Shown here: positions 1 through 44,108 of the stretch, one piece after another
Position numbering within the stretch: position 1 is the stretch's first letter
Layout of the letters: every line of letters starts with the position of its first letter
Virus genome (UHGV): UHGV-0106768
DNA length: 44,108 nt
Direction: 5' to 3' (one strand)
From: a virus
Position numbers and translations under genes: made by a program
Notes under the pieces: model-generated
Databases searched by the model: none
Seen by the model: the letters and a program-made list of their open reading frames with translations, nothing else
What the model was told of the DNA's origin: nothing

Positions 1-104
1 TACTGACAACTTCGCCATCAACCCACTTCGCCACGATAGATATACAGAACAAGAGACTGGAGCTATGTTGGAAATACCATAAGTTGCGAAACAGGAGGGC
101 GTAA

Positions 105-1097
105 ATGACTATATATCTTGAAAGAGGACCGTTTCTCACCATTCCCGATAAGCTGCATCCGGGACAGTACAGAGTGATCCGTAACCCCGACTGGCACGGA
201 GAACTGCCGGAGATCGTGTCCTTCACCGATTTTCTCAAATGGAACTACACACTGGAGTACGGTCAGTATATCCGAAAACTGCACTGCTATCGTCGGCTTC
301 CGCTGCCGTGGGGCGTTCCACAGGATGCCGAGATCGAAACTGTCATCATCGAGGAAGGCAGATATGACCGCATTGATCACGATTCCTTTGATATGTATGT
401 GATATGCGATGTCGTGTTCGAGATGAACGGCTGCCGGCAATGCCAGAAGTATATCGTGCACGGCTTTTACTGCTCTTACGGCGGTTCAGACTTTCTGTGT
501 GATGCGGAGCTGTACGATGGGCAGTTTATCCGGCTGAACAATCCTCTGGATGAGTTTCTGGTTCCCGTTCTCTCAAAGAAAGACTTTGAGAGCATTGCAC
601 AGGATATCCTCAACAGCTACTATTCATATAAGTCGAATTATCCTTGCCGCATCAATACTGCTTCGATTGCAAAGGCTATGGGGCTTGACATCAAGTATGC
701 CCGACTGTCAAAAAACGGAAATGTCAAGTCCAAGCTGATCCTGGACAAGCGGGATACGACCGTCTATGATAAGGAATGCAAAGCTGTCAAAATGCGGATC
801 GACAGTCCTACGATCCTTGTGGACGAGTCATTGGAGGAGGATGAAGCGCAGAACGCCATTATTCATGAGTGCGTTCACGCTTACCTTCACAACCTCTTCT
901 ATGAGCTGCAGAGCTACTATCGGAAAATGGTCGGCAGGAAGATGCCGGAGTTCAATGACTACTTCTATTCCAAGACGCAGCGTAGCTGCCTGAAATGGAT
1001 GGAAACACAGGCAAATGCCATCCCACGCTTTATTCAGATGCCGGAGGAGCAGGCATCCGATGTCATCCTGAACTTCTTCGAGCGACTCCCCGGATAG
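105..1097 (+). CDS. ImmA/IrrE-type (M78-like) zinc metallopeptidase domain protein; upstream part of a gene broken by an in-frame TAG
   Basis: AGGAGGG RBS just upstream of ATG 105. HExxH in AIIHECVHAYLH, followed by METQANAIPRFIQMPEE (E-x-x-AN...MP pattern of ImmA/IrrE). Ends at TAG 1095-1097, but the same frame stays open into 1134..2033. Confidence 0.7.
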   Translation: MTIYLERGPFLTIPDKLHPGQYRVIRNPDWHGELPEIVSFTDFLKWNYTLEYGQYIRKLHCYRRLPLPWGVPQDAEIETVIIEEGRYDRIDHDSFDMYVICDVVFEMNGCRQCQKYIVHGFYCSYGGSDFLCDAELYDGQFIRLNNPLDEFLVPVLSKKDFESIAQDILNSYYSYKSNYPCRINTASIAKAMGLDIKYARLSKNGNVKSKLILDKRDTTVYDKECKAVKMRIDSPTILVDESLEEDEAQNAIIHECVHAYLHNLFYELQSYYRKMVGRKMPEFNDYFYSKTQRSCLKWMETQANAIPRFIQMPEEQASDVILNFFERLPG

Positions 1098-1133
1098 CCT
1101 GACTGGGACGATTACAGAGAACTGATCGACCTT

Positions 1134-2033
1134 GTGAAATGGAAGTTCGGAGTATCCCGCAATGCTGCGAAGAAGCGTATCATTGAGCTTGGCTGGCCGG
1201 AGGTGCGCGGTGTGTATGTCTACAACACCACAGGATATGTTGAGGACTACGATGTCGAACTGAGATTCCCGGATGACTATACCTATACACTGTCATTCCG
1301 TCATATCTCTGATGTGTTCGCATCCTGCGAGACCTTTGCAGAGCTTGTAAGCTCCAAGAAGTTCATATATCTGGACGGTCATGTTGTCATCAACAGCGAC
1401 AAGTATATCCGTAAGGAACACGGCATCGCTATAGGCTTGACAGAGTATGCTAGACACCACATGGCAGAGTGCTGTCTGGATTTCAAGCGTATCTACGCAG
1501 AATTCGACTACAGCTATACCTATGGCGAGCTACACAAGGATGACCTGACCGAGATCACGGCCGAAAACCGTTCGTTCAGCGATGAACAGCGAAAGAAGAT
1601 CCGCATGGCAATGTATGAGATCACAGAAGAAAACGATAAACTGACCGTTCCTTCAGATGTCAACGAATTCGGCAAGGCGGTGCGTTTCCATATGGAGAGA
1701 TGCGGTCTCACCTCGGATCTGGTTGCAGACCGCAGCGGCATGGGTGTGAACACTGTCAATAAGATGCGCAGCGGTAAGAAAGTGAAGCTCGAAACGGTAC
1801 TGGCATTCTGTGTAGCTTTGGAGCTTGAGGAGTCGTTCCGCATTGACCTTATGCAGAAAGCAAAGGTCGATTATGATATGAACAATCCCGCCCACAGGTT
1901 GTATGTGACGATTTTTGAGCTTATGGAGAAGCCTAATGTGTTTCAGATCAACGAACTGCTGAAGGCAGAAGGCTTTACTCCGTGGACGAGAGACTGCGAG
2001 GAAAAGAAGCGGTACGCTAAGATAAGTATGTAA
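1134..2033 (+). CDS. Downstream part of the ImmA/IrrE-like gene, ending in an XRE-family helix-turn-helix
   Basis: Same frame as 105..1097, with no RBS or ATG of its own (the track start is GTG). FGVSRNAAKKRIIELGW is the usual C-terminal ImmA/IrrE motif. HTH-like segment GLTSDLVADRSGMGVNTVNKMRSGKK. Terminator follows. Confidence 0.65.
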   Translation: MKWKFGVSRNAAKKRIIELGWPEVRGVYVYNTTGYVEDYDVELRFPDDYTYTLSFRHISDVFASCETFAELVSSKKFIYLDGHVVINSDKYIRKEHGIAIGLTEYARHHMAECCLDFKRIYAEFDYSYTYGELHKDDLTEITAENRSFSDEQRKKIRMAMYEITEENDKLTVPSDVNEFGKAVRFHMERCGLTSDLVADRSGMGVNTVNKMRSGKKVKLETVLAFCVALELEESFRIDLMQKAKVDYDMNNPAHRLYVTIFELMEKPNVFQINELLKAEGFTPWTRDCEEKKRYAKISM

Positions 2034-2046
2034 TAACAGCATTTTC

Positions 2047-2073
2047 AGGAGGCTTTCGAGCCTCCTTTTTTTA
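2047..2073 (+). terminator. Rho-independent terminator
   Basis: AGGAGGCT-TTCG-AGCCTCCT stem-loop followed by a T7 tract, directly after the stop at 2033. Confidence 0.85.
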
Positions 2074-2095
2074 TGCCCTGAAATATTTTCATGAA

Positions 2096-2130
2096 GCCCC
2101 CAGAAAAAATGGGGGGCGATTTTTGTTTTT
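2096..2130 (+). terminator. Second rho-independent terminator
   Basis: GCCCCC / GGGGGC stem with an A-rich loop, followed by GATTTTTGTTTTT. Confidence 0.7.
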
Positions 2131-2256
2131 GAAACAGTTTAGAAATAGAATATTTATAAAATATCCATTTAATTTAGATGATGTGAACAAGTGCAGATTA
2201 TATATCAAAGTTGAGATAAGCATAGTGCATAAAAAACAGCCCCCATTTTTTATGTA

Positions 2257-2285
2257 TGTAAAAGAGAATTCGGATATGTTATGAT
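2257..2285 (+). promoter_or_regulatory. Candidate extended -10 promoter for the long leader
   Basis: TGTAAA - 17 nt - TATGAT, with TG one base upstream of the -10, inside an AT-rich tract. The -35 is weak. Confidence 0.3.
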
Positions 2286-2340
2286 ATAGACACAGTCAAG
2301 GACAGGCACCGCCGCCCATGACTGGAAACAACCTCTATAT

Positions 2341-2460
2341 GCCGGATGCATACGGCAGAGGACGGTCATATGAGAGCAGAACTGAACACCACAGGTATAT
2401 CCCGTGTTCGGAATCTGACATCATATGGCTACTCTGTGTCATGCATCCGGCTATTTTTCT
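2341..2460 (+). promoter_or_regulatory. About 111-nt extended hairpin plus T-tract (attenuator or terminator-like) in an untranslated leader
   Basis: Five nested helices (2341-51/2441-51, 2356-60/2432-36, 2364-72/2422-30, 2377-80/2414-17, 2384-89/2404-09), then CTATTTTTCT. Confidence 0.6.
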
Positions 2461-2520
2461 GCCGCGGCATTCGGAGCATGGCAAATCGATCATTACATTT
2501 GTTAGTCAGGGCGCGCACTG

Positions 2521-2644
2521 GCGGACAGATGCTCATAACGGAAAACAATGCCTGTGGTCTGTATAGACCGGAACAGGTACCGAAAGATTTTCCGTGTGGA
2601 CATTGTCTGCCTGCGTGCCTTTTCGCAGTAAGAGCATCTGCCGC
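2521..2644 (+). ncRNA. Three-way-junction structured leader element (unclassified cis-regulatory RNA candidate)
   Basis: Closing helix 2521-2534/2632-2644 (13 bp, one bulge). Inner helices 2538-45/2588-95, 2551-55/2573-77, 2556-60/2565-69 and 2611-15/2624-28. No credible ORF. Confidence 0.5.
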
Positions 2645-2650
2645 TGAGTG

Positions 2651-2671
2651 CGTTCCTTGCAGAAAGGAACG
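2651..2671 (+). promoter_or_regulatory. RBS-sequestering hairpin
   Basis: CGTTCCTT (2651-58) pairs perfectly with AAGGAACG (2664-71). The 3' arm is the only Shine-Dalgarno-like sequence before ATG 2675. Confidence 0.6.
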
Positions 2672-2674
2672 ATT

Positions 2675-3397
2675 ATGGAAAACGTGAATGTTCAGAATGC
2701 TGCCGCTATTACCGATCAGACCACACTCGGAGAACTGCTTGCAATGCTTGACCTCGCTGATAAGGCAGGCAAGATGCCGACACCGAGAGAACTGTTTGAG
2801 ACCGCCGGTGAGACGATTGCCGACATGAACGGCTGCACGCTCTTCAGCAACGGGTTCGCTGTCTACCAGAATATCACCGGACGTACTGTTGTCTGGCTGC
2901 CTTACTGTAAGAGCTTCACCTATTACTTCGGCAAGCTCCGTGATTCCGAGAAAGACACGCTGACAGAGACCTATGAGCTGCCGGATGGATTTCTGGAAAC
3001 ACAGCCGTGGGTGATCGCAGTAACACTGATCGGCGACCATCGTGTGGAGGCAAACAGCATGAACCGCACCGGCAGCCGCAAGGATACCACAGATTATGAC
3101 AGCGCCGATAACGGCGATAAAGACGGTGATGCAGAGGAGGCTTTGGCAGATCCGTATCGCAGGGCATTCAACTGGTATGACGGACGCATGGGCGAGAATC
3201 CGCAGGATGCCGTGGAGCGCAGAGAGACACGCGAGGAGATGCTTGCAGACATGACGGACAAGCAGCGTGAAGCCTTTATTATGTACTTCAGGGATGGTAT
3301 GACGCAGGAAGAGATTGCTTCATATATAGGGGTAAGCCGTGATTCCATAAATGACAGGCTTGAAGGTGCATTGAAAAAAGCAAAAAAATATTTTTGA
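2675..3397 (+). CDS. Sigma-70 region-4-like HTH regulator (sigma-factor-like protein of the kind seen in Clostridial ICEs and phages)
   Basis: The C-terminus DKQREAFIMYFRDGMTQEEIASYIGVSRDSINDRLEGALKKAKKYF matches the region-4 HTH pattern. The start is taken at ATG 2675 after AAGGAA. The track ORF starts at GTG 2648. Confidence 0.7.
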   Translation: MENVNVQNAAAITDQTTLGELLAMLDLADKAGKMPTPRELFETAGETIADMNGCTLFSNGFAVYQNITGRTVVWLPYCKSFTYYFGKLRDSEKDTLTETYELPDGFLETQPWVIAVTLIGDHRVEANSMNRTGSRKDTTDYDSADNGDKDGDAEEALADPYRRAFNWYDGRMGENPQDAVERRETREEMLADMTDKQREAFIMYFRDGMTQEEIASYIGVSRDSINDRLEGALKKAKKYF

Positions 3398-3441
3398 GGA
3401 TACCCACAAAAAGACCTCTCCCATGACAGTATATGAGAGGG
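3398..3441 (+). repeat. Copy 1 of a conserved 44-nt motif (GGATACCCACAAAA-N4-CCTCTCCCAYGACAGTATATGAGRGG)
   Basis: Nearly identical to 17237-17279. Contains hairpin CCTCTC/GAGAGG with a conserved 14-nt loop. Sits right after a gene end and a T-rich run. Confidence 0.7.
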
Positions 3442-3529
3442 CTTGAAAAGAAACCAAACCGCAAGCGGCTGCAAAGCCCTCGCAGCCGAACCATTATTAC
3501 ATCGGTCGAAAGACCTGAACAGAAAGGAA

Positions 3530-3895
3530 ATGCTTATGCCTATGGAAAACAGAGTCCCGAAAAACCGCTACAACGGCGGTGCCGCGCCCAATGCTGACAA
3601 ACAGGACAAGCCCGATGTGCTGAAGATGATCGAAACGGCAATGGACAAGCGTGCGGCTGGCATAGCACAGACGGTCACGGATATGTTCCGTTTCATGTCG
3701 ATGGCATCCGCCATGCTCCCGAATATGGAGATGGATGTCGGTGTGTTCCGTCTGAAGATCGACGATGACGGCGTGTTCTTTGAAATCCGCTACCCGTCCG
3801 GCTTCAGGCGCAAGCACAAGCCCGATGAGGACGGCGAAAAGCTGCCGGACAACTATGACGATAACGAGGAGGGACTGATCTATGACGGAGACTGA
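3530..3895 (+). CDS. Hypothetical protein
   Basis: Open frame with AAAGGA RBS before ATG 3530/3536. Its end overlaps the next gene. Confidence 0.55.
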   Translation: MLMPMENRVPKNRYNGGAAPNADKQDKPDVLKMIETAMDKRAAGIAQTVTDMFRFMSMASAMLPNMEMDVGVFRLKIDDDGVFFEIRYPSGFRRKHKPDEDGEKLPDNYDDNEEGLIYDGD

Positions 3896-4376
3896 GAAGA
3901 AGTTCACTGTGCCGGGACCGGTGCCTGTGGACGCAAAGAAGCTGATCGATGGGCTTGGTACGATCTTCGGCGGCGTGATCCAGATTCTGGCGGCAATGGA
4001 GCCGGGCATGGCAAAGGAACTGGCAGACATGGCGTTGGGCGGTGTGCCGAAGGAGCAGGTGCCGGAGACCATTAATCCGGACGATTTCGAGGAGATCATC
4101 GCTGCTGACGATCTGCCGTGGGATACAGAGCCGGAGCAGCCTGAACCGCCCAAGCCTGCGGAAAAATCCAAGCCGAAGAAGGCAGCAAAGAAGGCGGAGC
4201 CTGCATCGGAGCTGACCGCCGACGATCTCATCCGTGTGGTGACGCAGAAGATCAAGAAGGACCGCACCAACAAGGACAAAGTGCTGGCACTGCTGAAGTC
4301 CTACGGTGCGGCAAAGGTCAGCGACATTCCGCAGGAAAAGTATGAGGCGTTCCTCACGGATGTGTCGCAGCTCTGA
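3882..4376 (+). CDS. Hypothetical protein with a Pro/Lys-rich linker
   Basis: ATG 3882 preceded by GAGGAGGG. 164-aa ORF with protein-like composition. Confidence 0.6.
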   Translation: MTETEKKFTVPGPVPVDAKKLIDGLGTIFGGVIQILAAMEPGMAKELADMALGGVPKEQVPETINPDDFEEIIAADDLPWDTEPEQPEPPKPAEKSKPKKAAKKAEPASELTADDLIRVVTQKIKKDRTNKDKVLALLKSYGAAKVSDIPQEKYEAFLTDVSQL

Positions 4377-4390
4377 TCGGGGGTGGCATC

Positions 4391-5233
4391 ATGCCTGACG
4401 TTCACGCACTGCTCAGTGCGTCCAGTTCAAAACAGTGGCTACACTGTCCGCCGTCAGTCCGTTTGCAGGAGGGATTTCCGAATGAGAGTTCAGTCTACGC
4501 CGCAGAGGGCACGTTTGCCCACGAGATCTGCGAATACAAGGTACGTAAGTACCTGAAGGAGCGTGTGAAGCGTCCGCAGTCCGAGGAATATGACACCGAG
4601 GAAATCGAGCAGATCACAGATGTGTATGCGGAGTTCGTGATCTCCATCATTGAGCAGATGAAGGAGAACGGCTGTGAGCCGCTTGCTTTTGTTGAGGAGC
4701 GTGTGGACTACAGCCACATTGCCCCTTCCGGCTTTGGCACGGCAGATATGCTCATCATCGGTAAGGACGAGCAGGGACGCGGAATCCTTCATGTATGCGA
4801 TTTCAAGACGGGTGCAGGCGTGTTTGTGGATGCAGACCACAACAGCCAGATGATGCTCTATGCGATCGGAGCTTTAGCCGCCTACGGCTTTTTGTATGAT
4901 TTTGAGATCGTGCGTATGAGCATCATTCAGCCTCGTCTGGATAATATCAGCACATTCGAGTGTAGCAGAGCCGAGCTTGAGGAATGGGGCGAGAGCATCA
5001 AGCCCATTGCGAAACTTGCCTACGAGGGCAAAGGTGAACAGCACCCCGGCGACTGGTGTCGGTTCTGCCGTGCAAAGCCTGTTTGCAAAGCGTGTGCCAA
5101 TGAAGCACTGGCACTCTGCCGTGAGGATTTCCTTGACCTCGATGCCGGAGCATTCGATGATACTGCGGAGGAAAGCGATATGACCGCACCATACGAAGCG
5201 GATATACAGACTGCCGTATTCAAGCAGCCGTGA
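4391..5233 (+). CDS. DUF2800-type PD-(D/E)XK (Cas4-like) nuclease; upstream part, ends at an in-frame TGA
   Basis: N-terminus MPDVHALLSASSSKQWLHCPPS and the Cys cluster CRFCRAKPVCKAC are typical of DUF2800. The frame continues open after TGA 5231-5233. Confidence 0.75.
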   Translation: MPDVHALLSASSSKQWLHCPPSVRLQEGFPNESSVYAAEGTFAHEICEYKVRKYLKERVKRPQSEEYDTEEIEQITDVYAEFVISIIEQMKENGCEPLAFVEERVDYSHIAPSGFGTADMLIIGKDEQGRGILHVCDFKTGAGVFVDADHNSQMMLYAIGALAAYGFLYDFEIVRMSIIQPRLDNISTFECSRAELEEWGESIKPIAKLAYEGKGEQHPGDWCRFCRAKPVCKACANEALALCREDFLDLDAGAFDDTAEESDMTAPYEADIQTAVFKQP

Positions 5234-5362
5234 CTGATTCCTATCAGCGAACTTGCGGAGATCCTGCCGACTCTGAACCGCATCAGCTCTTGGATCGAGG
5301 CGGTATTCGCATTCGTATCCTCCGAGGCGATCAATCACGGTGTACCGATTCCCGGCTATAAG

Positions 5363-5638
5363 GTGGTCGAAGGGCGCAGCAAGCGTGTATTCACAGATAC
5401 AAAAGCTGTGGTCGATACCGCTGTTCAGAACGGGTACACCGACCTTTACAAGCAGACGCTCATCACGCTGACGGAATTTGAAAAGATGATGGGCAAGAAA
5501 AAGTTCAACGAGCTGCTCGGTGAGTATGTCGCCAAGCCACCCGGAAAGCTGGCACTTGTGCCGGAGAGCGATCCGAGAGAACCCGTTGATCTCACAACAC
5601 CCGGTCAGGAATTTGAAGTTCTCTCTGATGATGAGTGA
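5363..5638 (+). CDS. Downstream part of the DUF2800 nuclease gene
   Basis: Same frame as 4391..5233 and open from 5234. The sequence LIPISELAEILPTLNRISSWIEAV...GYKVVEGRSKRVFTD reads as the usual DUF2800 C-terminal region. No RBS of its own. Confidence 0.6.
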   Translation: MVEGRSKRVFTDTKAVVDTAVQNGYTDLYKQTLITLTEFEKMMGKKKFNELLGEYVAKPPGKLALVPESDPREPVDLTTPGQEFEVLSDDE

Positions 5639-5711
5639 GGATCATACAATAATGCCGCAATTATTCTGTTTGGTGAATACGCAAAATTGAATGAAATATA
5701 GGAGGTATACT

Positions 5712-6287
5712 ATGGCAAACACAACACCCGCGACTAAAGTGGTTATTCCCTGTCGCATTTCTTTTGCGAACATCTGGGAGCCAAAATCAATTAATGGCAG
5801 CGAAGAGAAGTATTCCGTTTCCCTACTGATCCCGAAGGATGACAAGGCAACGCTCGCCAAGATCAAGAAGGCAATTGAGGCGGCAAAGGAAGCGGCGAAG
5901 GAGAAGAAGTGGGGCGGCAAGATCCCGCCGAACCTCAAGCTGCCGATGCATGACGGCGACATCGACCGTCCTGATGACGAGAACTATGCCGGTCACTTCT
6001 TCTTCAATGCCACGAGCAAGGATGCACCGCAGATCGTTGACCGCCATGTGCAGCCGATTCTCGATCCGATGGAGTGCGGCAGCGGTGACTATTGCAATGT
6101 CAGCGTGAACTTCTACGGTTTTGCAGCATCCGGCAACAAGGGCATCGCAGCAGGACTCCAGAACATCCAGCTTGTCCGCCACGGTGAGCGTCTTGCCGGC
6201 AGGCCGACCGCCGCATCCGACTTCGTTGAGGTCGAGGGTGATGATGCGGATGATCTCGCAGACGATGATCTGGATTTCCTGAACTGA
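5712..6287 (+). CDS. DUF2815 family protein (phage SSB-like)
   Basis: GGAGG RBS before ATG 5712. The VVIPCRISFANIWEPKS N-terminus and acidic C-terminal tail (DDADDLADDDLDFLN) are typical of the DUF2815 partner of DUF2800 and PolA modules. Confidence 0.7.
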   Translation: MANTTPATKVVIPCRISFANIWEPKSINGSEEKYSVSLLIPKDDKATLAKIKKAIEAAKEAAKEKKWGGKIPPNLKLPMHDGDIDRPDDENYAGHFFFNATSKDAPQIVDRHVQPILDPMECGSGDYCNVSVNFYGFAASGNKGIAAGLQNIQLVRHGERLAGRPTAASDFVEVEGDDADDLADDDLDFLN

Positions 6288-6327
6288 CGCATAAGGGAGG
6301 CTTGCCTCCCTGTACATACACAAACAG

Positions 6328-9213
6328 GTGGTGATTTTATTGAGCAGACGTGTACTTTCTATCGACCTTGAGACCTACAGCGATGTTGACCTTCCGAACT
6401 GCGGTGTGTACCGCTATGTTGAGGGGGATTTTCATATCCTGCTGTTCGCATATGCATTCGATGATGAAGAAACAAAGTGTATCGACATGGCCTGCGGTGA
6501 ACAGCTTCCCGCAGAGGTTGTGGATGCCATACACAATGAAAATATCATCAAATCTGCGTGGAATGCGCAGTTTGAGCGCATCTGTCTGTCAAAATATCTC
6601 GGCATCAGGCTTTCTCCGGACTCGTGGCAATGCACGATGGTATGGGCGGCATCGCTGTCCCTGCCGCTGAAGCTGGCAACGGCAGCACAGGCTTTGAAAA
6701 CTGCACAGCAGAAAGACAGTGTCGGTGAACGGCTGATCCGCTACTTTTCGATTCCGTGTAAGCCTACCAAATCTAACGGCGGTCGCACACGCAATCTGCC
6801 GGAACACGCTCCGGAGGACTGGGCGCTGTTCAAAAGCTACTGTATTCAGGATGTGGAAACGGAACGGGATATCCGCCGAAGACTTGAAAAGTTTCCGCTG
6901 ATGCCGCAGGAATGGGATTTTTATCACATGGATCAGCGGATCAATGACCGCGGCATCCTGATCGACAGAGAGCTTGTGCAGCAGGCAATTATCTGTAATA
7001 TGGCAATGTCTGAGGAGATGACCAAACGCGCCTATGCACTGACGGGACTTGAAAATCCCAATTCTGTATCTCAGCTGAAGTCATGGCTGGAAGATCGCGG
7101 CATCGAGGTGGATTCCCTCGGCAAAAAGAATGTCGCTTCTCTGATCACAGACCTTGACAAGCACAGTGCGGACGGTGAAGCTCTGGATATGATGAAGCTG
7201 CGGTTGCAGATGGCAAAGTCCTCTGTGAAAAAGTATCAGGCGGCAGAGAGATACATCTGTCAGGACGGCAGGGCGCACGGACTGTTTCAGTTTTCCGGAG
7301 CTCAGCGAACACAGCGCTGGTGTCTTACCGGCGATCATGAAATACTGACAGATAAAGGCTGGCTCAGGCTTGATAATTGGCAGGGCGGTAAGATTGCTTG
7401 TTGGAATCCTAATCAGGAAATGGTCTCGTTCCAGAAAGCGAACGTATTGTGCTTTGAATATGACGGTCCTATCTACCGCTATGAGGACAAACGGATCGAT
7501 CAGATCAGCACGCCGGATCACAAAATGCGTGTAAAGAAACGGTATAACGGCGAGTGGACGGATGACACTGTTGGCAATATGGAAAAGTATCGTCCTTCTA
7601 TTCCGTTTACCGGACGCAGACAAACGATGCCCGGCTTGGAGCACGCAGAACTGAGGGTACTGGTGATGACGCAGGCTGACGGCAGCTATAAAGAAGATGG
7701 AATGCTCTGCTTCCATTTCAAGAAGAAAAGGAAAATAGAACGGTGCAAACATCTGCTCAGACAGGCGGGCATTTATTTCACAGTGAATGAATGCAGGACA
7801 GATGGAACAACGCAGATCAAGATTCCTTCCCGTGAGCAGCCGATGTATCTAAGAATGTTTCATAACAAGACATTTGGAATGTGGCTTCTCGATGAAAGCC
7901 CGGATGTTTTCTTTGATGAGCTTCGGTATTGGGACGGATCGCAAAGCGCCAAAAACAGTATCCAATATACCACAACGAACAAAGTGAATGCCGATATTGT
8001 TCAGGCTTTTGCTCATACAAGTGGTCGCTGTGCAAAAATGAAACCGGTCATCCGGGATAAAGAACACCCGAATTGGAGCGATGCATACTATCTCGATATA
8101 TGGCTCACTCCGAAAAACTGTCATGAAATCAGAGTGAAGCCGACTATCTCGCAATTCAGCGGCAAAATATACTGTGCTGAAACCCCAACCGGATACTTCC
8201 TTGTAAGACGTAATGGTAAAGTGTGGGTAACAGGAAACAGCGGGCGCGGCATTCAATTACAGAACCTGCCGCAGAACCACATCTCTACCCTCGATGAAGC
8301 AAGAGAACTTGTCAAAATGGGCTGCTTTGACATGATCGAAGCACTGTACGGCAATACGCCGGATATCCTGTCACAGCTTATCCGCACGATGCTCATTCCG
8401 AAGGACGGCTGTGAATTTATCGTGGCAGACTTCTCCGCCATTGAAGCGAGAGTACTTGCGTGGCTTGCCGGAGAACAGTGGCGGCTCGATGCCTTCAAGC
8501 GTGGCGAGGATATTTACTGTGCATCCGCATCGCAAATGTTCGGTGTTCCGGTCGTGAAGCACGGCATCAACGGTGAACTGCGGCAGAAAGGCAAGGTCGC
8601 AGAATTGGCCTGCGGTTACGGCGGCGGTGCCGGTGCGCTGATCTCAATGGGCGCACTGGATATGGGACTGAAAGAGGACGAACTTCCCGACATCATTTCA
8701 AGCTGGCGCGACGCAAACCCGGAGATCGTGAAATTCTGGTATGCTGTGGAAAAAGCCGCGATTGAAACAGTCAAGGATCACAATGACAGATCGGTCGGCC
8801 GGATCGGATTTCAGTTTTCAGCAAATACACTGTGGATCGTTCTTCCGTCCGGACGCAGGCTTGCCTACATCAAACCGAGATTACAGCCGAACCGCTTCGG
8901 GCGTATGGCACTGACATTTGAGGGGCTTGGTGCAAACAACAAGTGGGTGCGCGGCGAAACCTATTCCGGCAAGCTGACAGAGAACATCACACAGGCAACT
9001 GCCCGTGATCTCCTTGCAGAAGCAATGCGCCGTATAGAACTTGCAGGGCTTGGAATCGTCGGGCATGTGCATGATGAGGTCATTCTCGAAGTGCCGAAAG
9101 GACAATACACGGTCGATGATGTATGCAGCATCATGAATCAGAATCCGAAATGGGCGGAGGACTTACCGTTGTCAAGTGCAGGATATACGGGTGCATGGTA
9201 CTACAAAGATTAA
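6328..9213 (+). CDS. Family A DNA polymerase with 3'-5' exonuclease domain, interrupted by an intein
   Basis: Exo I SIDLETYSD, RT(Q)RW...SGRGIQLQNLPQ, motif A IVADFSAIEARVLAWL, motif C HVHDEV. The true start may be TTG 6340. Confidence 0.9.
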   Translation: MVILLSRRVLSIDLETYSDVDLPNCGVYRYVEGDFHILLFAYAFDDEETKCIDMACGEQLPAEVVDAIHNENIIKSAWNAQFERICLSKYLGIRLSPDSWQCTMVWAASLSLPLKLATAAQALKTAQQKDSVGERLIRYFSIPCKPTKSNGGRTRNLPEHAPEDWALFKSYCIQDVETERDIRRRLEKFPLMPQEWDFYHMDQRINDRGILIDRELVQQAIICNMAMSEEMTKRAYALTGLENPNSVSQLKSWLEDRGIEVDSLGKKNVASLITDLDKHSADGEALDMMKLRLQMAKSSVKKYQAAERYICQDGRAHGLFQFSGAQRTQRWCLTGDHEILTDKGWLRLDNWQGGKIACWNPNQEMVSFQKANVLCFEYDGPIYRYEDKRIDQISTPDHKMRVKKRYNGEWTDDTVGNMEKYRPSIPFTGRRQTMPGLEHAELRVLVMTQADGSYKEDGMLCFHFKKKRKIERCKHLLRQAGIYFTVNECRTDGTTQIKIPSREQPMYLRMFHNKTFGMWLLDESPDVFFDELRYWDGSQSAKNSIQYTTTNKVNADIVQAFAHTSGRCAKMKPVIRDKEHPNWSDAYYLDIWLTPKNCHEIRVKPTISQFSGKIYCAETPTGYFLVRRNGKVWVTGNSGRGIQLQNLPQNHISTLDEARELVKMGCFDMIEALYGNTPDILSQLIRTMLIPKDGCEFIVADFSAIEARVLAWLAGEQWRLDAFKRGEDIYCASASQMFGVPVVKHGINGELRQKGKVAELACGYGGGAGALISMGALDMGLKEDELPDIISSWRDANPEIVKFWYAVEKAAIETVKDHNDRSVGRIGFQFSANTLWIVLPSGRRLAYIKPRLQPNRFGRMALTFEGLGANNKWVRGETYSGKLTENITQATARDLLAEAMRRIELAGLGIVGHVHDEVILEVPKGQYTVDDVCSIMNQNPKWAEDLPLSSAGYTGAWYYKD
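7321..8238 (+). mobile_element. Class-1-type intein with LAGLIDADG homing-endonuclease domain inside the DNA polymerase
   Basis: Starts CLTGDHEILT and ends VWVTGN followed by Ser. Block B is TPDH. LAGLIDADG-like motifs LRVLVMTQADGS and FFDELRYWDGS. Removing it restores GAQRTQRW-SGRGIQLQNLP. Confidence 0.85.
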
Positions 9214-9247
9214 GTGTATAAACAATATTTCAGAGGAGGATATCTTT

Positions 9248-10297
9248 ATGAAACAAGGCAGATCATTACCGGAAGTGCTGACTGAGCTTCAGCGTCAGAA
9301 TGCGGCAAAGCAGGACTACATCGGTGCAGCGGAGGCTTTCCGTCTGGACGAGGACGGCAGCACATTCAATATTGGCACCGACCACAGCTTCGGCACCACG
9401 CAGCTTTTTCATCGTCAGGTGGCATCGGCGCTTGGCATTCCGGCGAAATACTACGATATGATGCAGAAACAGAAGCCCGATCTTCTGGCAGACAATGTGA
9501 ATGCATGGTTCAGTGACAAGGGCAGCAGCTACATGGTGCGTACCCTTGATTACGGCAGCGGACAGGTTGCGAGAGCCTTTCTGTCTGACCGTTACCGCCG
9601 TATCGATAACCTTGAAATTGCCTCGGCTGTTCTCCCGATTTTCGCCGGACAGGAAGGCATGGAGGTCATGAGCTGCGAGGTCACAGAGAATAAGCTGTAT
9701 CTGAAGATCGTCAATCACCGTCTGGAAATGGCGTGTGTCGGTGACCGTGTGCAGGCAGGTGTCATCATCTCCAATTCGGAGGTTGGACTCGGTGCTGTGT
9801 CTGTTCAGCCGCTTGTCTATACACTTGCCTGCACCAACGGCATGGTGGTCAACAGTATGGGCGAACGCCGTACCCATGTGGGCAGAGCTGCGAAGGCGCT
9901 GGAAGACAGCTTCAATATCTACACAGATGAAACCCTCGAAGCCGAAGATAAGGCATTCATGCTGAAGCTCCGTGATACCACAATGGCAGCAATTGAAGAG
10001 GCTCGTTTCGCACAGATCATCGGTGTGTTGGAGCAGAGCCACGGCGCAAAGATCACAGGACGTGTGCAGGATGTCATCGAACTGACCGGCAAGGCGTATG
10101 ACCTGAATCAGCCGGAACAGGACAGCATTCTGAACTATCTCATCAAGGGCGGCGATCTTTCCCTCTATGGTCTGAGCAATGCCATCACACGCGCTTCGCA
10201 GGATGTAGATTCCTACGACAGAGCCACTGCGTTAGAGGGCATCGGCTGGCAGGTGGCGACCATGCCTGCAAATCAGTGGAAGGAGATCAACGCATGA
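9248..10297 (+). CDS. DUF932 domain protein
   Basis: GAGGAGGA RBS. The IISNSEVGLGAVSVQPLVYTLACTNGMV core resembles the DUF932 signature. Confidence 0.65.
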   Translation: MKQGRSLPEVLTELQRQNAAKQDYIGAAEAFRLDEDGSTFNIGTDHSFGTTQLFHRQVASALGIPAKYYDMMQKQKPDLLADNVNAWFSDKGSSYMVRTLDYGSGQVARAFLSDRYRRIDNLEIASAVLPIFAGQEGMEVMSCEVTENKLYLKIVNHRLEMACVGDRVQAGVIISNSEVGLGAVSVQPLVYTLACTNGMVVNSMGERRTHVGRAAKALEDSFNIYTDETLEAEDKAFMLKLRDTTMAAIEEARFAQIIGVLEQSHGAKITGRVQDVIELTGKAYDLNQPEQDSILNYLIKGGDLSLYGLSNAITRASQDVDSYDRATALEGIGWQVATMPANQWKEINA

Positions 10298-10527
10298 GCA
10301 GAACCTGGAAAGACAGAAAAGGATATAAAACACGCAGAAAACGACACGGATATCCTGTGCCGGAAATCTGCAATTACACACGCGGCAGCTATGAAGATTA
10401 TGACCACAGCGATGAGGAACTGTATGTCGATGACCAGTGCTGCGAGAACTGCCGCTTTTGCGGATGTTGCCGTCATACACCGTTCCCGTCGGGCTGGTGC
10501 GAATACTGGAAGGACGGCACACATTGA
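10294..10527 (+). CDS. Small Cys-rich hypothetical protein
   Basis: ATGA start/stop overlap with the upstream gene. CCENCRFCGCCRH cluster. Confidence 0.5.
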   Translation: MSRTWKDRKGYKTRRKRHGYPVPEICNYTRGSYEDYDHSDEELYVDDQCCENCRFCGCCRHTPFPSGWCEYWKDGTH

Positions 10528-10964
10528 GAGAATATGTTGTCGAAAACGAGTTTATCAAGGCGGTAAAAGCGGCAGGCGGTGTGGCATACAAGCTGACATC
10601 GCAGACCGCAAACGGACTGCCGGACAGACTCGTTCTGTTCCCGGCGGCAAAGACGATTTTCGTGGAGCTGAAAGCACCGGGGAAAATGATGCGACCGTTG
10701 CAGCGTAAAAGACGGTATCAGCTTATGAAACTCGGCTTTCCGGTGCTGTGCATTGACAGGATGCCGCAGATCAAGCCGTTCATATCAGCAGCATTGTCAT
10801 GGACACCCGGTGAGCCGTTCCCGGAAGGCATCGGTGCGAAGATACCCGATCTGGAAAGGGCAACGCTGCCGACGGATATGGATAACTTCGGGGAAACGCT
10901 TGAACCCATCGATCCAGACAATCTGATAGAGTTTTATGAAATAGAGGACGGTGATGATGCATGA
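10524..10964 (+). CDS. VRR-NUC domain nuclease
   Basis: EFIKAVKAAGGVAYKL...GLPDRLVLFP...IFVELKAPGK matches the VRR-NUC (PD-(D/E)XK) pattern. The start is uncertain (TTG 10524 overlaps the upstream stop). Confidence 0.7.
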   Translation: MREYVVENEFIKAVKAAGGVAYKLTSQTANGLPDRLVLFPAAKTIFVELKAPGKMMRPLQRKRRYQLMKLGFPVLCIDRMPQIKPFISAALSWTPGEPFPEGIGAKIPDLERATLPTDMDNFGETLEPIDPDNLIEFYEIEDGDDA

Positions 10965-11458
10965 TTAACCCTAAACGCAGAGCTGTGAGAAAAAGCTGCT
11001 CATACTGCGGAACTGTCTTTACCTATGTCGGAAGTCATGGTACAAGAAATAAGCATTTTTTCTGTTCTCATGAATGCTATATTGCCTTTAAGACAAAGAA
11101 AGCAGAAGTGAAATGCGATTGGTGCGGCAAATCAATGCTGAAAAAACGCTCTGAAATATGGAGAACGGATCACAATTTCTGCTGCCCCGAATGCTGTTTA
11201 CTGTATAGGCAAAAGCAAGGCGAAACTTCATGGAATCATCGTGTGAATGGAATAACCGTACACAGGGGCATTTTGGAGAAGAAGCTCGGACGAGAACTGC
11301 GTGCGGATGAAGAAGTACACCATATCGATGGTAACCATTTCAATAATGATCCGGACAATCTCATCGCCCTTTCCAAATCGGAACACGCCAAAATTCATTC
11401 TTCTTGGAAAGCGAGGGACGAGTATGGAAAATACGTTAAAACGCAGTCAGATTCATGA
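10961..11458 (+). CDS. HNH endonuclease with N-terminal Cys4 zinc-finger-like motifs (possible free-standing homing endonuclease)
   Basis: EEVHHIDGNHFNNDPDNLIALSKSEHAKIH. CSYCG...CSHEC and CDWCG...CCPEC pairs. Confidence 0.8.
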   Translation: MINPKRRAVRKSCSYCGTVFTYVGSHGTRNKHFFCSHECYIAFKTKKAEVKCDWCGKSMLKKRSEIWRTDHNFCCPECCLLYRQKQGETSWNHRVNGITVHRGILEKKLGRELRADEEVHHIDGNHFNNDPDNLIALSKSEHAKIHSSWKARDEYGKYVKTQSDS

Positions 11459-12806
11459 ATACCAAAAATACTGTGTTGACTTTATTAAGTCTCATCCCGT
11501 ATCAGCACTCTTTTTGGATTGCGGACTTGGAAAGACGATCATTTCATTGACTGCAATATATGATCTAATGTTTGATGAGCTGAAGGTATTTAAAGTTCTT
11601 GTAATTGCCCCTCTAAGAGTGACAAATGTCTGGAAAGCGGAGGTTCAGAAATGGAGTCATCTGCAAGATGTTGATGTTGCGATAGTAGTCGGAACTGTAA
11701 AACAGCGGATTGCTGCGATTAACAGTAACGCTCTTGTTTACGCTGTCAACCGTGAAAATGTGAAGTGGCTCGTAGAGTATTACGAGAAAAACGGTCTTCG
11801 TTGGGATTTTGACATGATTGTCATTGACGAGCTGAGTTCCTTCAAAAACTACCAGTCACAGCGGTTCAAATGGTTGCGTAAGGTTCGGCCTTTCGTGAAG
11901 CGCTGGGTAGGCTTGACAGGTACGCCGACTTCCAACGGACTCATGGACTTATGGGCAGAGATCGGTATCCTTGACGGCGGTGAGAGGCTTGGACGATTTA
12001 TCGGGCGTTTCCGAGAGTCTTACTTCAAGCCTGCATCCATGAACCCAAGTACGGGTGTGGTGTTCTCATATACACCCCGTCCCGGTGCGGAGGAACAGAT
12101 ATATCAGAAGATCTCCGACATCACCATTTCTATGAAAGCACTGGACTATCTGGATATGCCTGAATGCGTGTATGTCAATCATGAGGTCGAGATGAATGCA
12201 GCGGAGCGAAAGCTCTACGATCAGTTGAAGCACGACCTCATTATCCCGCTTGAGGACGGCGACATTGATGCCGCCAACGCTGCATCGCTTTCCAATAAAC
12301 TGCTCCAGATGGCGAACGGCGCGGTCTATGATGAGAACAAGGAAACACGCACCATTCACAGCCGCAAGCTGGAGATGCTGGAAGACCTGATCGAATCGGC
12401 AAACGGACAACCTGTGCTGATCGGTTACTGGTTCAAGCATGACCGCACCCGAATTATAGAGCATCTGACCGCTTGTGGTTATGCTCCGAGGGATATTAAG
12501 GATTCCGACGATATCACTGACTGGAACGCCGGAAAGATCAGTGTTGCTCTGATACATCCGGCTTCGGCAGGACACGGACTGAATATCCAGTCCGGCGGTC
12601 ATATCCTGATCTGGTTTGGCCTGACATGGAGTCTGGAGCTGTATCAGCAGACCAATGCAAGACTCTGGCGGCAGGGGCAGCAGCACACTGTTACTATCCA
12701 TCACATCGTAACAAAAGACACAGTAGATGAAGATGTCCTGAAAGCTCTCGCTTCAAAGGACGTGACGCAGGAGAAGCTGATCGCAGCAGTCAAGGCAAGA
12801 TTGTAA
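11424..12806 (+). CDS. SNF2-family helicase
   Basis: LDCGLGKT (motif I), VIDELSSFKN (DExx box), and C-terminal helicase motifs GHGLNIQ and QTNARLWRQGQ. Confidence 0.9.
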   Translation: MENTLKRSQIHEYQKYCVDFIKSHPVSALFLDCGLGKTIISLTAIYDLMFDELKVFKVLVIAPLRVTNVWKAEVQKWSHLQDVDVAIVVGTVKQRIAAINSNALVYAVNRENVKWLVEYYEKNGLRWDFDMIVIDELSSFKNYQSQRFKWLRKVRPFVKRWVGLTGTPTSNGLMDLWAEIGILDGGERLGRFIGRFRESYFKPASMNPSTGVVFSYTPRPGAEEQIYQKISDITISMKALDYLDMPECVYVNHEVEMNAAERKLYDQLKHDLIIPLEDGDIDAANAASLSNKLLQMANGAVYDENKETRTIHSRKLEMLEDLIESANGQPVLIGYWFKHDRTRIIEHLTACGYAPRDIKDSDDITDWNAGKISVALIHPASAGHGLNIQSGGHILIWFGLTWSLELYQQTNARLWRQGQQHTVTIHHIVTKDTVDEDVLKALASKDVTQEKLIAAVKARL

Positions 12807-12902
12807 CAATATACAGTCTGTATGATCCACCCCTTATTGACGACAGGAAGACGGCAAAGCGGCGACAATTCGGTTACGCCGCAAACCACGGAGGTGAAAA
12901 CT

Positions 12903-13388
12903 ATGGCTCGTAAGAACAAACGCCTAAAAACAGAATACCACAGAGGGCTCGGCTTTGATCCGAGAAAATATATTACGGCACCGGTGCAGCACCACACCAT
13001 CGCTCACAAGCCGCAGCGCGGTGACATCTGGTTTGCGGATCTTGGCTGTCATCCGGATTCCAGCGTGCAGAGCGGCATCCGTCCGGTTATCATTCTCTCG
13101 AATGATATGGGCAATGCACACGCCGACACGGTCAATATCATTCCCATGACGCGGCATCTGAAAAAGCCGGAGCTGCCGTGCCATACGCATCTGTTCCCCG
13201 ACAGTATTTCCGATCTTCATCAGCATCTATATCCGTCCATGATCCTGGCGGAGCAGCTCACGACTGTCAGCAAGCATGCGCTTCGCAGCTATGCCGGACA
13301 TATCTCGGACGCCGATGCGATGAACCGTATTGAAACCGCTGTCATTGCACAGCTTTTCATTGAAAGGAGACATTCCGAATGCCTGTAA
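12903..13388 (+). CDS. PemK/MazF-fold toxin-like protein
   Basis: GGAGGTG RBS. PQRGDIWFADLG...SGIRPVIILSNDMGN...VNIIPMT matches the PemK/MazF core. No antitoxin-like ORF is adjacent. Confidence 0.65.
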   Translation: MARKNKRLKTEYHRGLGFDPRKYITAPVQHHTIAHKPQRGDIWFADLGCHPDSSVQSGIRPVIILSNDMGNAHADTVNIIPMTRHLKKPELPCHTHLFPDSISDLHQHLYPSMILAEQLTTVSKHALRSYAGHISDADAMNRIETAVIAQLFIERRHSECL

Positions 13389-15808
13389 ATTTCGTAAATA
13401 TCCCGGACGCACTGAAGCAGTCGGCATCCTTCTGTGTCTGGAAGCTGGAAAAGAGATCCGGACGCCCCACAAAAGTGCCGTACAATCCGAGAACCGGCAA
13501 CATGGCAAAAACCAACGAGCCGGACACCTTCACCGACTTCAAGACCGCTATGAAAGCGTATGCGATTGGCGGCTGGAACGGCATCGGCTACAGAGTTTCC
13601 GAGGGAATCGGTGCAATCGACATCGACCACTGTATCCGGGAGGACGGCAGCCTGAATGATGTGGCAGCATCCATTCTCGGTATCTTCAGCACTGCCTACT
13701 TTGAACGCTCTCCATCCGGCACCGGACTGCGCGGCTTCTTCAAACTCAGCCCTGAGTTTGCCTACGATAAGACTGTGTACTACATCAACAACCGCAAACA
13801 CGGTCTGGAGGTCTATCTGCCCGGAACGACCAACCGCTTTGTAACTGTTACGGGAGATATGTTCCGTCCCGGTACCGTTGAGCGTGATGATGATGCACTC
13901 CGCAATCTGCTTGACACCTTCATGAAGCGCAGCACCCGTGTATCAAATAAGACGATCGAGCCTGCATCCTATCTTGATGACGAGGGTGTCATCGCACACG
14001 CATTCGCCTCTGCTTCTGGTGATAAATTCAAAGCACTCTACGAGGGACACTGGGAGGAAGGCTATGATTCGCAGTCTGATGCAGACATGGCGTTCGTGTC
14101 CATGCTGTGCTTCTGGTGCGGCAATGTGGAGGAGCAGATCGACCGTATCTTCCGAACTTCCGGTCTGATGCGTGATAAGTGGGATCGTATGACCGGTGAC
14201 AGGACCTACGGTCAGATCACGATCCGCAATGCCATCGCATCGACATCCGAGATCTATACACCTATTGCGGACTCCTCCGCAGAGGATGATTTTGAAGATA
14301 TTGAGGGCGAGACAGATACAGAGCAGCTGATGTTTGAGCCGGATTTCACCCACATCACCCTGACGCTGGAACAGATGCAGCCGCACACAAATCCTCGCTA
14401 TCAGCGTGACGAGATCGGTATTGGCTATGCATTTGCGGATTACTATAAGCCAATCGCTCATTTCGACCGTGAGCGCGGTATCTGGTATGTCTTTGACGGG
14501 AAGGTGTGGCAGCCGGACGAAAATGCTCTCGCTGTGGCGGAGATTGCAAAGCGTCTGGCAGACAGGCTGTATACCTTCGCCCTTCAGATCAAGGATGAGG
14601 ATACTCGAAACAGGTATATCAAGCGTGTACAGAAGCTCCAACTCCGCAAAAACCGCCGCACCATGATCGAAGATGCGAAATCCGTGTATCCAGTGCCGCA
14701 CGCTATCTTTGACCGCAATACCGATCTGTTCAACAGTCAGAACGGCACGCTGAACCTCACCACAGGTGAATTCCGTCCGCACGATCCGGCAGACTTTCTC
14801 ACCATGATGTCCGGTGTCACCTATGATCCGAATGCCACCTGTCCGAGATGGGAGCAGTTCATTTCCGAAGTTATGTGTAACGATGCTGACCTCGCATTAT
14901 ACTTGCAAAAAGCCCTCGGATATGCGCTTACCGGCGACACATCGCTCGAATGCCTGTTCATCCTCTACGGTGCGACCTCCCGAAACGGAAAAGGCACCAC
15001 AATGGAGACATTTCTGAAGATCATGGGTGATTACGGCAAAACCTCCAATCCGGAGATGCTGTCTACAAAATTCGGCAACACCAATGCGTCCGGACCGTCT
15101 GAGGAGATTGCTCGCCTTGCGGGTGTGCGTTTCGTTAATATCTCCGAGCCGGAGAAGAAGATCACCTTCAATGCAGCACTGGTAAAGCGTATGACGGGTA
15201 ACGATACACTGAATGCTCGTTTTCTGCATGAGAACAGCTTCGATTTCAAGCCGAATTTCAAGATCTTCATCAATACGAATTACAAACCGTCCGTTTCTGA
15301 TATGACACTGTTTTACTCCAACCGTCTGAAGCTCATTCCGTTCAAACGCCATTTTGAGGAGCATGAGCAGGACAAAGGTCTGAAAGCATTTTTCAGTACG
15401 GATGTCTGCCTCTCTGCCATCTTTAACTGGTGCTATGAAGGATATAAGCGGTTTCGTTCCGAAGGTCTGGAGGATCCGGCTGCTGTTTCTCAGGCAACCA
15501 AGGAGTATCAGGAGGAGTCTGACCGCATCGGTCAGTTTGTGGATGCATGGCTCGAAGAAGGCGAAGCATTTGAAGTTCGTACCTCTGCGGCATATAAGCT
15601 GTACGGTGAATGGTGCGATAAGTATGGCTACCGCAAGGAGAACAGCACCAACTTCAATAATGCGATTCAGCGTTTCTTCCCCATCGTGCGTAAGCGTCCG
15701 AACGATACAAAGGGTGCGCAGAAAACAACAATGCTTGTGGGGTGCCGTTTCCTGGATCATGAAAACGGCGAAGCTGACGAACCGGATGAGTTTGCTGCCT
15801 TGGAGTAA
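13379..15808 (+). CDS. Bifunctional primase-polymerase / D5-P4-type primase-helicase
   Basis: N-terminal prim-pol (GIGAIDIDHC), PriCT-like SDADMAFVSMLCFWCG, and Walker A ILYGATSRNGKGT of phage/plasmid P4-family primases. Confidence 0.85.
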   Translation: MPVNFVNIPDALKQSASFCVWKLEKRSGRPTKVPYNPRTGNMAKTNEPDTFTDFKTAMKAYAIGGWNGIGYRVSEGIGAIDIDHCIREDGSLNDVAASILGIFSTAYFERSPSGTGLRGFFKLSPEFAYDKTVYYINNRKHGLEVYLPGTTNRFVTVTGDMFRPGTVERDDDALRNLLDTFMKRSTRVSNKTIEPASYLDDEGVIAHAFASASGDKFKALYEGHWEEGYDSQSDADMAFVSMLCFWCGNVEEQIDRIFRTSGLMRDKWDRMTGDRTYGQITIRNAIASTSEIYTPIADSSAEDDFEDIEGETDTEQLMFEPDFTHITLTLEQMQPHTNPRYQRDEIGIGYAFADYYKPIAHFDRERGIWYVFDGKVWQPDENALAVAEIAKRLADRLYTFALQIKDEDTRNRYIKRVQKLQLRKNRRTMIEDAKSVYPVPHAIFDRNTDLFNSQNGTLNLTTGEFRPHDPADFLTMMSGVTYDPNATCPRWEQFISEVMCNDADLALYLQKALGYALTGDTSLECLFILYGATSRNGKGTTMETFLKIMGDYGKTSNPEMLSTKFGNTNASGPSEEIARLAGVRFVNISEPEKKITFNAALVKRMTGNDTLNARFLHENSFDFKPNFKIFINTNYKPSVSDMTLFYSNRLKLIPFKRHFEEHEQDKGLKAFFSTDVCLSAIFNWCYEGYKRFRSEGLEDPAAVSQATKEYQEESDRIGQFVDAWLEEGEAFEVRTSAAYKLYGEWCDKYGYRKENSTNFNNAIQRFFPIVRKRPNDTKGAQKTTMLVGCRFLDHENGEADEPDEFAALE

Positions 15809-15846
15809 AAGTAGACTTTTCTCCGTATTTGCGCTGTTTTCCGCAG

Positions 15847-15938
15847 TTGGGGCAACGTGGGGCAAGTTTTTTCGGTGGTTATTATTATTACTTCTCTTTA
15901 TATATATTACTATTTTTACTTGCCCCTACTTGCCCCAA
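15847..15938. repeat. 21-nt inverted repeat flanking a 50-nt AT-rich spacer; candidate origin core
   Basis: TTGGGGCAACGTGGGGCAAGT (15847-67) versus the reverse complement of ACTTGCCCCTACTTGCCCCAA (15918-38). The spacer is TTTTTCGGTGGTTATTATTATTACTTCTCTTTATATATATTACTATTTTT. Confidence 0.5.
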
Positions 15939-16114
15939 ATAAATAAAAACAATAGAAAAGATAAGAAGAATAGAGGATTTTCACTGATTTGAACCATTAC
16001 CCATTTTGCACTGTTTTGAACCTTGCCCGATGCTGTCACTGACAAAGAGTGTGTAAGCGACAAAGCGTGGCAAGGTCAAAATCCAACGATCAATCATGCA
16101 GGAGGAACAAGAAT

Positions 16115-17209
16115 ATGAGAATCATCACTTCAGAACAGGTATCCGCAGGACACCCCGACAAGATCTGTGACCAGATCGCAGATGCTATCGTGACCGACTG
16201 CCTGCAGCATGACCACAACAGCCGTGTCGCCATCGAGTGCCTTTTCAAGAACCGCTTCCTTGTGATCGCCGGTGAACTGACCAGCACCCATGAGCCCGAC
16301 TACAAGGCACTGGTGCAGAGCGTGTTTGACCGCATCAACAACGGCGGAGCAGAGAGTACCGATGCAGGTTTTGATTACAAGCTGGATTTCACAGCCGATG
16401 ATCTGGACATTGCGATTCTGGTCGATCACCAGAGTAGCGACATTGCCCTCGGTGTGAATACCGGCGGTGCAGGAGATCAGGGTATGATGTACGGCTATGC
16501 GACCAACGAAACGCCGGAGATGCTCCCGATCCCCTTCGTGCTGGCTACCAGATTTCTGGAACTGCTGAAAGCCTACCCCTGCCGTATGCTGAAAGCCGAC
16601 GCAAAGGCACAGGTCAGCTATGACTATGACAGCGGTCGCATTACCACCTTCCTCTGCTCGGTGCAGCATACACACGATGTGGATGTTGAGGACTTCAAGC
16701 CCATCATCGAAAAGCTGATGGTGAGAACGGCAACCGAATACGGGCTGAATACAGACTTTGCAAAGCTCGTCAACCCGACCGGCAGATTTGTCATAGGCAG
16801 TTCCTTTGCGGACTGCGGCGTTACCGGACGCAAGCTCGCCTGCGATACCTATGGCGGTATCGGGCATATCGGCGGCGGTGCAATGTCCGGCAAAGATCCG
16901 TCTAAGGTTGACCGCAGCGGCGCATATGCAGCAAGAAAAATCGCAAGGGATATCGTCAGTGCCGGATATGCGGATATGGCAGAGGTGCAGATCGCATATG
17001 CCATCGGCGTGGCAGAACCCGTATCCGTGTATGTGGAAACCTTCGGCACGGAGCATCAGGATACGGAGTTCATCAGCCAGTATGTCCGTGAGAACTACGA
17101 CCTGACACCGAGAGGTATCATTGAAGGACTGCATTTGCTGGATGTGGACTACAACGCTGTTTCCGCATACGGACACTTCGGAAAACAGAACCTTCCGTGG
17201 GAACTATAA
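16115..17209 (+). CDS. metK: S-adenosylmethionine synthetase
   Basis: GGAGGA RBS. SAGHPDKICDQIADAI, GAGDQGMMYGYA and GGGAMSGKDPSKVDRSGAY motifs. Confidence 0.9.
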   Translation: MRIITSEQVSAGHPDKICDQIADAIVTDCLQHDHNSRVAIECLFKNRFLVIAGELTSTHEPDYKALVQSVFDRINNGGAESTDAGFDYKLDFTADDLDIAILVDHQSSDIALGVNTGGAGDQGMMYGYATNETPEMLPIPFVLATRFLELLKAYPCRMLKADAKAQVSYDYDSGRITTFLCSVQHTHDVDVEDFKPIIEKLMVRTATEYGLNTDFAKLVNPTGRFVIGSSFADCGVTGRKLACDTYGGIGHIGGGAMSGKDPSKVDRSGAYAARKIARDIVSAGYADMAEVQIAYAIGVAEPVSVYVETFGTEHQDTEFISQYVRENYDLTPRGIIEGLHLLDVDYNAVSAYGHFGKQNLPWEL

Positions 17210-17236
17210 TAAATTTTTTGAAATTTTTTTTTGATT

Positions 17237-17279
17237 GGATACCCACAAAATGCCCTCTCCCACGACAGTATATGAGGGG
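17237..17279 (+). repeat. Copy 2 of the conserved 44-nt motif
   Basis: GGATACCCACAAAATGCCCTCTCCCACGACAGTATATGAGGGG. The stem is kept through an A-to-G change giving a G-U pair. Again follows a gene end and a T-run. Confidence 0.7.
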
Positions 17280-17360
17280 CGTTGCTCAGACCGAACAACA
17301 CATCATTTGCGGGGCTGACCGTCCCTCACCAAATATCAACACAGGAAGGAGGCAGAGACA

Positions 17361-17720
17361 ATGCCGAGCAGACCAAAGACACCATGCCGTCACCCCGGCT
17401 GTGCGGCGCTCGTACCCTACGGTGCGAAGTACTGCGGCAAGCACCGTTCTCTCCATCCGGAGGATACACGCTCCGCAGGCAGTCGAGGCTATGGCACCGC
17501 ATGGAACAAGGCCCGCAAGCGTTACCTTGAGACGCATCCGCTGTGTGTGGAGTGCATGAAGCAAGGACGCTACGTCAAGGCGACCGATGTGGATCACATC
17601 ATGCCGCACCGAGGAGACAATGTTCTCTTCTGGGATCAGAGCAACTGGCAGAGCCTCTGCCACCGACACCACAGCATCAAAACCAGAAACGAGGATCACA
17701 CCCCTGAGTACAAGTACTGA
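17361..17720 (+). CDS. HNH endonuclease (the type usually found next to phage terminase genes)
   Basis: GGAAGGAGG RBS. CVECMKQGRYVKATDVDHIMPHRGD...WQSLCHRHHSIKT. Confidence 0.8.
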   Translation: MPSRPKTPCRHPGCAALVPYGAKYCGKHRSLHPEDTRSAGSRGYGTAWNKARKRYLETHPLCVECMKQGRYVKATDVDHIMPHRGDNVLFWDQSNWQSLCHRHHSIKTRNEDHTPEYKY

Positions 17721-18177
17721 CTGCGGCTCACCAACTTACTCTGCGATTCAGACTCGGCTCAGGGGTGTACCTATGGGCGGGGCTGGGGGCTGGGGCTGCC
17801 CGCCGGGGCGGGTTCATTTCTCTGTGTGAAAGCGAACACAAGACCGTCGGCCCCTCTCGTGTGAAAAAACGCGAATTTGCAAGGGCCCCGGTCATTTGGG
17901 ACACTGACAGAGATATATTAGCTGTAAATGAAATACTGTGCAGAAAACAGAAAACGCAGATTTTTCGTGCTTTTCCATATGCTGCCGTAGGAAACTGCGG
18001 CCGCAGGATACATACAGAGTTTCGTTACAAAATGCACTGTAAAACGGCGAATTTACGTCAAAAAGCGATAGAATTAGCACATTTTTAGCGCCAAACCGCA
18101 TTTTACAGTTTTATTCTTGGCGGAGCCCGTGTGGATACCGAAAACCGCATAAAATCAGAAGTTTCGAGGTGAATCAG

Positions 18178-18471
18178 ATGACAGATTCTCAAAAATATCA
18201 AGTACGAATTATGCGGATGCAGGGCATTGGATATAAGGCAATAGCAAGGTCGCTGGGCTTGAAAACCAATCAGGTGCAGCTCTTTTGCAAGGCTCACGGT
18301 CTTGCAGGAGACAATCATCTGGTCGATGTCAACTATCAAATCTGGTGTCAGCAAAACAACCGCTGTCCGGTCTGCGGTGCAAAAATCGATCAGCCGAGAA
18401 TCGGACGCAGGAAGAGATTCTGCTCCGGTCGGTGCAGAACGAAATACTGCCGTGAGCAGAAAGGAGAATGA
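18178..18471 (+). CDS. HTH (sigma region-4/LuxR-like) plus C-terminal zinc-ribbon protein
   Basis: VRIMRMQGIGYKAIARSLGLKTNQV, then CPVCG...CSGRC. Confidence 0.55.
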   Translation: MTDSQKYQVRIMRMQGIGYKAIARSLGLKTNQVQLFCKAHGLAGDNHLVDVNYQIWCQQNNRCPVCGAKIDQPRIGRRKRFCSGRCRTKYCREQKGE

Positions 18472-18473
18472 GA

Positions 18474-18647
18474 ATGCTTGTAACAGTTTTATGCCTTACC
18501 TACATGATGATCATTATCCTGATCCATGCGATCTGGATCAGCTCAATCATCAAGCATGACGGCAAATGCCACTTTGGTAACTGCAGCCGCTGTCCGTATG
18601 ACGGCTATTGCCCGATGCAGGAAGGAGATACACATGGAGACAAGTAA
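18474..18647 (+). CDS. 57-aa putative membrane peptide with a Cys-rich tail (below the ORF-track cut-off)
   Basis: My own translation is MLVTVLCLTYMMIIILIHAIWISSIIKHDGKCHFGNCSRCPYDGYCPMQEGDTHGDK. It starts 3 nt after the upstream stop, with AGGAGAA upstream. Confidence 0.35.
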   Translation: MLVTVLCLTYMMIIILIHAIWISSIIKHDGKCHFGNCSRCPYDGYCPMQEGDTHGDK

Positions 18648-18915
18648 TGGCAGCAGAGTAGCAGGTGCGGTAATCGCGCCGAAGGCAAATGATGAAATCA
18701 ACCATCCCTCACACTATACCGCCGGCAGCATTGAGGTCATCGACTTCCTCGAAGCATGGGACTTCCCTTTCCATCTGGCGAACGCGATCAAATATATCTG
18801 CCGCGCAGGGCGGAAAGATAAGAACGCTCTCGTCACCGATCTGAAGAAGGCAGTGTGGTATATCAACCGCTACATCGATTATGTTGAGAAGGGTGGCAAG
18901 GAGGGCAAGGCATGA
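18634..18915 (+). CDS. DUF3310 family protein
   Basis: INHPSHYTAGSIEVIDFLEAW...ANAIKYICRAGRKD pattern. GGAAGGAGA RBS. Confidence 0.7.
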   Translation: METSNGSRVAGAVIAPKANDEINHPSHYTAGSIEVIDFLEAWDFPFHLANAIKYICRAGRKDKNALVTDLKKAVWYINRYIDYVEKGGKEGKA

Positions 18916-19397
18916 CGCTGACTGAGAACTTCATTCAGAATGCCATCCATCTCGATGCGGGTGCGGAGGTCATGTACGGCAGCGATCAGATGTACGACAC
19001 CTACCCTTGCCGTTTTCCGGCTGTGGAGTTTCAACTTATGGCAACGGATGCTCTTGTTGAGGTTGCAGACCGCATCCGCATGGAGAAGGGCTACCTTCCG
19101 ATGCATCCGAGAGACGGCAAGACAGACGATGTGGACTGCGATGGTTTCTATGATTTTTATGTCGGGATTTCAAAGCTCCCCGGCGACCATCAGCAGTGCC
19201 AGCTTGACAGCAGCATCAGCTTTATGGTTGTCAATTCGGATTCGGATGACAACGAGGATATGTACAATATCGACTTGACAGAAGCAGAACGGGAATATGT
19301 GTATGAGATACTGAACCGACAGTGCCGGAGGTATCACGGCAAGGACTGCGCCGAACTTCTGGCAGAGTCTGAAAAGGAGCTGATGGATACAGCATGA
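18912..19397 (+). CDS. Hypothetical protein
   Basis: ATGA-type overlaps with both neighbours. 161-aa ORF. Confidence 0.55.
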   Translation: MTLTENFIQNAIHLDAGAEVMYGSDQMYDTYPCRFPAVEFQLMATDALVEVADRIRMEKGYLPMHPRDGKTDDVDCDGFYDFYVGISKLPGDHQQCQLDSSISFMVVNSDSDDNEDMYNIDLTEAEREYVYEILNRQCRRYHGKDCAELLAESEKELMDTA

Positions 19398-21541
19398 GAA
19401 TTATCAAGCGAAACGGCGCAGAGGTGCCGTATGACTGTGAAAAGATCAGAGCCGCAATTACTGCGGCAAACGATGAGATGGATTCCGGCGACAGGATCAC
19501 AGATACAGTAATCGGCTTTATTGCTGGTAATGTAGAAAAGCGATGTGAGGCACTTGCAAGGCCTGTCCATGTCGAAGAAGTCCAGGACATGGTTCTTGAT
19601 GAACTGGACAGGGCCGAAGCGTACAAACTTGCACGGCACTACAGCGAGTACCGCCTGCGTCATGAACAGCAGCGCCGGATGAACACAACGGACGGCAAGA
19701 TTCTCAGTCTCCTTGAGAGGAACAACGAGGAGGCAAAACAGGAGAACGCCAACAAGAACCCGATCATCAACAGCACGCTCCGTGACTATATGGCGGGGGA
19801 GGTCAGCCGAGACATCTGCCGCCGATTCCTGTTTCCCGAAGATGTAATCGCTGCCCACGATGACGGCATCATTCATGTACACGATCTGGACTACATCGCA
19901 GAGCCGATGCATAACTGCTGTCTGGTGAATCTGGAGGATATGCTTCAGAACGGCACAGTGGTATCCGGTACTATAATTGAGAAGCCGCACAGCTTTTCGA
20001 CTGCCTGCAATATCGCAACGCAGATCATTGCACAGGTCGCCTCGAATCAGTACGGTGGACAGACCGTCAGCCTTGCACATCTTGCACCTTTCGTGGATGT
20101 GAGCAGAAAAAAGATCCGCACCGAGGTGTTCGAGGATGTGAACTGCGACTGCGGTGCAAAGCTGTCTGAAAAAGAACTGGACTACATCGTAGAAAAGCGT
20201 GTGCGACGGGAGGTCAAGCGTGGCGTGCAGACGATACAGTATCAGATCAACACGCTGCTCACTACCAACGGACAGACGCCGTTCGTCACAGTGTTTATGT
20301 ATCTTGATGAAGTGCCGGAGGGACAGACCCGTGATGACCTTGCGCTCATCATCGAGGAAACACTGCTTCAGCGTATCGAGGGTGTGAAAAACGAAAAGGG
20401 CATCTGGATCACACCGGCATTTCCGAAGCTGATCTATGTTCTTGATGAGGATAACATTCAGCCCGGTTCCAAGTATTACTATCTCACCGAGCTTGCCGCC
20501 AAGTGTACTGCAAAGCGCATGGTTCCCGACTATATTTCCGCAAAGGTGATGAAACGTCTGAAGGGTGATGTGTATGCCTGCATGGGCTGCCGATCTTTCC
20601 TGACACCTTCGGATGACCACAAATACTACGGGCGATTCAATCAGGGAGTCATCACGATCAACCTTGTGGATGTTGCGTGTAGCGCAGGCGGAGACGAAGA
20701 TAAATGCTGGCAGCTTCTTGATGAACGCTGCGAACTGTGCCGCAAAGCGCTTGTGTGTCGGCATGACCGCCTGAAAGGGACACCGTCCGATGTTGCACCA
20801 ATCCTCTGGCAGTATGGCGCACTTGCGAGACTGAAGAACGGCGAGGTCATTGACGATCTGCTGTATAACAACTACAGCACGATCTCGCTCGGCTATGCCG
20901 GCATCGCGGAAATGACCTATCACATGACAGGCCGTTCGCATACAGAGCCAGAAGGAAAAGCGTTTGCACTGAAGGTCATGCGATTCCTGAACGATAAGTG
21001 CAGCAAATGGAGAGCTGAAAGCAATATCTCGTTCTCGCTGTACGGCACGCCGATGGAGAGCGTCACCTACAAATTTGCACAATGTTTGCAGCGCAGACAC
21101 GGCATCATTCCTCATGTGACCGACAAGAGCTATATCACCAACAGCTATCATGTCCATGTGACTGAGCCGATCGATGCCTTCAGCAAGCTAATTTTTGAGG
21201 CAGAGTTTCAGGAGCTTTCTCCGGGCGGTGCGATCAGTTATGTGGAAGTACCGAATCTGCAAAACAATATCCCTGCAGTGCTGGTGCTCATGAGACACAT
21301 CTACGAAACGATTCTGTACGCCGAACTGAATACCAAGTCCGATTACTGTCAGGCTTGCGGCTATGACGGCGAGATCGGGATCGTGGAAGAAGACGGCAAG
21401 CTGATCTGGGAATGTCCGAACTGCGGCAACCGCGATCAGCGAACACTGAATGTCTGCCGCCGCACCTGCGGTTACCTCGGAACGCAGTTCTGGAATCAGG
21501 GACGCACTGCTGAGATCAAGGATCGGGTGATGCACCTGTGA
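19394..21541 (+). CDS. nrdD: Anaerobic ribonucleoside-triphosphate reductase
   Basis: N-terminal ATP-cone (MRIIKRNGAEVPYDCEKI), C-terminal CxxC...CPNCG zinc site, and glycyl-radical motif RRTCGYLG. Confidence 0.92.
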   Translation: MRIIKRNGAEVPYDCEKIRAAITAANDEMDSGDRITDTVIGFIAGNVEKRCEALARPVHVEEVQDMVLDELDRAEAYKLARHYSEYRLRHEQQRRMNTTDGKILSLLERNNEEAKQENANKNPIINSTLRDYMAGEVSRDICRRFLFPEDVIAAHDDGIIHVHDLDYIAEPMHNCCLVNLEDMLQNGTVVSGTIIEKPHSFSTACNIATQIIAQVASNQYGGQTVSLAHLAPFVDVSRKKIRTEVFEDVNCDCGAKLSEKELDYIVEKRVRREVKRGVQTIQYQINTLLTTNGQTPFVTVFMYLDEVPEGQTRDDLALIIEETLLQRIEGVKNEKGIWITPAFPKLIYVLDEDNIQPGSKYYYLTELAAKCTAKRMVPDYISAKVMKRLKGDVYACMGCRSFLTPSDDHKYYGRFNQGVITINLVDVACSAGGDEDKCWQLLDERCELCRKALVCRHDRLKGTPSDVAPILWQYGALARLKNGEVIDDLLYNNYSTISLGYAGIAEMTYHMTGRSHTEPEGKAFALKVMRFLNDKCSKWRAESNISFSLYGTPMESVTYKFAQCLQRRHGIIPHVTDKSYITNSYHVHVTEPIDAFSKLIFEAEFQELSPGGAISYVEVPNLQNNIPAVLVLMRHIYETILYAELNTKSDYCQACGYDGEIGIVEEDGKLIWECPNCGNRDQRTLNVCRRTCGYLGTQFWNQGRTAEIKDRVMHL

Positions 21542-22005
21542 ATTACTGCGGACTGAATAAAAACGATATCGCCAACGGCGAAGGTGTCCGTGTATCGCTG
21601 TTTGTATCCGGATGCCGGAATCAATGCAAGGGCTGTCACAACCCAGAGGCATGGGATTTCAGCTATGGACAGCCCTTCACAAAAGAAACTGAAGATGAGA
21701 TCATCGAAGCCCTGCGTCCTTCTTGGATACAGGGCATTTCCATACTCGGTGGTGAACCCTGTGAGCCGGAAAATGAAAAAACACTCCTGCCTCTGCTGAA
21801 AAAGATCTGGTGGGAGATGCCAGAAAAAGATATCTGGCTGTACAGCGGATACACTTACGAGCAGTTGCAAGGCAGAGCCATACTTCGGTATGTGGATGTT
21901 CTGGTTGACGGGCCGTTCCTAATCGACCAGAAGGATATCTCCCTTGCATTTCGAGGCAGTCGGAATCAACGGATCCTCCGATTAAGAAATGGGGTGCGGG
22001 TATGA
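21538..22005 (+). CDS. nrdG: Anaerobic RNR activating protein (radical SAM)
   Basis: GEGVRVSLFVSGCRNQCKGCHN cluster. Start overlaps the nrdD stop (GTGA). Confidence 0.88.
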   Translation: MNYCGLNKNDIANGEGVRVSLFVSGCRNQCKGCHNPEAWDFSYGQPFTKETEDEIIEALRPSWIQGISILGGEPCEPENEKTLLPLLKKIWWEMPEKDIWLYSGYTYEQLQGRAILRYVDVLVDGPFLIDQKDISLAFRGSRNQRILRLRNGVRV

Positions 22006-22319
22006 GAGCCAGACTGAAACCGCCGGGAGATGCCGTTCGCTGCGATGCCTGCGGATGTGCCTTTGTGCCGGAGCCGAAAATGCAGCGTGAGGGCGAGATC
22101 GAATACAGCTTCTTCAACTGTGATTACTGTGGCAAAGCGTATATCGTGTCTGTGACCGATGCCGCACTCCGCCGGAGCATCCGCAAGTACCGGACGCTTG
22201 CCGAAAAGCTGAAGGACAAGCCGCTGAGTGAAGAAACGCTCCGTGAAGTCACGGCGCTGAAGGATGCGAACACAAAAAGAGCCGCAGAGCTGCGGCAGAT
22301 GTATATACGGGAGGGATGA
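22002..22319 (+). CDS. Hypothetical zinc-ribbon protein
   Basis: CDACGCAF...CDYCGKAY pairs. ATGA overlap with nrdG. Confidence 0.55.
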   Translation: MRARLKPPGDAVRCDACGCAFVPEPKMQREGEIEYSFFNCDYCGKAYIVSVTDAALRRSIRKYRTLAEKLKDKPLSEETLREVTALKDANTKRAAELRQMYIREG

Positions 22320-22320
22320 G

Positions 22321-23592
22321 ATGAAAACAGCAGAACTTCGCATGATCCCTGTCTCGGAACTGAAGCCTGCGGAATACAACCCGCGTAAAAAGCTGAAGCC
22401 CGGCGACAAGGAATACGAGAAGATCAAAAACAGCATCGAGGAATTCGGTTTTGCCGACCCTTTGGTAGTCAACGCCGATATGACCATCATCGGCGGACAT
22501 CAGAGACTGACCGTAGCGATGGCGCTCGGCTACACGGAAGTTCCGTGTGCGGTGGTAGACATCGACAAGGTTCGTGAGAAGGCACTGAACATCGCACTGA
22601 ACAAGATCACGGGTGCGTGGGACGAGAACCTTCTTGCTGAACTTCTGGAGGATATTCAGAACAGTGATTTCGATCTTGGCAAGACCGGCTTTGACCCGCC
22701 GGAGATCGAGCAGCTTTTCAATCAGGTACACGATAAGCAGGTCAAAGAGGACAGCTTCGATGTGGAGGAGGAGCTTCAGAAACCGACCTTCTCTCAGCCG
22801 GGAGATACCTGGATCCTCGGCAGGCACAGAGTCATCTGCGGCGACAGCACAGTTGCGGAGACATACACAAAGCTGATGGACGGACAGAAAGCAAATCTCG
22901 TCCTGACGGACCCGCCTTACAATGTGGATGTTGAGGAGACCGCCGGCAAGATCATGAACGATAACATGAGCGACAGCGATTTCTACAACTTCCTGCTTGC
23001 CGCCTATAAGTGTATGTATGACAGTCTTGCCGATGACGGCAGCATCTATGTATGGCACGCCGACACCGAGGGGCTGAATTTCAGAAAGGCATTCAAGGAC
23101 GCAGGATTCCAGCTTTCCGGCTGCTGTATCTGGAAGAAGAATTCGCTGGTGCTCGGGCGCAGTCCTTACCAGTGGATCCATGAACCGTGCCTGTTCGGCT
23201 GGAAGCAGAAGGGCAAGCATCAGTGGTACGCCGACCGCAAGCAGACGACCGTCTGGGAATACGACAAGCCGAAAAGCAGTCCCGATCATCCGACCACAAA
23301 GCCCATCCCGCTGATGGCGTACCCGATCAAGAACAGCACCATGACAAACGGCATCGTCCTCGATCCATTTCTCGGCTCTGGCTCTACGCTGATCGCCTGC
23401 TGTGAGACAGACCGTGTCTGCCGGGGCATCGAGCTTGACCCGAAGTTCGTGGATGTCATCGTGAAACGTTACCTCGCATGGTGTCAGGAGAAGCAGACCG
23501 CAGAGGTCGCATATGTTCTCCGTGACGGCCAGAAGCTGTCATACGAGGAAGCGATTGCAGTAATGCCGCAGGACGGTGATGCTGTTGAGTGA
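22321..23592 (+). CDS. ParB-like nuclease domain fused to an N6/N4 DNA methyltransferase
   Basis: N-terminal ParB/Srx pattern (IPVSELKPAEYNPRK...IIGGHQRL). LVLTDPPYNVD motif IV. C-terminal DPFLGSGST motif I. Confidence 0.88.
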   Translation: MKTAELRMIPVSELKPAEYNPRKKLKPGDKEYEKIKNSIEEFGFADPLVVNADMTIIGGHQRLTVAMALGYTEVPCAVVDIDKVREKALNIALNKITGAWDENLLAELLEDIQNSDFDLGKTGFDPPEIEQLFNQVHDKQVKEDSFDVEEELQKPTFSQPGDTWILGRHRVICGDSTVAETYTKLMDGQKANLVLTDPPYNVDVEETAGKIMNDNMSDSDFYNFLLAAYKCMYDSLADDGSIYVWHADTEGLNFRKAFKDAGFQLSGCCIWKKNSLVLGRSPYQWIHEPCLFGWKQKGKHQWYADRKQTTVWEYDKPKSSPDHPTTKPIPLMAYPIKNSTMTNGIVLDPFLGSGSTLIACCETDRVCRGIELDPKFVDVIVKRYLAWCQEKQTAEVAYVLRDGQKLSYEEAIAVMPQDGDAVE

Positions 23593-23935
23593 AGTAAAAT
23601 GCGTTCTCATACACGACAATTTCCAGAATTACAAGGGCTACAGCATTCCGAGGGCACAGCTCGTCATTGCGGATATCCCGTATAACATTGGCGGAGATTT
23701 TTACGCAAGTCGCCCGGACTGGTATGTGAATGGCGACAATCAGAACGGCGAAAGCAGCAAAGCGCACAAGGCGGCATTCCACACGGACTACTCTTTCAAC
23801 ATCGCTGAGTATTTCGCATTCTGCAACCGACTGCTCAAAAAGGAACCGTCCAAAGGTGAAAAGGATGCTCCCTGCATGATCATGTTCTGCGCCTTCCAGC
23901 AGATCCCGGAGGTCATCCGGCAGGCGGAGAAATAA
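23579..23935 (+). CDS. N6/N4 DNA methyltransferase, upstream part (motif IV), ends at an in-frame TAA
   Basis: LVIADIPYNIG is a DPPY-type motif. The frame continues open past TAA 23933-23935. Confidence 0.65.
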   Translation: MLLSEVKCVLIHDNFQNYKGYSIPRAQLVIADIPYNIGGDFYASRPDWYVNGDNQNGESSKAHKAAFHTDYSFNIAEYFAFCNRLLKKEPSKGEKDAPCMIMFCAFQQIPEVIRQAEK

Positions 23936-23965
23936 GGCTTCAAGCACTACCAGTTTTTATGCTTT

Positions 23966-24352
23966 ATGAAGAACTACAGTCCGCAGGTGCTGAAAGCAAA
24001 CATGAGGATCGTTGGTGCTACCGAATATGCGCTGGTGCTGTATCGGGGCAAGCTGCCGAAGTTCCGCAATACCGATGCGGACGGCAAGCGGCACATGATC
24101 TTCGACCATTTCGACTGGGTGCGGGACGGCAAAGATATCCCGAAGATACATCCAAGCCAGAAGCCGGTGAATCTGCTGAAGCGCCTGATTGGGATATTTA
24201 CCGATGAGGGCGATGTGGTCATCGACCCCTGTGCGGGTTCAGGAAGTACACTGAGAGCCGCAAGAGAAATGGGACGCAACAGCTACGGCTTTGAGGTCAG
24301 CAGGGATTTCTATACCAAAGCCCGTGAGCAGATGCTCGGAGGTGCGGAATGA
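23966..24352 (+). CDS. N6/N4 DNA methyltransferase, downstream part (motif I)
   Basis: HPSQKPVNLLKRLIGIFTDEGDVVIDPCAGSGSTLRAA. Same frame as 23579..23935 and open from 23936 (GFKHYQFLCFMKNY...). Confidence 0.65.
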   Translation: MKNYSPQVLKANMRIVGATEYALVLYRGKLPKFRNTDADGKRHMIFDHFDWVRDGKDIPKIHPSQKPVNLLKRLIGIFTDEGDVVIDPCAGSGSTLRAAREMGRNSYGFEVSRDFYTKAREQMLGGAE

Positions 24353-24594
24353 CGAAACAGGAATGTGCCATCGTGACAGCGTACACAGGGTTCGCTATGC
24401 TGAAGGGCAGCGACCTGAAATATCTGTACAATTATCTCTCCGGTCTCATCGGCAGGCCGGTGTATTCACACGAGATCCCTGCGGTCGCAGAAGCCTGCAA
24501 GGAACAAATACGAGAAGATTTCCTTGCCCTGTGCAGGAACGCAAAGGAGGCGGATGATGGATCATACAACAATGACGCTCGGCAGTCTGTTTGA
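24349..24594 (+). CDS. Hypothetical protein
   Basis: ATGA overlap with the upstream gene. 81-aa ORF. Confidence 0.5.
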   Translation: MTKQECAIVTAYTGFAMLKGSDLKYLYNYLSGLIGRPVYSHEIPAVAEACKEQIREDFLALCRNAKEADDGSYNNDARQSV

Positions 24595-26848
24595 CGGCTC
24601 CGGGGGCTTTCCGCTTGGTGGCATCCTCGCAGGGATCGAGCCAAGGTGGAGCAGCGAAATTGAACCTTTTCCGGTGCTTGTCACGCACAAGCGGCTGCCG
24701 CAGGTGCAGCACTACGGTGATGTATCTACGCTGAACGGCGCAGAGCTTCCGCCGGTGGATATCATCACCTTAGGCAGTCCTTGTCAGGACCTGTCTATTG
24801 CGGGCAAGCGTGCCGGAATCCATGACGGTGATCGGTCGAACCTGTTCTTTCAGGCGATCCGCATCATCAAAGAAATGAGGGATGCAACAAATGGACGATA
24901 TCCGCGATACTGCGTCTGGGAAAATGTCCCCGGCGCTTTCTCATCCAACGGAGGAAACGACTTCAAGGCTGTCCTCGAAGCAGTTATCGGAGTTAAAGAA
25001 AAAGGGATCGAGGTGCCTGCGCCTGAAAATCACAGATGGGCAAAATCAGACGTATATCTGGGAGACGGATGGAGCGTGGCTTACCGAGTTTTCGATGCTC
25101 AATACTGGGGTGTCCCCCAACGCAGAGCAAGAATCTACCTTGTCGCAGATTTTGCTGGCGAAAGTGCCGGAGAAATACTATTTAAGTCCGAAGGCGTGTC
25201 TTGGTATACTCCGCAGGGCTTCCGTGCGTGGCAAGGAGCTGCCGGAGGTGCTGAAGAAGGCACTGGAGAAACAGGCGGGCGGTCTGACGCTGGAGGTGGA
25301 ACCCTCTGCCTGAATACACAGGGCAACAGCGGCGTCGGCATCACCGAGGACAAGGCTCTCGCACTGGTCGCACAGGATCACGGGAATCATCCTGCCGTTC
25401 TTGCCGCAGGTTTTTCCACAGAGCATAGTGCAAAAGCACGCAGCATCGGATACGAGGAGGAAGTCTCCCCGACACTGAGAGCAGGTGTTGTTCCTGCGGC
25501 ACTCTCGGTCGAAAACCATCCGACAGACGGTCGTGTGAAGATCCGTGAGGACGACACCTGCCAGACACTTTGCAGCAGAGCCGGGACGGGCGGCAACAAT
25601 GTACCGCTTGTCGCTGAACCGATCACGCTGAAAATCAGGTCAGGCTGCGAAGGCGGCGGCAAGGGCGCTCTCTGGCAAACTGATAAATCTGCTACGCTTG
25701 CTACCAACAACAACCAGACACTCTTTCAGCCAGAGATCAAAGCCTTCGGTGTATGTAGCAAGCATTCCAATGCGATGATGTCAGACAATCCGCACAGTGG
25801 CTTTTACGAAGCGACCACGAGCAGAACGCTTGACCAGAGCGGTGGAAACTCCGTAACATCGAATCAGGGCGGCATCTGCGTGGTAGCACCTGCGCCGGAG
25901 ACATTCGATGTGCGTTTCACATCGGACGGCACGAAAAATGCTCGTGGGCATTGTTACCCGACAGACATTTCCCGATGCCTTGATACGAGCGAGGGATCGC
26001 CAGACTCGAATCACGGCGGTGTCGCTGTGGTGGCTCTTGAACCGGGGGCTGCATCACGTGTCGGCGGTCATGTGTACAGTGACGGCAAAAGCGGTACGCT
26101 TCGAGCCAATGCCGGCGATAATCAGCAGGCTGTTGTGGTCGCCGAGCCGGAGACCTATGCTCTGCAAGGCTCGATGATCGGTCGTGCCGACAAGAACGGT
26201 CCGCAGGGTGACGGCATCAATGAGGATGTGTGCTTTACGCTCAATACTTCAGACAGGCACGCTATTGCCGCACCCGATCCGTCTTTCACGATTTCCCGTG
26301 ACAATCACTTCGCCGTTTCGGAAGATATATCTGTTACGGCAGTTGCGAGAGGTCCTGCAACGGTCGCAGCCCCGGCAGATCACTACTGCACAAGCAAGAA
26401 TTCACACCACACGGTCGCTGTGCATGAGCAGGCAAACACGCTGGTCGCATCCGACTGGAAGGATCCGCCGCTTGTGAACGACCTTCCGAATGACGAGCCG
26501 GTATATATCGTAAGAAGGCTGACTCCGGTGGAGTGCGCCAGATTGCAGGGATTCCCGGACTGGTGGTGTGCCGACCTTGCGATTCCTGATCCTTCTGACG
26601 AGGAGATCGCCTTCTGGATGGAAGTATGGGAAACTTGGAGACAGATCACAAATCCCAAGGGCAAACCGAAAACGGAAAAGCAGATCCGCAAATGGCTGGC
26701 TAATCCGTACACGGACAGTGCCGAGTACAAGTTATGGGGCAACGGTGTCTCAGAGCCCGTTGTGTTCTTCGTGCTATCCGGCATTGCCTGGGCGGCACAG
26801 AATTCTGAAACTAATGCAGCAAATTGTGAACATTCTGATACTATGTAA
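24554..26848 (+). CDS. dcm: DNA (cytosine-5) methyltransferase with a variable region of about 450 aa made of tandem TRD-like repeats (probably multispecific)
   Basis: Motif I LFDGSGG, IV GSPCQDLS, VI WENVPG, VIII QRRARIYLVADF, IX RRLTPVECARLQGFP, X GNGVSEPV. AAGGAGG RBS before ATG 24554. Confidence 0.9.
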   Translation: MMDHTTMTLGSLFDGSGGFPLGGILAGIEPRWSSEIEPFPVLVTHKRLPQVQHYGDVSTLNGAELPPVDIITLGSPCQDLSIAGKRAGIHDGDRSNLFFQAIRIIKEMRDATNGRYPRYCVWENVPGAFSSNGGNDFKAVLEAVIGVKEKGIEVPAPENHRWAKSDVYLGDGWSVAYRVFDAQYWGVPQRRARIYLVADFAGESAGEILFKSEGVSWYTPQGFRAWQGAAGGAEEGTGETGGRSDAGGGTLCLNTQGNSGVGITEDKALALVAQDHGNHPAVLAAGFSTEHSAKARSIGYEEEVSPTLRAGVVPAALSVENHPTDGRVKIREDDTCQTLCSRAGTGGNNVPLVAEPITLKIRSGCEGGGKGALWQTDKSATLATNNNQTLFQPEIKAFGVCSKHSNAMMSDNPHSGFYEATTSRTLDQSGGNSVTSNQGGICVVAPAPETFDVRFTSDGTKNARGHCYPTDISRCLDTSEGSPDSNHGGVAVVALEPGAASRVGGHVYSDGKSGTLRANAGDNQQAVVVAEPETYALQGSMIGRADKNGPQGDGINEDVCFTLNTSDRHAIAAPDPSFTISRDNHFAVSEDISVTAVARGPATVAAPADHYCTSKNSHHTVAVHEQANTLVASDWKDPPLVNDLPNDEPVYIVRRLTPVECARLQGFPDWWCADLAIPDPSDEEIAFWMEVWETWRQITNPKGKPKTEKQIRKWLANPYTDSAEYKLWGNGVSEPVVFFVLSGIAWAAQNSETNAANCEHSDTM

Positions 26849-26925
26849 GCTGTTCTGTATGGGCTTTCCGTGATATGCACAATCTCAGGGGCGTAAAAGC
26901 CCCGTACACTCTACGATTTACAGTC

Positions 26926-26954
26926 TTGATATATCCGCCGTAATGGCGTAATAT
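26926..26954 (+). promoter_or_regulatory. Cassette promoter 1: TTGATA-17-TAATAT
   Basis: Exact 17-nt spacer. Conserved leader and GGAGG RBS follow, then ATG 27011. Confidence 0.7.
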
Positions 26955-27010
26955 GTGACTACCGCAAGGGAAAACCGAGCGGAATCAAAAACGAAACGGA
27001 GGATTCACAT

Positions 27011-28132
27011 ATGAAAACTTATGCAATGATCATTGGAAACCGCAAGGAACTCACAAAGAGAATCGAGGCACTCACCGGAGAGCGCAGCGTATACACCTTC
27101 ATGCCGAGATGCGCCTATGAGATCGGGGCATTCGCAGTCGAGAAGGACGGCACACTTACGGCACAGGACGATGCCGACCAGAGCGTGATCGACACCCTGA
27201 GAGCCGAGGGTATGATCGGTGGTGAGATCATCGCAGAGAGCATCAAGGCAGTCGAGCCGGAGCAGACCGATGAGACCGCAGAGCCGGAACAGCCTGCACC
27301 GCCCGTAAGCACCGATGAATGGGACGATGATGAGGATGACGACGATGAGAACAGCGTCGAGGGCGAGAATGCGGAAGCGGAAGAGCCGGAGGAGTCCGAA
27401 GAAAATGCCGATAAGTCGGAGCCTTCCGCAGAGCCAGAAGCCGCACCTCCTGCGACCGAGGATGCCTGGGATGATGAACCGGAGGATGAACCCGGCGACG
27501 AGCCGGAAGAAACCACCGAGCTTCCTGAACCGCTGACCGCAGAGATCAGCTTCCCGCTGAGCCATCACACGGTGCAGAGCCTTACAAACCTCATCTGCAT
27601 GATCCACTCCCGCGGCGCACTTCTCAGCAAGGCAACCGGCGGACAGTTTTACGCTGACAAGAGCCTCGCCGATGCGATCCTCGATGACAAGACCTTCCGC
27701 AGCATTCACGAGCTGATCGCCTACATCAGAGAATGGGAGGAGACGAATCCTGAACTGAAGGGCATCCGCTTCGCCGATGACAAGCTAATCTTTGACGGCT
27801 TCGGTGCAGCGCAGGATGCCGAAACGGTGCAGACCTTCACCAAGCTCGCCACAGCCATGAACAGGATGGCGATCACGCAGAAACGTGTGCAGGCAAAGGA
27901 TGTCGATGACAGCAACGAAAAGTACGCACTCCGCATCTGGCTGATCCGCCTTGGGCTGAACGGCGCAGACTGCAAGGTTGACCGCAAGCGCCTCATGGCT
28001 CCGCTTTCCGGACACACCGCATTCCGCAACGATGCGGAGCGTGTGCGCTGGGAGGCAAAGCAAAAGGCAAAGCGTGATGCTGCCAGAACCGAACTGACCG
28101 AGGAGGATGAAAACGATGCAGTTTCCGAATGA
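27011..28132 (+). CDS. Hypothetical protein with an acidic low-complexity region of about 90 aa and an amidoligase-like C-terminal tail
   Basis: 373-aa ORF. Acidic tract EPEQTDETAEPEQ...DDDEDDDDENSVEGENAEAEEPEESEE. The C-terminus EKYALRIWLIRLGLNG...LSGHTAFR parallels KKFAMRTWLMRMGFIG...LTGDNSFR of the neighbouring amidoligase. Confidence 0.6.
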   Translation: MKTYAMIIGNRKELTKRIEALTGERSVYTFMPRCAYEIGAFAVEKDGTLTAQDDADQSVIDTLRAEGMIGGEIIAESIKAVEPEQTDETAEPEQPAPPVSTDEWDDDEDDDDENSVEGENAEAEEPEESEENADKSEPSAEPEAAPPATEDAWDDEPEDEPGDEPEETTELPEPLTAEISFPLSHHTVQSLTNLICMIHSRGALLSKATGGQFYADKSLADAILDDKTFRSIHELIAYIREWEETNPELKGIRFADDKLIFDGFGAAQDAETVQTFTKLATAMNRMAITQKRVQAKDVDDSNEKYALRIWLIRLGLNGADCKVDRKRLMAPLSGHTAFRNDAERVRWEAKQKAKRDAARTELTEEDENDAVSE

Positions 28133-28364
28133 AAGACAGCTCAGAGCCTTGCGGGAGCGTTATCCCGCAGGAACCCGCATCCGACTGAAGCATATGGATG
28201 ACCCTTATGCACCCGTACCGCCCGGCACGGTCGGAGAGGTTCAGATGGTCGATGACGGCGGCAACATACACATGGTCTGGGAGAATGGCAGAACGCTCTC
28301 CCTTATAGACGGTGTCGATGATTTCCAAGTCATTTCTGACCGCAATGGGGGCTCCGGAAAATAA
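28116..28364 (+). CDS. DUF4314 domain protein
   Basis: GAGGAGGA RBS. RYPAGTRIRLKHMDDPYAPVPPGTVGEVQMVDDGGNIHMVWENGRTLSL is the DUF4314 pattern. Confidence 0.7.
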   Translation: MQFPNERQLRALRERYPAGTRIRLKHMDDPYAPVPPGTVGEVQMVDDGGNIHMVWENGRTLSLIDGVDDFQVISDRNGGSGK

Positions 28365-28477
28365 GAGATCCTATTCCATTGTATCCGAGTATACCATAGA
28401 ATTTCAAGTATATCAAGTGTACACATACACCAGATATGAGCAATGTATTTTCCTCGATATTCTGTGGTTTTAGCGGC

Positions 28478-28506
28478 TTGCTATATCCTCCGAAAGACGG
28501 TAACAT
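28478..28506 (+). promoter_or_regulatory. Cassette promoter 2: TTGCTA-17-TAACAT
   Basis: Exact 17-nt spacer. Leader hairpin GGGC-AAAC-GCCC at 28521-28532. GGAGG RBS. Confidence 0.7.
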
Positions 28507-28561
28507 GTGACACAACGGAAGGGCAAACGCCCACCGAAAAACCGAATCGGAGGATACCAAA

Positions 28562-29506
28562 ATGACTGAGAAAACCGCACAGCAGATCAACAGAATGAAG
28601 GAGCAGACCATCGGGGTTGAGATCGAGATGAACAACATCACCCGCAAGGCTGCCGCAAAGCTCGCCGCCAACTTCTTCGGCACCAGCCGCACCGAGTACA
28701 CCGCACACCGCAACGGCTACGAAACCTACAGCGCATGGGATGCACAGGGCAGAGAGTGGAAATTCCAGAAGGACGTCAGCATCGCAGGCCCCGACAGCGA
28801 AAAGTGCGAACTGGTCACACCGATCCTGCACTACGCAGACATCGAAACCCTGCAGGAGCTTGTGAGAAGGCTCAGAAAGGCAGGAGCGCGCAGTGATTAC
28901 ACGCGGGGATGTGGAGTCCACTGCCACATTGGAGCCCAGGGACACACACCGCAGACCTTGAGAAACCTCGCAAACCTGATGGCAAGCCACGAAACCCTGA
29001 TCGCCGAGGCAATCAGAGTAGACCAGAGCAGAATGCGCCGCTACTGCAGAACAGTTGACCCGAGATTCCTTGAACAGCTCAACCGCAAAAAGCCCACCAC
29101 GATGGCACAGCTTGCGGACATCTGGTACGGCGCACAGGGCTGCGAATACGGCAGAACCCACCACTACAACGACAGCCGCTATCACATGCTCAACCTCCAC
29201 GCTACCTTCACCAAAGGCACGGTCGAGTTCAGACTTTTCCAGTTCGCACCGCCTTCCAACGGCAAGCAGAACGGGCTCCACGCAGGCAAGCTCAAGAGCT
29301 ACATTCAGCTCTGCCTCGCAATGAGCCAGATGGCAAAGGACCTGCGGAGCGCCAGCCCCAAGGAACAGCAGAAGGAAAACAAAAAGTTCGCCATGCGGAC
29401 TTGGCTGATGAGAATGGGATTCATCGGGGACGAATTCGCAACCGCAAGGGAAACCCTCACCGAGAACCTTACAGGCGACAACAGCTTCCGCTTCGGCAGA
29501 CCTTAA
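28562..29506 (+). CDS. Amidoligase (glutamine-synthetase-like COOH-NH2 ligase family of phages and ICEs)
   Basis: N-terminus TIGVEIEMNNITRKAAAKLAANFFG and the core CGVHCHIG...GTVEFRLFQ match my recollection of the 'putative amidoligase enzyme' family. Confidence 0.7.
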   Translation: MTEKTAQQINRMKEQTIGVEIEMNNITRKAAAKLAANFFGTSRTEYTAHRNGYETYSAWDAQGREWKFQKDVSIAGPDSEKCELVTPILHYADIETLQELVRRLRKAGARSDYTRGCGVHCHIGAQGHTPQTLRNLANLMASHETLIAEAIRVDQSRMRRYCRTVDPRFLEQLNRKKPTTMAQLADIWYGAQGCEYGRTHHYNDSRYHMLNLHATFTKGTVEFRLFQFAPPSNGKQNGLHAGKLKSYIQLCLAMSQMAKDLRSASPKEQQKENKKFAMRTWLMRMGFIGDEFATARETLTENLTGDNSFRFGRP

Positions 29507-29542
29507 AGCCTGCCCTGCGGGGCGGAAGAACAAGCGGAACGT

Positions 29543-29670
29543 CACGGCGGCGCACACAGCACCCTCATCGCCACGTGTGGGGCGGAAGGGTATCCTCCGA
29601 ACACATACCCAACTCAGTCAACCGAGCCACACAGCGCAAATGTAGGCAAGGCATAAAATGCACAACATAC
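29543..29670. repeat. GC-rich intergenic S-module, copy 1 (divergent, hairpin arms apparently in inverted order)
   Basis: CACGGCGGCGCACAC...CCACGTGTGGGGCGG...GGCAAGGCATAAAATGCACAACA shares blocks with the copies at 32.2, 33.1 and 34.4 kb. Confidence 0.5.
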
Positions 29671-29709
29671 GGCACAGAATCGCCCTCGATGATCTGTTCA
29701 TTTACTCGC

Positions 29710-29738
29710 TTGATAATGCCGCCGAAAAGAGTTAACAT
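29710..29738 (+). promoter_or_regulatory. Cassette promoter 3: TTGATA-17-TAACAT
   Basis: Exact 17-nt spacer. Leader variant CTACCGCAAGG. AGGAG RBS. Confidence 0.65.
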
Positions 29739-29777
29739 GGCACTACCGCAAGGAAAAAACGCAAAGGAGAACATAGC

Positions 29778-30239
29778 ATGAACAAGAAAAAATACTACAT
29801 AGCCTACGGCAGCAACCTCAACATCCGCCAGATGCGGTTCCGCTGCCCAGGCGCAAAGCCCATCGGCATTTCCGCGATTCCTGACTACGAACTGCTCTTC
29901 AAGAGCAGCAAGACGGGAGCGTACCTCACCATCGAGCCGAAGGACGGCGGGCTTGTTCCGGTCGCCGTGTGGGAAGTGACAGCCGACGATGAGAAGCACC
30001 TCGACATCTACGAGGGCTACCCGAACTTCTACTACAAAAAAGAAGTACGCCTGCCGATCAAGCTGGCAAACGGCAAGACCAAAAAGGTCACGGCATTTGT
30101 CTACATCATGCACGAGGAGCGTGAGATTGCGATCCCGTCAATGACCTACATCCGCACCTGCGAGGAAGGCTACCGCAACTTCGGATTTGATGTGAAGTAC
30201 CTTGACAGGGCATACATGAGAAGCACAAAGGAGGACTGA
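29778..30239 (+). CDS. Gamma-glutamyl cyclotransferase / AIG2-like protein
   Basis: YYIAYGSNLNIRQMRFRCPGA N-terminus, and ...YEGYPNFY, typical of the GGCT/AIG2 fold. Confidence 0.7.
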   Translation: MNKKKYYIAYGSNLNIRQMRFRCPGAKPIGISAIPDYELLFKSSKTGAYLTIEPKDGGLVPVAVWEVTADDEKHLDIYEGYPNFYYKKEVRLPIKLANGKTKKVTAFVYIMHEEREIAIPSMTYIRTCEEGYRNFGFDVKYLDRAYMRSTKED

Positions 30240-30241
30240 AA

Positions 30242-30445
30242 ATGAAAGAACAGGTTTTTGAGAAGCGTACATGTCCGCAATGCGGACGCACCTACACCGA
30301 GCGTCCTGCCCTATCCCGCTACGACAACGACACGATCATCTGCCCGGACTGCGGCACGAGGGAGGCACTCGAAAGCATGGGCATCAGCATCGAGGAACAG
30401 GACAAGATCCTCGGCATCATCCACGAGAAGTACAACGGCGAATAA
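30242..30445 (+). CDS. Small zinc-ribbon protein
   Basis: CPQCG...CPDCG pairs. Starts 2 nt after the upstream stop. Confidence 0.55.
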   Translation: MKEQVFEKRTCPQCGRTYTERPALSRYDNDTIICPDCGTREALESMGISIEEQDKILGIIHEKYNGE

Positions 30446-30516
30446 GGCGACATAAAGGGGCGTTACAGCCCCTTTCCGCATTCTCAGGGATAACTTTATC
30501 CCCCACTTTCCGGGCG

Positions 30517-30565
30517 TGACACGGCGCGTTCTGGCGCAAACTGTGGGCTTGTGTATATGTACCTG
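30517..30565. repeat. S-module, partial copy
   Basis: TGACACGGCGCGTTCTGGCGCAAACTGTGGGCTTGTGTATATGTACC matches the 3' half of the other copies. Confidence 0.5.
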
Positions 30566-30617
30566 TTCAGCTTGCTGAAAACGGCGATTCTTCTACGATT
30601 TATTTTGCATATAGGCG

Positions 30618-30646
30618 TGGACATATCGCCGGGATCATGGTAATAT
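30618..30646 (+). promoter_or_regulatory. Cassette promoter 4: TGGACA-17-TAATAT
   Basis: Exact 17-nt spacer. AT-rich upstream block TTTATTTTGCA. Leader hairpin GGGC-AGACA-GCCC. Confidence 0.65.
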
Positions 30647-30704
30647 GCTACACAACGGCAGGGGCAGACAGCCCACCGGAATTCATAACATGGAGGATAC
30701 GAAC

Positions 30705-31175
30705 ATGAACGAAAGCTACTTTGAGGAGATGACCTTCCAGTGCGCCGCCTATGAACGCGCCAAAAAGGAGCGCGCCGAGCGCAAGGCTCAGATTGCCGAA
30801 GCCCACGGCTACGACAGCCCGGAGATGGACGCTTGGTACGCTGAGGAGAAGGCGGCGGGTCCTTACCCCTACAGCGGCGGTGAGATGAAAGCCTACTGGG
30901 TGTACAAGATGCGCCGCGAGAACGACGGTGACGAGTTCGAGATGAGCGATTACTGCTGGGACAAGGAATTCCACGATTTCATCGAAACGCTCCGCAAGCT
31001 AGGCATCACCGAGTTCACGATCACCAATCAGAGCACGGCGCTGATGGAGAACATCTACGGATTTATTGCAGAAGGCTGCACGATGGTCGGAACGCACACC
31101 ATCACCAAGAAGAGCCTGCGCTGGAGCGAGGAAGAATACGAAACGGCACAGGGCATCCTTTTCAAGGTGAACTGA
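30705..31175 (+). CDS. Hypothetical protein
   Basis: GGAGGATACGAAC-ATG. 156-aa ORF. Confidence 0.6.
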   Translation: MNESYFEEMTFQCAAYERAKKERAERKAQIAEAHGYDSPEMDAWYAEEKAAGPYPYSGGEMKAYWVYKMRRENDGDEFEMSDYCWDKEFHDFIETLRKLGITEFTITNQSTALMENIYGFIAEGCTMVGTHTITKKSLRWSEEEYETAQGILFKVN

Positions 31176-31183
31176 TATCGACA

Positions 31184-31207
31184 GGAGCAGGGCTTCGGCT
31201 CTGCTCC
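31184..31207 (+). terminator. GC-rich TTCG-loop hairpin after a cassette gene
   Basis: GGAGCAGGGC-TTCG-GCTCTGCTCC. Near-identical copy at 33632-33655. A C/T-rich tail follows, but no clean U-tract. Confidence 0.5.
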
Positions 31208-31293
31208 CCCTCCCCCTTTTCCTCATGTGTAACTCCTACAATACGAAAGGCTGAGATCGGCGATTCTTCTACGTTTTATTTTGCACATAGGCG

Positions 31294-31322
31294 TGGACTT
31301 ATCAGCAGGATCATGGTAATAT
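31294..31322 (+). promoter_or_regulatory. Cassette promoter 5: TGGACT-17-TAATAT
   Basis: Exact 17-nt spacer. Upstream block shared with promoter 4. Leader hairpin GGGC-AGAAC-GCCT. Confidence 0.65.
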
Positions 31323-31377
31323 GTGACACAACGGAAGGGCAGAACGCCTACCGAAAAACGAAACGGAGGATAACACC

Positions 31378-31698
31378 ATGAACCCCTACACACTGAGAAA
31401 GAGCCTGAACCTGATTGATGCCAACACGGCGATCACCCGCGAGGACTTCGAGAGCCTCTTCTGCAAGACTGCAGAGCGTGTCACCTTTACCTTCAACGGT
31501 TGGGACGGCAAGAGCTATGATGGCGAGAGCCGCAGCGGTTACGTTTACCGCACCATCATCGAGGGCTACGAGAATGTGAGATTCGTTAAGGTCGGCAAGG
31601 GACTGCATTACATCGATGAGGACAGCAGCATTACCGAGAAGGCTACGGGCATCGCCCACAAGGAAGCAGAGTGGCTGGTCGATGTGAAGAGAGCATAA
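31378..31698 (+). CDS. Hypothetical protein
   Basis: GGAGGATAACACC-ATG. 106-aa ORF. Confidence 0.6.
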   Translation: MNPYTLRKSLNLIDANTAITREDFESLFCKTAERVTFTFNGWDGKSYDGESRSGYVYRTIIEGYENVRFVKVGKGLHYIDEDSSITEKATGIAHKEAEWLVDVKRA

Positions 31699-31763
31699 GC
31701 AAAACAGCGGAGCCCTTCCTGCGGGGAGGGCTTACCGCAGAAAAAACATGGAGGTTTACGAAC

Positions 31764-32147
31764 ATGAGTACGAATTCAAGAGTCGGAATCCTGCATCAGG
31801 ACGGCGCCACGGAGACAATCTACTGCCATTGGGACGGCTACCCCGAACACCAGATGCCCATCCTCACCGAGCATTATAACACCGCCGAGAAGGTCAAGGC
31901 ACTGCTTGCCCTTGGAGACATCAGCATCCTCGGCGAGCGCCTTGCTCCCGATGCGGATGAGCCGCACAGCTTTGAAAAGCCTGCCGATGGTGTGACGGTT
32001 GCTTACCACCGCGACCGCAAAGAGCCGATGCAGCCTGCGGTCACCCACAAGAGCGTTGTTTCCCTGATGAGCGATGACTGGGGCATTCCGTATTACTACC
32101 TTTTCGATGAGGAAAAAGGAGCATGGCTTCCGCCGACCGAGGACTGA
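31764..32147 (+). CDS. Hypothetical protein
   Basis: GGAGG RBS before ATG 31764. 127-aa ORF. Confidence 0.6.
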   Translation: MSTNSRVGILHQDGATETIYCHWDGYPEHQMPILTEHYNTAEKVKALLALGDISILGERLAPDADEPHSFEKPADGVTVAYHRDRKEPMQPAVTHKSVVSLMSDDWGIPYYYLFDEEKGAWLPPTED

Positions 32148-32170
32148 TAGGTTCAGCCCTGCGGTGCTGA

Positions 32171-32290
32171 CTTGCCCCACGTTGTCCTTTGTGCGGTTTT
32201 CCTGCGATAAGCTTGCCCCTGCGGAAAGCCGCCTCACACGGCGCGTTTGTGTGCCTCCTGTGGGCTTGGTGCTATGTATACAACAAATGG
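32171..32290. repeat. S-module, copy 3
   Basis: CTTGCCCCACGTTG...GCTTGCCCCTGCGGAAAGCCGCCTCACACGGCGCGTTTGTGTGCCTCCTGTGGGCTTGG...TATACAACAA. Confidence 0.6.
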
Positions 32291-32327
32291 CGCAGATACG
32301 CCGATTTTGTTCTGAACATTTAGCCGC

Positions 32328-32356
32328 TTGCTATTCCGGAAAGATCATGGTAATAT
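32328..32356 (+). promoter_or_regulatory. Cassette promoter 6: TTGCTA-17-TAATAT
   Basis: Exact 17-nt spacer. Leader identical in its core to that of promoter 2 (ACACAACGGAAGGGCAAACGCCCACCGAA). Confidence 0.7.
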
Positions 32357-32412
32357 GCTACACAACGGAAGGGCAAACGCCCACCGAATACAAAACACGG
32401 AGGTAAACCACC

Positions 32413-32778
32413 ATGACAAAGAAGGAAATGAAAGCCGCAGTTGACAAGCTGAAGATGCTGCAGAACGGCAAAGCCGCCCTTGAGGGAATGACCGAAGCGG
32501 ACTGCCTTGAGCTTTTCGGGATCAGCAGAGCGCAGGCACTTGCAAACACAAACGCCGCCCTTGCCAAAACCGAGCAGGAGATTTTCAGAGCCGAGCATCC
32601 GCTGACAGGCATCGACAAACAGCTCTTCGAGATCGCAGCAAAGCACCTGATCACGGTGCAGGAGCGCGGAGACCTTGAAGCCCGCCACTGCGACAGCGAG
32701 GACTTCATCGAGGTTTCGGTCTGGGGGCTGGAAGCCGCCCTCAAGGATGCCTACGAGGCAGGACGCAAGAGCAAGTAA
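32413..32778 (+). CDS. Hypothetical protein
   Basis: GGAGGTAAACCACC-ATG. 121-aa ORF. Confidence 0.6.
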   Translation: MTKKEMKAAVDKLKMLQNGKAALEGMTEADCLELFGISRAQALANTNAALAKTEQEIFRAEHPLTGIDKQLFEIAAKHLITVQERGDLEARHCDSEDFIEVSVWGLEAALKDAYEAGRKSK

Positions 32779-32843
32779 CCAAACGGAACAGCGCAGCCCT
32801 TCCGCAGGGAGGAGGGGCTGCCAATCCCGAAGGAGGAAAGAAC

Positions 32844-33023
32844 ATGGATACATACGCACAGCTTGAAATGCTGACCGCAGTCATCGCAAACCTGTCGGCC
32901 ACGGGAACATGGACGGAGCGAGAAGTGATGGAAACGCTGCTGGATGTCTTTGAACCGAAGGAGCTTGAACAGCTCGGCTACGGCGACTGCGTGAACGCAT
33001 ACTTGGAAGAGTACGGCGGATAG
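32844..33023 (+). CDS. 59-aa hypothetical protein (below the ORF-track cut-off)
   Basis: GAAGGAGGA RBS. My own translation is MDTYAQLEMLTAVIANLSATGTWTEREVMETLLDVFEPKELEQLGYGDCVNAYLEEYGG. Confidence 0.5.
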   Translation: MDTYAQLEMLTAVIANLSATGTWTEREVMETLLDVFEPKELEQLGYGDCVNAYLEEYGG

Positions 33024-33034
33024 CGACGACACAC

Positions 33035-33145
33035 GCACCACGTTGCCTCGTGTGGGGCGGTGCCGGGGAGATGCGTACAGCTTGCCCCTGCGAAAAGCCG
33101 CCTTACACGGCGCGTTCTGGCGCGTCCTATACGATGTACAATTCC
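33035..33145. repeat. S-module, copy 4
   Basis: CACCACGTTGCCTCGTGTGGGGCGG...GCTTGCCCCTGCGAAAAGCCGCCTTACACGGCGCGTTCTGGCGCG. An 11-bp stem joins 33050-60 and 33098-108. Confidence 0.6.
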
Positions 33146-33193
33146 GCCCGACTTCCCGCCTCATGTTTGTCACATTTATTTTGCAGACAGACG

Positions 33194-33222
33194 TGGACTT
33201 TTCTGCGAAAAGACGGTAATAT
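33194..33222 (+). promoter_or_regulatory. Cassette promoter 7: TGGACT-17-TAATAT
   Basis: Exact 17-nt spacer. Leader variant GTGACTACCGCAAGAGAAGCGG, as for promoter 1. Confidence 0.65.
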
Positions 33223-33269
33223 GTGACTACCGCAAGAGAAGCGGAATCAATCAAAAGGAGCGAATCTAC

Positions 33270-33623
33270 ATGAAAATTCTGGTATGCGAACCCGGCAAGC
33301 ACCCCTACGTCAAGGACATCGAGTCGGGGCTGGAGAACCTTCAGCACGAGGTGGACGGACTGATTCAGGCCCTCTACCCATTTTCCGAAGAGGCGGCTGT
33401 TGTGTGCAACGAAGAAGGGCTGTTCCGCGATGACCTCGAATGGAACAGAACGGTCGATCCCTATGGTCCGATCAAGGGAACATTCTTCATTTGTGGGCTC
33501 GGCTTTGAAGATTTTACAGGACTGACCGATGAACAGATCGAAAAGTACACTAAGCTCTTCTGGCCTCCTGAGCTTTTCATCCCGACACCGAACGGCATGG
33601 TGGTGCTTCACATTGTGGAATGA
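33270..33623 (+). CDS. DUF3846 domain protein
   Basis: MKILVCEPGKHPYVKDIESGLENLQHEVDGLIQALYPF...VVCNEEG...GTFFICG pattern. Confidence 0.7.
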   Translation: MKILVCEPGKHPYVKDIESGLENLQHEVDGLIQALYPFSEEAAVVCNEEGLFRDDLEWNRTVDPYGPIKGTFFICGLGFEDFTGLTDEQIEKYTKLFWPPELFIPTPNGMVVLHIVE

Positions 33624-33631
33624 CCGCAACA

Positions 33632-33655
33632 GGGGCAGGGCTTCGGCTCTGCTCC
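33632..33655 (+). terminator. GC-rich TTCG-loop hairpin after a cassette gene (copy of 31184-31207)
   Basis: GGGGCAGGGC-TTCG-GCTCTGCTCC, with two G-U pairs. Confidence 0.5.
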
Positions 33656-33726
33656 GCACCATTCCCCGGTCATAATGTACACAACTGAACGCCGAAAAAT
33701 GCAGAAATGATCGTGATTACTCACGC

Positions 33727-33755
33727 TTGATAATGTAGGCAAGAAGAGTTATACT
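33727..33755 (+). promoter_or_regulatory. Cassette promoter 8: TTGATA-17-TATACT
   Basis: Exact 17-nt spacer. Leader hairpin GGGC-GGAAA-GCCC. Confidence 0.7.
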
Positions 33756-33812
33756 GTGTACAACGGAAGGGCGGAAAGCCCAGCCGAAAACGAAAATGCG
33801 GAGGTACACACC

Positions 33813-33992
33813 ATGAAAACGAAGCAGGAACTGATCGAGAAGGCAAAGAAAGAGTGGGGCGAGACTTGGAACGAGGGCATGATCGAGTACGATGCCGAGT
33901 ACAACGAGTACATCGTCTGGGTAGGCAAGCCGGACATCTACAAAGCCTTCTTCGATGCCGACACCCTCAGATGCATTGGCACGAAGTGCTGA
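33813..33992 (+). CDS. 59-aa hypothetical protein
   Basis: GGAGGTACACACC-ATG. The track ORF 33756..33992 contains it. Confidence 0.55.
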   Translation: MKTKQELIEKAKKEWGETWNEGMIEYDAEYNEYIVWVGKPDIYKAFFDADTLRCIGTKC

Positions 33993-34000
33993 GAACAACC

Positions 34001-34018
34001 GCCGCCCTTCGGGGCGGC
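34001..34018 (+). terminator. GC-rich TTCG-loop hairpin
   Basis: GCCGCCC-TTCG-GGGCGGC. No U-tract. Confidence 0.4.
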
Positions 34019-34047
34019 ACAACACCAATACTAAGGAGGACATTTAC

Positions 34048-34321
34048 ATGAGCGAGAACACAGAAAAGCGCGATGCAGCCGAAGAACTAAGAACTTACCG
34101 ATGCACAGGCAGACCGCAACGATGACATCTACGAGGCAGCTTTTGAATTCTGCAAGGTGCTGACCGAGAACCCCGACCTCGAATGGGACATGGCGTTCCT
34201 CGGTGAGATCGCCGACCTTGCCGCTGGCATCATGACCGAGCAGGGACACAAGGTGCGGTTCCCCAGTGTGGTCACCGAGCAGGACGGCACGCAGTACATT
34301 GAAGAATACTACGGCGGCTGA
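34048..34321 (+). pseudogene. Small cassette gene disrupted by a frameshift near codon 14
   Basis: A strong AAGGAGGA RBS precedes ATG 34048. Frame 1 (MSENTEKRDAAEELRTYR...) stops at 34123-25. The +1 frame is open from 34091 to TGA 34319-21 and reads LTDAQADRNDDIYEAAFEFCKVLTENPDLEWDMAFLGEIADLAAGIMTEQGHKVRFP... Confidence 0.55.
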
Positions 34322-34361
34322 TCGGCAAAACGGAGCAGTCCTTCTGCGGAGGGGCTGTTCC

Positions 34362-34485
34362 ACGCCACGTTCGCTTGTGTGGGGGGCTTACGGCTTTCTG
34401 CGGATATCTTGCCCCGCGATAAAAGCCGCCCACACGGCGCATTTGTGTGCCTCCTGCGGCAAGGCATAATATGTACAACAACCGA
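34362..34485. repeat. S-module, copy 5
   Basis: ACGCCACGTTCGCTTGTGTGGGGGGC...CTTGCCCCGCGATAAAAGCCGCCCACACGGCGCATTTGTGTGCCTCCTGCGGCAAGGCATAATATGTACAACAA. Confidence 0.6.
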
Positions 34486-34522
34486 CAAAAAATCACCTTG
34501 CACATTCTGGTAGTTTAGCCGC

Positions 34523-34551
34523 TTGATATATCTGCCGAAAAGAGTTATAGT
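34523..34551 (+). promoter_or_regulatory. Cassette promoter 9: TTGATA-17-TATAGT
   Basis: Exact 17-nt spacer. Leader GTGTACAACGGAACGGGAAACCGAG. Confidence 0.7.
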
Positions 34552-34607
34552 GTGTACAACGGAACGGGAAACCGAGCCGAAAACTACGAAAGAACGAGGT
34601 AAACACT

Positions 34608-34844
34608 ATGTGGCACGAAGGCACGATTCTGGCACCGACCAAGGAAGGCAAGACGGTGGTTCACTACTGGGCAAAGGTCTACGACGAGGGCAGCCAGTAC
34701 GGCATCAACGAGGGCAGAATCAGTAAACTGACACTCAAGGAGAATGGCAAGGTCATCTACAACTACGACAGAGGCGAGGATGTACCCGAGCAGAACGAGG
34801 CTGCGGAGATTGCCCTTGCGATCCTGATGTACGAGTACAAGTAA
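34608..34844 (+). CDS. Hypothetical protein
   Basis: 78-aa ORF after cassette promoter 9. GAGGT RBS. Confidence 0.6.
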   Translation: MWHEGTILAPTKEGKTVVHYWAKVYDEGSQYGINEGRISKLTLKENGKVIYNYDRGEDVPEQNEAAEIALAILMYEYK

Positions 34845-34933
34845 ATAGAACGGTCGGTGGGCGGTAGCATTAAGCCGCCCATCCAAACCAAGACGGACAC
34901 ACATATAAATTCAAGGTGGATATACATAGGAGA

Positions 34934-34961
34934 GGCTTGCAGTTTTGCAGGCCTTTTCTTT
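34934..34961 (+). terminator. Rho-independent terminator closing the accessory array
   Basis: GGCTTGCA-GTTT-TGCAGGCC (one G-U pair), followed by TTTTCTTT. Confidence 0.6.
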
Positions 34962-34992
34962 ATGCACATTTTTATTGGAAGGAGTGATGCGG

Positions 34993-35466
34993 ATGGCTCA
35001 GAGAGGCAGAAAACCAACGCCTACGGCGATCAAAGAGCTGGAAGGCAATCCGGGCAAGCGTCCGCTGAATGATGCAGAGCCGAAGCCGGAACGCAAGGCA
35101 CCGCCCTGTCCGAAGTGGCTGGAGCCCGAAGCAAAAAAGGAATGGCGCAGGCTGTCAAAGCAACTGGAGCAGATTGGTGTGCTGACCGAGGTCGATCAGG
35201 CGGCATTCGCATCCTACTGTCAGGCATACGCACGATGGAAAGAAGCCGAGGAATTCATGACCCAGCACGGCACGATCGTAAAAACAAAATCAGGTTACTG
35301 GCAGCAGGTTCCGCAGGTATCCATTGCGCAAACTTATCTGAAGATCATGAACAAGATCGCAGAGCAGTTTGGCCTGACCCCGGCGGCAAGAAGCCGTATC
35401 ACTGCCGGCGCAGATATGAAAAACGCTGCCGTTGACGATATGGATGAACTTCTCGGAGGTGGCTGA
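34993..35466 (+). CDS. terS: Terminase small subunit, P27 family
   Basis: MAQRGRKPTPTAIKELEGNPGKRPLN N-terminus typical of the P27 family. GGAAGGAG RBS. Confidence 0.85.
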   Translation: MAQRGRKPTPTAIKELEGNPGKRPLNDAEPKPERKAPPCPKWLEPEAKKEWRRLSKQLEQIGVLTEVDQAAFASYCQAYARWKEAEEFMTQHGTIVKTKSGYWQQVPQVSIAQTYLKIMNKIAEQFGLTPAARSRITAGADMKNAAVDDMDELLGGG

Positions 35467-38132
35467 TGGCGAGAACGGCAAAGGCAAGAGAAAGACCTGC
35501 CAACTATCCGAAACTGAAGGATTATAAACCGACACGCTTTATGCTGCCGGAATCGCACTACGATGCGGCAAAGGCTGACCGAGCTGTGCGGTTCATCGAG
35601 AATCTCTGCCATACCAAAGGACGCTGGGCAGGCAAACCGTTCTGGCTGCTTCCGTGGCAGGAACAGATCATCCGGGATATTTTCGGCATCGTCAAAGAGG
35701 ACGATATGCGGCAATTTCGTACCGCCTATGTCGAAATTCCAAAGAAAAATGGGAAGCAGCTTGCACTGGATACACCGATCCCGACTCCGCAGGGATTCAC
35801 CAATATGGGAGATCTGAAGGTCGGAGATACAGTATTCGATGAAAACGGCATTCCGTGCCATGTGGTTGCGAAAAGTCCTGTGGATGATACAGAGCAAGCC
35901 TACAAGCTGACCTTCAAGGACGGCACCTCGATCATTGCCGGGGAAAGGCATCTGTGGAACTGTCAGTATATTTACGGCAAACGCAAGGATGTTCTCTGGA
36001 CGACCGGCGAGATCTATCGCAGGACAACGGAATACAGACAGCGTTTTTCCGACAGACCACAGACAAAGCGGGATTCCCTTATCCGAATTCCGGTGTGCGG
36101 TGTCCTTCAGACAGAAGCGGCAGTTTTACCGATTGATCCGTATCTGTACGGCTACTGGCTCGGAAACGGTAATGTGACCATGCCGGAGATCACTGTTCGG
36201 ACGGAGGATGTCGAGGATATCATCTCGAATATTCCGTATAAGGTACACAACCGTTATCCGCAGAAATGCGGCGGCAGTGAGATCATAAAGTACAATGAAC
36301 TGAAAGCAGTACTACTTGACAGCTTCCGTGAAAAGAAGATCCGACCAGAATATCTGAGGGCATCCGCAGAGCAGAGATGGGCATTACTGCAAGGGCTTAT
36401 GGATTCGGACGGCTGTATCGGTGAACGCAAAGGGCAAAGTGTGTATGTCACAACGCTGCGAGAGCTGGCGCTTTCCGTCAGAGAACTGCTGTGGTCACTC
36501 GGCATCAAAAATGCAGTGAAATGTGAGCCTTCTACACGGCATGGGTGGCCGACCGGCGAGATTTTGTATATCGTCCGTTTTACAACCTTTGATGACCAAC
36601 CGACATCAAGGCTTAAACGCAAAAATACACGCACACAGGCGCGGTTAAAGGAAACTCGCTCCTGTTTTCATTATCTGCTGGATATTCAACCTGTAAATCA
36701 TCCTGTAAAAATGCAGTGCATTCAGGTGGACAGTCCGAGTCACCAATATCTCGCAGGACCGTCATTTGTGCCTACGCACAACAGTGAGCTTGCAGCGGCA
36801 ATTGCACTGTATCTGCTCTACGCCGACAACGAGCCGTCTGCTGAGGTCTACGGCGCTGCTGCTGATCGTGGGCAGGCATCCATTGTATTCGATGTCGCCA
36901 AAAGAATGGTTGAGATGACACCGGCACTTCTGAAACGCTCAAAAATCATGGCGGCGACAAAGCGTCTGGTGAATTACAGTAATGTTGGCTTTTATCAGGT
37001 GCTTTCAGCGGAAGTCGGTACAAAGCACGGATTGAATGTATCCGGTCTGGTTTTGGATGAACTTCATGCCCAACCGAACCGCAGCCTTGTGGATGTTCTC
37101 ACAAAGGGTTCCGGTGATGCCCGTACTCAGCCGCTGTACTTCCTGATCACAACCGCCGGAACGGATCGCAACAGCATCTGCTACGAGTATCACACGAAAG
37201 CAAAAGATATTCTGGACGGCAGGCGCATTGATCCGTCCTTCTATCCTGTGATCTACGGCTTGAACGATGATGACGACTGGAACGCAGAGGAGTCATGGTA
37301 TAAGGCAAATCCCTCGCTCGGATACACTATCGCCATCGACCGAGTCCGCGATGCTCACCGGGAAGCCCTTACAAATCCCGCTGAAGAAAATGTATTCCGT
37401 CAGCTGAGGCTTGACCAGTGGGTAGGCAGTGCGGTGGCATGGATTCCGGAGCATATCTACGACAGGGGCAATCTTCCGATCGACCTCGAAAAGCTCCGGG
37501 GACGGGAGTGCTACGCAGGTCTTGACCTATCCAGCACATCGGATATCACGGCATTTGTGCTGGTGTTCCCTCCGCTGCATGACGGCGAGAAATACATCGT
37601 TGTCCCGCACTTCTGGCTGCCGAGAGAAACGCTCGATTTACGAGTACGGCGAGACCATGTTCCCTACGATGTATGGGAGCGCATGGGATTATTTCATATC
37701 ACCGAGGGCAATGTGGTCGATTACAATTTCGTGCGGAAAACGATCAACGAGCTGCACACGATGTACAACATCAAGGAAATTGCTGCCGACCGCTGGAATG
37801 CCACACAGCTTATCACAGACCTTGAGGGAGACGGATTTACCGTTGTTCCGATGGGCATGGGCTTCAAGGATATGTCCCCGCCGATGAAGGAACTGTACAA
37901 GCTCATACTCGAAGGGCAGTTTATCCACGGCGGCAACCCTGTACTCCGCTGGATGGCAGGAAATGTGGTCGCTGAAATTGATGCAGCGGAGAACATCAAA
38001 CCAAGTAAAAAGAAAAGTACAGAAAAGATTGACGGTATCGTGGCATGGATCATGGCACTTGACCGCTGCATCCGCCACGAAATGCAGGGCAGTGTCTATG
38101 ACGAACCCGGCCACGATCTTGTGGTCATCTGA
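35466..38132 (+). CDS. terL: Terminase large subunit interrupted by an intein in the Walker A motif
   Basis: PKKNGK / SELAAAIALYLL flank the insert. Walker B LVLDELH. C-terminal nuclease region. ATGA overlap with terS. Confidence 0.9.
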   Translation: MARTAKARERPANYPKLKDYKPTRFMLPESHYDAAKADRAVRFIENLCHTKGRWAGKPFWLLPWQEQIIRDIFGIVKEDDMRQFRTAYVEIPKKNGKQLALDTPIPTPQGFTNMGDLKVGDTVFDENGIPCHVVAKSPVDDTEQAYKLTFKDGTSIIAGERHLWNCQYIYGKRKDVLWTTGEIYRRTTEYRQRFSDRPQTKRDSLIRIPVCGVLQTEAAVLPIDPYLYGYWLGNGNVTMPEITVRTEDVEDIISNIPYKVHNRYPQKCGGSEIIKYNELKAVLLDSFREKKIRPEYLRASAEQRWALLQGLMDSDGCIGERKGQSVYVTTLRELALSVRELLWSLGIKNAVKCEPSTRHGWPTGEILYIVRFTTFDDQPTSRLKRKNTRTQARLKETRSCFHYLLDIQPVNHPVKMQCIQVDSPSHQYLAGPSFVPTHNSELAAAIALYLLYADNEPSAEVYGAAADRGQASIVFDVAKRMVEMTPALLKRSKIMAATKRLVNYSNVGFYQVLSAEVGTKHGLNVSGLVLDELHAQPNRSLVDVLTKGSGDARTQPLYFLITTAGTDRNSICYEYHTKAKDILDGRRIDPSFYPVIYGLNDDDDWNAEESWYKANPSLGYTIAIDRVRDAHREALTNPAEENVFRQLRLDQWVGSAVAWIPEHIYDRGNLPIDLEKLRGRECYAGLDLSSTSDITAFVLVFPPLHDGEKYIVVPHFWLPRETLDLRVRRDHVPYDVWERMGLFHITEGNVVDYNFVRKTINELHTMYNIKEIAADRWNATQLITDLEGDGFTVVPMGMGFKDMSPPMKELYKLILEGQFIHGGNPVLRWMAGNVVAEIDAAENIKPSKKKSTEKIDGIVAWIMALDRCIRHEMQGSVYDEPGHDLVVI
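35757..36782 (+). mobile_element. Class-3-like intein (Gln1, Trp-Cys-Thr triad) with LAGLIDADG homing endonuclease in terL
   Basis: Starts QLALDTPIPTPQGF and ends FVPTHN followed by Ser. Block B is GERHLW (W codon 35955-57). Block F is MQCIQVD (C codon 36717-19). Block G is PTHN. LAGLIDADG-like YGYWLGNGN and LLQGLMDSDG. Confidence 0.8.
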
Positions 38133-38147
38133 CAGGAGGTAATGTTT

Positions 38148-39530
38148 ATGAGCTTTTTAAGCTGGCTCGGCATCAGCAAGCCGAGAGATGCGCCGATGCT
38201 GCCTGATATTCAGGACAATGTCCGTGATTCTGGAAATCTGTTCGTATTCGGCATGACGCACAGCGGTGAACGTGTCGATGAGCGCACGGCGATGCAGATC
38301 GTGACTGTTTACGCCTGTGTTCGACTGCTCTCCAATACGATTGCTGGACTGCCGCTGCACCTATACAGATACACCGGCAAGGGCGATGATAAGGAATTAG
38401 CCATTGACCATCCGCTGTACAAAATACTCTATCGGCAGCCGAATCCCGAAATGAGTTCATTCTCGTTCTGGGAAGCACTGATGTGCCACCTTTTACTATG
38501 GGGCAACGCCTATGCACAGATTGTCCGGGACGGCAAAAACGGCATCCTCGGTCTCTATCCCCTGCTTCCCGAAAATGTCGAGATCGACCGTGATCCGAAA
38601 TCCGGCGACCTGATCTACACTTACCACGCCTACACCGACGAAAAGCCCGGTGAGCATGACAAGGATATTATCTTCCGCAGGGATGAAATCTTACACATCC
38701 CCGGTCTGGGATTCAATGGACTGGTCGGTTTCTCACCGATAGCGATGATGAAAAATGCACTCGGTGCGGTCATGGCAGTAGAGCGATACGGCAGCGCCTT
38801 CTTCAAAAACGGAGCGCAGCCTGCCGGAGTTCTCGAACATCCGGGCGTGCTGAAGGATCCGCAGAAGATCCGCGACAACTGGACAAAGGCATACGGCGGC
38901 GCACGGAACGCACACCGCATCGCAGTCCTCGAAGAAGGTATGCAGTATAAGCCAATCTCCCTGCCGCCGGAGGATTCGCAGTTTCTGTCCACAAGAGAAT
39001 TCGATGTGGAGGAAATCTGCCGGATGTTTCAGGTTCCGCCGCATCTGGTACAAGACCTCAAACGCAGTACCTTCAATAACATCGAGCATCAGGGTATTGC
39101 ATTTGTGCAGTATTCTCTTATGCCGTGGATCATTCGCATCGAAAAGGGCATCATGAAAGATTTGCTGCTTGAAGAGGAACAGGATGTATATTTTCCGAAG
39201 TTCAATGTGGACGGTCTCATGCGAGGTGATTATCAGAGCCGCATGAACGCCTATGCCATAGGTGTGGGTAACGGCTTTATGTCGCCCAATGATGTGCGCC
39301 GTCTTGAAAATATGGACTTGATCCCTGACGATCAGGGCGGCAACGACTACTACCTGAACGGCTCGTATAACAAGCTGGAGGATGCAGGTGCGGCATATGC
39401 TCTGAATCAGCCGCAGGAACAGCCGGATACCGAGGAACAGGATGAGCCGGACGAGAATCCGGGCGAAGAAACCGATGACAGATTCCTGCGAAAAAAGCGC
39501 AGGAAGAAATACAAGAATGGGGGTATGTAA
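38148..39530 (+). CDS. Portal protein, HK97 family
   Basis: Position after terL. FSFWEALMCHLLLWGNAYAQIVRD and FLSTREFDVEEICRMFQVPPHL patterns. Confidence 0.88.
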   Translation: MSFLSWLGISKPRDAPMLPDIQDNVRDSGNLFVFGMTHSGERVDERTAMQIVTVYACVRLLSNTIAGLPLHLYRYTGKGDDKELAIDHPLYKILYRQPNPEMSSFSFWEALMCHLLLWGNAYAQIVRDGKNGILGLYPLLPENVEIDRDPKSGDLIYTYHAYTDEKPGEHDKDIIFRRDEILHIPGLGFNGLVGFSPIAMMKNALGAVMAVERYGSAFFKNGAQPAGVLEHPGVLKDPQKIRDNWTKAYGGARNAHRIAVLEEGMQYKPISLPPEDSQFLSTREFDVEEICRMFQVPPHLVQDLKRSTFNNIEHQGIAFVQYSLMPWIIRIEKGIMKDLLLEEEQDVYFPKFNVDGLMRGDYQSRMNAYAIGVGNGFMSPNDVRRLENMDLIPDDQGGNDYYLNGSYNKLEDAGAAYALNQPQEQPDTEEQDEPDENPGEETDDRFLRKKRRKKYKNGGM

Positions 39531-40466
39531 ATGGAAAAGTTCTGGAATTGGATCCACGATGACAGCGGCGGCAGAGTTCTTCGTCTCGAAGGTCCTATCG
39601 ACTCGGAGAGCTTCTGGGGTGATGAAATTACGCCGCAATCTTTCCGCGATGAACTGTATGCCGAGGAGGGTGACATTACACTTTGGCTGAATAGTCCAGG
39701 CGGCAATGTGTTCGCAGCAGCAGAAATTTACACGATGATACGTGATTATCCGCACAGGGTAACGATAAAAATCGCAAGCATTGCAGCATCGGCGGCGAGC
39801 GTGATTGCTATGGCAGGAAATACTGTGCAGATGTCTCCGACCGCACTCCTGTTCGTGCATGATCCGTCCACAATTGCGATGGGAAACGCCAAGGACATGG
39901 AAAAAGCCATCGCAACACTGAATGAGGTCAAAGAGAGCATCATCAACGCATATGCCGCAAAAACCGGACTCAGCAGAAACCGCATCAGCAAGCTCATGTC
40001 GGACGAGACATGGATCAATGCGAAAAAGGCGGTGGAGCTTGGCTTTGCCGATGTGATCCTCTTTGACGAAAAGAAGCCCGAACAGCCTGATCCGGAAAAG
40101 AAGGAGGAGGAAGATCCGGACGAGCCTGAGAAGCCTGATCAGGAAGGCGGTGACGATGAGGGTGATGAAAAGAAAGAGACCGAAAAGAAGCCGTTCAAGT
40201 TGGACACCGACGATGCCCTTTGGGAGTACAGTACCCGTGTCATGGGACAGACCATTCTGGGAAAGATCACCGCTTCCGCAGCAACGGAAGGCACAGAGCC
40301 GTCCGATGACGGCAAGGCAGAGGATGCACAGAAACCTTCCGAGGAAGGGCTGACCGCACCGACAGTTACAGTGCCGGATATGCCTGTGATCGGCATGGAC
40401 GGTAAAACCGCAGACGGCGCAATGCCGTATGAAATTCTGAAACAGCAGCTTGCATTTTTGAGATAA
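39531..40466 (+). CDS. ClpP-like (S14) head maturation protease with an acidic C-terminal extension
   Basis: LWLNSPGGNVFAAAEIYTMI...SIAASAASVIAMAG...FVHDPS. Confidence 0.88.
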   Translation: MEKFWNWIHDDSGGRVLRLEGPIDSESFWGDEITPQSFRDELYAEEGDITLWLNSPGGNVFAAAEIYTMIRDYPHRVTIKIASIAASAASVIAMAGNTVQMSPTALLFVHDPSTIAMGNAKDMEKAIATLNEVKESIINAYAAKTGLSRNRISKLMSDETWINAKKAVELGFADVILFDEKKPEQPDPEKKEEEDPDEPEKPDQEGGDDEGDEKKETEKKPFKLDTDDALWEYSTRVMGQTILGKITASAATEGTEPSDDGKAEDAQKPSEEGLTAPTVTVPDMPVIGMDGKTADGAMPYEILKQQLAFLR

Positions 40467-40522
40467 GGCTGGCTGTATTTTTATGCGACACCGGATTTTA
40501 TCCGGAGAAATGGAGAAAAGAT

Positions 40523-41749
40523 ATGAGCAAGATCATGGAACTTCGCAGTAAACGTAATACCCTGTGGGAGCAGACAAAGGCATTCCTTGAAAAGCACCGT
40601 GGTGAGAACGGTCTCGTGGAGGCATCCGCAGTTGAGCAGTACAACAAAATGGCCGGTGAGGTGCAGGCTCTCGGTGCAGAGATCGAGCGTCTGGAACAGC
40701 AGGCAGCCGTGGATGCGGCACTTTCCGCACCGACCTCCAAGCCCGTCACCAACGCTCCCGGCGCAAAGAACACGCCGCCCACTAACCCGACCGCAACGGA
40801 CGAGTACAAGTGTGCGTTCTGGGATATGATCCGCAACAAGGGCGATCAGCTTGTAGTCCGCAACGCACTCTCTGTCGGTGAGGACACCGAGGGCGGCTAC
40901 ACTGTGCCCGACGAGTTCGAGCGCCGTCTGATTCAGGCGCTTGAGGAAAACAACATCTTCCGCCAGATGGCAACGGTCATCAAGACCAATTCCGGTACCC
41001 GCAAGATCCCGATCGCCAATGACACGATGGAAGCACAGTGGATCGATGAGGGTGAGGAGATCCCGGAGACCGATACTCGTTTCGGTCAGACCACGCTCTC
41101 CGCATACAAGCTCGGCACAATGATCAAGATCAGCAACGAGCTTCTGCACGATTCCGCCTTCGACCTCGCAAGCTATATCGCTGCACGTTTCGGTGTAGCA
41201 ATGGGCAATGCCGAGGAGCGTGCTTTCTTCACCGGTGACGGCGACAAGAAGCCTCTCGGTATTCTCGCAGACACAGGTGGTGCGGAGCTTGGTGTGACAA
41301 CGGCATCGCAGACAACGGTCACTTTCGATGAGATTTTCGACCTCTATTACAGTCTACGTTCTCCCTACCGCCGCAACGCTGTGTTCGTCTGCAATGAAAC
41401 GCTCCTTCTCCAGCTCATGAAGATCAAGGACAAGAACGACAACTATATCTGGAAGCCTTCGCTCGACATTGCAAAGCCCGATACTATTCTTGGCAGACCG
41501 GTTCGCACCAGTTCCTTTATGCCGGCAATTGGCAAGGGCGAACGTGTGCTTCTCTTCGGCGACATGAAAAATTATTGGGTGGCTGACCGTCAGAACCGCA
41601 CCTTCCGCCGCCTGAATGAGCTGTATGCCCGCACCGATCAGGTGGGATTTATGACCACCCAGCGTGTGGACGGCCGTTTGATTCTGCCGGAATCTGTGAA
41701 AGTACTGAAAATGGCAGGCACTAAGGTAGCCGCAGGCGGCAATGCCTGA
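40523..41749 (+). CDS. Major capsid protein, HK97 family
   Basis: N-terminal coiled-coil delta-like region, then the ...EGGYTVPDEFERRLI... pattern. Position after the protease. Confidence 0.88.
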   Translation: MSKIMELRSKRNTLWEQTKAFLEKHRGENGLVEASAVEQYNKMAGEVQALGAEIERLEQQAAVDAALSAPTSKPVTNAPGAKNTPPTNPTATDEYKCAFWDMIRNKGDQLVVRNALSVGEDTEGGYTVPDEFERRLIQALEENNIFRQMATVIKTNSGTRKIPIANDTMEAQWIDEGEEIPETDTRFGQTTLSAYKLGTMIKISNELLHDSAFDLASYIAARFGVAMGNAEERAFFTGDGDKKPLGILADTGGAELGVTTASQTTVTFDEIFDLYYSLRSPYRRNAVFVCNETLLLQLMKIKDKNDNYIWKPSLDIAKPDTILGRPVRTSSFMPAIGKGERVLLFGDMKNYWVADRQNRTFRRLNELYARTDQVGFMTTQRVDGRLILPESVKVLKMAGTKVAAGGNA

Positions 41750-41762
41750 TGAGGGCAGATAA

Positions 41763-42041
41763 GTGACTCTGATCTCACTGCCTGAAACAAAAAACTATCT
41801 CCGTGTAGATCATTGCGAGGATGACAAGCTCATCCTCACTCTGATCGATACGGCACAGCGGCTCGTGATGGATGTGGGGCGCATGACCGAAAAGCAGCTC
41901 GCGGAAAATGAGGAAACCTCCCGGCAGGCTATGCTGTATACTGTTTCGTACCTCTATGGAAACCGCAATACTGCTGATTATCATGCACTGACGCTGACAC
42001 TCAGGGCTCTGCTGTTCGCACAGAGGGAGGGCATTGTCTGA
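41763..42041 (+). CDS. Head-tail connector (gp6-like)
   Basis: LPETKNYLRVDHCEDDKLILTLIDTA pattern and position. Confidence 0.7.
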   Translation: MTLISLPETKNYLRVDHCEDDKLILTLIDTAQRLVMDVGRMTEKQLAENEETSRQAMLYTVSYLYGNRNTADYHALTLTLRALLFAQREGIV

Positions 42042-42400
42042 TGGAGATCGGTAAACTGAATCAGCGCATCGCCGTCCTTGAAAATCATGTCAAAAAAGAT
42101 GCGATCGGCAATCACAAGGCTCAGTGGGAGGAGGTGTTCTCACTCTGGGCATCTGTGACTGTATCCAATAACGGTGCTTCTGAGGAGACGGATACCGGCG
42201 TGACCAGAGCGATTCAGAAGATTGAGGTCATCATCCGGCAAACTCCGCAGACAAAAAGAATGTCCTCAACGCTTTATCGCATCCGCTTTGACGGTCTGGA
42301 CTACGACATCAAAGGCATTGTGCCGAATTACCAGACGCAGGACTATATGAAGCTGATCTGCGAATCCAGAAAGGCAGGTGCGAAGGATGACATCTATTGA
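42041..42400 (+). CDS. Head closure / head-tail adaptor protein
   Basis: ATGG overlap with the upstream gene. LNQRIAVLE...W..V..LWASV pattern and position. Confidence 0.65.
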   Translation: MEIGKLNQRIAVLENHVKKDAIGNHKAQWEEVFSLWASVTVSNNGASEETDTGVTRAIQKIEVIIRQTPQTKRMSSTLYRIRFDGLDYDIKGIVPNYQTQDYMKLICESRKAGAKDDIY

Positions 42401-42755
42401 CGATCTGGCATCGGAGGTCATGAAAGGGCTGACGGAATACGCAGAGCTTGCCGATACAGCCATGAAAAAGGCTGTGAAAAAGACAGCGACCGCAGTCAAG
42501 AACGAAATTTCCGCCAATGCTCCGAAAAAGTCCGGCAGATACAAAAAGAGCTGGGCTACAAAAAAGGTCAAGGAAAACAGCCACAGCCTTGAAATGACCG
42601 TTCACAGCAAGAACCGCTATCAGATCGCACATCTGCTGGAACACGGTCATGCGAAAAGGGGCGGCGGCAGAGTTGCGGCTATCCCGCATATCGCTCCTGC
42701 CGAAGCAAACGGTGCAGATATGCTCGAAACGCTCATCAAGAAGGAGTTATCGTGA
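42387..42755 (+). CDS. HK97 gp10 family morphogenesis protein
   Basis: APKKSGRYKKSW...YQIAHLLEHGH pattern. Confidence 0.7.
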   Translation: MTSIDDLASEVMKGLTEYAELADTAMKKAVKKTATAVKNEISANAPKKSGRYKKSWATKKVKENSHSLEMTVHSKNRYQIAHLLEHGHAKRGGGRVAAIPHIAPAEANGADMLETLIKKELS

Positions 42756-43069
42756 GCTACGAAGAGATCAATGAGATGATGCAGGAGATCGGGCTGCCAT
42801 TTGCGTATCATCACTTCGCAGAGGGTGAAAGCCCCGATCCGCCCTTCACATTGTTTCTGTCTCCCGGCGAGGATACCTTTTCCGCAGATAATTTCATGTA
42901 CCACAGCTTCAAAGAGCTGCACATCGAGCTTTATACGGATGAAAAATCGCCGGATACGGAACAGCGTGTGGAGGAAGTGCTGACACAGCACAACATCTAT
43001 TACACAAAATCTGAGGTATGGATAGAGTCTGAAAAGCTCTACGAAGTCCTCTATATCATGGAGGTATGA
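42752..43069 (+). CDS. Tail component (tail terminator/completion-like), hypothetical
   Basis: GTGA overlap, AAGGAG RBS, and position between gp10-like and major tail genes. Confidence 0.5.
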   Translation: MSYEEINEMMQEIGLPFAYHHFAEGESPDPPFTLFLSPGEDTFSADNFMYHSFKELHIELYTDEKSPDTEQRVEEVLTQHNIYYTKSEVWIESEKLYEVLYIMEV

Positions 43070-43073
43070 AAAA

Positions 43074-43715
43074 ATGGCACTTCAGAAAAACAAAGTCAAG
43101 TTCGGTCTGAACAAGGTCCACTATGCGAAGATCACCGCATGGAGCGATGAGGGTGTGCCCACCTTTGCAACTCCGGTGCGCCTGCCCGGTGCGGTGTCGC
43201 TTTCTATCGATGCCAACGGCGAGAACGAGAACTTTTTTGCCGATAACGGCGTGTACTACGTCATCAACAACAATGCTGGCTACGAGGGTGACCTTGAGGT
43301 GGCGCTCATCACCACCGACTTTGCAACAGCAATTCTCGGTGAACAGCTTGATGCAAAGGGTGTTCTTGTGGAGCGTAACGATGCCGAGACCTCGCAGTTT
43401 GCACTGCTCTTCGAGTTCAACGGCGACAAGAACCACATCCGTCATGTGCTGTACTGCTGCTCGGCATCCCGTCCCTCGACCGAGAGTTCCACTACGGAGG
43501 AGTCCACTGAGGTCAAGACGGAGACTCTCTCGATGAAGGCAACGGCACTTCCTGACGGTCTGGTGAAGTCCAAGACCTGTGAAAGCACCGACCAAACAGC
43601 GTATGATAACTGGTACAGCTCTGTGTATATCCCTGTGGCGGCAACCACCAACAGCACAAGGTCGGCTGCAAGCAGTTCCGGCACATCGACTGCATCTACA
43701 AGCACAACGAAGTAA
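43074..43715 (+). CDS. Major tail protein
   Basis: Position. N-terminus FGLNKVHYAKIT...PVRLPGAVSLSIDANGE, typical of siphovirus major tail proteins. Ser/Thr-rich C-terminus. Confidence 0.75.
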   Translation: MALQKNKVKFGLNKVHYAKITAWSDEGVPTFATPVRLPGAVSLSIDANGENENFFADNGVYYVINNNAGYEGDLEVALITTDFATAILGEQLDAKGVLVERNDAETSQFALLFEFNGDKNHIRHVLYCCSASRPSTESSTTEESTEVKTETLSMKATALPDGLVKSKTCESTDQTAYDNWYSSVYIPVAATTNSTRSAASSSGTSTASTSTTK

Positions 43716-43727
43716 GGAGAGAATATC

Positions 43728-44108
43728 ATGGCTATCAAGAAAAATATCACAATCGACGGCATCGAGGTTCCTTTCAAGGCGAGTGCTTCCCTGCCCCGCA
43801 TTTACCGTGCAAAATTCCGCAAGGACATCTTCAAGGATTTCGCCGCACTGAAGGACTCTGTGGACGAGAGCGATGAGCAGGATTCCGGTCTCGGCATCGA
43901 GAGCCTTGAGGTCTTCGAGAATATCGCATGGACGATGGCGAAGCACGCCGATCCGGAGAACGTTCCCGACAGCCCGGACGACTGGCTCGAACAGTTCAAC
44001 TGCTTCTCGATCTATGAGGTGCTGCCGCAGCTTTTCGAGCTGTGGGGCATGAATCTGGAGACACAGGCAGAGTCAAAAAAAAATCTCGCCCAGTTGACCG
44101 CGAGATGA
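43728..44108 (+). CDS. Tail assembly chaperone (G-like), with an A9 slippery run near its 3' end
   Basis: Position immediately after the major tail gene. A-run at 44074-44082. The stop codon is the last 3 nt of the window. Confidence 0.6.
   Translation: MAIKKNITIDGIEVPFKASASLPRIYRAKFRKDIFKDFAALKDSVDESDEQDSGLGIESLEVFENIAWTMAKHADPENVPDSPDDWLEQFNCFSIYEVLPQLFELWGMNLETQAESKKNLAQLTAR

Follow-up and report, generated by a model that had tools for sequence, protein, structure and literature searches.

Two open reading frames near the left end of the window (the whole 44,108-nucleotide stretch of the virus genome UHGV-0106768 analyzed here) are separated by a TAG codon, and a preliminary description made from the letters alone read them as one ImmA/IrrE peptidase-HTH gene split by a nonsense codon, the first of three such genes. 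The locus raises the question of whether this is indeed a single gene and, if so, whether its stop codon reflects recent inactivation, an assembly or consensus error, or expression that depends on suppression or readthrough.

A Single TAG Codon Interrupts One Reading Frame

Translation of the plus strand from 105 to 2036 gave 330 codons, the TAG, 311 further codons and a TAA TAA end, with no other stop. This result bore out the claim that ORFs 105..1097 and 1134..2033 share one frame. The intact-length gene comprises 642 codons (105..2033), and the TAG at codon 331 is its sole interruption. The residues that had been quoted were also found, with HECVH at 254–258, METQANAIPRFIQMPEE ahead of the stop and LVKWKFGVSRNAAKKRIIELGW beyond it. 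Same-frame adjacency alone is not beyond chance, since the plus strand contains 11 single-stop same-frame junctions with at least 90 codons on each side, mostly ordinary gene boundaries; it is homology that marks the three split genes as real. Their coordinates, with those of the associated features, are given in Table 1.

Table 1. Parts of the three interrupted genes and signals around the ImmA/IrrE-HTH gene
Feature	Coordinates	Strand	Description
ImmA/IrrE-HTH gene, N-terminal part	105..1094	+	330 codons: beta-rich N-terminal domain and catalytic M78 part
In-frame TAG, codon 331	1095..1097	+	From GAG (Glu) via G>T at 1095
ImmA/IrrE-HTH gene, C-terminal part	1098..2033	+	311 codons and stop, open throughout: last M78 helices (FGVS...RIIELGW), middle alpha/beta domain, XRE-type HTH (~518–585)
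GGAGG (1199–1203) and in-frame GTG 1212	1199..1214	+	Sole Shine-Dalgarno-like restart site 3' of the stop
Terminator-like hairpin and T-run	2047..2076	+	Ends the single-gene unit of the ImmA/IrrE-HTH gene
DUF2800/PD-(D/E)XK nuclease, N-terminal part	4391..5230	+	280 codons; Pfam E 1.8e-93, profile 1–249 of 368
In-frame TGA	5231..5233	+	From GGA (Gly) via G>T; relatives encode 415 aa
DUF2800, C-terminal part	5234..5638	+	134 codons; Pfam E 8.8e-35, profile 256–368
N6/N4 DNA methylase, N-terminal part	23579..23932	+	118 codons
In-frame TAA	23933..23935	+	From TAC (Tyr) via C>A at 23935
N6/N4 methylase, C-terminal part	23936..24352	+	PF01555 E 2.4e-20

Intact Relatives Carry Glutamate at the Position of the Stop

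The joined protein had 104 matches in a homology search. Dozens of them were 637–660 aa long and covered 99–100% of the query, with identities reaching 97%; homologues of 642 aa covered 100% of it, with the same top identity (E = 0). The preliminary description had proposed an alignment of homologues to see which sense codon occupies the column of the stop. Of 83 aligned sequences, 61 have Glu there and the rest Asp, Gln, Lys and similar residues, and the DNA alignment showed GAG at codon 331 in all six alleles without the TAG. Near-full-length copies from Ruminococcus genomes and MAGs, including those of cultured R. flavefaciens 007c and MA2007, aligned uninterrupted across the stop position (7 of 7). 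Apart from the G>T change, the TAG allele matches the intact allele L014 over the 195 nt surrounding the stop.

We looked for homologues naturally encoded by two genes that divide at codon 331 and, the TAG allele itself aside, found none, which leaves the one-gene reading in place. The remaining short forms among the homologues were contig ends or had frameshifts, deletions or rearrangements of independent origin, located away from codon 331. When IMG/VR and a metagenome collection were scanned for exact patterns spanning the stop, four matches (90.9–98% identity) were obtained, all with GAG; none of the four is an intact twin of the TAG allele, and the scans are uninformative on TAG frequency. 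An exact look-up of the Glu-repaired ImmA-HTH protein found it absent from the collection, and a megablast of window positions 1–2400 against GenBank phages gave no match.

The Stop Lies inside an ImmA/IrrE-type Peptidase Domain

Peptidase_M78 (PF06114) matched residues 226–359 in the intact homologues P0001, P0004 and P0103 with 22.8, 27.3 and 27.9 bits, respectively, against a Pfam cut-off of 22 bits. The N-terminal fragment of the window alone scored 16.2 bits, under this cut-off, and a PF06114 search of the homologue P0039 gave no match. Among 34 homologues, His254, Glu255 and His258 of the HECVH zinc-binding motif (HExxH) are invariant, as are Glu300 and Gln302 of the downstream E-x-x-A-N motif, which reads E300-x-Q-A-N in the window; Ala303 and Asn304 are present in at least 90%. 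Foldseek against the PDB gave two significant matches, both to IrrE (3dti, E = 4.5e-6; 3dte, E = 2.5e-5), over 203 aligned columns. In the AF2 model (mean pLDDT 76), residue 331 lies in a loop (327–333) between helices 314–326 and 334–348, and the helices at 334–361, C-terminal of the stop, bear the FGVS...RIIELGW segment. These results showed that the stop position falls within the peptidase domain, ahead of its last helices, and upheld both the ImmA/IrrE assignment and the claim that the stop sits inside a domain.

At the C-terminal end, Pfam HTH profiles scored under their cut-offs (HTH_31, 22.3 against 27; HTH_26, 21 against 22), a C-terminal profile matched HipB and HigA with E ~0.002, and Foldseek matched the XRE-type HTH proteins C.BclI, C.AhdI and HipB with target TM-scores of 0.7–0.8. 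We thus predict a gene product in which the ImmA/IrrE-type zinc peptidase domain follows an N-terminal domain and precedes a middle domain and, at the C-terminus, an XRE-type HTH.

The TAG Allele Occurs in Three Haplotypes

At least 15 contigs in JGI, ENA and Logan assemblies, made from different human-gut samples, have a gene call for exactly the 330-aa product, an E6D variant of it was indexed in 37 further collection blocks, and TAG was read at every fetched locus. The allele is geographically widespread across gut metagenomes. The TAG alleles form three haplotypes: A, found in the window, an 85-kb JGI scaffold and ERR1190833; B, with a patch of 17 differences at 1241–1433; and C, which combines this patch with E6D. 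The patch (12 synonymous and 5 nonsynonymous changes) is common to B and C; it is a recombination tract rather than new mutation. The repressor next to the gene is a 290-aa HTH-S24 protein in haplotype A and a 310-aa protein in B and C, the two being 50% identical, and the left-arm cargo genes vary among haplotype C contigs. These differences in repressor and cargo indicate that the TAG allele has passed through several recombination events.

The 993-nt N-terminal part of the TAG alleles shows no synonymous differences, indicating that the allele is young in point-mutation terms. None of the copies has a further lesion in the 311 codons 3' of the TAG; because divergence is so low, this open frame is uninformative, but it gives no sign of decay. 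Variation among TAG alleles is confined to the recombination patches shared between haplotypes, which provide no informative new mutations from which selection on the downstream half could be read.

Two Further Nonsense Codons Are Present in Haplotype A

The pattern had been reported to recur in a DUF2800 nuclease gene and an N6/N4 methylase gene, each time with a different stop codon, and homology confirmed this (Table 1). At the TAA column of the methylase, 87 of 121 aligned sequences have Tyr, and position 23935 is the sole difference between the 774-nt gene and six independent intact copies. The exact Tyr-repaired methylase (257 aa) is in the collection, indexed in 50 blocks, and the exact Gly-repaired DUF2800 protein is absent from it; among the three genes, only the methylase has an intact twin there. 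The TGA- and TAA-shortened products were each found on five contigs, all of haplotype A, the haplotype B and C contigs ending near position 3285, short of both genes. The window and the JGI scaffold show 100% identity throughout their aligned stretches, 1–15233 and 13579–44108, except for a recombination patch at 2803–2908 with 19 differences. Judged from prevalence alone, the TGA and TAA appear to be later single-base changes within one clone of the TAG lineage.

The window-unique isolated SNPs between 19.7 and 30 kb comprise 14 synonymous, 6 nonsynonymous and 1 nonsense change, a pattern from which we conclude that purifying selection acted on the lineage until recently and that the stops are recent. 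All three stops are G:C>T:A transversions, a class that accounts for 38% of the possible stop-creating changes here, so that the chance of all three falling into it is 0.013–0.054, and the other window-specific differences are mostly transitions. We do not claim a mutator or oxidative signature.

The genes of 961, 888, 809, 765 and 715 aa that had been called intact are all open (the 765-aa gene being 774/765), but the 961- and 888-aa products owe their length to intein-like insertions. Other candidate lesions were dismissed. A TAG at 33021–33023 with a long same-frame open stretch behind it proved to separate a pair of genes (59 and 117 aa) shared by relatives with an intact methylase. The TerL intein begins with Gln rather than Cys or Ser, and its Cys in block F and T-H-N end are what we take to be class-3-like features. 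The tape-measure gene, seemingly missing from the JGI gene calls in the tail region, is present as a 1359-codon ORF, and the scaffold has N gaps.

Independent Lesions Recur in the ImmA/IrrE-HTH Gene

Other alleles of the same gene are broken in different ways. L045 has a +1 T insertion near gene nucleotide 588 (three contigs), and L052 has a 5-bp deletion at nucleotides 400–404 (two contigs); L052 is nearly identical to the TAG allele and shares the distinctive codon 133–138 stretch of its lineage (Asp133 and Asp138) but keeps GAG at 331. On six contigs (L041–L044) the gene breaks off beyond residue ~358, where PrgI/TrbL conjugation genes adjoin it, and in L051, a deleted remnant, residues 1–449 are fused in frame to the DUF2800 C-terminus. 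These repeated independent lesions indicate that plain loss of the ImmA/IrrE-HTH gene is tolerated.

The TAG allele is among the most often seen exact alleles of its clade (at least 96% identity). Its frequency and heteroimmune spread, together with the recurrent lesions, raise the further possibility, tentative and in our judgment unlikely, that knock-out of the gene is positively selected, either as a host-favored "grounding" of the prophage or as an attenuated switch allele kept by leaky expression. Grounding would fit a lost activation factor that acts alongside a C1-type repressor.

Alternative Explanations for the Stop Codons

We give practically no weight to the view that sequencing, assembly or consensus errors made the stops, which has prior plausibility on its side, G>T and C>A changes being a known oxidative artefact of library preparation. 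The identical TAG appears in dozens of independent assemblies, across many runs, assemblers and projects, and the TGA and TAA are shared by the assemblies of the JGI scaffold, ENA ERZ1303852 and ERR1190833; the error explanation is therefore rejected. Decoding of the stops by a suppressor tRNA, by stop-codon reassignment or as selenocysteine or pyrrolysine is highly improbable. Reassignment predicts many in-frame copies of one codon, whereas the window has one each of TAG, TGA and TAA, with all other long genes open under the standard code and homologues using ordinary Glu, Gly and Tyr codons at the three positions. TAG is indeed scarce as a terminator, closing 1 of the 50 genuine gene ends once the three internal stops are excluded, and a TGA in place of a Gly codon bears a superficial resemblance to genetic code 25; however, the lone TAG-terminated gene ends identically in relatives, and TGA terminates 32 genes and TAA 17. 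The search for suppressor tRNAs suggested in the preliminary description was made with ARAGORN on the window and on the pieces fetched from the JGI prophage scaffold and from relatives; it detected no tRNA, and an Rfam search matched no family. The unchanged flanks mean that no SECIS- or PYLIS-like element could have evolved. With three different stop codons, sense codons in the homologues, and neither a tRNA nor a recoding signature, suppressor- or readthrough-dependent expression as an explanation found no support.

We also consider it unlikely that the split gene is still functional, whether as two separate proteins, the C-terminal one restarting at GTG 1134 or at GTG 1212, or as a full-length protein made by leaky reading of UAG-C; the allele would then be an attenuated switch rather than a dead gene. 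Such function would agree with the frequency and wide spread of the allele, which occurs in three haplotypes and two heteroimmune repressor contexts, and with the place of the stop in a variable surface loop that has insertions or deletions in distant homologues. The downstream part had been said to have no ribosome-binding site; this is correct for GTG 1134, but GGAGG stands 8 nt ahead of the in-frame GTG 1212, where a public gene call on an identical contig (1212..2033) starts. The site lies within the coding sequence and the intact allele has it unchanged, which means that it did not arise as a rescue of the split gene, and a comparison of the TAG and intact alleles revealed no new start or ribosome-binding site created by a sequence change. 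A C follows both the TAG and the TGA, and a stop codon followed by C is a relatively leaky context in E. coli; low-level natural readthrough may take place. However, nothing else accompanies the mutation, the flanks being the same as in the intact allele; the break falls within the M78 fold, N-terminal of its last helices; and the frameshifts and deletions elsewhere in the same gene cannot be read through. The 3' frame is open in all copies, but divergence is too low for this to count as evidence.

Probable Tolerated Loss of Function in a Lysis-Lysogeny Switch Gene

Taken together, the results support the core of the preliminary description, one gene with a single nonsense codon inside its ImmA/IrrE domain and one of three so affected, and, among its three explanations, recent inactivation: the stop is a point mutation in a gene with intact homologues, and the allele is reproducible. 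We put at about three in four the probability that the TAG inactivates a lysis-lysogeny switch gene, that this loss is tolerated, and that two nonsense changes followed in one clone. A functional or selected allele could likewise be expected to be common and to occur in several backgrounds, as the TAG allele does.

The element belongs to a temperate tailed phage whose host is Ruminococcus. The left arm carries defense cargo and a C1-type repressor; relatives and the JGI scaffold have integrase and type I restriction-modification genes in this cargo. The ImmA/IrrE-HTH gene is the first rightward gene, divergent from this HTH and S24 repressor. Its terminator is followed by ~600 nt without a called gene and then by a sigma-factor gene, to the right of which lies a DUF2800-Enc34-PolA-SNF2-primase replication module. 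Other genes of the element encode SAM synthetase, NrdD/G, three methylases, terminase, portal, protease and capsid.

In the mechanism we propose for the loss-of-function allele, translation by ribosomes would end at codon 331, yielding a fragment of 330 aa that retains HExxH and E-x-x-A-N and is without the last peptidase helices, the middle domain and the HTH. At most, traces of the full-length regulator would remain through readthrough. Given the place of the gene in the lysis-lysogeny switch, loss of its product would most likely weaken or block prophage activation, an expectation drawn from gene position and from analogy with ImmA/IrrE. A pneumococcal prophage in which immA was disrupted no longer excised and responded less to mitomycin (PMC12637031). 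The neighboring repressor of the window has an S24 autoprotease domain of its own, so an ImmA-like protease may be unneeded for induction. Weaker activation would cost a resident prophage little and might benefit the host, so that the TAG allele could persist and spread with lysogens and by recombination. The TGA and TAA would fit the early decay of a prophage freed from selection for lytic growth.

This locus provides a clean case of a real nonsense polymorphism in a gut prophage and illustrates that in-frame stops in metagenomic phage contigs are not necessarily errors or recoding. For annotation, the two ORFs should be joined and the disrupted gene flagged. The points worth pursuing are only the high frequency of the TAG allele and the recurrent lesions in the ImmA/IrrE-HTH gene. 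If lesions proved to be enriched over those in neighboring genes, the ImmA/IrrE-HTH fusion would emerge as a candidate activation factor of many Ruminococcus and Streptococcus temperate phages, and the GAG, TAG, +1 and 5-bp deletion alleles would constitute a natural allelic series for prophage lock-in in abundant gut bacteria.

Comparison with Known Systems

ImmA of ICEBs1, phi105 and streptococcal prophages and IrrE/PprI of Deinococcus are anti-repressor metalloproteases of the COG2856/Peptidase_M78 family. The window gene resembles them in its HExxH motif, its downstream E-x-x-A-N and its helical FGVS...R...LG segment, in the above-cut-off PF06114 matches of its intact homologues, in having IrrE as its best fold matches and in its location at the control of lysogeny. 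Unlike these proteins, its product is 642 aa long with an extra N-terminal domain of ~225 aa, and, in contrast to the separate upstream immR that accompanies immA, an XRE-type HTH is fused to its C-terminus. A separate co-transcribed repressor of the ImmR type was not found, the adjacent repressor being the divergent HTH and Peptidase_S24 protein; in pneumococcal prophages, C1 and ImmAR systems were reported to be mutually exclusive (PMC12637031).

A distant homologue is found in ORF13 of the Streptococcus phage phi-SsUD.1 and in related prophages of S. suis and S. gallolyticus, where it is a single ORF of ~620 aa with 23–30% identity over ~75% of the protein. These phages share the DUF2800, Enc34 and PolA replication module with the element of the window. 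Their ORF13-type proteins are annotated as hypothetical or as XRE regulators with no interruption reported, unlike the window gene.

As a gut phage with in-frame stops in otherwise conserved genes, the element is reminiscent of stop-recoded gut phages, in which TAG or TGA is reassigned and suppressor tRNAs are carried. Unlike those phages, it has three stops once each, all of which it also uses as terminators, no suppressor tRNA was found in the pieces searched, and its relatives carry sense codons at all three columns.

Nonsense inactivation is a known phenomenon, and nonsense and frameshift pseudogenes are familiar from defective or cryptic prophages such as those of E. coli K-12; its instance here in the ImmA/IrrE-HTH family is new. 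The likeness to cryptic prophages lies in single-base changes that inactivate genes for regulation, replication and modification in an integrated phage, with the remainder open, and in the nesting of these lesions, which suggests stepwise decay. Compared with typical cryptic prophages, the window would represent a very early stage of decay, with three point lesions in 44 kb and open structural genes, and its TAG allele is unusually common and has been recombined into heteroimmune backgrounds.

Results

Comparison with relatives revealed an in-frame insertion of 307 codons in the DNA polymerase A (PolA) gene, which accounts for the length of the window protein, 961 aa versus 665 aa in relatives without the insertion. 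The inserted segment opens with CLTGDHEI and closes with VWVTGN, the next residue being Ser, and it lies between RTQRW and AGRGIQ of the intact extein. Given this position within the extein, the PolA insertion looks like an intein; a search of it against Pfam gave no match.

The large terminase (TerL, 888 aa) also carries an insertion, which interrupts the Walker-A region (NGK before it, THN at its end and SELAAA after it) and contains a LAGLIDADG_3 domain at TerL residues 303–370. Its first residue is Gln, not Cys or Ser, and a Cys is present in the block-F-like motif MQCIQV. With the C-terminal T-H-N, these features resemble those of class 3 inteins.

Table. Positions of insertions and terminator-like hairpins in the window
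Feature	Window position	Location	Extent
Terminator-like hairpin	2047-2076	within stretch 2040-2650, no gene called	
Terminator-like hairpin	2097-2125	within stretch 2040-2650, no gene called	
PolA in-frame insertion	7321-8241	inside PolA ORF 6328..9213	307 codons
TerL insertion	~35757-36785	inside TerL ORF 35466..38132	residues ~98-439

Base 1 of the window is the exact starting point of three independent assemblies, and many contigs stop at ~3285. Upstream of base 1 (regions from loci L001, L017 and L014), the repressors joined to the TAG allele of the ImmA/IrrE-HTH gene are only 50% identical (290 aa versus 310 aa). Base 1 and ~3285 resemble mosaic recombination junctions at which assembly graphs are broken. 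Copies recovered from different samples are identical apart from two dense short patches, at window 1241-1433 (17 differences) and 2803-2908 (19 differences), which have the appearance of gene-conversion or recombination tracts.

A window-specific G>T at 25202 changes GGG (Gly) to TGG (Trp) in the 763-aa C5 DNA methylase, giving this clone one more G:C>T:A in a modification gene. The 50 genuine genes called in the window terminate in TGA (32), TAA (17) and TAG (1, at 33021-33023).

Within the replication module, a PemK/MazF-like toxin gene (window 12903-13388) lies between the SNF2 helicase and primase genes. Beyond the window end, the JGI prophage scaffold of the same clone (L053) carries a reverse-strand LRR-like, dockerin-containing gene (16585-18521) flanked by the tape-measure gene and Dit. 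Directly after Dit, in the place expected of a tail gene, comes an IS110-family transposase (19820-20642); it could be a real IS insertion or a scaffolding artefact, which the N gaps in this scaffold make indistinguishable.

Discussion

From the ImmA/IrrE-HTH gene to the sigma-factor gene, ~600 nt carry no called gene. On its other side, this gene (window 105-2033) is adjoined by a divergent C1-type repressor with HTH and Peptidase_S24 domains (L001 8697-9569). The C1 and ImmAR systems of pneumococcal prophages are reported to be mutually exclusive (PMC12637031).

Follow-up and report, generated by a model that had tools for sequence, protein, structure and literature searches.

The window analysed here is the whole 44,108-nt stretch of the virus genome UHGV-0106768. 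All genes from 2.7 to 42 kb lie on the + strand, with the first of them encoding a sigma-like regulator, and a replication module follows the hairpin region described below. The genes upstream of the promoter share the strand of the hairpin. Ordinary terminators were found upstream of the promoter at 2047-2066 and 2097-2115, so that the upstream genes are already terminated before it is reached. Inverted repeats of at least 18 nt with a partner at most 160 nt away occur only four times in the window, and three of these lie inside 2100-2660. The features of the leader are collected in Table 1. The first RBS-linked ATG was confirmed at 2675, as given in an earlier sequence-only reading of this DNA. 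The protein that starts there matched Pfam Sigma70_r4_2 (6.8e-10) over residues 188-235 only, and its similarity to PDB and NCBIfam entries was likewise confined to region 4. The AlphaFold model had a mean pLDDT of 49.5 and was poor outside region 4, with residues 65-181 below 50.

Table 1. Features of the early leader and its first gene (positions in the window)
Feature	Position	Strand	Remarks
Extended -10 promoter TGTTATGAT	2277..2285	+	Predicted; conserved spacing in relatives
P0 small hairpin	2293..2324	+	CAGTC...GACTG closes inner stem; predicted transcript 5' end
CA-rich linker GAAACAACCTCTATAT	2325..2340	+	Predicted single-stranded; family consensus approximately AAAACAACACCTCAAA
Hairpin A	2341..2451	+	Unbranched, 111 nt, ~41 bp; RNAfold and homologues
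5' arm GCCGGATGCATACGGC	2341..2356	+	Near-invariant; can self-fold, proposed decision point
U-tract TATTTTTCT	2452..2460	+	Abuts basal stem of hairpin A
Element B long hairpin	2505..2623	+	A-like build; TTTT tract 2620-2623
GAGCATCTGCCGC	2632..2644	+	Alternative, better partner of GGCGGACAGATGCTC (2520-2534); competes with 3' arm of B
RBS-sequestering hairpin GTTCCTT-GCAG-AAAGGAAC	2652..2670	+	Covers Shine-Dalgarno of sigma-like gene (ATG 2675)
Sigma-like gene	2675..3397	+	N-terminal domain of unknown fold and sigma-70 region 4

Five nested helices had been proposed from the letters alone: 2341-2351/2441-2451, 2356-2360/2432-2436, 2364-2372/2422-2430, 2377-2380/2414-2417 and 2384-2389/2404-2409. 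All five were present at exactly these coordinates when 2335-2465 was folded with RNAfold, and they merged into a single unbranched hairpin, hairpin A, with an MFE of -59.2 kcal/mol. Two of the helices were lengthened in the MFE fold (GCAGAG/CTCTGT and GGTCATATGA/TCATATGGCT), which contains about 41 pairs, four of them G-U. None of 200 dinucleotide shuffles of the same segment folded as stably (mean -34.8, sd 3.9; z = -6.23). The basal stem is a perfect 11-bp helix (GCCGGATGCAT/ATGCATCCGGC, also written GCCGGAUGCAU/AUGCAUCCGGC) and runs directly into the tail UAUUUUUCU. A GC-rich stem with an adjoining U-rich tract, as in an intrinsic terminator, is thus in place, and the tract is broken at its second base in most copies (UAUUUUU). 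The size is far from that of a typical terminator, which has a stem of 7-9 bp (9 ± 2 in B. subtilis) and a loop of 3-5 nt (figures quoted in PMC10325885), compared to some 41 bp over 111 nt in hairpin A and 91-129 nt in its family. Because of this size hairpin A was missed by a consensus terminator scan.

The family comprises 108 distinct homologues from phage contigs, Ruminococcus and Oscillospiraceae MAGs, and gut, rumen and digester metagenomes. Every one of them folds as a single unbranched hairpin, with a mean dG of -56.5 kcal/mol. RNAalifold on a plain MAFFT alignment of 51 hairpins returned just one local 4-bp helix because the variable apex misaligns, and the plain alignment was replaced by a seed subset, a covariance model and per-sequence folds. 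Reverse-strand matches were filtered out of the model-made alignment before pairs were counted. In this alignment 94% of cells were paired and compensatory changes occurred at 14 of the 31 modelled pairs, counts that rest in part on aligning related sequences to a fitted model and are not tree-aware. Conservation and covariation of the helices, on which the sequence-only reading had made its proposal depend, were therefore both observed. The apex sequences fall into 19 unrelated clusters, which are nonetheless structured (mean z -2.1). Several observations point to the + strand transcript as the conserved form. G-U cells outnumbered A-C cells by 110 to 38, the covariance model scored 108.9 bits on the + strand against 31.0 bits on the - strand, and the + strand was the more stable one in 83 of the 108 versions. 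A scan with the 5' arm only, in which no condition was set on the tail sequence, recovered family members that were all followed by a T-rich tract, on the + strand only.

No Rfam 15 family reached its gathering score anywhere in the window, and nothing relevant was found over 2000-2750 at E <= 10. On 14 related loci the sole Rfam match was the unrelated gut-2 RNA. A blastn search of 2030-2680 against GenBank phages and PLSDB plasmids gave no match, and a profile-based protein search for more distant loci led essentially to the same loci again. Hairpin A belongs to an uncatalogued, widespread RNA element that Ruminococcus-type gut and rumen phages carry directly behind their early promoter. The element occurs in temperate phages of Ruminococcus, Oscillospiraceae and related Clostridia, and in a few other mobile elements of these bacteria. 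A near-identical prophage lies on contig NZ_JAQYRV010000113 (locus L095) of Ruminococcus flavefaciens. With at least 108 sequence variants, for which Rfam has no entry, the element constitutes a new, well-supported family of structured RNAs. Its location is an early-operon control point in phages of the dominant fibre-degrading Firmicutes of rumen and gut, the gene regulation of which is essentially unstudied.

Hairpin A was found to be part of a fixed unit consisting of an extended -10 promoter, the 5'-terminal hairpin P0, the CA-rich linker, the long hairpin and the U-tract. The TG-extended promoter suggested earlier lies 56 nt ahead of the hairpin, and its spacing is conserved: in 23 of the 26 leaders bearing the conserved CAGTCAAGG motif, TGnTAnnnT ends 7 nt before this motif (5 nt in two cases). 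An extended -10 box followed after 4-8 nt by CAG was present in 56 of 104 distinct family members. Transcription would start at about 2291-2293, approximately 7 nt past the box. P0 folds in nearly all motif-bearing leaders although its pairing partners vary (CAGTC/GACTG, GTCAAG/CTTGAC, GTCAGGGGA/TCCCCTGAC, CAGC/GCTG). The linker was unpaired in all leader folds and is conserved in sequence.

The two arms of hairpin A differ strongly in conservation. At 18 loci found independently of the present sequence, the first 15 nt occurred in two variants (identity 0.993) and the last 15 nt in ten (identity 0.79); among 14 true hits of a 3'-arm scan, 13 carried the exact 5' 15-mer. The invariant 15-mer could serve as a handy metagenome marker for this group of phages. 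The 5' arm is predicted to form a weak local stem-loop, GCCG-GAUGCAUA-CGGC (-6.1 kcal/mol), for which covariation offers no support since the sequence is invariant. Its 8-nt loop contains the palindrome AUGCAU.

The conservation of the segment is not that of a gene. Hairpin lengths modulo 3 were spread evenly (16/20/15 among 51 variants), 30 of the 51 variants had stops in all three + frames, and indels among relatives were not multiples of 3. A protein-coding role for ORF 2318..2566 or 2346..2687 was ruled out by this evidence from frame, length and stops. Neither ORF is conserved, and the segment encodes no protein.

The leader of about 380 nt had been described as untranslated, with hairpin A as its structured part. 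This part of the description held, whereas the remaining ~215 nt turned out not to be a plain spacer, since they contain a second, highly conserved structured element. Its long hairpin, element B, has the arms GTCAGGGCGCGCACTGGCGGACAGATGCTCATAACGGAA (5') and ...TTCCGTGTGGACATTGTCTGCC-TGCGTGCC (3'), and its 5' arm is predicted to fold locally as GUCAG-GGCGCGCA-CUGGC. The 5' block of B stays unchanged even between loci with sigma proteins that are only 53-83% identical. As in hairpin A, the 5' arm is much more conserved than the 3' arm and, as judged from the letters, can fold by itself into a weak stem-loop. Pairing reached 92.9% in the basal helix and lower stem, where two pairs show compensatory changes (GGGCGCGCA/TGCGTGCCC versus GGGTGCACA/TGTGCGCCC), and the palindromic core keeps its palindromy through the double change GCGCGC to GTGCAC. 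The hairpin design also recurs in a sequence-divergent version at another locus (L013). The model of A aligned end to end with 2504-2631 at a weak 5.5 bits, and with element B of a related locus (L017) at 22.7 bits. Element B is apparently related to hairpin A.

The competing pairing of GAGCATCTGCCGC with GGCGGACAGATGCTC had 98.7% of cells paired and one compensatory change (GATGTTC/GAACATC, L015), and it belongs to the MFE fold of the full leader. A pseudoknot made of H1 and X/X'' was considered for element B and dropped; H1 and X/X' together make a single A-like hairpin, for which X'' offers an alternative pairing. The sequences are compatible with X/X' as well as with X/X''. The RBS-sequestering hairpin is conserved as well and is replaced by GTCCTGCAGAAAGGAC or GTCCGCAGAAAGGAC in diverged loci. 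Element B together with this hairpin is the part of the leader that is tied specifically to the sigma-like gene. The apex of A (2388-2398) is also complementary over 11 nt to the inner hairpin of B (2548-2558); inspection of other loci showed that this match is not obviously kept elsewhere.

The position of hairpin A relative to its downstream genes suggests a role in their expression. The first ORF begins 50-280 nt past the hairpin and in many loci only 50-80 nt past it, so that transcription must pass through the hairpin. Of 72 distinct hairpins, 51 had a sigma-like homologue no more than 1.2 kb downstream. The first gene of the operon nevertheless varies among loci (sigma-like, DUF7768, ParA or unknown), which argues for control of the whole operon and not of the sigma gene specifically. 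Of the original suggestion of a large attenuator/terminator or protein-binding arm gating the sigma-like gene, the anatomy was thus upheld and the specific target was not. With no room for a promoter of their own, the downstream early genes could be expressed by read-through only, as expected for an attenuator at the head of an early operon. Hairpin A is best regarded, at a probability of roughly 0.5, as an RNA element acting on the + strand as a giant intrinsic-terminator attenuator, an oversized stop/go signal for the early genes.

According to this attenuator reading, RNA polymerase starting about 7 nt past the extended -10 box would first produce P0, then the CA-rich single strand and then the long hairpin. 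Zipping of the latter down to its GC-rich basal stem, directly at the U-tract, would create an oversized intrinsic terminator and free a leader RNA of approximately 165-170 nt. The near-invariant 5' arm would be the decision point. If its weak local stem-loop GCCG-GAUGCAUA-CGGC were held, by a sequence-specific factor or by mere folding kinetics, no basal stem could form at the U-tract and the polymerase would continue into the early genes, the sigma-like regulator and then the replication genes. Element B and the RBS-sequestering hairpin would repeat the checkpoint directly before the sigma-like gene. At about -58 kcal/mol, full hairpin A by far exceeds the stability of the local stem-loop (about -6 kcal/mol), and in the absence of a factor the default would therefore be a near-complete shut-off of essential early genes. 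The invariant 15-mer, the predicted 5' stem-loop and the two U-tracts are concrete sites at which gating upon induction could be tested, and genetic tools for Clostridia could employ the cassette as a tight off-switch or insulator.

A more tentative extension of the attenuator reading is that A and B serve as cis sites for a phage antitermination switch of a hitherto undescribed kind, in which a factor recognises and holds the 5'-arm stem-loops so that two tandem giant terminators stay unzipped. The predicted loops are 8-nt palindromes of one type (G-AUGCAU-A, G-GCGCGC-A, G-GUGCAC-A). The factor might come from the phage or the host, and the co-inherited sigma-region-4 protein, with its N-terminal domain of unknown fold, would be the most attractive candidate. 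If true, such a switch would place the lysis-lysogeny decision of abundant Ruminococcus phages of rumen and gut under a positive-feedback gate, and it would be a new RNA/protein regulatory class, a 'reverse zipper' attenuator.

The unit from promoter to U-tract could also be primarily the gene for a stand-alone phage small RNA of ~165-170 nt, with read-through being secondary. This is a possibility of lesser weight, and it includes a role in trans, for instance protein titration or, by analogy with leader-derived RNAs in P4 and P1, immunity. In its favour, the unit is discrete and conserved: it brings its own promoter at a fixed spacing, has a 5'-terminal hairpin and closes with a strong terminator. 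The constraint on the 5' arm and the GGATGTTCA motif also exceeds the needs of pairing, which suggests recognition by a partner. The lack of promoter room before the downstream genes, however, means that the element must also be a leader. At one locus (L187) a second hairpin copy lies between two genes of one operon without the promoter/P0 module, and the rest of the window yielded no sequence that could serve the 5' arm as complementary target or antisense partner. A small RNA would in any case be compatible with the attenuator reading.

It is improbable that hairpin A is merely an antitermination-resistant insulator against transcription from the upstream lysogeny genes or host promoters, with the early genes transcribed in some other way. 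The upstream genes do share its strand, stems of at least 14-15 bp make terminators resist processive antitermination (PMC10325885), and mobile elements such as Tn916 are known to carry insulating terminators at their ends (PMC11658703). Between the upstream terminators and the hairpin, however, lies a conserved extended -10 promoter at fixed spacing, the gap from hairpin to next gene is too small for a promoter in many loci, and two canonical terminators already follow the upstream gene.

Long double-stranded RNA is a natural substrate of RNase III, so that processing would be possible as a counterpoint to termination. As the main function of hairpin A, an RNase III site setting the 5' end of the early mRNA, or a protective structure, appears unlikely. 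About 41 bp of nearly continuous double-stranded RNA are on offer, and a dimeric dsRNA-binding enzyme might find a suitable site in the palindromic hexamer of the basal stem (AUGCAU; in B and L013, GCGCGC or GUGCAC). Processing, however, has no need of the conserved U-tract that comes directly after the stem in all copies, and the 3' arm varies freely where a symmetric dsRNA site would constrain both arms.

A role at the DNA level is very unlikely. The near-palindromic 16-mers of the two arms would then be operators bound by a dimeric protein, perhaps the sigma-like HTH protein, or the inverted repeat would form a cruciform or replication-origin structure. GCCGGATGCATACGGC is palindromic at 14 of its 16 positions, the corresponding sites in B stay palindromic through their double change and the region precedes the replication module, but the excess of G-U over A-C cells and the better folding of the + strand, the poor conservation of the 3'-arm 'operator' copy, the inner 80-90 nt covarying to keep a pairing that operators do not need, and the one-sided T-tract all speak against it.

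As an attenuator, hairpin A is best read as a relative of the zipper-type attenuator of pLS20 with inverted logic, the closest known system. The pLS20 leader attenuator cATT, also present in related Gram-positive conjugative plasmids, consists of a weak conserved stem-loop, a long imperfect stem and a terminator (PMC13401043, 2026). It shares with hairpin A a place in the 5' leader of a long unidirectional mobile-element operon, ahead of the first gene (PMC13401043). Its most conserved part is the weak stem-loop at the 5' base of the long stem (-6.4 kcal/mol), corresponding in hairpin A to the most conserved arm of a confirmed long stem and its predicted stem-loop (-6.1 kcal/mol). In cATT the outcome hinges on further zipping of the long stem, as is proposed for hairpin A, and an RNA-binding factor on the weak stem-loop is suspected by its authors too (PMC13401043). 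In cATT, however, the terminator is a small separate one behind the long stem, and full zipping, which is the default, yields the antiterminator (PMC13401043). No separate small terminator hairpin was found between 2441 and 2470. With the U-tract directly after the zipped stem, zipping should here make the terminator, and the default is probably 'off'. The two elements also lack sequence similarity, no ConAn1 gene (PF17362) lies downstream of hairpin A, and its host element is a phage. The long-stem 'zipper' attenuation described in 2026 in conjugative plasmids only would thereby be extended to phages, with inverted logic and in a tandem arrangement.

Processive antitermination of the conAn/canT type was considered and rejected, as neither a ConAn1 domain nor clear internal terminators were found. 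ConAn1 (pXO2-34, PF17362) gave no Pfam match in the five proteins after the hairpin or in the first ORFs of 10 other loci. Internal terminator-like sites from 2.7 to 42.5 kb were weak and not clearly above expectation (28 against 17.8 ± 4.5 in shuffled sequence, and 24 against 21.2 ± 4.8, both strands).

In the RAT elements recognised by BglG, SacY and LicT, a small conserved hairpin is formed from the 5' strand of a terminator, and when it is stabilised by the protein the terminator cannot form. As in hairpin A, the 5' element is conserved and the 3' half varies freely. Hairpin A has no similarity to the RAT consensus, its terminator is roughly five times larger, and no CAT-PRD protein was present among the flanking genes scanned. 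In the late leader of lambda, transcription from PR' yields the 6S leader RNA ending at tR', which is read through under Q (reviewed in PMC9388147). A short terminated leader RNA of about 170-190 nt precedes a large operon that needs the terminator to be overcome, and the leader with hairpin A would behave likewise. In lambda the terminator is of ordinary size and the antiterminator Q is known and encoded upstream, whereas hairpin A heads an early/replication operon.

Long stems produce terminators that are hard to override (PMC10325885). TerR of pLS20 resembles hairpin A in being an over-long hairpin with a U-tract in a Firmicute mobile element, and it likewise tolerates an imperfect stem and an interrupted U-tract (PMC10325885). 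The stem of TerR is 15 bp and lies at the end of its operon (PMC10325885), whereas hairpin A, with ~41 bp over 111 nt and a conserved sequence, lies at the operon start, directly after the promoter.

The window holds a complete phage genome with nearly all genes on the + strand, and its leader carries hairpin A, a 111-nt long hairpin upstream of a sigma-like gene. Sigma-factor similarity of the sigma-like protein was confined to region 4, and no confident model was obtained for its N-terminal domain (mean pLDDT 49.5). Further upstream, an ImmA/IrrE-like protease and HTH regulator appears to be split into two genes, since ORFs 105-1097 and 1134-2033 match consecutive stretches of phrog_4031 (profile positions 120-311 and 336-622).

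Features of the leader and the genes around it (window positions, + strand)
Feature	Position	Remark
Split ImmA/IrrE-like + HTH gene	105..2033	
Two ordinary terminators	2047-2066, 2097-2115	3' of the ImmA/IrrE-like + HTH gene
Extended -10 box TGTTATGAT	2277-2285	Window copy
P0, small hairpin	2293-2324	Opened by CAGTCAAGG; predicted to be 5'-terminal in the transcript
CA-rich stretch	2325-2340	~15 nt, unpaired in folds; between P0 and hairpin A
Hairpin A	2341-2451	Perfect 11-bp stem at its base
T-tract TATTTTTCT	2452-2460	Directly 3' of the basal stem of hairpin A
Element B, long hairpin	2505-2623	
GAGCATCTGCCGC	2632-2644	Alternative, better partner for 2520-2534
RBS hairpin	2652-2670	Buries the Shine-Dalgarno of the sigma-like gene
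Sigma-like gene	2675..3397	Product with only sigma-70 region 4 recognisable; 3' of the leader non-coding region
Genes after the sigma-like gene		DUF2800 exonuclease, Gp2.5-like SSB, PolA, helicase, primase, NrdD, methyltransferases, terminase, portal, protease, capsid

All pairings listed for hairpin A by the sequence-only reading were present in the window, and folding of 2335-2465 with RNAfold returned one unbranched hairpin of -59.2 kcal/mol. This corresponds to z = -6.2 against 200 dinucleotide-preserving shuffles (mean -34.8, sd 3.9), none of which reached the native energy. Inverted repeats of at least 18 nt with a partner within 160 nt occurred only four times in the 44-kb window, three of them inside 2100-2660. 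Just upstream of the early promoter, a 24-nt inverted repeat (2101-2124/2231-2254, 83% complementary, 106-nt AT-rich spacer) holds the motif AAAAAATGGGGG in both orientations. Its left arm overlaps the second canonical terminator and its right arm (CAGCCCCCATTTTTTATG) is kept in related loci; an operator region or an alternative pairing is possible.

Non-coding DNA upstream of sigma-like homologues was conserved in protein-anchored loci, at times better than the protein itself, with indels that were not multiples of three. More copies were obtained from an exact scan of IMG/VR with the first 15 bases of hairpin A, and from a gapped pattern scan of one genome per species and of metagenomes. Out of 110 distinct candidate sequences, 108 folded into a single unbranched hairpin with both ends closed; their lengths ranged over 91-129 nt (median 113) and dG averaged -56.5 kcal/mol. 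Genome records named as hosts Ruminococcus (R. flavefaciens among them), Oscillospiraceae and further Clostridia MAGs of rumen and gut origin; a few contigs were binned to other taxa, and metagenome matches came from rumen, human gut and anaerobic digesters. No Rfam 15 family matched the window or, apart from one unrelated gut-2 RNA, 14 related loci, and blastn against GenBank phages and PLSDB plasmids gave no match. Hairpin A is a genuine, widespread and conserved RNA structure absent from Rfam. One related locus (L023) carries a gut-2 RNA (Rfam RF02990, 45.7 bits) at 1558-1605, about 2 kb upstream of its hairpin A.

The sequence of the lower part of hairpin A is conserved; the inner 35-60 nt fell into 19 unrelated sequence clusters and were still more stable than shuffles (mean z -2.1, 49 of 51 negative). 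A covariance model built from 15 similar copies recovered hairpin A in every family locus and each time scored the + strand far higher (108.9 bits against 31.0 on the - strand in the window). Covariation of the helices, which the sequence-only reading had proposed to look for, was seen among 52 distinct model-aligned copies as pair-keeping changes on both sides in 14 of 31 modelled pairs, with 94% of pair cells standard and 110 G-U against 38 A-C cells; these sequences are mutually related, and the model-made alignment leans toward the model's own structure. Independently of any alignment, 83 of 108 variants were more stable when folded as the + strand than as the reverse complement (mean 5.0 kcal/mol). 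Substitutions in the 3' arm were mostly transitions from G-C or A-U to G-U, and a T-rich tract directly followed the stem in every family member recovered without a tail requirement. Taken together, these findings point to an RNA of the + strand. The segment had been regarded as untranslated, and it is indeed not coding: stops were found in all three + frames in 30 of 51 variants, hairpin lengths modulo 3 were evenly spread (16/20/15), and the ATG at 2318 was not conserved.

Hairpin A belongs to a unit ordered as promoter, P0, CA-rich stretch, long hairpin and U-tract, and a transcript ending at the U-tract is predicted to be about 165-170 nt. An extended -10 (TGnTAnnnT) ended 7 nt, or 5 nt in two cases, before CAGTCAAGG in 23 of 26 leaders bearing that sequence, and in the enlarged set an extended -10 followed after 4-8 nt by CAG was found in 56 of 104 variants. 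The pairing of P0 was maintained through differing partner sequences. The first RBS-bearing ORF often lies only 50-80 nt 3' of hairpin A, which leaves no room for a promoter. This ORF varied, being the sigma-like gene, a DUF7768 gene, a ParA ATPase, another region-4 protein or an unknown; a sigma-like homologue followed on the same strand within 1.2 kb for 51 of the 72 distinct hairpins with 1.5 kb or more of sequence on their 3' side. Hairpin A, U-tract, RBS hairpin and gene are tandemly duplicated on the reverse strand of a related locus, L187 (~140-250 and 852-960). As the second copy has no promoter/P0 module, hairpin A is able to occur inside an operon, between its genes. From this intra-operon copy and the missing promoter space, transcription of the downstream genes has to cross hairpin A.

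The two arms differed in conservation. Among 18 loci found through the protein or element B, and thus independently of the hairpin sequence, the 5' arm showed two variants over its first 15 nt (mean identity 0.993) and the 3' arm ten over its last 15 nt (0.79). A scan with the 3' arm gave 14 true copies, of which 13 had the exact 5' 15-mer and one differed by one base; the canonical 3' arm was present in only 45 of 108 variants. Higher in the 5' arm, GGATGTTCA was more than 90% conserved although outside every search pattern, while its pairing partner varies. The 5' arm alone was predicted to fold (GCCG-GAUGCAUA-CGGC, -6.1 kcal/mol) into a 4-bp stem with an 8-nt loop holding the palindrome AUGCAU.

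Element B, a second structured element just 5' of the sigma-like gene, matched no Rfam family, and bases 2495-2674 were more conserved than hairpin A. Its 5' block GTCAGGGCGCGCACTGGCGGACAGATGCTCATAACGGAA pairs with ...TTCCGTGTGGACATTGTCTGCC-TGCGTGCC in another long irregular hairpin, followed by a T-tract in most loci. The basal helix showed compensatory changes (GGGCGCGCA/TGCGTGCCC versus GGGTGCACA/TGTGCGCCC), with 92.9% of cells paired. The 5' arm resembles that of hairpin A, GGC.G..GATG(T/C)TCA(T/G)A(C/A), and element B of two loci (L015 and L090) is similar to hairpin A of the second sequence class; the hairpin A model aligned end to end with element B at 22.7 bits in locus L017 and weakly, at 5.5 bits, in the window. 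An alternative local fold of the 5' arm was predicted, with a 5-bp stem and the 8-nt loop G-GCGCGC-A; the variant G-GUGCAC-A retains a palindrome, and locus L013 has the sequence-divergent hairpin CCUG-UGUGCACG-CAGG. The alternative pairing of 2520-2534 was 98.7% paired with one compensatory change, and the RBS hairpin covaried with GTCC...GGAC versions. Element B appears to be a two-state switch of its own. It is specifically tied to the sigma-like gene, because in L015 (1409-1617 and 2793-3003) each of two tandem sigma-like genes is preceded by its own element B; no hairpin A was detected in L015 by the covariance model. The apical region of hairpin A (2388-2398, ACCACAGGTAT) and an inner hairpin of element B (2548-2558, ATGCCTGTGGT) are complementary at 10 of 11 positions, which could be a loop-loop contact or coincidence.

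The simplest account would be a giant intrinsic terminator that attenuates transcription where the early operon begins. Intrinsic terminators are defined by a GC-rich stem abutting a U-tract, and the perfect GC-rich basal stem of hairpin A abuts its U-tract. Genes downstream would then depend on read-through. If the 5' arm were kept occupied by a factor, or for a short time by folding during transcription, the final 11-15 bp could not form beside the U-tract and polymerase would continue. The extra constraint on the 5' arm and its predicted local stem-loop suggest this arm as the switch. Element B would repeat the checkpoint and add translational control through alternative pairing and the RBS hairpin. 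Of the earlier proposal, an attenuator gating the sigma-like gene, the attenuator stood as the best-supported, if unproven, reading; the target was too narrow and is widened to the whole early operon and element B.

A stand-alone small RNA would not conflict with the attenuator reading. A role in RNase III processing or RNA stability would leave the universal U-tract unexplained. The conserved promoter and the missing promoter space downstream count against a pure insulator. Readings at the DNA level, as operators or a cruciform, fit poorly with the G-U excess, the strand asymmetry, the poorly conserved 3' arm and the covarying interior.

For the attenuator, functional analogies are the lambda PR'-6S-tR'/Q arrangement and the RAT/terminator overlaps of the LicT family. 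The closest precedent found in the literature was the zipper-type attenuator of pLS20, located in the leader of a long conjugation operon and consisting of a weak stem-loop (-6.4 kcal/mol, the most conserved part), a long imperfect stem-loop and a terminator (PMC13401043). In pLS20 the zipped stem acts as antiterminator, with a small terminator of its own placed after it (PMC13401043), whereas that of hairpin A runs directly into the U-tract; the logic is therefore inverted, and hairpin A lacks the defining feature of the zipper type. The same group described a 15-bp stem that makes a terminator resistant to processive antitermination (PMC10325885); the stem of hairpin A is much longer and stands at the start of an operon, not the end. 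The conAn system was rejected: Pfam scans of the five proteins after hairpin A in the window and of the first ORFs in 10 other loci gave no ConAn1 domain, and the internal terminators that such a system would bypass did not form a clear set.

The only other long inverted repeat in the window (15847-15867 TTGGGGCAACGTGGGGCAAGT / 15918-15938 ACTTGCCCCTACTTGCCCCAA) has internal GGGGCAA repeats, lies just 3' of the primase gene and is a candidate replication origin or terminator. The DUF2800 / PD-(D/E)XK exonuclease was found in two ORFs, 4391-5233 and 5363-5638 (profile positions 1-249 and 294-368), separated by ~130 nt; interruption of the gene, a frameshift or an intervening sequence could explain this. 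PolA (6328-9213, 961 aa) has its polymerase domain only at ~640-961, and residues 332-657 match PhoH/RNR-type PHROGs; a methyltransferase (24524-26848, 774 aa) and the large terminase (35466-38132, 888 aa) each matched their family in two separate stretches. Such patterns are suggestive of inteins or of domain insertions. Two HNH endonuclease ORFs are present at 10437-11458, and a MazF/PemK-like growth-inhibitor gene (12822-13388) is located between the helicase and primase genes in the replication module.

Follow-up and report, generated by a model that had tools for sequence, protein, structure and literature searches.

The Bacillus subtilis trp leader, which responds to TRAP, combines transcription attenuation with control of trpE translation and carries both a terminator and a hairpin that sequesters the Shine-Dalgarno (SD) sequence. 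In read-through transcripts, an upstream segment of this leader competes with the SD for the anti-SD strand. The platforms of translational riboswitches such as thiM TPP and SAM-II also occlude or expose the SD through mutually exclusive helices, with a multi-branch fold directly upstream. In RAT/terminator pairs of the BglG/SacY/LicT type, a 5′ hairpin overlaps the 5′ half of a terminator, which cannot form when the hairpin is stabilised. The metastable structures of hok mRNA and of other kinetically folded leaders follow the order of synthesis, with a high barrier between states. The kissing loop of the HIV-1 DIS presents a six-base self-complementary sequence flanked by purines, GCGCGC and GUGCAC being HIV-1 subtype hexamers. 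Finally, the B. subtilis infC-rpmI-rplT leader of ~200 nt switches between structures, one of which is a terminator, and the switch is set by the operon product L20 (PMC1865079).

Positions 2496-2674 of a 44,108-nucleotide stretch of viral DNA (UHGV virus genome UHGV-0106768, referred to here as the window) probably encode a conserved cis-acting leader RNA, a multi-state switch placed before the gene of a sigma-like regulator. On the basis of predicted folds, the best reading of this element is a new attenuator-like translational switch that is possibly a leaky terminator as well. Its 5′ strand region (2496-2534) has three mutually exclusive partners, namely the flank with which it forms the hairpin P0, the segment 2599-2620 (state B) and the segment 2632-2659 (state A). 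Similar to the trp leader, the fold of this RNA is predicted to decide whether the SD is free. In contrast to the trp leader, the locus has neither a (G/U)AG repeat array nor TRAP, the gene behind it encodes a regulator of the phage and not biosynthetic enzymes, and its competing 5′ strand has two near-duplicate 3′ partners as well as a 5′ hairpin. The gating of the SD by mutually exclusive helices below a multi-branch fold recalls the thiM TPP and SAM-II platforms, from which the locus differs in its variable arms, its non-metabolic context and the lack of a conserved aptamer core and of an Rfam match. P0 shares with RAT hairpins the overlap with the 5′ half of a terminator-like stem-loop; its sequence is unrelated to RAT, and it has a further competitor in a third structure, predicted to control translation. 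The likeness to hok lies in a local hairpin made early and an initial long-range helix, which would later give way to a distal pairing altering translatability; unlike hok, the leader has no antisense partner and no 3′ processing signal, and it carries one CAGAUG in the 5′ strand and a CAUYUG in each of the three partners. The L20 leader offers a candidate analogy for an autoregulatory trigger, although L20 recognises an rRNA mimic, none of which is evident here, and control there is limited to transcription elongation, whereas the clearest predicted output here is SD accessibility. The features of the locus are collected in the table.

Table. Features of the leader and its surroundings in the window (predicted structures unless a gene).
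Feature	Position	Strand	Description
Extended -10 promoter	2277..2285	+	TGtTATGAT, read from sequence; predicted start near 2292
5′-proximal hairpin	2293..2324	+	Small hairpin, CAGUCA...UGACUG
T1	2341..2458	+	Long hairpin 2341-2451, then UAUUUUU (2452-2458)
P0 hairpin	2496-2531	+	CAUUUGUU (2496-2503) with GACAGAUG (2524-2531); GUCAG (2505-2509) with CUGGC (2518-2522); first hairpin able to form; excludes states A and B
Shared 5′ strand	2507-2534	+	5′ box GGGCGCGCA (2509-2517) and X GGCGGACAGAUGCUC (2520-2534)
P2 arm	2538-2595	+	Long variable hairpin, in both states; the three inner helices of the earlier note
State-B partner	2599-2623	+	X′1 (2599-2611), 3′ box UGCGUGCCU (2612-2620), U-run 2620-2623
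P4 hairpin	2611-2628	+	Local hairpin of the 3′ box, possible only in state A; the separate arm of the earlier note
State-A partner	2632-2659	+	X′2 GAGCAUCUGCCGCU (2632-2645), linker, anti-SD strand (2647-2659) pairing with 2507-2519
Anti-SD/SD hairpin	2651-2671	+	CGUUCCUU (2651-2658) with AAGGAACG (2664-2671); forms in state B
Sigma-like gene	2675..3397	+	240 aa; N-terminal ~150 aa, C-terminal sigma-70 region 4

The distribution of the leader has been probed with a combination of DNA-pattern and protein-based searches, and ~85 distinct copies were found on viral, genome and metagenome contigs. The DNA-pattern search returned 18 viral and 110 metagenome stretches, and 80 distinct true copies were aligned; because the pattern itself prescribed 18 positions of the 5′ strand, this set carries an ascertainment bias, which is only partly relieved by the protein-based loci and a second pattern. 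Protein-based searches place the leader in rumen Ruminococcus phages and on contigs, both viral and genomic, from Ruminococcus and Oscillospiraceae, and the sequenced isolate R. flavefaciens 007c has one variant (L020) on a contig. In all copies that could be assessed, the gene immediately downstream encodes a homologue of one and the same sigma-70-region-4 protein, and every complete ORF downstream of the leader encodes a homologue of the window protein (39-100% identity). The upstream context differs among copies, consisting of a promoter and T1, of unrelated genes or of a paralogous sigma-like gene.

The leader RNA matches no described RNA family. Rfam 15 gave 0 matches for the whole window at gathering thresholds, in agreement with the earlier note, which had recognised no riboswitch class. 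With E values up to 10, the scan of 1900-3600 gave no plus-strand match in 2496-2674, the sole overlap being PhotoRC-I on the minus strand at 16 bits (gathering score 45), while five divergent relatives scanned with E up to 1 gave only a 31-bit match of one P2 arm to a miRNA hairpin (gathering score 100). A DNA search of GenBank phages with 2030-3400 found no match, and a protein search of cultured phages returned only two weak matches confined to the HTH, both in unannotated faecal phage contigs, so that neither search yielded a characterised relative; a full-text literature search did not find the element described.

The regulated gene had been called sigma-like from its sequence, and this call agrees with a match to Pfam Sigma70_r4_2 (E = 6.8e-10). 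Furthermore, the protein scores 47 bits against TIGR02937 (cut-off 42.9), and NCBI names its homologues 'sigma-70 family RNA polymerase sigma factor'; at least 489 protein homologues were counted. The AlphaFold model, built with 36 homologues, has a mean pLDDT of 50 and is confident only for the C-terminal HTH. This DNA-binding HTH is the only recognised domain, and the domain searches revealed none that would bind RNA. Directly 3′ of the gene lies a highly conserved site, which recurs at 17.2 kb. In phages with tandem sigma-like paralogues, each paralogue has its own leader copy (L015 and L038-type contexts).

The earlier note had described 2521-2671 as a three-way junction followed by a hairpin over the ribosome-binding site, and had taken the two together as riboswitch-like or as a novel cis-regulatory RNA. 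Each of its helices is present in the sequence: the closing helix 2521-2534/2632-2644 (13 bp, A2525 bulged), the inner helices 2538-2545/2588-2595, 2551-2555/2573-2577 and 2556-2560/2565-2569, the separate arm 2611-2615/2624-2628, and the hairpin of CGTTCCTT (2651-2658) with 2664-2671 before the ATG at 2675. RNAfold of 2515-2690 returns all of these helices and a small extra hairpin (2599-2610), with an MFE of -76.9 kcal/mol compared to -46.8 ± 3.9 kcal/mol for 200 dinucleotide shuffles, none of which did as well (z = -7.67). The longer span 2285-2690 folds at z = -6.5. The minus strand folds less well than the plus strand (z = -6.3), and many of the conserved pairs are G·U on the plus strand, indicating that the plus-strand RNA is the relevant one; an RNA from the minus strand was rejected on the same grounds. 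The helices are also kept in the ~85 relatives, with some compensatory changes in the comparative alignment. The picture of 2521-2671 is nevertheless incomplete because it omits the conserved 5′ part, 2496-2520. Once this part is added, folding predicts that the closing helix continues into the anti-SD strand and that the SD hairpin is absent alongside it. Consequently, the junction and the SD hairpin, which the earlier note had placed side by side, belong to opposite states, as formation of the closing helix lets the box 2507-2519 take the anti-SD strand.

P0 is the MFE structure of nascent transcripts up to ~2606, with a predicted energy of -15.8 kcal/mol (z = -3.4) and a fold that is retained in L015 and L002. 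Its pairing is kept in 96.2% of cells in the 80 sequences, and two independent double changes from G:C to A:U are seen, at 2505:2522 in L058 and at 2509:2518 in L002, L008, L018, L019 and L020. P0 uses 2505-2531, which is the 5′ half of the terminator-like rod of state B, and is made earlier than that rod, which in silico is the arrangement of an antiterminator. In 55 of 80 copies, the 39 nt of 2496-2534 are identical (only 18 of these positions being pattern-fixed), and the 5′ strand stays while variation is seen in its partners, in the P2 arm and in the downstream protein. The P0 loop has 8 nt, G-GCGCGC-A (2510-2517), and its hexamer is self-complementary and flanked by purines; the same is true of the variant G-GUGCAC-A, and the only exception is L023 (1/80).

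In state B, the 5′ strand and its partner form a rod of ~20 bp in which 92.9% of cells are paired. The rod (2505-2625) has a predicted energy of -57.3 kcal/mol (z = -6.3), and in the window its base, GGGCGCGCA/UGCGUGCC(C), is followed by UUUU. At least 4 T occur within 6 nt past the stem in 59/80 copies, and fewer in the other 21. Because the U-run is short and 21/80 copies have fewer than 4 U, termination is not a universal function of the rod, the tip of which carries an arm of 57-90 nt, unusual for a terminator. This P2 arm occurs as 73 distinct sequences, all of which fold as an extended hairpin, with a mean z of -3.7 and z below -2 in 88% (mononucleotide shuffles). P2 was judged by folding each sequence since MAFFT shifts the register between arm types, making column counts unusable. 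Its basal helix changes sequence and stays paired, as in ACGGAAA/UUUCCGU, AAGGAAUACAG/CUGUAUCCUU and AAACGAUUA/UGAUCGUUU. P4 is the weakest helix; in relatives, 75% of cells are paired in its outer stem and 85% in the inner CCC/GGG, with many gaps.

For the full window leader, state A is the MFE structure (-77.2 kcal/mol), and the RNAalifold consensus is likewise state A, with the anti-SD strand captured. The closing helix is the best-kept helix of the element (97.9% of cells paired in 80 sequences), and its extension onto the anti-SD strand is kept in 88.3%. The SD hairpin alone has a predicted energy of -11.3 kcal/mol (z = -4.9), with 92% of cells paired in the 80 sequences and the compensatory variants GCGUCC/GGACGC, GUGUCC/GGACAC and AGUCCU/AGGACU in the alignment; 79 of 80 state-B structures have the GGA of the SD base-paired. 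A G to A change in the 5′ box is met by C to U in both alternative partners, in 12 sequences for state B (columns 24:174, G-C in 55 sequences and A-U in 12) and in 13 for state A (columns 24:244, G-C in 36, G·U in 30, A-U in 13 and another combination in 1). In controls with slid strands, pairing falls to 37-53%. The counts of pairs changed on both sides are not significant compared with shuffles, which reached them in 34/500 (state B) and 158/500 (state A) cases, and the covariation term of RNAalifold is only -1.0 kcal/mol. The covariation check proposed with the original description thus brings out compensatory changes, although double-sided covariation is sparse because the strands are so conserved. 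Furthermore, the two 3′ partners resemble a tandem duplication, and part of what they have in common could stem from descent instead of from selection for two states.

The balance between the two states was computed with enforced-pair constraints, and all energies and accessibilities given here are nearest-neighbour predictions. The difference dG(A) - dG(B) has a mean of +0.2 kcal/mol (sd 4.7), state A being lower in 39/80 sequences, and the window itself gives -77.2 kcal/mol for A vs -72.7 for B. The unconstrained MFEs comprise 45 B and 35 A structures. The states A and B are thus predicted to be near iso-energetic. Opening the SD is predicted to cost ~1.2 kcal/mol in state A vs ~6.2-6.7 kcal/mol in state B and is cheaper in A for 79/80 sequences; with the closing helix alone enforced, the cost is 1.15-1.27 kcal/mol. 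Only state B, then, is predicted to hide the SD. The leader has mutually exclusive helices that are predicted to control the SD, as an expression platform does, with 2507-2534 shared by A and B, and it has a conserved competitor for the anti-SD strand (2507-2519 with 2647-2659). The MFE of the growing transcript passes from P0 to state B (to ~2647) and then to state A (from ~2656). The direct-path barrier from B to A is high (mean 25 kcal/mol), so that free interconversion is doubtful and one of the states could be a dead end. Two other pairings were considered and set aside. A pseudoknot joining the closing helix to a pairing of the 5′ box with the 3′ box was rejected by inference, as it would require the 2-nt linker 2518-2519 to pass across a 14-bp helix and 10 nt (2621-2631) to bridge ~23 bp. 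The MFE of state A also pairs the 5′ flank UUUGUU with the SD, which is regarded as incidental, this pairing being lost in the CAUUUGAAAG clade.

These predictions suggest a mechanism in which P0 would form first during transcription, pairing the 5′ strand to its own 5′ flank and presenting the 5′ box in the loop. In the OFF state (B), the 5′ strand would pair with 2599-2620 to give a long rod that is tipped by P2 and followed by a short U-run, which resembles an intrinsic terminator and would leave the anti-SD strand 2651-2658 free to pair with the SD (2664-2671). In the ON state (A), the 5′ strand would pair with 2632-2659, releasing the SD so that 30S subunits could start at the ATG at 2675. 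The partition between A and B is likely set co-transcriptionally, since the partner of B is made first; persistence of P0, or its retention by a factor, may delay the choice until the partner of A exists. The rod of state B and its U-run, like the related hairpin T1 upstream, may cause partial termination, and the trigger is probably a protein or a kinetic signal rather than a small ligand.

What the 5′ strand responds to, and whether both of its 3′ partners matter, can be weighed against other explanations. The junction 2521-2534/2632-2644 might be the aptamer of a metabolite riboswitch in which a small ligand controls the SD hairpin, as the stable multi-branch fold adjoining an SD-occluding helix and the resemblance of the mutually exclusive helices to an expression platform would suggest. 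Such a riboswitch would have to be a new class given the lack of an Rfam match, and it is very unlikely because the junction arms vary in sequence and length (73 distinct P2 sequences; insertions of 0 to ~45 nt in 2621-2631, between 2620 and 2632) around no conserved unpaired core. The near-invariant nucleotides are all strands of competing helices rather than unpaired junction residues, competition for strands through the 5′ box is predicted to make the closing helix and the SD hairpin anti-correlated even when no ligand is present, and the controlled gene is a phage regulator rather than a metabolic or transport gene. The compact ligand-binding junction of the earlier note is therefore set aside, whereas its proposal of a novel cis-regulatory RNA stands in the form of a conserved plus-strand leader with an SD hairpin before a sigma-70-region-4 gene. 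A single static structure would be another explanation, in which only rod B matters, as a terminator, an RNase III site or a stability element of the upstream unit, while the SD hairpin dampens translation constitutively and the complementarity of 2632-2659 is a relic of tandem duplication. This would fit with the rod and U-run resembling T1, which has no obvious second partner, with B forming first behind a high computed barrier to A, and with the duplicated look of X′1 plus the 3′ box and X′2 plus the anti-SD flank. We nevertheless consider it improbable, as the anti-SD flank consistently answers the G to A change of the 5′ box with U (13 A-U; only 1/80 non-pair), X′2 of L025, L092 and L103 has CUGCC to fit the change of GGCGG to GGCAG in X, the best-kept helix of all is the closing helix of state A, and the A/B energy balance in the 80 sequences is centred on zero.

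A protein could operate the leader, with the sigma-like protein (perhaps by way of its N-terminal domain) or a different RNA-binding protein of the phage or the host binding P0 or the 5′ strand and so choosing between termination (OFF) and read-through (ON). Such control, including autoregulation, would leave the two-state structure the same and only specify its trigger; it has a precedent in the two-state L20 leader (PMC1865079), and P0 overlaps the 5′ half of the rod in the manner of RAT hairpins. The element also travels with one gene family whatever lies upstream, down to a separate copy for each tandem paralogue, and its 39-nt 5′ strand is held identical in most copies while the proteins fall to ~40% identity. 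The need to match three partners could also explain this invariance, no RNA-binding domain was detected in the sigma-like protein, and the structure model of its N-terminal part is poor; a protein trigger of this kind is rather unlikely. The leader may alternatively be a concentration- or rate-sensing RNA device that works by kissing of nascent leaders, with neither a protein nor a ligand as sensor, which we regard as a long shot. P0, and the related T1 hairpin, would then show a self-complementary hexamer (GCGCGC/GUGCAC, and AUGCAU in T1), and dimerisation would hold P0, block the OFF rod and steer folding to the SD-open state. The two P0 loop variants are the same two hexamers as in the HIV-1 DIS; unlike the DIS, the P0 loop has 8 nt rather than 9, and its strand pairs intramolecularly in both A and B, which may be its sole role. 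If true, synthesis of the sigma-like regulator would depend on the number of leader transcripts, and so of phage genomes or active promoters, making the leader an RNA-level dosage switch for lytic commitment. Finally, the conservation might act on the DNA, with the 16-bp near-palindromes TCAGGGCGCGCACTGG (2506-2521) and GCCGGATGCATACGGC (2341-2356) serving as binding sites of a dimeric protein, either operators or parts of promoters, in which case the RNA folds would be incidental. Both boxes are indeed dyad-symmetric, and the double changes GCGCGC to GTGCAC and CAGGG..CACTGG to CAAGG..CATTGG preserve the symmetry. This explanation is scarcely credible, however, given that the two palindromes are unrelated in sequence, that many conserved pairs are G·U and would be mismatches in a DNA dyad, that P2 keeps its fold without keeping its sequence, and that the complementarity to 2599-2620 and 2632-2659 and the link to the SD would be left unexplained.

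The co-transcriptional two-state switch remains the preferred reading. It would represent a new family of RNA switches in which one strand has three rival partners and two near iso-energetic end states, and a natural example of kinetically programmed folding that ties read-through to translation. The leader sits before the first gene past the early promoter of the phage; as this gene encodes a sigma-70-region-4 protein and is followed by the conserved site, the leader is probably the gate to the regulator with which a widespread group of uncultured Ruminococcus/Oscillospiraceae phages of the rumen and gut starts its lytic programme.

The promoter upstream was missed by a consensus scan because its -35 is poor. 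A TGnTAYRAT motif is found ~7 nt before CAGTCAAGG in L001, L004, L008, L017, L021, L023 and L029, the upstream regions of which are otherwise different. The region 2286-2340 folds at -14.6 kcal/mol (z = -3.2), and the stem CAGUC/GACUG of the 5′-proximal hairpin is retained in L001, L004 and L008. A leader peptide ORF at 2346-2687 was rejected, as it is not conserved and indels in P2 break its frame. T1 folds at -59.2 kcal/mol (z = -7.5) and clearly has the parts of a terminator, with an uninterrupted 11-bp stem base before UAUUUUU; the base GCCGGAUGCA/UGCAUCCGGC and the T-run are conserved, and the interior diverges. T1 therefore looks like a promoter-proximal intrinsic terminator, and it appears to be related in sequence to the main element, with which it shares the rod architecture. 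The 5′ strand of T1 can form GCCG[G-AUGCAU-A]CGGC, a stem that is broken (CGAC) in the L029/L032 clade. Compared by eye, both strands of the T1-like element in L011 look like those of the main element in L015, with an identical GATGTTCAGACG.

The leader RNA that precedes the sigma-like gene (2496-2674, + strand) is a real and conserved element, and it constitutes a new family of cis-regulatory leader RNA. An earlier note had described here a three-way junction followed by a hairpin over the Shine-Dalgarno (SD) sequence, and every helix it named is found in the sequence at the positions it gave. RNAfold of 2515-2690 returns all of these helices, as well as a further small hairpin at 2599-2610, with a minimum free energy (MFE) of -76.9 kcal/mol versus -46.8 +/- 3.9 kcal/mol in dinucleotide-preserving shuffles (z = -7.67), which is far outside chance. 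The minus strand folds more weakly (z = -6.3), and the SD hairpin (CGUUCCUU/AAGGAACG) by itself reaches -11.3 kcal/mol (z = -4.9). That the helices are there and are conserved is observed; everything said below about mechanism is predicted.

The most conserved block begins upstream of 2521, outside the stretch that the note considered. This block, CAUUUGUUAGUCAGGGCGCGCACUGGCGGACAGAUGCUC (2496-2534), is identical in 55 of 80 distinct copies; the search pattern dictated just 18 of the 39 positions. Variation is seen in all the strands that pair with it, in the P2 arm and in the protein. This 5' strand has three mutually exclusive pairing partners, which form the hairpin P0, state B (predicted OFF) and state A (predicted ON). 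The P0 hairpin (-15.8 kcal/mol, z = -3.4) has 96.2% of cells paired and contains two independent G:C to A:U double changes, one at 2505:2522 in locus L058 and one at 2509:2518 in the L002/L008/L018/L019/L020 clade. In that clade, the replacement of C by U at 2518 serves no other helix. The state-B rod (-57.3 kcal/mol, z = -6.3) shows 92.9% pairing. State A is the RNAalifold consensus and also the MFE structure of the full window leader (-77.2 kcal/mol). A single CAGAUG in the leader faces three CAUYUG, and the two 3' partners, one GA-CAUUGUCUGCC-UGCGUGCC and the other GAGCAUCUGCCGC-UGAG-UGCGUUCC, look like a tandem duplication. The spacer that separates the upstream hairpin T1 from the element is confined to the window's subclade. 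It contains a perfect palindrome of 10 nt, TGCCGCGGCA (2460-2469), and a GAGCAT (2474-2479) whose complementarity to AUGCUC 2529-2534 would make it a possible fourth partner of the shared strand.

Features of the sigma-like gene, its leader and the preceding intergenic region (window coordinates)
Feature	Coordinates	Strand	Description
Intergenic region	2034-2674		holds, 5' to 3', terminators, A+T-rich stretch, promoter, hairpins and the element
Two terminator-like hairpins	5' part of 2034-2674		close the upstream unit
A+T-rich stretch	within 2034-2674		between terminator-like hairpins and promoter
Extended -10 promoter	2277-2285		TGtTATGAT; TGnTAYRAT recurs at equal distance from CAGTCAAGG in otherwise different relatives
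Small hairpin	2293-2324		between promoter and T1
T1, long hairpin	2341-2451		followed by UAUUUUU; -59.2 kcal/mol, z = -7.5
P0 outer stem	2496-2503 with 2524-2531		CAUUUGUU with GACAGAUG
P0 inner stem	2505-2509 with 2518-2522		GUCAG with CUGGC; 8-nt loop G-GCGCGC-A
State B	2509-2517 with 2612-2620; 2520-2531 with 2601-2611		rod of ~20 bp, P2 at tip
State A closing helix	2520-2534 with 2632-2645		junction-closing helix of the earlier note; 97.9% paired
State A extension	2507-2519 with 2647-2659		past a one-base bulge; anti-SD strand; 88.3% paired
Sigma-like gene	2675-3397	+	240 aa; sole recognisable domain sigma-70 region 4, residues 188-235

Comparison of homologous leaders, which the note had called for, shows that the helices are kept, with pairing of 88.3-97.9% for P0 and both long-range pairings across the 80 aligned copies. 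In copies whose 5' box (2509-2517) has GUGCAC in place of GCGCGC, a matching U is present in both partners. One 5' box position pairs with the 3' box (2612-2620) as G-C in 55 sequences and A-U in 12, and with the anti-SD flank as G-C in 36, G.U in 30 and A-U in 13, with 1 non-pair. A change of GGCGG to GGCAG in the following segment (2520-2534) is accompanied by CUGCC in its partner 2632-2645 in L025, L092 and L103. Pairing falls to only 37-53% in a control in which the 3' partners are slid by 1-3 columns. Strand conservation is so high that the count of doubly changed pairs does not reach significance in shuffle tests (34/500 and 158/500). In addition, the lineages are related, and the search pattern had set some of the 5'-strand positions in advance.

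The many conserved G.U pairs point to function on the + strand RNA, and they argue against a DNA dyad in place of an RNA element. The note's broader reading, a riboswitch-like or novel cis-regulatory RNA, is partly borne out. Its three inner helices form one long arm, P2 (2538-2595), which occurs as 73 distinct sequences of 57-90 nt that all fold into extended hairpins (mean z = -3.7) whose basal helices differ considerably. Its separate arm, P4 (2611-2628), is the least conserved helix (75%), and insertions behind it range from 0 to about 45 nt. Within the leader family, no conserved unpaired nucleotides were found that do not serve as a helix strand in the other state. This result, together with the phage-regulator gene context, disfavours a metabolite riboswitch with the junction as its aptamer.

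The two long-range states are close in energy. With enforced-pair constraints on the 80 sequences, dG(A) - dG(B) has a mean of +0.2, a median of +0.75 and a standard deviation of 4.7 kcal/mol; A has the lower energy in 39 of 80, the difference lies within 3 kcal/mol in 42 of 80, and the unconstrained MFE structures divide into 45 B versus 35 A. The SD GGA is paired in 79/80 B structures, and opening the six-base SD window has an ensemble cost of 6.2 kcal/mol in B versus 1.2 in A (A cheaper in 79/80). When the closing helix alone is enforced, SD opening already costs just 1.15-1.27 kcal/mol, so in the full leader formation of this helix is predicted to exclude the SD hairpin. Both parts of the note's "junction plus SD hairpin" are present in the sequence, but their coexistence is not supported; the fold of 2515-2690 showed them together because the input lacked the 5' box. 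A better model is a three-partner switch, in which the junction (state A) would be the ON form and the rod with the SD hairpin (state B) the OFF form.

In growing-transcript MFE structures, P0 and P2 form first (up to about 2606), followed by the B rod, which is completed once the U-run 2620-2623 is reached and remains the MFE structure at 2647, and finally by A from about 2656. The direct-path B/A barrier is about 20 kcal/mol in the window (mean 25), with pseudoknotted branch migration left out of account and the value therefore an upper bound, and a barrier of this height suggests that the A/B partition is probably decided during synthesis. The lifetime of P0 would then set the share of translatable mRNA, and P0 stabilisers or altered polymerase speed would shift it. 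The B rod and its U-rich sequence look like a leaky intrinsic terminator. At least 4 U occur in the 6 nt after the rod in 59/80 copies and fewer in 21/80; termination therefore cannot be a universal function of the element, whereas SD gating can be. T1 is built as the same kind of rod, is followed by a strong U-tract and, judged by eye, is similar to the main element on both strands. With an 11-bp uninterrupted stem base and UAUUUUU ~50 nt past the predicted transcription start, T1 (2341-2458) looks like a promoter-proximal terminator. In L011 and L016, the T1 type alone precedes the gene.

Close relatives occur in genomes of Ruminococcus flavefaciens and Oscillospiraceae as well as in viral contigs, and none of the GenBank phages carries the element. 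A protein-based search gave 29 loci, with an alignable leader in about 21 of 27 assessable. A DNA pattern drawn from the most conserved block matched 18 viral and 110 metagenome stretches, including chance matches that were filtered out to leave the 80 distinct copies, and additional variants came from an independent search with a pattern based on the SD hairpin. Wherever the ORF behind a copy is complete, it encodes a homologue of the window protein (39-100% identity). The upstream context varies: some copies follow the promoter and T1, others come after the stop codon of an unrelated gene, and others after a paralogous sigma-like gene. Phages with tandem paralogues have a separate leader copy for each. 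The note had recognised no known class, and in agreement no Rfam family was matched by the window or by five divergent relatives; a full-text literature search found no description of the leader element.

Because the element accompanies this gene family everywhere, a protein trigger, autoregulatory or other, is attractive. The infC leader operated by L20 offers a precedent (PMC1865079), although no RNA-binding domain is evident in the sigma-like protein. The predicted mechanism is of a known class, attenuator-like alternative pairing that would control SD access and perhaps termination; what is new is the architecture and its association with a phage sigma-like gene. The self-complementary loops of P0 (GCGCGC or GUGCAC) and T1 (AUGCAU) are reminiscent of retroviral kissing-loop dimerisation sites. 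Dimerisation of leader RNAs by this route is unlikely: in both A and B these bases are used for intramolecular pairing, and a single event may account for the GUGCAC variant.

The window is phage-like, with every long ORF on the + strand, including DUF2800, an Enc34-type ssDNA-binding protein and a PolA-like polymerase. The sigma-like protein scores slightly over the TIGR02937 cut-off, its homologues are annotated at source as sigma-70 family sigma factors, and its AlphaFold model is confident for the HTH only. One base past its stop codon begins a conserved element with the core CTCCCAYGACAGTATATGAGAGG (3398-3445; second copy at 17237-17284, 88% identical), which nearly every related locus has just behind the sigma-like gene, loci without the leader motif among them (L011, L012 twice, L013, L016, L024 twice, L025). 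Its RNA fold is not significant (z about -1.5), and conservation does not extend to the arm upstream of the core. The element may be the cognate promoter or another target site of the sigma-like protein. Just before the early promoter, an inverted repeat, AAAAAATGGGGGGCG (2104-2118)/CAGCCCCCATTTTTT (2237-2251), flanks 120 A+T-rich nt; its right arm is conserved in L001, L004, L008 and L017, where a shortened left arm, TGGGGGCGATTT, is also seen. The adjoining ORFs 105-1097 (weak IrrE/M78 peptidase match) and 1134-2033 (XRE-type HTH) match consecutive parts of phrog_4031 (profile positions 120-311 and 336-622 of 626). They lie upstream of the early promoter, in the same orientation, and could represent an immunity-type gene pair that has been split or fused. 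Judged by eye from its translation, the PolA-like ORF (6328-9213, 961 aa) has an apparent intein-like insertion that starts with CLTGDHEILT and ends with VWVTGN/S. Several repeated modules (repeat families D1-D8) precede short genes in 26900-34600, each with a sigma-70-like promoter (TTGATA, 17 nt, TAATAT) and then a conserved leader, ACAACGGAAGGGCAAACGCCCACCGAAAAAC...GGAGGA.

Follow-up and report, generated by a model that had tools for sequence, protein, structure and literature searches.

A repeated bipartite site at the head of two phage operons is a probable promoter matched to a sigma-70 region-4 factor

Introduction

Why would a phage keep two nearly identical copies of a short sequence about 14 kb apart, each in front of a long block of genes, and which protein reads them? 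This question is raised by a stretch of 44,108 nucleotides from the virus genome UHGV-0106768, referred to here as the window. The initial annotation described a 44-nt hairpin motif in it and favoured a promoter or operator recognised by a sigma-like or a helix-turn-helix (HTH) protein of the phage, naming antitermination, RNA processing and recombination as alternatives. We have analysed the two copies, the gene that precedes the first of them, here called the factor gene, and their counterparts in related phages.

Results

Two copies of a bipartite site

Both copies were recovered with exactly the letters first quoted (Table 1); they are near-identical, and the window contains no further copy. 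Exactly two occurrences were counted for the 14-mer GGATACCCACAAAA and two for the 18-mer CCCAYGACAGTATATGAG, the latter against 0.04 expected by chance. A weight matrix trained on 28 related sites assigned the copies 97.9 and 86.9 bits, with the next best position on either strand of the window scoring below 0. A supposed third, weaker match at 18133-18146 was rejected as a copy because it shows 4 mismatches in the 14-mer and has no core at the fixed distance.

The surroundings were also read as described. Copy 1 begins one base past the stop codon of the sigma-like factor gene and copy 2 begins 27 nt past the metK stop; an A/T-rich run precedes both, and the first gene of a co-directional block (3530 or 3536 for copy 1, 17361 for copy 2) follows at about 90-125 nt. 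All genes of the window lie on the + strand. Similarity between the copies reaches upstream into the A/T tract (TTTTTGA) and ends directly after GAGRGG; the repeat was thus confirmed, while its extent had to be corrected from 44 nt to a unit of about 70 bp.

The motif is present in related phages, which are Ruminococcus/Oscillospiraceae prophages: about 100 related loci carry a site directly after the factor gene, and many of these have a second site before an HNH gene. One relative, locus L067, resides in R. flavefaciens 007c (NZ_ATAX01000017). In the relatives, the element is a bipartite DNA site of about 70 bp composed of an A-tract/T-tract, a 13-bp box and the nearly invariant core CTCCCAYGACAGTATATGAGRGG. 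At every one of 45 distinct core-1 sites the box begins 26 nt ahead of GACAG, and core-2 sites keep the same box-to-GAGG distance of 38; both window sites display two elements at fixed spacing in an intergenic position and in the orientation of the genes downstream. The core is nearly invariant in the 45 sites and common to phages whose factors are 52-98% identical, and the A/T tract is kept at the DNA level in coding (site A) as well as non-coding (site B) DNA (28 sites).

Table 1. Coordinates of the site elements, the factor gene and the adjoining transcription units in the window
Feature	Position	Strand	Remarks
Structured 5′ leader of the factor gene	2498..2677	+	180 nt; conserved; unannotated
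Factor gene	2675..3397	+	240 aa; directly upstream of copy 1
A-tract/T-tract of copy 1, AAAAAAATATTTTT	3382..3395	+	UP-element-like; overlaps the 3′-terminal codons of the factor gene (KKAKKYF-stop)
Copy 1	3398..3441	+	
Specificity box of copy 1, GATACCCACAAAA	3399..3411	+	Fixed distance to core; co-varies with recognition helix; identical in copy 2
Invariant core of copy 1, CCTCTCCCATGACAGTATATGAGAGG	3415..3440	+	Includes GAGAGG block and -10-like TATA at 3430-3433
Leader of the replication-module operon	3442..3529	+	CGGCTGC...GCAGCC hairpin; small GGTC-GAAA-GACC hairpin adjoining ribosome-binding site; read by eye in relatives
Copy-1 operon	3530..17209	+	Assigned by Pfam/PHROG matches
A/T tract of copy 2, TAAATTTTTTGAAATTTTTTTTT	17210..17232	+	Non-coding DNA past the metK stop
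Copy 2	17237..17279	+	
Specificity box of copy 2, GATACCCACAAAA	17238..17250	+	Same box as copy 1
Core of copy 2, CCTCTCCCACGACAGTATATGAGGGG	17254..17279	+	'Type B' variant, followed by conserved CGTTGYTCAGACCG
Copy-2 block	17361..26848	+	HNH endonuclease, small ORFs, DUF3310, NrdD/NrdG, ParB-methyltransferase, DNA methyltransferases

The copy-1 operon opens with genes for a DUF2800 nuclease, an Enc34-type ssDNA-binding protein, DNA polymerase A, a DUF932 protein and a VRR-NUC-like protein, and continues with HNH, SNF2 helicase, MazF-domain protein, D5-type primase and metK. Its Pol A homologue (961 aa) matches PHROG 17 (E 6e-137) and is a DNA polymerase that probably carries an intein. For the small hairpin adjoining the ribosome-binding site of this operon, RNAalifold gave no consensus on a short and poor alignment.

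Two lineages depart from the common pattern. A parallel lineage possesses a second core (..TATATAGTAGAGGC) combined with boxes from the same repertoire, and its factors form a separate clade of N-terminal domains; this co-variation of domain and core comprises a single split between clades, for which simple co-inheritance could account. In an exceptional lineage (contigs 31555_010547 and 29305_011788), the box of the second site does not match and its core differs as well; a second factor gene was not found within 23 kb. A literature search retrieved neither the core sequence nor a link between R. flavefaciens prophages and sigma factors.

Promoter-like features of the site

Promoters of the canonical form TTGATA-17-TAAYAT exist elsewhere in the window. 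The motif has no such -35 and would therefore need something beyond plain host sigma-A. If the TATA at motif positions 33-36 is taken as the -10 element, the centre of the box lies about 4-5 bp upstream of a canonical -35. UP elements are A/T tracts of the consensus AAAWWTWTTTT located at about -57 to -47; AAAAATATTTT fits this consensus in sequence, and whether it would occupy that position hinges on where transcription starts. Transcription from copy 1 is predicted to start within the core or just past it. One relative has its site 30 nt ahead of an ATG, with the Shine-Dalgarno sequence overlapping GAGAGG, so that the start there should be located at or before about motif position 40. As 23-26 invariant bases exceed the needs of a -10 element, the core may have a second function, e.g. 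at the 5′ end of the mRNA.

The factor and its leader RNA

The C-terminus of the factor (residues ~176-237) forms a sigma-70 region-4 HTH with the recognition helix VSRDSINDRL. It follows an acidic disordered linker and an N-terminal alpha/beta domain (residues ~10-131) without family or fold matches. Pfam returned only Sigma70_r4_2 (7e-10) and Sigma70_r4 (2e-8), a profile search matched region 4 of SigF at 4e-8, and TIGR02937 scored above its cut-off, covering profile positions 96-164 only; the assignment to region 4 is carried by Pfam, by the SigF match and by the co-variation of helix and box described below. Sigma region 2, an all-helical domain of the PF04542 type that serves in core binding, -10 recognition and melting, was not found by Pfam, NCBIfam, PDB profile search or fold, and the factor may therefore be an activator rather than a true sigma factor.

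An AF2 model built on an alignment of 84 sequences reached a pLDDT of 76.6 (48 with 30 sequences), with 81-92 and six beta-strands for the N-domain. Remote homologues of this domain are always fused to region 4 and never to region 2. A BFVD fold search with the factor gave no significant match, and no phage in INPHARED carries its N-domain. Among the structured parts of the protein, the recognition helix varies most, at 1.95 bits versus ~1.0-1.1 elsewhere.

The factor gene is preceded by a conserved leader which combines a long-range helix with two hairpins, one long and variable, the other able to sequester the Shine-Dalgarno sequence (MFE -77.1 kcal/mol, z = -5.7). Its DNA is 94% identical to that of phages whose factor protein is only 43% identical; its P2 hairpin is kept in 7 sequence classes less than 70% similar to each other. 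An Rfam search gave no match even at E<=1. Two ORFs of this region, 2318-2566 and 2346-2687, were considered as a partner subunit of the factor and rejected, the region being DNA conserved across frames, between which tblastn matches jump, with an RNA fold.

The box co-varies with the recognition helix

Between phages the box changes, following the region-4 recognition helix of the respective factor. Helix SRDS[VI]NDRL is paired with box TACCCACAAA, KMSVNERL with ACCCCTTACAAA, NHRAVGFRL with GATACTACCAAAA, TQVGVKHHL with ATAGTTAT, SRRTLREHL with GACCCGCCATTT and DQTT[IV]RD with ATACCCCTAAAA. Among 38 unique helix/box pairs comprising 23 helices, the box distance was 1.12 where helices differ by at most one residue and 7.41 otherwise. 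A Mantel test of helix against box gave r=0.58 (p=1e-4), and r=0.43 (p=1e-4) persisted in a partial test controlling for divergence of the N-domain. Individual phages illustrate the same point: locus L395 has the helix of the window together with its box GGATACCCACAAAA, yet its N-domain is 48% identical and its core is different, and N-domains only 1% different can bear different helices with boxes that differ at 11/14 positions.

At the second site, some 14 kb distant, the box of the first site recurs in 12/13 genomes (p<1e-5), and mismatches between the boxes of the two sites total 14 as compared with 65.3+-7.9 in shuffles. Second sites for the 14-mers GATACTACCAAAAT and GATACCGAAAATTT were examined in loci found via the HNH protein; the second-site box for GATACCGAAAATTT had been predicted beforehand and the prediction came true. 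Helix and box thus co-evolve independently of physical linkage, as seen in both Mantel tests and at the distant site. As shown by co-variation, the box is evidently read by the region-4 recognition helix of the factor. Such co-variation indicates recognition, not activation.

Discussion

A probable promoter with its own factor

These results suggest that each copy is probably a phage-specific bipartite promoter, or a loading site of the factor for RNA polymerase, and that the two copies head two operons; the promoter activity of both sites is deduced from sequence comparison. The region-4 HTH of the factor would read the 13-bp box GATACCCACAAAA, the core CTCCCAYGACAGTATATGAGRGG would supply a -10-like or melting region as well as the start region and would itself be contacted by the conserved N-terminal domain or by host RNA polymerase, and the upstream A-tract/T-tract may act like an UP element. 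According to this scheme, the factor gene would be expressed from the early region behind its structured leader RNA, and the factor would then turn on two transcription units: copy 1 would drive the replication module (3530-17209) and copy 2 the block that starts at 17361, with its HNH, ribonucleotide reductase and methyltransferase genes. The leading proposal of the initial annotation is thereby upheld as far as recognition by the sigma-like protein is concerned, given the co-variation and the identical box 14 kb apart. Its second candidate, the HTH protein encoded at 18169-18471, was dropped, as nothing ties it to the motif.

One can speculate further that the factor represents a new kind of RNA polymerase specificity factor in which sigma region 4 is kept and region 2 is replaced by an unrelated alpha/beta domain, attached through the acidic linker, that reads or opens the core, with box and core modules as well as helix and N-domain modules shuffled among phages and the whole gated by the leader; we regard this as possible, though unlikely.

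Comparison with known systems

Among known systems, the Ltr/sigma70_r4 phage activators and phage sigma factors come closest. The Ltr superfamily comprises phage late-transcription activators, whose family II, 'LtrA', is of the Sigma70_r4 type (Quiles-Puchalt et al. 2013, PMC3753634; RinA, PMC3152322). The window factor and the Ltr proteins are alike in that they are phage-encoded, that sigma-70 region 4 is their only recognisable part, that the gene lies directly upstream of a target starting just past the coding sequence, and that a single factor with cognate-site specificity turns on a long operon, which for the window factor is the predicted role. They differ in size and build, since Ltr proteins are single-domain proteins of ~15 kDa whereas the factor has 27 kDa with an additional conserved alpha/beta N-domain of 120 residues and a linker. 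The Ltr site consists of three 7-nt direct repeats upstream of PterS, in contrast to the single box and 23-26-bp core without direct repeats found here. Furthermore, the ltr gene precedes terS, whereas the factor gene precedes the replication module, has two targets 14 kb apart and lies 31 kb from terS (at 34945). NCBIfam gave no match of the ArpU/RinA type for the factor.

The ECF sigmas, SPO1 gp28 and PBSX Xpf are examples of alternative or phage-encoded sigma factors that have cognate bipartite promoters. The bipartite site of fixed spacing and a sigma-4 HTH reading the upstream element are shared with these; the region-4 fold of the factor matches the SigW and SigE region-4 DNA complexes, and many boxes carry (A/T)AC at their 5′ end, reminiscent of the 'AAC' of ECF -35 elements. 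Unlike sigma factors, the factor has no detectable region 2 and an N-domain with beta-strands, and the distance from box to TATA exceeds the canonical -35/-10 spacing. In sigma appropriation by T4 MotA/AsiA, a box replaces the -35, a -10-like element is kept and middle genes including those for replication are turned on. Here, too, a phage factor would recognise a box in place of the -35 with the -10-like element retained; MotA, however, binds DNA by a double-wing domain and needs AsiA, whereas a sigma-4 HTH is present here, and no homology was found. With about 23 invariant bases, the core also resembles promoters of the T7/SP6 type (SP6 segment GACACTATAGAAGAG versus GACAGTATATGAGAGG here). 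This resemblance is probably coincidental. A single-subunit RNA polymerase was rejected as reader of the core: no such gene exists in the 44-kb window, all large ORFs being assigned to other functions, and the 961-aa protein is the DNA polymerase.

Alternative functions of the site

Recognition of the box would equally be expected if the sites were operators, with the sigma-4-domain protein acting as a repressor or autoregulator that blocks read-through or host-polymerase promoters elsewhere in the intergenic regions and creates none. The co-variation fits mere recognition, the factor's own gene is the immediate upstream neighbour of copy 1, and the protein has no sigma-2 domain. We nevertheless hold this improbable: both sites head operons that a phage must turn on, no canonical host-type promoter stands beside either of them despite clear ones elsewhere in the window, the invariant TATA core, the fixed spacing and the upstream A/T tract give a promoter-like geometry, and the analogues studied by experiment, the Ltr proteins, are activators (PMC3753634).

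An RNA hairpin (CCUCUC / 14-nt loop / GAGAGG) that would act in read-through transcripts, be it for processing, stabilisation or antitermination, is still harder to reconcile with the comparison of relatives, and we consider it very unlikely. The 6-bp stem CCTCTC/GAGAGG of the initial annotation can indeed form in both copies (-11 and -14.2 kcal/mol; the z-scores are modest, at -1.8 and -2.2), 76% of the stem cells are paired over 45 sites, and in many relatives GAGAGG could by eye also pair with CCUC ~10 nt downstream. As a conserved structure, however, the stem did not hold up. Paired cells amount to 76.4% versus 76.0% in shuffles (score 0.148 versus 0.146), 203/500 shuffles were as good, and sliding the partner by +2 gave 71.7%. 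Several lineages have a broken 5′ arm but keep the 3′ arm and the loop invariant, and the part that varies between phages, the box, does not belong to the hairpin and follows a DNA-binding helix. The motif matched no Rfam family, and its covariation stayed at shuffle level, unlike that of a structured cis-regulatory RNA. The hairpin was rejected as a functional unit on these pair counts. Antitermination would moreover lack a target, as no + strand terminator lies between motif and first gene; together with the missing sigma-A-like -35, this also speaks against a system of the lambda Q type. The proposed antitermination and RNA-processing roles thus find no footing, and the complementarity of CCTCTC and GAGAGG is most likely an incidental by-product of the conserved core.

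That the two direct repeats mark recombination or module-boundary sequences for exchange or excision of the 13.8-kb replication module, as had been suggested, is highly improbable. They do flank a functional module, and one lineage appears mosaic right at the second site; conserved promoters, however, can provide homology for mosaicism passively and not by function. No recombinase is associated with the repeats, they do not occur in a constant number (4 sites on one contig, with 170 nt between two of them), and the box co-varies with a sigma-4 HTH, not with a recombinase fold.

Least credible of all are intrinsic terminators, whether of upstream + strand genes or of antisense transcription from the - strand: a T-rich run precedes both copies and the copy-1 hairpin was picked up by a consensus scan of the - strand, where AGGTCTTTTT follows it (a weak match), but neither copy has the make-up of a rho-independent terminator, since on the + strand no U-run follows the stem and the T-run before it has no G+C-rich hairpin ahead, the loop measures 14 nt, all genes are on the + strand, and 23 invariant bases with a factor-matched box are atypical of terminators. 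In this respect the initial annotation, which had argued against a generic terminator, was right.

Implications

A phage-specific promoter matched to its own factor would have consequences beyond this window. The helix-to-box table, with 23 helices in ~13 specificity classes, amounts to a readable sigma-4 code of a sort rare in natural systems. If the reading by the helix is correct, substitution of KMSVNERL for SRDSINDRL should shift the preference of the factor from GATACCCACAAAA to GACCCCTTACAAA, and helix/box pairs could serve as orthogonal expression parts in Clostridia-class bacteria. The N-domain as a possible substitute for region 2 bears on the ways in which RNA polymerase is redirected, and the leader before the factor gene may represent a new class of regulatory RNA. 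Should the factor prove to be a specificity factor of the new kind considered above, at least 13 orthogonal factor/promoter pairs with at least 2 core types would be available in these phages as a natural library, gated by a new structured leader RNA. For a widespread, uncultured group of Ruminococcus/Oscillospiraceae prophages of rumen and gut, the analysis provides a testable regulatory scheme in which one factor would act on two promoters and thereby turn on replication as well as nucleotide and methylation functions.

Organisation of the element and copies of the motif

UHGV-0106768 is a prophage-like element with every gene on the + strand, and its relatives (loci with L-numbers) come from Ruminococcus flavefaciens, the isolate R. 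flavefaciens 007c included, other Ruminococcus and Oscillospiraceae, mostly of rumen and gut. Both motif copies described in the initial annotation are present at the positions given there, one after the gene of a sigma-like protein (the factor) and one before an HNH gene; the corresponding positions in relatives are called sites A and B. The 14-mer GGATACCCACAAAA occurs twice in the window, as does the 18-mer CCCAYGACAGTATATGAG, for which 0.04 occurrences are expected by chance. Pairwise alignment of the intergenic regions revealed similarity from the upstream A/T-rich run (TTTTTGA) to just after GAGRGG. With a weight matrix derived from related sites, copies 1 and 2 scored 97.9 and 86.9 bits, respectively, and no other window position exceeded 0 bits on either strand. 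Neither an Rfam match nor a tRNA was found.

Features of UHGV-0106768 and their window coordinates
Feature	Position	Strand	Content
ImmA-like peptidase-fold and Xre-type HTH genes	105-2033	+	
Terminators, A/T-rich gap			between Xre-type HTH and factor genes
Short block	2323-2372	+	CCTCTATATGCCGGATGCATACGGCAGAGG ACGGTCATATGAGAGC; upstream of leader; conserved with 81-87% identity in the distant relatives L402, L395, L017; core-reminiscent end (CATATGAGAG), low score with site matrix
Leader of factor gene	2498-2677	+	180 nt directly before factor start codon
Factor gene	2675-3397	+	sigma-like protein, 240 aa
Last seven factor codons	3376-3397	+	KKAKKYF*; also A-tract/T-tract of copy 1
Copy 1	3398-3441	+	
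Leader after copy 1	3442-3529		CGGCTGC...GCAGCC hairpin (by eye)
Replication module, part 1		+	downstream of copy 1; DUF2800 nuclease, Enc34-type SSB, DNA polymerase A, DUF932, HNH
DNA polymerase A gene	6328-9213	+	961 aa
Replication module, part 2		+	up to copy 2; SNF2 helicase, MazF-domain protein, D5-type primase, metK
PemK/MazF toxin domain gene	12822-13388	+	188 aa, E 8e-20; between SNF2 helicase and primase
Copy 2	17237-17279	+	
Block after copy 2		+	HNH, DUF3310, NrdD/NrdG, ParB-methyltransferase, more methyltransferases
Cargo region		+	after methyltransferases; amidoligases, gamma-glutamyl cyclotransferase
Repeated intergenic units	26916-34575	+	~26926, 28478, 29710, 30599, 31275, 32328, 33175, 33727, 34523
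Structural block	terS at 34945	+	terS, terL, portal, protease, major head, tail genes
terL	35466-38132	+	888 aa

Residues ~332-657 of the DNA polymerase A gene product match PhoH-like and ribonucleotide reductase PHROGs rather than polymerase, which suggests an insert, e.g. an intein; the matches of terL likewise fall into two separated stretches.

A bipartite site conserved among related phages

Related loci were gathered by three routes, namely with the factor protein, the HNH protein and the core sequence. The site consists, in this order, of an A/T tract, a few bases, a variable 13-bp box, three variable bases and the core CTCCCAYGACAGTATATGAGRGG, which is almost invariant even where the factor proteins are just 52% identical. 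The distance from box start to GACAG is 26 nt in every case. Site A terminates in GAGAGG, site B in GAGGGG followed by [AC]GTTGYT. The weak third copy proposed at 18133 could not be upheld, as it shows four mismatches in the 14-mer and no core-like sequence at the fixed distance. At the upstream end an A-tract precedes a T-tract, even where the last factor codons, KKAKK(Y/F)F*, must encode both; most relatives retain the C-terminal peptide of the window's factor, apparently because of this DNA constraint.

The box follows the recognition helix of the factor

Among the phages the box varies, following the recognition helix of the C-terminal HTH. Of all structured parts of the factor, this helix varies most.

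Recognition helices and their boxes
Helix	Box
SRDS[VI]NDRL	TACCCACAAA
[AS]KMSVNERL	ACCCCTTACAAA
N[HR]RAVGFRL	ATACTACCAAAA
RVSTVHQHM	GATACCGAAAATTT
SQ[RK][AG]V[ND]YRL	GATACTTCT[AG]AAA
[ST]QVGVKHHL	ATAGTTAT
SRRT[LI]REHL	GACCCGCCATTT
DQTT[IV]RD	ATACCCCTAAAA
TKPAVYVRL	GACTTTAACTTTT
SQQDIYQT	CATATTGTT
ARTTIMHRL	GATACGGTCAAAAC

For 38 unique helix/box pairs with 23 helices, the mean box distance (of 12) was 1.12 between helices at most one residue apart versus 7.41 otherwise. Helix and box distances were correlated (Mantel r=0.58, p=1e-4), also when divergence of the rest of the factor was controlled (partial Mantel r=0.43, p=1e-4). The N-domains of L074 and L079 differ by 1%, but the helices are not the same and the boxes disagree at 11 of 14 positions; the helix and box of the window recur in L018, L019, L395 and L479, with N-domains ~50% different. 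Such covariation shows the box to be what the region-4 helix recognises.

As the helix codons lie ~100 nt from site A, one recombination block could move both without a functional link; site B lies 14 kb off and carries the same box. In 12 of the 13 genomes having both sites, their boxes differ at no more than two of 12 positions, and the mismatches total 14 versus 65.3±7.9 with B sites shuffled among genomes (p<1e-5). Site B of the GATACCGAAAATTT class was forecast from site A and then located. One lineage is exceptional (contigs 31555_010547, with L012/L028/L334/L392, and 29305_011788, with L014/L360/L400): its site A has the core described here (core 1) and box GATACTACCAAAAT, its site B before HNH a different core (..GGTATATAGTAGAGGC) and box CACCCCGCCATTTT. 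No second factor gene was detected within the 23 kb searched; the phage may be mosaic, or it may encode another factor beyond those 23 kb.

A second core type and the N-domain of the factor

In a parallel set of phages (L329-L349, L380-L403; IMG/VR contigs) the core reads ..CCCCCYSGAAAYGSTATATAGTAGAGGC or CTCCCRSACTATATAGTAGAGGC, also written ..TATATAGTAGAGGC; L355 has CTCCCACGCCTTTATATAGGGGGAG, possibly a third core. Their boxes belong to the repertoire already described, and here, too, sites A and B carry matching ones. Both cores share, in fixed register, CC.CTC (motif positions 18-23), TATA (33-36) and AGAGG (39-43), with a box-to-GAGG distance of 38. The second-core factors are homologues of 43-50% identity forming a separate clade in the N-domain tree, which weakly suggests that the N-domain goes together with the core type, since a single clade split underlies the association.

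Pfam, NCBIfam, PHROGs and PDB profile searches recognised no sigma region other than region 4 in the factor, and the match to NCBIfam TIGR02937 (47 bits) covers just profile positions 96-164. With no recognisable region 2, the factor is not a standard member of the sigma-70 family. An AlphaFold2 model from an 84-sequence alignment (pLDDT 76.6) comprises three parts: an N-domain of two helices, six short strands and a long helix (residues ~10-131, pLDDT 81-92), a disordered acidic linker (residues 132-156) and a four-helix sigma-4 domain. A BFVD fold search gave no significant match. Scanning all 1.8 billion representatives with the N-domain (phmmer) yielded 170 proteins, the distant homologues having Sigma70_r4 again and region 2 never; the N-domain was not found among the deposited phage genomes of INPHARED.

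Covariation does not support the hairpin within the site

The initial annotation had regarded the motif as a conserved hairpin (CCTCTC/GAGAGG stem, 14-nt loop). This structure did not withstand comparison with shuffled sites: for 45 distinct core-1 sites, 76.4% of the stem cells form standard pairs versus 76.0% with the 3' letters shuffled, and the covariation score is 0.148 versus 0.146, with 203 of 500 shuffles as good. With the 3' arm displaced by two columns, 71.7% still paired. Moreover, several lineages carry a disrupted 5' arm (AAACGCTC, GACTACTC, CAATCACTC, GCACGATC), while loop and 3' arm are fixed. Neither window copy folds with a remarkable energy (z = -1.8 and -2.2). The stem complementarity is that of a pyrimidine-rich block opposite a purine-rich block within a conserved DNA site.

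By eye, GAGAGG can pair with CCTC ~10 nt downstream in many relatives, and a small hairpin stands just before the ribosome-binding site after copy 1 in the window and in L008, L010, L016, L017, L021, L066 and L073, with compensatory stem changes (GGTC/GACC, GGCC/GGCC, CGGG/CCCG). RNAalifold, applied to a poor alignment, returned no consensus for the copy-1 leader hairpins.

The site as a probable promoter

A sequence-specific promoter or operator read by the sigma-like or HTH proteins had been proposed; the box following the region-4 helix bears out recognition by the sigma-like protein, and promoter activity is what we infer, because the site heads two operons co-oriented with both, and because it is bipartite with fixed geometry and a TATA at the expected -10 position. 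In addition, its upstream A/T tract fits the UP-element consensus, and canonical host-type phage promoters (TTGATA-17-TAAYAT), of which six to nine copies lie at 26.9-34.6 kb, look quite different. The other readings offered initially, an antitermination or RNA-processing site or recombination sites, are unsupported. A Q-type antitermination site and an RNA motif each miss a defining feature, as does an intrinsic terminator.

The six to nine repeated intergenic units each contain a canonical TTGATA/TTGCTA-17-TAAYAT (or TATACT/TATAGT) promoter with TTTA(C/G)nnGC upstream and a conserved leader (GTGACACAACGGAAGGGCAAACGCCC..GGAGG) after it. Behind every unit comes one small cassette of genes (amidoligases, gamma-glutamyl cyclotransferase, unknowns), and the last unit stands before the terS-structural block.

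Regarding the mechanism, the factor could be an activator giving the -35 contact, similar to Ltr proteins or MotA, with host sigma-A reading TATA(T/G)(G/T); alternatively, the factor itself could be a non-canonical sigma, the N-domain of which would handle the core. Transcription is predicted to start no more precisely than at motif positions ~38-46. In one relative (contig 10350_000307; L018/L030/L055) the start should lie at or before ~position 40, because just 30 nt separate a site from the ATG of the 144-aa ORF that follows it, and the Shine-Dalgarno sequence overlaps GAGAGG. This contig has four sites, not two, with two in tandem after the factor gene, 170 nt apart.

A structured leader precedes the factor gene

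The leader is better conserved than the protein: its DNA is 94% identical with that of L402, whose factor is 43% identical. Since tblastn matches across this region switch frame, the called ORFs 2318-2566 and 2346-2687 are probably no real genes. The leader RNA folds with -77.1 kcal/mol (z = -5.7). A long-range helix of bases 24-37 with 135-147 (leader numbering) is invariant, and the central hairpin P2 varies in sequence and is conserved in structure, forming one long hairpin in each of seven sequence classes whose mutual similarity is below 70% (z -1.9 to -5.1); its basal pair 42-97 changes from C-G to A-U. Bases 10-20 have alternative partners at 115-122 or 152-162, and, as another option, GUUCCUU (155-161) can mask the Shine-Dalgarno sequence AAGGAAC (167-173). 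These alternative pairings have the anatomy of a putative translational switch. No Rfam match was obtained for the leader, even at E<=1. About 100 loci carry one copy each, L021/L050 two.

Relation to known systems

The core resembles SP6/T7 promoters, but no matching polymerase is encoded in the window. The closest experimentally characterised counterparts are the Ltr activators of Gram-positive phages. Ltr genes lie directly upstream of their target, each protein is specific to its own site, and the family II proteins show 'limited similarity' to region 4 of sigma-70 (PMC3753634; PMC3152322). The present system differs in protein architecture, in the absence of 7-nt direct repeats from the site, in having two targets, and in the location of the factor gene before the replication module, whereas Ltr genes precede terS. 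The recognition code is unusually clear, and the N-domain and the leader RNA merit further attention.

Follow-up and report, generated by a model that had tools for sequence, protein, structure and literature searches.

A probable SaPI-like replication origin beside the primase-helicase gene of an uncultured gut or rumen phage

In a stretch of 44,108 nucleotides of viral DNA, hereafter the window, we find that a short repeat-flanked segment at positions 15847-15938 is very probably the core of a phage replication origin, and that the product of the gene immediately upstream, at 13379-15808, is in all likelihood its initiator. A preliminary description of the same DNA had proposed an origin here from the arrangement of iterons and an unwinding element next to an initiator helicase gene. 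That proposal is strengthened by the homology of the encoded protein to PriRep5, by the conserved geometry of the site among relatives and by co-variation between the repeats and the protein. The site appears to work like the Rep-ori modules of the SaPI/PICI type, with an initiator of the same protein family, but it sits on a full phage and not on a PICI. The carrier is an uncultured gut or rumen phage of the Ruminococcus/Oscillospiraceae lineage. All genes of the window lie on the plus strand, and the presence of large terminase, portal and major head genes identifies it as a tailed phage. Its replication block comprises a DUF2800 nuclease, an Enc34-type SSB, a family-A polymerase (6328-9213), a DUF932 protein, an SNF2 helicase, a MazF-like protein and the 809-aa product of 13379-15808.

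The core is built from four units of 9-10 bp, TGGGGCAA(G), a pair on either side with a period of 10 bp, and the two pairs are oppositely oriented. The left iteron arm, TTGGGGCAACGTGGGGCAAGT (15847-15867, plus strand), contains two such units at 15848-15855 and 15858-15865, and the right iteron arm, ACTTGCCCCTACTTGCCCCAA (15918-15938, minus strand), contains AGGGGCAAG at 15919-15927 and TGGGGCAA at 15930-15937. The units of both arms point towards the spacer, and the right-arm unit at 15920-15927 reads AGGGGCAA on the minus strand. The two arms are complementary at 18 of their 21 positions. Their boundaries and their separation of 50 nt agree exactly with the preliminary description, which had also recognized each arm as a tandem of units, and its account of the spacer as very AT-rich is borne out by a measured GC content of 18%. 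This 50-bp spacer (15868-15917) includes a T-run and a GGTGGTTA patch at 15874-15881, and we presume it to be the DNA-unwinding element. The left arm begins 39 nt past the stop codon of the 13379-15808 gene, and all iteron units are placed after that stop codon, with none inside the coding sequence. The absence of a credible ORF from the region was likewise confirmed: none longer than 45 aa lies wholly inside the 306-nt gap (15809-16114), and two longer ORFs merely run into it, one out of frame over the primase 3' end and the other antisense to the primase. The ranking of the region by base composition did need correction, in that it is the second and not the most AT-rich stretch of the window, with 33% GC at 15864-16063 versus 29% at 2104-2303.

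The concentration of units at this site exceeds chance expectation. Six copies of TGGGGCAA occur in the 44-kb window versus 1.59 expected, a count reached in none of 100 shuffles, and three of the six fall within 90 nt at the iteron core; the only copies outside the core are three isolated ones, about the chance level. We also scanned the 44 kb for a 2+2 pattern, defined as a unit that occurs twice at 9-11 bp and is followed, 25-100 nt on, by its reverse complement twice. The iteron core was the only locus recovered, and it matched in four consecutive registers, whereas three of 20 Markov-simulated windows produced a match, in a single register. No second 2+2 iteron cluster was found in the 44-kb window. 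The AT-richer region at 2040-2340 was considered as a rival origin and rejected; two terminator-like hairpins and a single long inverted repeat are present there, with no tandem iterons, and its position, flanked by genes for an HTH protein and a sigma factor, makes a regulatory region more likely than an origin. The cumulative GC skew rises near-monotonically along the window with no inflection at 15.9 kb. Since a missing inflection is expected where genes are co-oriented, the skew argues neither for nor against an origin.

The 13379-15808 gene (plus strand) encodes an 809-aa protein that joins a PrimPol (AEP) domain, a helix-bundle, a D5/SF3 helicase and a C-terminal Pox_D5/winged-helix region. 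Pfam searches returned NrS1-1_pol-like_HBD, D5_N, Pox_D5 and a weak RFX_DNA_binding match, and residues 451-759 match TIGR01613, the C-terminal region of P4-family primases, with 234 bits against a cut-off of 108.7. The best match in the PDB is 7OLA (E 1.4e-39), aligned over residues 5-318 and 450-767, and this structure is PriRep5 of SaPI5 (PMC9371898). The second of these aligned segments takes in helices of the C-terminal domain. PDB entries 6K9A and 6A9W also match the protein, with E values of about 1e-35. A phmmer search of the PDB with the isolated C-terminal domain found nothing, and a profile search with that domain gave a weak match to PriRep5 only. The primase has 3199 homologues, and the full-length matches among those listed are all at least 88% identical; among cultured phages, we found none with a primase above about 32% identity to the 809-aa protein.

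To place the core in a comparative frame, we collected 48 IMG/VR loci with relatives of the primase, and 26 distinct loci among them show the architecture described above. When other genomes are counted along with IMG/VR, the core geometry is kept after the primase gene in about 50 relatives. These relatives carry two units per arm at a 9-10-bp period, with the inverted pair beyond the spacer. The spacer measures 49-51 bp in 22 of the 26 distinct loci and 58 bp at most, is 75-88% AT in all of them, and retains a conserved core, TTTATATATATTACT. The distance from the stop codon to the arm ranges from 36 to 315 nt, the exception being L014, in which genes have been inserted. Relatives in GTDB come from Ruminococcus, other Oscillospiraceae and Lachnospiraceae, and they include the cultured Ruminococcus flavefaciens 007c, which carries a related prophage (L062) with the units TGTAGCAA. 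An exact-pattern scan of IMG/VR for the left arm of the window gave no match; the relatives differ from it at one or two positions.

Within this constant framework, the sequence of the unit varies by locus, with TGGGGCA, TGTAGCA, TGTCGCA, TGTTGCA, TGGGGAG, TGGGAAA and TGTAAAA all represented, and a change in the central bases from one relative to another affects all four units at once (GGGG, GTAG, GTCG, GTTG and others). When 15 loci are aligned, the arms are 91.9% complementary, and 32 cells carry double changes versus 10.8 in shuffles, none of 500 shuffles being as high. In every unit, the double changes are confined to the two central positions. Both units of one arm co-vary in 14 of the 15 aligned loci, and extra direct copies of the unit that have no inverted partner are present in four loci (L006, L022, L038 and L104).

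The variation in the units is mirrored in the protein. We examined 15 primases that share 80-98% identity over residues 1-700, and residues 780 and 782 alone among the 809 columns have a normalised mutual information of 1.0 with iteron class (n = 15). The next-best column is residue 778, and residues 775, 777 and 781 are also in the top twelve. These positions fall within a short segment, residues 775-782 (NDTKGAQK; codons at 15701-15724, plus strand), that we predict to be a wing loop. At residues 780 and 782, alanine and lysine accompany GGGG units, glycine and proline accompany GTAG units, and serine and glutamine accompany GTCG units. In a set of about 57 loci, the identity of residue 782 follows the unit's fourth base, in that lysine occurs with G (21/21), glutamine with C (7/7), proline, methionine or leucine with A (21/21), and valine or cysteine with T (3/3), while alanine is ambiguous (T in two loci, A in two); these counts are not phylogenetically independent and include three to four clearly independent switches on near-identical backbones. 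An independent set of GTDB genomes obeys this correspondence of residue and base, as do five look-ups picked solely by their wing sequence.

The iteron classes are polyphyletic on the protein backbone, which indicates that specificity has been switched repeatedly. For example, the primase backbones of L036 (GGGG) and L006 (GTAG) are 97% identical, as are those of L011 (GTAG) and L012 (GTCG). The ori cores of L011 and L012 are near-identical as well, and the same A-to-C change is present in all four units, alongside changes in the wing codons. Simple physical linkage between the site and the end of the gene does not account for this pattern. The C-terminal tail (residues 799-809) is encoded nearer to the ori than the wing is, yet it does not track iteron class, and in L014, where two inserted minus-strand genes separate the primase gene from the ori by 1.5 kb, the wing sequence SGGP still pairs with TGTAGCA.

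The location of these residues in the predicted structure suggests how they might act. An AF2 model of the last 159 residues is of low confidence (pLDDT 58), and its confident part consists of a three-helix segment and then a pair of short strands. The loop that joins these strands, beyond helix 3, contains residues 775-782 (loop pLDDT <50) at the place where a wing would be, and they are predicted to form the wing of a C-terminal winged helix. Foldseek gave no significant match to this model (best E 0.14), and at the head of its non-significant list are winged helices of origin-bound Orc1/Cdc6, the RFX DNA-binding domain and the ASFV primase-helicase. RFX uses its wing to read the major groove, and a similar mode of reading would fit the location of residues 775-782. 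We tentatively propose, at a little under an even chance, that the wing reads the iteron in a near one-to-one fashion, residue 782 against the fourth base of TG-N-N-GCA, and that phages switch specificity through one or two residues and one base. Competition or incompatibility among co-resident phages and satellites may drive such switching. To our knowledge, a correlation between one wing residue and one base has not been described for SaPIs, and the near one-to-one correlation together with the repeated natural switching of specificity may be new.

Since the site matches all of the SaPI features that can be seen at the level of sequence, and the initiator is homologous, we infer by homology with SaPI Rep/PriRep that winged-helix binding, loading of two hexamers, melting of the spacer and bidirectional initiation would take place here as well. 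In such a scheme, the C-terminal winged helices would read the TGGGGCAA(G) units, with the wing loop near K782 contacting their variable central bases. Within an arm, the two units, one helical turn apart, would present the same face of the DNA, and one hexamer could be nucleated on each arm. The two hexamers, positioned by convergent arms 50 bp apart, would then melt the AT-rich spacer, and each would encircle one strand and move outwards. The N-terminal PrimPol would supply primers, and the family-A polymerase of the phage would extend them.

The module most similar to this one is that of the SaPIs, in which the iterons lie directly 3' of rep, with two or more on either side of an AT-rich centre and in opposite directions (PMC9371898). 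There, the C-terminal winged helix recognises the iterons, and the working model invokes one self-loading hexamer per side (PMC9371898). PMC9371898 summarises the work of Ubeda et al. (2007, 2012) on the SaPI/PICI Rep-ori module. The phage shares with these elements a self-loading SF3 (D5-like) helicase as initiator, joined to a primase in the manner of PriRep5 and carrying a C-terminal winged helix, which in the phage is a low-confidence AF2 topology. It also shares an ori directly 3' of the initiator ORF with at least two opposed iterons on each side of an AT-rich centre, and an iteron specificity that varies from one related element to another in step with the cognate initiator, for the phage as judged from computational co-variation. 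The two systems differ in that the phage units are 8-9 bp long at a 9-10-bp period, compared with 5-6-nt SaPI iterons, and that four units are found in the window, compared with 6-12 in SaPIs. The carrier is also different, being a complete tailed phage with structural genes instead of a satellite island, and so are the hosts, which are Ruminococcus and other Oscillospiraceae.

Features of other replication systems can be recognized as well. The N-terminal PrimPol and helix-bundle are homologous to those of NrS-1 (Pfam NrS1-1_pol-like_HBD; PDB 6K9A and 6A9W), and an SF3 helicase and a C-terminal domain are likewise common to both proteins; according to PMC9371898, origin recognition by the C-terminal domain has not been addressed for NrS-1. 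The recognition site of the NrS-1 primase is 5'-TTTGGTTA-3' or 5'-GTG(A/G)-3' (PMC8718748). The GGTGGTTA patch in the phage spacer resembles these sites, and its GTG is not conserved in relatives, so we note the resemblance as a lead only. With the P4 alpha protein, the phage protein has in common the P4-family primase C-terminal region (TIGR01613). In P4 alpha, as is predicted for the phage protein, a single chain carries a primase, an SF3 helicase and a winged helix at the C-terminus that binds iterons. P4 has two separated iteron clusters, ori and a distant crr that is also needed in cis. The phage window, in contrast, has a single iteron cluster, and its protein has an NrS-1-type AEP PrimPol as primase domain. 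The arrangement also differs from that of lambdoid phages, where the ori is inside the initiator (O-protein) gene, whereas the units of this phage come after the stop codon.

A comparable layout is seen in phi105 (Bacillus), PSA (Listeria) and phiSP119-3 (Staphylococcus), each of which has a 240-290-nt non-coding gap after a primase gene of about 31% identity. These gaps contain inverted iterons around an AT-rich core, with arms in phi105 that read GTTACTTTTGTTACTT ... AGTAACAAAAGTAACAAG. They differ from the window in the sequence of their units and in their longer spacers, of 64 bp (PSA) and 81 bp (phi105). The records of the three phages have no rep_origin annotated, and we found no paper that maps an origin there; a literature search for the origin of Sfi21 returned nothing relevant.

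The co-variation with the wing speaks to binding specificity and not to initiation, and the iterons could in principle be an operator, for the metK operon that follows or for autoregulation, bound by the C-terminal domain of the primase-helicase or by another protein with no initiation at the site. The position of the core between two co-oriented genes, 5' of a conserved leader hairpin and an RBS, is compatible with such a role, and the initiators of iteron plasmids commonly autoregulate at their iterons. We nonetheless consider an operator unlikely. The gap contains no sigma-70-like promoter in any of its 306 nt, the conserved 50-bp spacer of about 80% AT between convergent arms suits a melting element instead, and the remaining domains of the protein are a primase and a replicative helicase. 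In addition, the homologous SaPI module, which has a like layout, is an experimentally established ori (PMC9371898).

The complementarity of the arms raises the further question of whether the inverted repeat functions as an RNA or ssDNA hairpin that would terminate, process or stabilise the primase transcript at its end. The arms do fold as a stable RNA stem (MFE -44.5 kcal/mol for 15809-15975, z = -3.6), and their complementarity is upheld through compensatory changes. However, the loop of such a hairpin would be 50 nt, no U-tract follows the stem on either strand (AAATAAA follows instead), a scan of 15809-16114 detected no intrinsic terminator, and no Rfam family matches. A bidirectional terminator, which the preliminary description had named as the competing outcome, is therefore not supported, there being neither a U-tract nor a terminator-like site. 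A stem does not require that the two units within an arm be identical, yet they co-vary, and the extra unit copies have no inverted partner. An RNA or DNA stem leaves both observations unexplained, which favours a protein that binds the units; the units also co-vary with the protein loop. A hairpin function of the core is, on balance, highly improbable. We give just as little credence to a pac, parS or recombination site for some other protein, such as the small terminase or the ParB_N-methyltransferase (22264-23592). Although a ParB_N-domain protein is encoded in the window, and pac and parS sites too can have repeats flanking AT-rich DNA, the core stays beside the primase gene and not the terminase or ParB genes in all relatives, and the specificity of the units follows the primase wing. 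ParB_N-methyltransferase fusions are, moreover, DNA methylases rather than partition proteins.

The reading of 15847-15938 as an origin core would place an origin on an uncultured phage lineage of Ruminococcus/Oscillospiraceae. It also suggests a rule for finding origins, namely to look for 2+2 convergent repeats about 50 bp apart just 3' of a P4-family/PrimPol-helicase gene, and such a rule could reach thousands of relatives among the phages and prophages of gut and rumen. The natural switches on near-identical backbones amount to ready-made mutagenesis and point to two wing residues as candidate readers of the iteron centre in self-loading SF3 helicases. If the wing rule is true, origin specificity would be predictable and could be re-engineered in a widespread family of SF3 initiators. 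A defined pair of ori and initiator could, furthermore, seed replicons for genetically intractable Clostridia.

The remainder of the gap, 3' of the core, contains several other elements. An A/purine-rich tract, AAATAAATAAAAACAATAGAAAAGATAAGAAGAATAGAGG (15939-15977), flanks the right arm; a purine-rich tract is present at this position in most loci and is conserved as ..AGAAAAGATAAGAAGAATAGGG.. across iteron classes. It is followed by a 27-nt tandem repeat in two copies that are 78% identical (15978-16004 and 16005-16031, plus strand) and to which the direct repeats TTTGAACCATTACCC / TTTGAACCTTGCCC belong, as do TTTGAACC.../TTTGAACC... The repeat is variable among relatives: it is present in L004, one copy alone is found in L001, L005 and L016, all of them close relatives, and L006, L007, L035 and L036 retain a divergent upstream TTTGA(A/G)CCATT motif in this region. 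There is also a separate conserved hairpin-forming element, TTTTGAACCTTGCC ... GGCAAGGTCAAAA (16014-16081, plus strand), which encloses both GACAAAG repeats; the GACAAAGAGTGTG / GACAAAGCGTGGC repeats, at an 18-nt period, and the CCTTGCC/GGCAAGG pair are within it. The short downstream repeats noted in the preliminary description are thus real as sequences, but they are not iterons of the same specificity as those of the core. As candidates for additional iterons they were rejected, given that they are constant across iteron classes and that some close relatives have the 27-nt repeat in one copy only.

The gene that follows the gap encodes an S-adenosylmethionine synthetase (MetK; 16115-17209, plus strand; Pfam S-AdoMet_synt N/M/C) and is preceded by the RBS AGGAGGA at 16100-16106. 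A SAM riboswitch or other known RNA 5' of metK was considered and rejected, as the window has no Rfam 15 match at gathering thresholds, and a search of 15700-16250 at permissive E-values gave chance-level matches only (E at least 0.12). The possibility that 16014-16081 is a recurring promoter was likewise discarded, since its nhmmer profile occurs once in the window and its exact motifs are unique. Folding of this element in the window and in relatives yields RNA MFE hairpins with z from -2.1 to -4.1 in four of five folds, the remaining one being L027 at -0.8. For 13 diverse leaders, whose alignment is poor, RNAalifold found no consensus structure, and a trimmed alignment from one clade gives a three-tier hairpin of 20 pairs with three compensatory changes and little covariation. 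A long hairpin is predicted at 16014-16081 in the window and in nearly all relatives. It is kept irrespective of the gene that follows and is independent of iteron class, and it may be a leader RNA structure or an origin-associated single-strand DNA (priming) signal.

Unannotated gaps of 240–290 nt lie directly 3′ of P4-family primase genes in cultured phages, whose primases are ≈31% identical. The loci concerned are 3360–3474 in Bacillus phage phi105 (L107), 3254–3339 in Listeria phage PSA (L106), and 3210–3480 in Staphylococcus phage phiSP119-3 (L108). Because each gap contains inverted iterons around an AT-rich core, all are likely to be unrecognised origins of the same type as the predicted replication origin in the window.

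In some loci that encode relatives of the primase-helicase, 3 to 8 or more direct iteron copies are added 5′ of the core 2+2 origin. Such copies occur at L104:385–900, where they are GTGGCA repeats, and 3′ of the primase stop codon in L038, L027, L020, and L022; they recall SaPI origins, in which iteron number varies. One clade, comprising L023, L024, L040, and L021 from IMG/VR and L057, L062, and L066 from GTDB genomes, has arms that are displaced relative to the AT-rich tracts. The arms in this clade read TGTAGCAA with a 9-bp period; between them lies the purine-rich half, and the pyrimidine-rich half is 5′ of the left arm. Inserted minus-strand genes separate the primase stop codon from the origin in L014 and also in L063 and L069. 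Two such genes (6486–7238 and 7090–7797, minus strand) are found in the L014:6412–7980 region and, despite this insertion, the TGTAGCA units of the L014 origin (7891–7980) are still matched by the primase wing, SGGP.

A long, conserved hairpin-forming element occupies 16014–16081, between the origin and the ribosome-binding site of the following gene. The element occurs once in the window and is kept in nearly all relatives regardless of the gene downstream, and it does not follow the iteron class (the central bases of the repeat unit). A comparison with Rfam returned no family matching this element, which may be a leader RNA or a single-strand DNA signal.

The lowest GC content in the window is found at 2040–2340 (29% over 200 nt), between an HTH gene (1134–2033) and a sigma-70 region-4 gene (2648–3397). 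This stretch contains two intrinsic-terminator-like hairpins (2047–2066 and 2097–2115) and a 24-nt inverted repeat with arms 106 nt apart (2101–2124 and 2231–2254), and its sequence lacks tandem iterons. The region probably has an early role, in regulation or as a switch.

Directly 5′ of the primase-helicase gene, and overlapping its start by 10 nt, is a gene for a 188-residue MazF/PemK-like toxin-domain protein (12822–13388). The auxiliary cluster 3′ of the origin (16115–17209, 19394–21541, 22264–23592, 24524–26848, and 27011–29506) encodes a SAM synthetase (MetK), the anaerobic ribonucleotide reductase NrdD, a ParB_N–DNA methylase fusion, a 774-residue DNA methyltransferase, and two amidoligase-like proteins. 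That a phage-encoded MetK adjoins several methylases suggests that the phage supplies SAM for modification of its own DNA. Farther along is the gene for the large terminase (35466–38132). Two separate segments of this 888-residue protein (residues ≈78–321 and 439–878) match terminase profiles, and the protein may contain an insertion or an additional domain at its N terminus.

Follow-up and report, generated by a model that had tools for sequence, protein, structure and literature searches.

A short-form metK gene, without a SAM-I riboswitch, upstream of DNA methylase genes in virus genome UHGV-0106768

Introduction

Why should a phage carry an S-adenosylmethionine (SAM) synthetase gene of its own? 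The question is raised by a metK gene in virus genome UHGV-0106768, the analyzed stretch of which (44,108 nt) is referred to below as the window. The initial annotation, made from the sequence alone, suggested that the phage supplies its own SAM for methylation of its own DNA. Neither the gene nor the idea is new: both a phage metK and its reading as methyl supply have already been reported, the latter in 2014 (PMC4260502), and phage copies of metK are common, those of the related phages of the gut and of streptococci being known already. The window adds one more member from a distinct phage lineage, the absence of a riboswitch, the optional character of the cargo slot, and methylase modules that lack metK.

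Identity and conservation of the metK gene

The gene and its ribosome-binding site are as follows.

16100..16106, plus strand: Shine-Dalgarno sequence AGGAGGA, 8 nt upstream of the metK ATG, read from the sequence
16115..17209, plus strand: metK, S-adenosylmethionine synthetase (methionine adenosyltransferase), 364 aa, short phage-associated lineage, PHROG 1569

The window gene is a bona fide metK. The reading frame, from the ATG at 16115 to the end of the stop codon at 17209, is complete, as had been noted, and the Shine-Dalgarno sequence and all three motifs quoted for it are present. Three Pfam domains, each above its gathering score, together span the whole protein: PF00438 (S-AdoMet_synt_N, aa 3-89, E 2e-24), PF02772 (S-AdoMet_synt_M, aa 118-225, E 7e-25) and PF02773 (S-AdoMet_synt_C, aa 227-363, E 5e-55). 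The NCBIfam equivalog model TIGR01034 (metK) gives a score of 387.6 bits, above its cut-off of 309.4, covering profile positions 2-365 of 377, while the phrog_1569 profile aligns aa 3-363 with its positions 2-345 of 346 (E 2e-130). The top PDB match is MetK from E. coli (1e-90).

All sixteen checked residues are conserved (H14, D16, K17, E42, E55, Q98, D118, D163, K165, F230, D238, R244, K245, K265, K269 and D271 in the E. coli numbering), and they are identical in 11 out of 11 short-type relatives as well. Among them, H14, D16, E42, D118, K165, D238, R244, K245, K265, K269 and D271 are those that we take to be catalytic or ligand-binding from the mutagenesis and structures of Markham and Takusagawa. 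The GHPDK and GAGDQG motifs are exact, GGGAFSGKD is changed to GGGAMSGKD (Phe to Met; Leu in L001 and L005), and the MetK subclade of the window has Ile in place of E. coli H257 (His being kept in 70 of 71 cellular MetKs) and a private insertion NNGGAESTDAGFDYKLDFTADDLD. The gene is under purifying selection, with pairwise dN/dS of 0.05-0.18 (median 0.10, 44 comparisons), and its reading frame is full-length in 75 relatives. The enzyme is very probably active.

A separate lineage of short MetKs

As the initial annotation had supposed, the window MetK is shorter than the bacterial enzymes: most of the 71 cellular MetKs have 378-412 aa, and its relatives have 345-364 aa. Only three cellular enzymes fall below 378 aa, among them two from Mycoplasma (362 and 366 aa). 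In the alignment, the short type lacks the C-terminal tail (E. coli 371-384) and has further deletions of 4, 3 and 1 residues; an insertion of about 16 aa preceding GAGDQG in the aligned Bacillus and Lachnospiraceae MetKs is absent from it too. These deletions, together with the differences at and around GGGAFSGKD, would perhaps alter product inhibition of the short enzymes.

The short-type MetKs form a monophyletic clade in the neighbor-joining tree of 84 sequences (bootstrap 100%). Their sister group is the Mycoplasma MetKs (92%), but this grouping is not relied on, since both are long branches. The mean identity of the window MetK to cellular MetKs is 46%, compared with 66% for cellular MetKs among themselves. 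The genome scan showed a clear gap, with nine loci 53-75% identical to the window MetK and all others 42-47%, and a search of the representative library for MetK added nothing beyond this gap. The cellular enzymes of Firmicutes (Ruminococcus, Faecalibacterium, Bacillus) belong to the same three-domain fold family and have the catalytic residues in common, but they are 42-47% identical to the window MetK, 378-405 aa long, and retain the C-terminal tail.

The initial annotation had expected phylogeny against host metK to date the acquisition; the phage gene is not a recent host copy. In Ruminococcus flavefaciens, a prophage MetK (contig assigned by NCBI) is 86% identical to the window enzyme, and the cellular one is 44% identical. 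We rejected a recent capture from the host, given the identity of 42-47% to cellular MetKs, that of R. flavefaciens included, and the separate, well-supported clade. An exclusively viral clade was rejected as well, because two members are cellular: in Oribacterium parvum (L009) the short-type metK is chromosomal, lies beside trkH/trkA, tpi and pgk, and has a SAM-I riboswitch, and in L011 it is chromosomal too, inside a glycosyltransferase cluster. As far as sequence comparison goes, the lineage is found chiefly in temperate Firmicutes siphoviruses, namely gut phages similar to Ca. Heliusvirales and Streptococcus prophages of the Javan/Φ1207.3 type.

Several MetK matches were set aside. An apparent intein-containing homologue (P0001, 599 aa) was rejected in favor of a partial tandem duplication or an assembly chimera, and Helicobacter "phage" matches were rejected as host metK flanking the prophage insertion site (PMC5311958). 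Matches of about 40-43% identity in phage records of Staphylococcus, Listeria, Acinetobacter and Salmonella are of the cellular type and may be host DNA.

Downstream genes and the cargo slot

Downstream of metK, and on the same strand, the window encodes the following proteins.

17361..17720, plus strand: HNH endonuclease (Pfam HNH; PHROG 144, 4e-36)
19394..21541, plus strand: NrdD, anaerobic ribonucleotide reductase (Pfam NRDD 1e-189, ATP-cone, Gly_radical)
21538..22005, plus strand: NrdG, SAM-consuming radical-SAM activase of NrdD (Pfam Fer4_12 1e-49, Radical_SAM)
22264..23592, plus strand: ParB N-terminal domain fused to an N6/N4 DNA methyltransferase, intact (Pfam ParB_N and N6_N4_Mtase)
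23576..24352, plus strand: second N6/N4 DNA methyltransferase, interrupted (DIPY motif, then VIDPCAGSGST; in-frame TAA at 23933-23935)
24524..26848, plus strand: C5 cytosine DNA methyltransferase, 774 aa (Pfam DNA_methylase)

The radical-SAM activase reported downstream of metK is borne out by both Pfam matches. The block of three methyltransferases holds for the ParB-fused N6/N4 enzyme and the enlarged C5 enzyme, both intact, but not for the second N6/N4 gene: its TAA codon corresponds to Tyr in 29 of 29 relatives, none of which has a stop. This methylase is probably inactive in the window genome, or else the codon is a sequencing error; as the sequence stands, the window has two intact methylases and a broken one. 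Between its motifs VIII and IX the C5 methylase has a variable region enlarged to about 440 aa, where pairwise comparison gives about 185 aa for a homologue of 422 aa, which suggests a multispecific enzyme.

The same arrangement recurs in related loci. The most constant downstream neighbor is HNH, found within 1.5 kb 3' of metK in 79 of 82 loci, with a gap of at most 0.3 kb in 66 of them. Among the 49 loci with enough flanking sequence, a ParB-N6/N4 methylase lies at most 10 kb downstream of metK in 45 and a C5 methylase downstream in 35. The pairing of metK with the ParB methylase spans phages of gut Clostridia and the Streptococcus prophage Φ1207.3. Methylases are missing within 10 kb in four of the 49 loci: L133 and L134, in phage contexts, and the chromosomal L009 and L011. 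In the R. flavefaciens prophage with the 86%-identical MetK, the 10 kb examined downstream of metK contain one methylase only. NrdD is confined to the subclade with MetK at least 72% identical to that of the window (29/29 loci vs 1/29 elsewhere).

The heliusviruses NatCom_13861 and NatCom_40364 lack metK, and an unrelated 464-aa ORF takes its slot, while HNH, the ParB methylase, the C5 methylase, amidoligase and terS follow in the same order. Judging from gene order, the slot that metK occupies holds variable cargo, with the replication module on one side and, on the other, a conserved late module (HNH, ParB methylase, C5 methylase, terS, terL). Since the methylase module is complete in these sibling phages, methylation needs no metK, and the gene is an optional booster rather than something that the methylation module requires.

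Relation to known phages

The closest described counterpart is Orf29 (S-adenosylmethionine synthetase) of the Streptococcus pyogenes prophage Φ1207.3, 57% identical over its full length and of the same short form (345 aa). Φ1207.3 shares the order metK, HNH, small ORF, ParB-N6/N4 methylase, C5 methylase, terS, terL, but it lacks the NrdD/NrdG insertion, its 1-nt gap between metK and HNH holds no 48-nt motif (see below), and its single C5 methylase is of monospecific size, unlike the 774-aa enzyme of the window. Hosts of the Φ1207.3 group are Bacilli, while those on the side of the window are Clostridia. Homologues of Orf29 occur in about 90 Javan-type Streptococcus prophages. Iannelli et al. 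(2014) read the Φ1207.3 metK as a supply of methyl donor for the C5 methylase (PMC4260502).

On the heliusvirus side, a survey of 1032 Ca. Heliusvirales genomes reports S-adenosylmethionine synthetase (K00789) from 58.9% of them and K00558 from 67% (PMC11283538). The MetK of one heliusvirus, Evtepia phage NatCom_42594, is 62% identical to that of the window, with the same slot and gene order. The heliusvirus marker set found in the window comprises DUF2800/PD-(D/E)XK, Enc34 SSB, PolA, SNF2 helicase, TerL, portal, ClpP and HK97-type capsid proteins; for the endonuclease marker there are only a weak VRR-NUC match and an HNH_3 gene. The authors of the group define its TerL clade by an HMM bit-score above 700 (PMC11283538); by tblastn the window TerL is 73% identical to that of NatCom_42594.

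Spacers and repeats around metK

The following elements flank the gene.

15845..16069, no strand: repeat-rich, AT-rich part of the spacer between the primase-helicase gene and metK (repeat search; candidate origin)
17237..17284, plus strand: copy 2 of a 48-nt repeat in the interval between metK and HNH (family D14, 88% identical to copy 1)

The initial annotation had metK standing alone, which agrees with a 306-nt spacer upstream (15809-16114) and a 151-nt spacer with repeat copy 2 downstream. The upstream spacer is repeat-rich and AT-rich: TGGGGCAA and TACTTGCCCC, each present twice, bracket an AT-rich core of 50 nt in inverted orientation, and tandem 27-mers and 18-mers come next. The initial annotation took this spacer for a candidate origin. 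A simple scan around metK found no sigma-70-like promoter, and two terminator-like sites on the minus strand are at chance level.

Copy 1 of the 48-nt repeat (3398-3445) is directly 3' of a sigma-70 region-4 gene. In eight relatives the motif lies about 30 nt past the metK stop, and in two, one of which has both, it is found about 120-130 nt past it. The next transcription unit may start at this repeat.

Absence of a SAM riboswitch

SAM-I riboswitches turn genes off at high SAM. In six of seven cellular metK loci compared, of the Oscillospirales type and standing for likely host groups, a SAM-I riboswitch (RF00162) is located directly 5' of the gene, all six being from Ruminococcus, Faecalibacterium, Ruminococcaceae or Acutalibacteraceae genomes, while the seventh (a Lachnospiraceae genome) has no riboswitch upstream. 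Riboswitch control is the general rule for metK (PMC2864571). None of the phage copies follows it (0/7 in all): the Rfam scan of the whole window at the gathering threshold gave no match, a scan of 15600-17500 at E<=5 gave none beyond a chance miRNA match, and six further phage or prophage metK loci had no match in the Rfam scan. A hidden SAM riboswitch, or another known RNA, upstream of the phage metK was rejected on the basis of these scans. The phage gene thus has a plain ribosome-binding site and nothing more, and its expression should escape SAM feedback. To judge from the sequence, the gene fits the role of an unregulated additional source of SAM.

Proposed role: SAM supply for self-methylation

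We propose that the phage metK is a catalytically competent, feedback-blind source of SAM, used mainly for self-methylation by the phage methylases; we estimate the probability of this reading at roughly one half. The window MetK would convert ATP and methionine to SAM, and its expression would add SAM-making capacity blind to SAM feedback, presumably raising the SAM pool, with a timing that is likewise presumed. The extra SAM would most likely go to the methylases of the phage, which would modify its replicated DNA ahead of packaging, with a presumed benefit to the phage; activation of NrdG would be a minor second use. The self-supply originally proposed for this locus is favored by the bona fide metK, its conserved arrangement upstream of methylases and the lack of a riboswitch; what weakens it is that the methylase block is independent of metK, that one methylase is broken, that the R. 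flavefaciens prophage has a single methylase in the stretch examined, that four of the 49 loci have none nearby, and that the genetic data on a prophage MetK of this lineage (see below) concern the lysogen.

More tentatively, and with more doubt than belief, the short lineage as a whole could be a phage-adapted, feedback-blind SAM source that raises SAM above the host set-point, so that multispecific methylases complete the modification of all genomes of a burst before packaging. The lineage would then perhaps have been passed back to bacteria, as in Oribacterium with its apparently riboswitch-controlled housekeeping metK.

If self-methylation is indeed the role, the gene would be a metabolic counterpart to the well-studied SAM-destroying strategy of phage T3, the phage lifting the methyl-donor supply to shield its own DNA, and this would account for the place of metK among the commonest "auxiliary metabolic genes" of viromes from gut, rumen and digesters. 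The T3-type SAMase (a SAM lyase) and the window metK are both phage genes directed at the host SAM pool, in a setting of DNA methylation and restriction. They act in opposite directions, since SAMase destroys SAM, inhibits MetK and disarms SAM-dependent host defence (bioRxiv 10.1101/2023.02.27.530186), while the window gene makes SAM; SAMase is of a different protein family, with no sequence relationship to the window MetK. It evades Type I R-M and BREX (bioRxiv 10.1101/2023.02.27.530186). Against self-supply, established knowledge and the same source indicate that raised SAM could also favor host restriction systems that depend on SAM (Type I, Type III, BREX).

Alternative roles

Another role, which we consider unlikely, is that of a lysogenic-conversion gene (moron): the prophage metK would alter host physiology (SAM-dependent pathways, AI-2 or polyamine metabolism, surface or biofilm properties) to the benefit of the host-prophage pair. 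The sole group member with genetic data is the Streptococcus agalactiae prophage 12/111phiA, which has metK with an adjoining endonuclease gene (PMC8223999). The phenotypes reported for its metK are aggregation, glycocalyx, biofilm and chain length, all of them traits of the lysogen rather than of methylation or restriction (PMC8223999). Deletion of relB-metK or metK abolished flocculation, long chains and part of the biofilm, and plasmid-borne metK partly restored aggregation; still, several complemented mutants kept the defect, and secondary mutations were found (PMC8223999). The genomic context gives arguments on both sides. The slot is variable cargo, occupied by an unrelated ORF in sibling phages, metK has its own Shine-Dalgarno sequence and spacers on both sides, the element appears temperate, its left end carrying an HTH gene and an ImmA/IrrE-like gene, and short-type MetKs also exist in purely cellular contexts (L009, L011). 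On the other hand, metK abuts HNH in most relatives (<=0.3 kb in 66/82) and points the same way as the lytic genes, suggesting that they are transcribed together, and the simple scan found no sigma-70-like promoter around it in the window.

It is quite improbable that the extra SAM serves mainly nucleotide metabolism, as the co-substrate with which NrdG switches on the phage NrdD. Class III ribonucleotide reductases require little of it, NrdG spending one SAM per glycyl-radical activation, and this demand is tiny next to that of DNA methylation. NrdD and NrdG do lie 2.2-4.8 kb downstream of metK and are present in every locus of the window's subclade with enough flank (29/29), and L134 has NrdD after metK-HNH while no methylase is detectable there. 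MetK is, however, equally conserved in clades without NrdD/NrdG (1/29), Φ1207.3 and NatCom_42594 among them.

We give very little credence to a role in defence or competition through the SAM level, be it by driving host modification enzymes to methylate the DNA of incoming or progeny phages, by buffering against SAM-degrading competitors, or by a SAM-derived signal. Phages are known to act on the SAM level in conflict with their hosts, as T3 SAMase demonstrates (bioRxiv 10.1101/2023.02.27.530186), but the presumed hosts have no known SAM-dependent system, no anti-defence partner gene was seen beside metK, and extra SAM would activate SAM-dependent restriction too.

Finally, it is extremely improbable that metK is a passenger, inactive or in decay and without a present function: although the Phe-to-Met change in GGGAFSGKD, the H257-to-Ile change of the subclade and the nonsense codon in the nearby methylase gene, a sign that decay does occur in the window genome, could be read that way, dN/dS is about 0.1 over the 44 comparisons, every catalytic residue is retained, the ORF is full-length in 75 relatives and the TIGR01034 score exceeds the trusted cut-off.

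As for the databases, PHROG 1569 is labelled "unknown function" and metK of NatCom_42594 is a "peptidase" in GenBank, so that annotation pipelines under-report phage metK.

Organization of the window

The window is a heliusvirus-like temperate siphovirus, in which metK lies at the boundary of two modules.

Gene order of the window
Left end: ImmA/IrrE-like gene, HTH gene, sigma-70 region-4 protein
Replication module: DUF2800 nuclease, Enc34-type SSB, PolA, SNF2 helicase, MazF-like gene, D5-type primase-helicase
metK (16115-17209, plus strand): SAM synthetase, between the replication module and HNH
Downstream of metK: HNH, DUF3310, NrdD, NrdG
Methylases: ParB-N6/N4 methylase, second N6/N4 methylase, 774-aa C5 methylase
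After the methylases: amidoligases, GGCT
Packaging and head: terS, terL, portal, ClpP, HK97-type capsid

The MetK protein

The complete metK reported in the initial annotation is present exactly at 16115-17209: its ORF opens with the ATG at 16115, closes with a stop codon whose last base is 17209, and encodes 364 aa. The sequence AGGAGGA stands eight bases before the ATG. The protein contains all three MetK Pfam domains, scores 387.6 bits with the curated NCBIfam metK equivalog (cut-off 309.4), and has E. coli MetK as its top solved-structure match (1e-90). In an alignment that also includes E. coli MetK and 82 further sequences, 16 residues, which we take from the mutagenesis and structural literature to be catalytic or ligand-binding, are all unchanged (H14, D16, K17, E42, E55, Q98, D118, D163, K165, F230, D238, R244, K245, K265, K269, D271; E. 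coli numbering). Two departures occur: the motif GGGAFSGKD is GGGAMSGKD in the window protein, and the window's subclade has Ile at a position where 70 of the 71 cellular MetKs have His. Pairwise dN/dS against 44 relatives is 0.05-0.18 (median 0.10); strong purifying selection thus acts on metK, which is no decaying passenger.

Short phage MetKs have their own PHROGs family, phrog_1569 (E 2e-130 with the window protein), labelled there 'unknown function'; the GenBank records of NatCom heliusviruses PV036427/428/430/444/445/448 name the orthologue 'peptidase'.

Lineage and origin of the short MetK

A scan of bacteria, with one genome per species, yielded nine loci at 53-75% identity to the window MetK (345-357 aa); after a sharp identity gap, all remaining MetKs are at 42-47% and mostly have 378-412 aa, so that the initial impression of a shorter enzyme holds. 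In the alignment, short MetKs lack the C-terminal tail (E. coli 371-384) and the insertion of about 16 aa before GAGDQG found in Bacillus and Lachnospiraceae sequences, and share deletions of 4, 3 and 1 residues. Mean identity of the window MetK to cellular MetKs is 46%, compared with 66% among the latter.

The initial annotation had proposed dating the acquisition by a phylogeny against host metK. A neighbour-joining tree built on 374 columns with 200 bootstraps recovers the short type as a single clade (100% support), separate from cellular enzymes. A prophage on a contig assigned by NCBI to Ruminococcus flavefaciens encodes a MetK with 86% identity to that of the window, and the order of its genes is the same; the cellular MetK of R. 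flavefaciens is 44% identical. The window metK thus belongs to an old lineage carried by phages and was not recently captured from a host.

The clade also has non-viral members. Oribacterium parvum ACB1 (L009 9787-11056, NZ_KE148312.1) has a chromosomal short-type metK, whose 352-aa product shares 59% identity with the window protein. A SAM-I riboswitch precedes the gene, and its neighbours are trkH/trkA, tpi and pgk; either a phage gene replaced the housekeeping gene of the host, or the lineage is cellular and served as the source. In an uncultured Clostridia MAG (L011 9995-11065, CAKPEI010000001.1) the gene lies inside a glycosyltransferase, O-antigen-ligase and epimerase cluster, with neither a riboswitch nor phage genes in the vicinity.

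Association with methylases

The comparison covered 91 related loci, of which 80 are IMG/VR contigs, 9 come from genomes and 2 are GenBank phages; the denominators below are loci with enough flank downstream of metK.

Genes downstream of metK in related loci
HNH within 1.5 kb: 79/82
HNH within 0.3 kb: 66/82
ParB-N6/N4 methylase within 10 kb: 45/49
C5 methylase within 10 kb: 35/49
NrdD, subclade with MetK at least 72% identical: 29/29
NrdD, all other loci: 1/29

The order metK, HNH, ParB methylase, C5 methylase, terS, terL is common to the Streptococcus pyogenes prophage Φ1207.3 and Evtepia phage NatCom_42594. However, NatCom_13861 (Agathobacter phage) and NatCom_40364 (Lachnospiraceae phage) keep the module of HNH, ParB methylase, C5 methylase, amidoligase and terS with an unrelated 464-aa ORF in the metK slot. 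Since the module persists there, metK is optional cargo at the module boundary, and the methylation module is associated with it, not dependent on it. In one IMG/VR contig (L134 11357-16300, IMGVR_UViG_3300018430_001101) the gene after metK-HNH encodes an NrdD of 1647 aa that contains an intein splicing domain as well as a C-terminal glutaredoxin, and no methylase homologue lies within 10 kb.

The three methylases and nrdG, ascribed to the neighbourhood of metK, are confirmed as neighbours, but the second N6/N4 methylase (23576-24352) is broken by a single in-frame TAA at 23933-23935. This codon is Tyr (TAY), and the ORF uninterrupted, in 29/29 relatives examined; the TAA reflects a nonsense mutation or an error in sequencing. 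Between motifs VIII and IX of the C5 methylase lie about 440 aa, where a homologue of 422 aa has about 185; this size would be compatible with several target-recognition domains without proving them.

Feedback control and proposed SAM supply

The SAM-I riboswitch (RF00162, 70-84 bits) lies directly 5' of cellular metK in six of seven genomes (Ruminococcus, Faecalibacterium, Ruminococcaceae, Acutalibacteraceae), and none was found upstream of that gene in the seventh, a Lachnospiraceae genome. Searches with Rfam families gave zero matches across the window and in six phage or prophage loci with short metK. As SAM riboswitch control of metK is common and established (PMC2864571), the phage copy should be free of this feedback; we did not find such escape stated in the literature searched.

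The phage gene and the methyl-donor idea are both already known. Orf29 of Φ1207.3 was annotated as SAM synthetase, and Iannelli et al. (PMC4260502) proposed for it a methyl-donor role serving the C5 methylase; De Jonge et al. (2024, PMC11283538) report, for 1032 Ca. Heliusvirales genomes, K00789 in 58.9% of them and K00558 in 67%; and metK ranks with the commonest auxiliary metabolic genes of pig-gut prophages (PMC12454387) and anaerobic-digester phages (PMC13644194). We found a homologue in 137 phage-database records, 90 of them Streptococcus prophages. The sole genetics on a prophage metK concerns S. agalactiae 12/111phiA, where lysogen aggregation and biofilm were affected (PMC8223999). The contrast drawn initially with the T3 SAMase, as the opposite strategy, is apt (bioRxiv 10.1101/2023.02.27.530186).

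The proposal that the phage supplies its own SAM for self-methylation is plausible and partly supported: synteny and the absence of a riboswitch agree with it, while the metK-less siblings and the broken methylase weaken it. Tentatively (probability about 0.3), the short MetK lineage may be a SAM source that is blind to feedback and adapted to self-methylation on the scale of a burst, and it may have been handed back to some bacteria.

Flanks of metK and other features

The spacer 5' of metK has 306 nt, with inverted doubled 8-10-mers flanking an AT-rich core. Right after the primase-helicase gene, at 15845-16069, TGGGGCAA and TACTTGCCCC, each doubled, stand as an inverted pair on either side of the 50-nt AT-rich core, next to which are tandem 27-mers and 18-mers; this region looks like a candidate replication origin. 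A simple promoter scan found no promoter near metK.

A 48-nt repeat occurs in two copies (88% identical), one directly 3' of the sigma-70 region-4 gene (2648-3397) at 3398-3445, the other between metK and HNH at 17237-17284. Both contain a short stem (CCTCTC/GAGAGG and CCCTC/GAGGG, respectively). In eight relatives the repeat lies about 30 nt past the metK stop and in two about 120-130 nt past it, one relative having both. Transcription units may begin at this repeat, in which case the window metK would end the replication unit; in most relatives metK abuts HNH.

PolA (6328-9213) has 961 aa, compared with 652 aa in an 82%-identical orthologue, with an insertion of about 309 aa bounded by intein-like junctions (RTQRW/CLTG ... 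VWVTGN/SGRG). TerL (35466-38132, 888 aa) has a LAGLIDADG_3 domain (aa 303-370) preceding the ATPase match, probably a second intein or a homing-endonuclease insertion. A MazF/PemK-like toxin-domain gene (12822-13388), for which no antitoxin partner was identified, lies between the SNF2 helicase and primase genes, and is also found in a related locus (L165) and NatCom phages. Two amidoligase-like genes and a gamma-glutamyl cyclotransferase gene form a module (27011-28132, 28562-29506, 29778-30239) that many relatives, metK-less ones included, also have between their methylases and terS. Finally, an intergenic element of 60-90 nt occurs at least eight times in 26916-34574; each copy is followed by a small ORF and combines a promoter-like part (TTGATA..TAATAT) with a conserved leader (ACAACGGAAGGGCAAACGCCC...GGAGGA). 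This region, which separates the methylases from terS, resembles a series of small genes that each have their own promoter.
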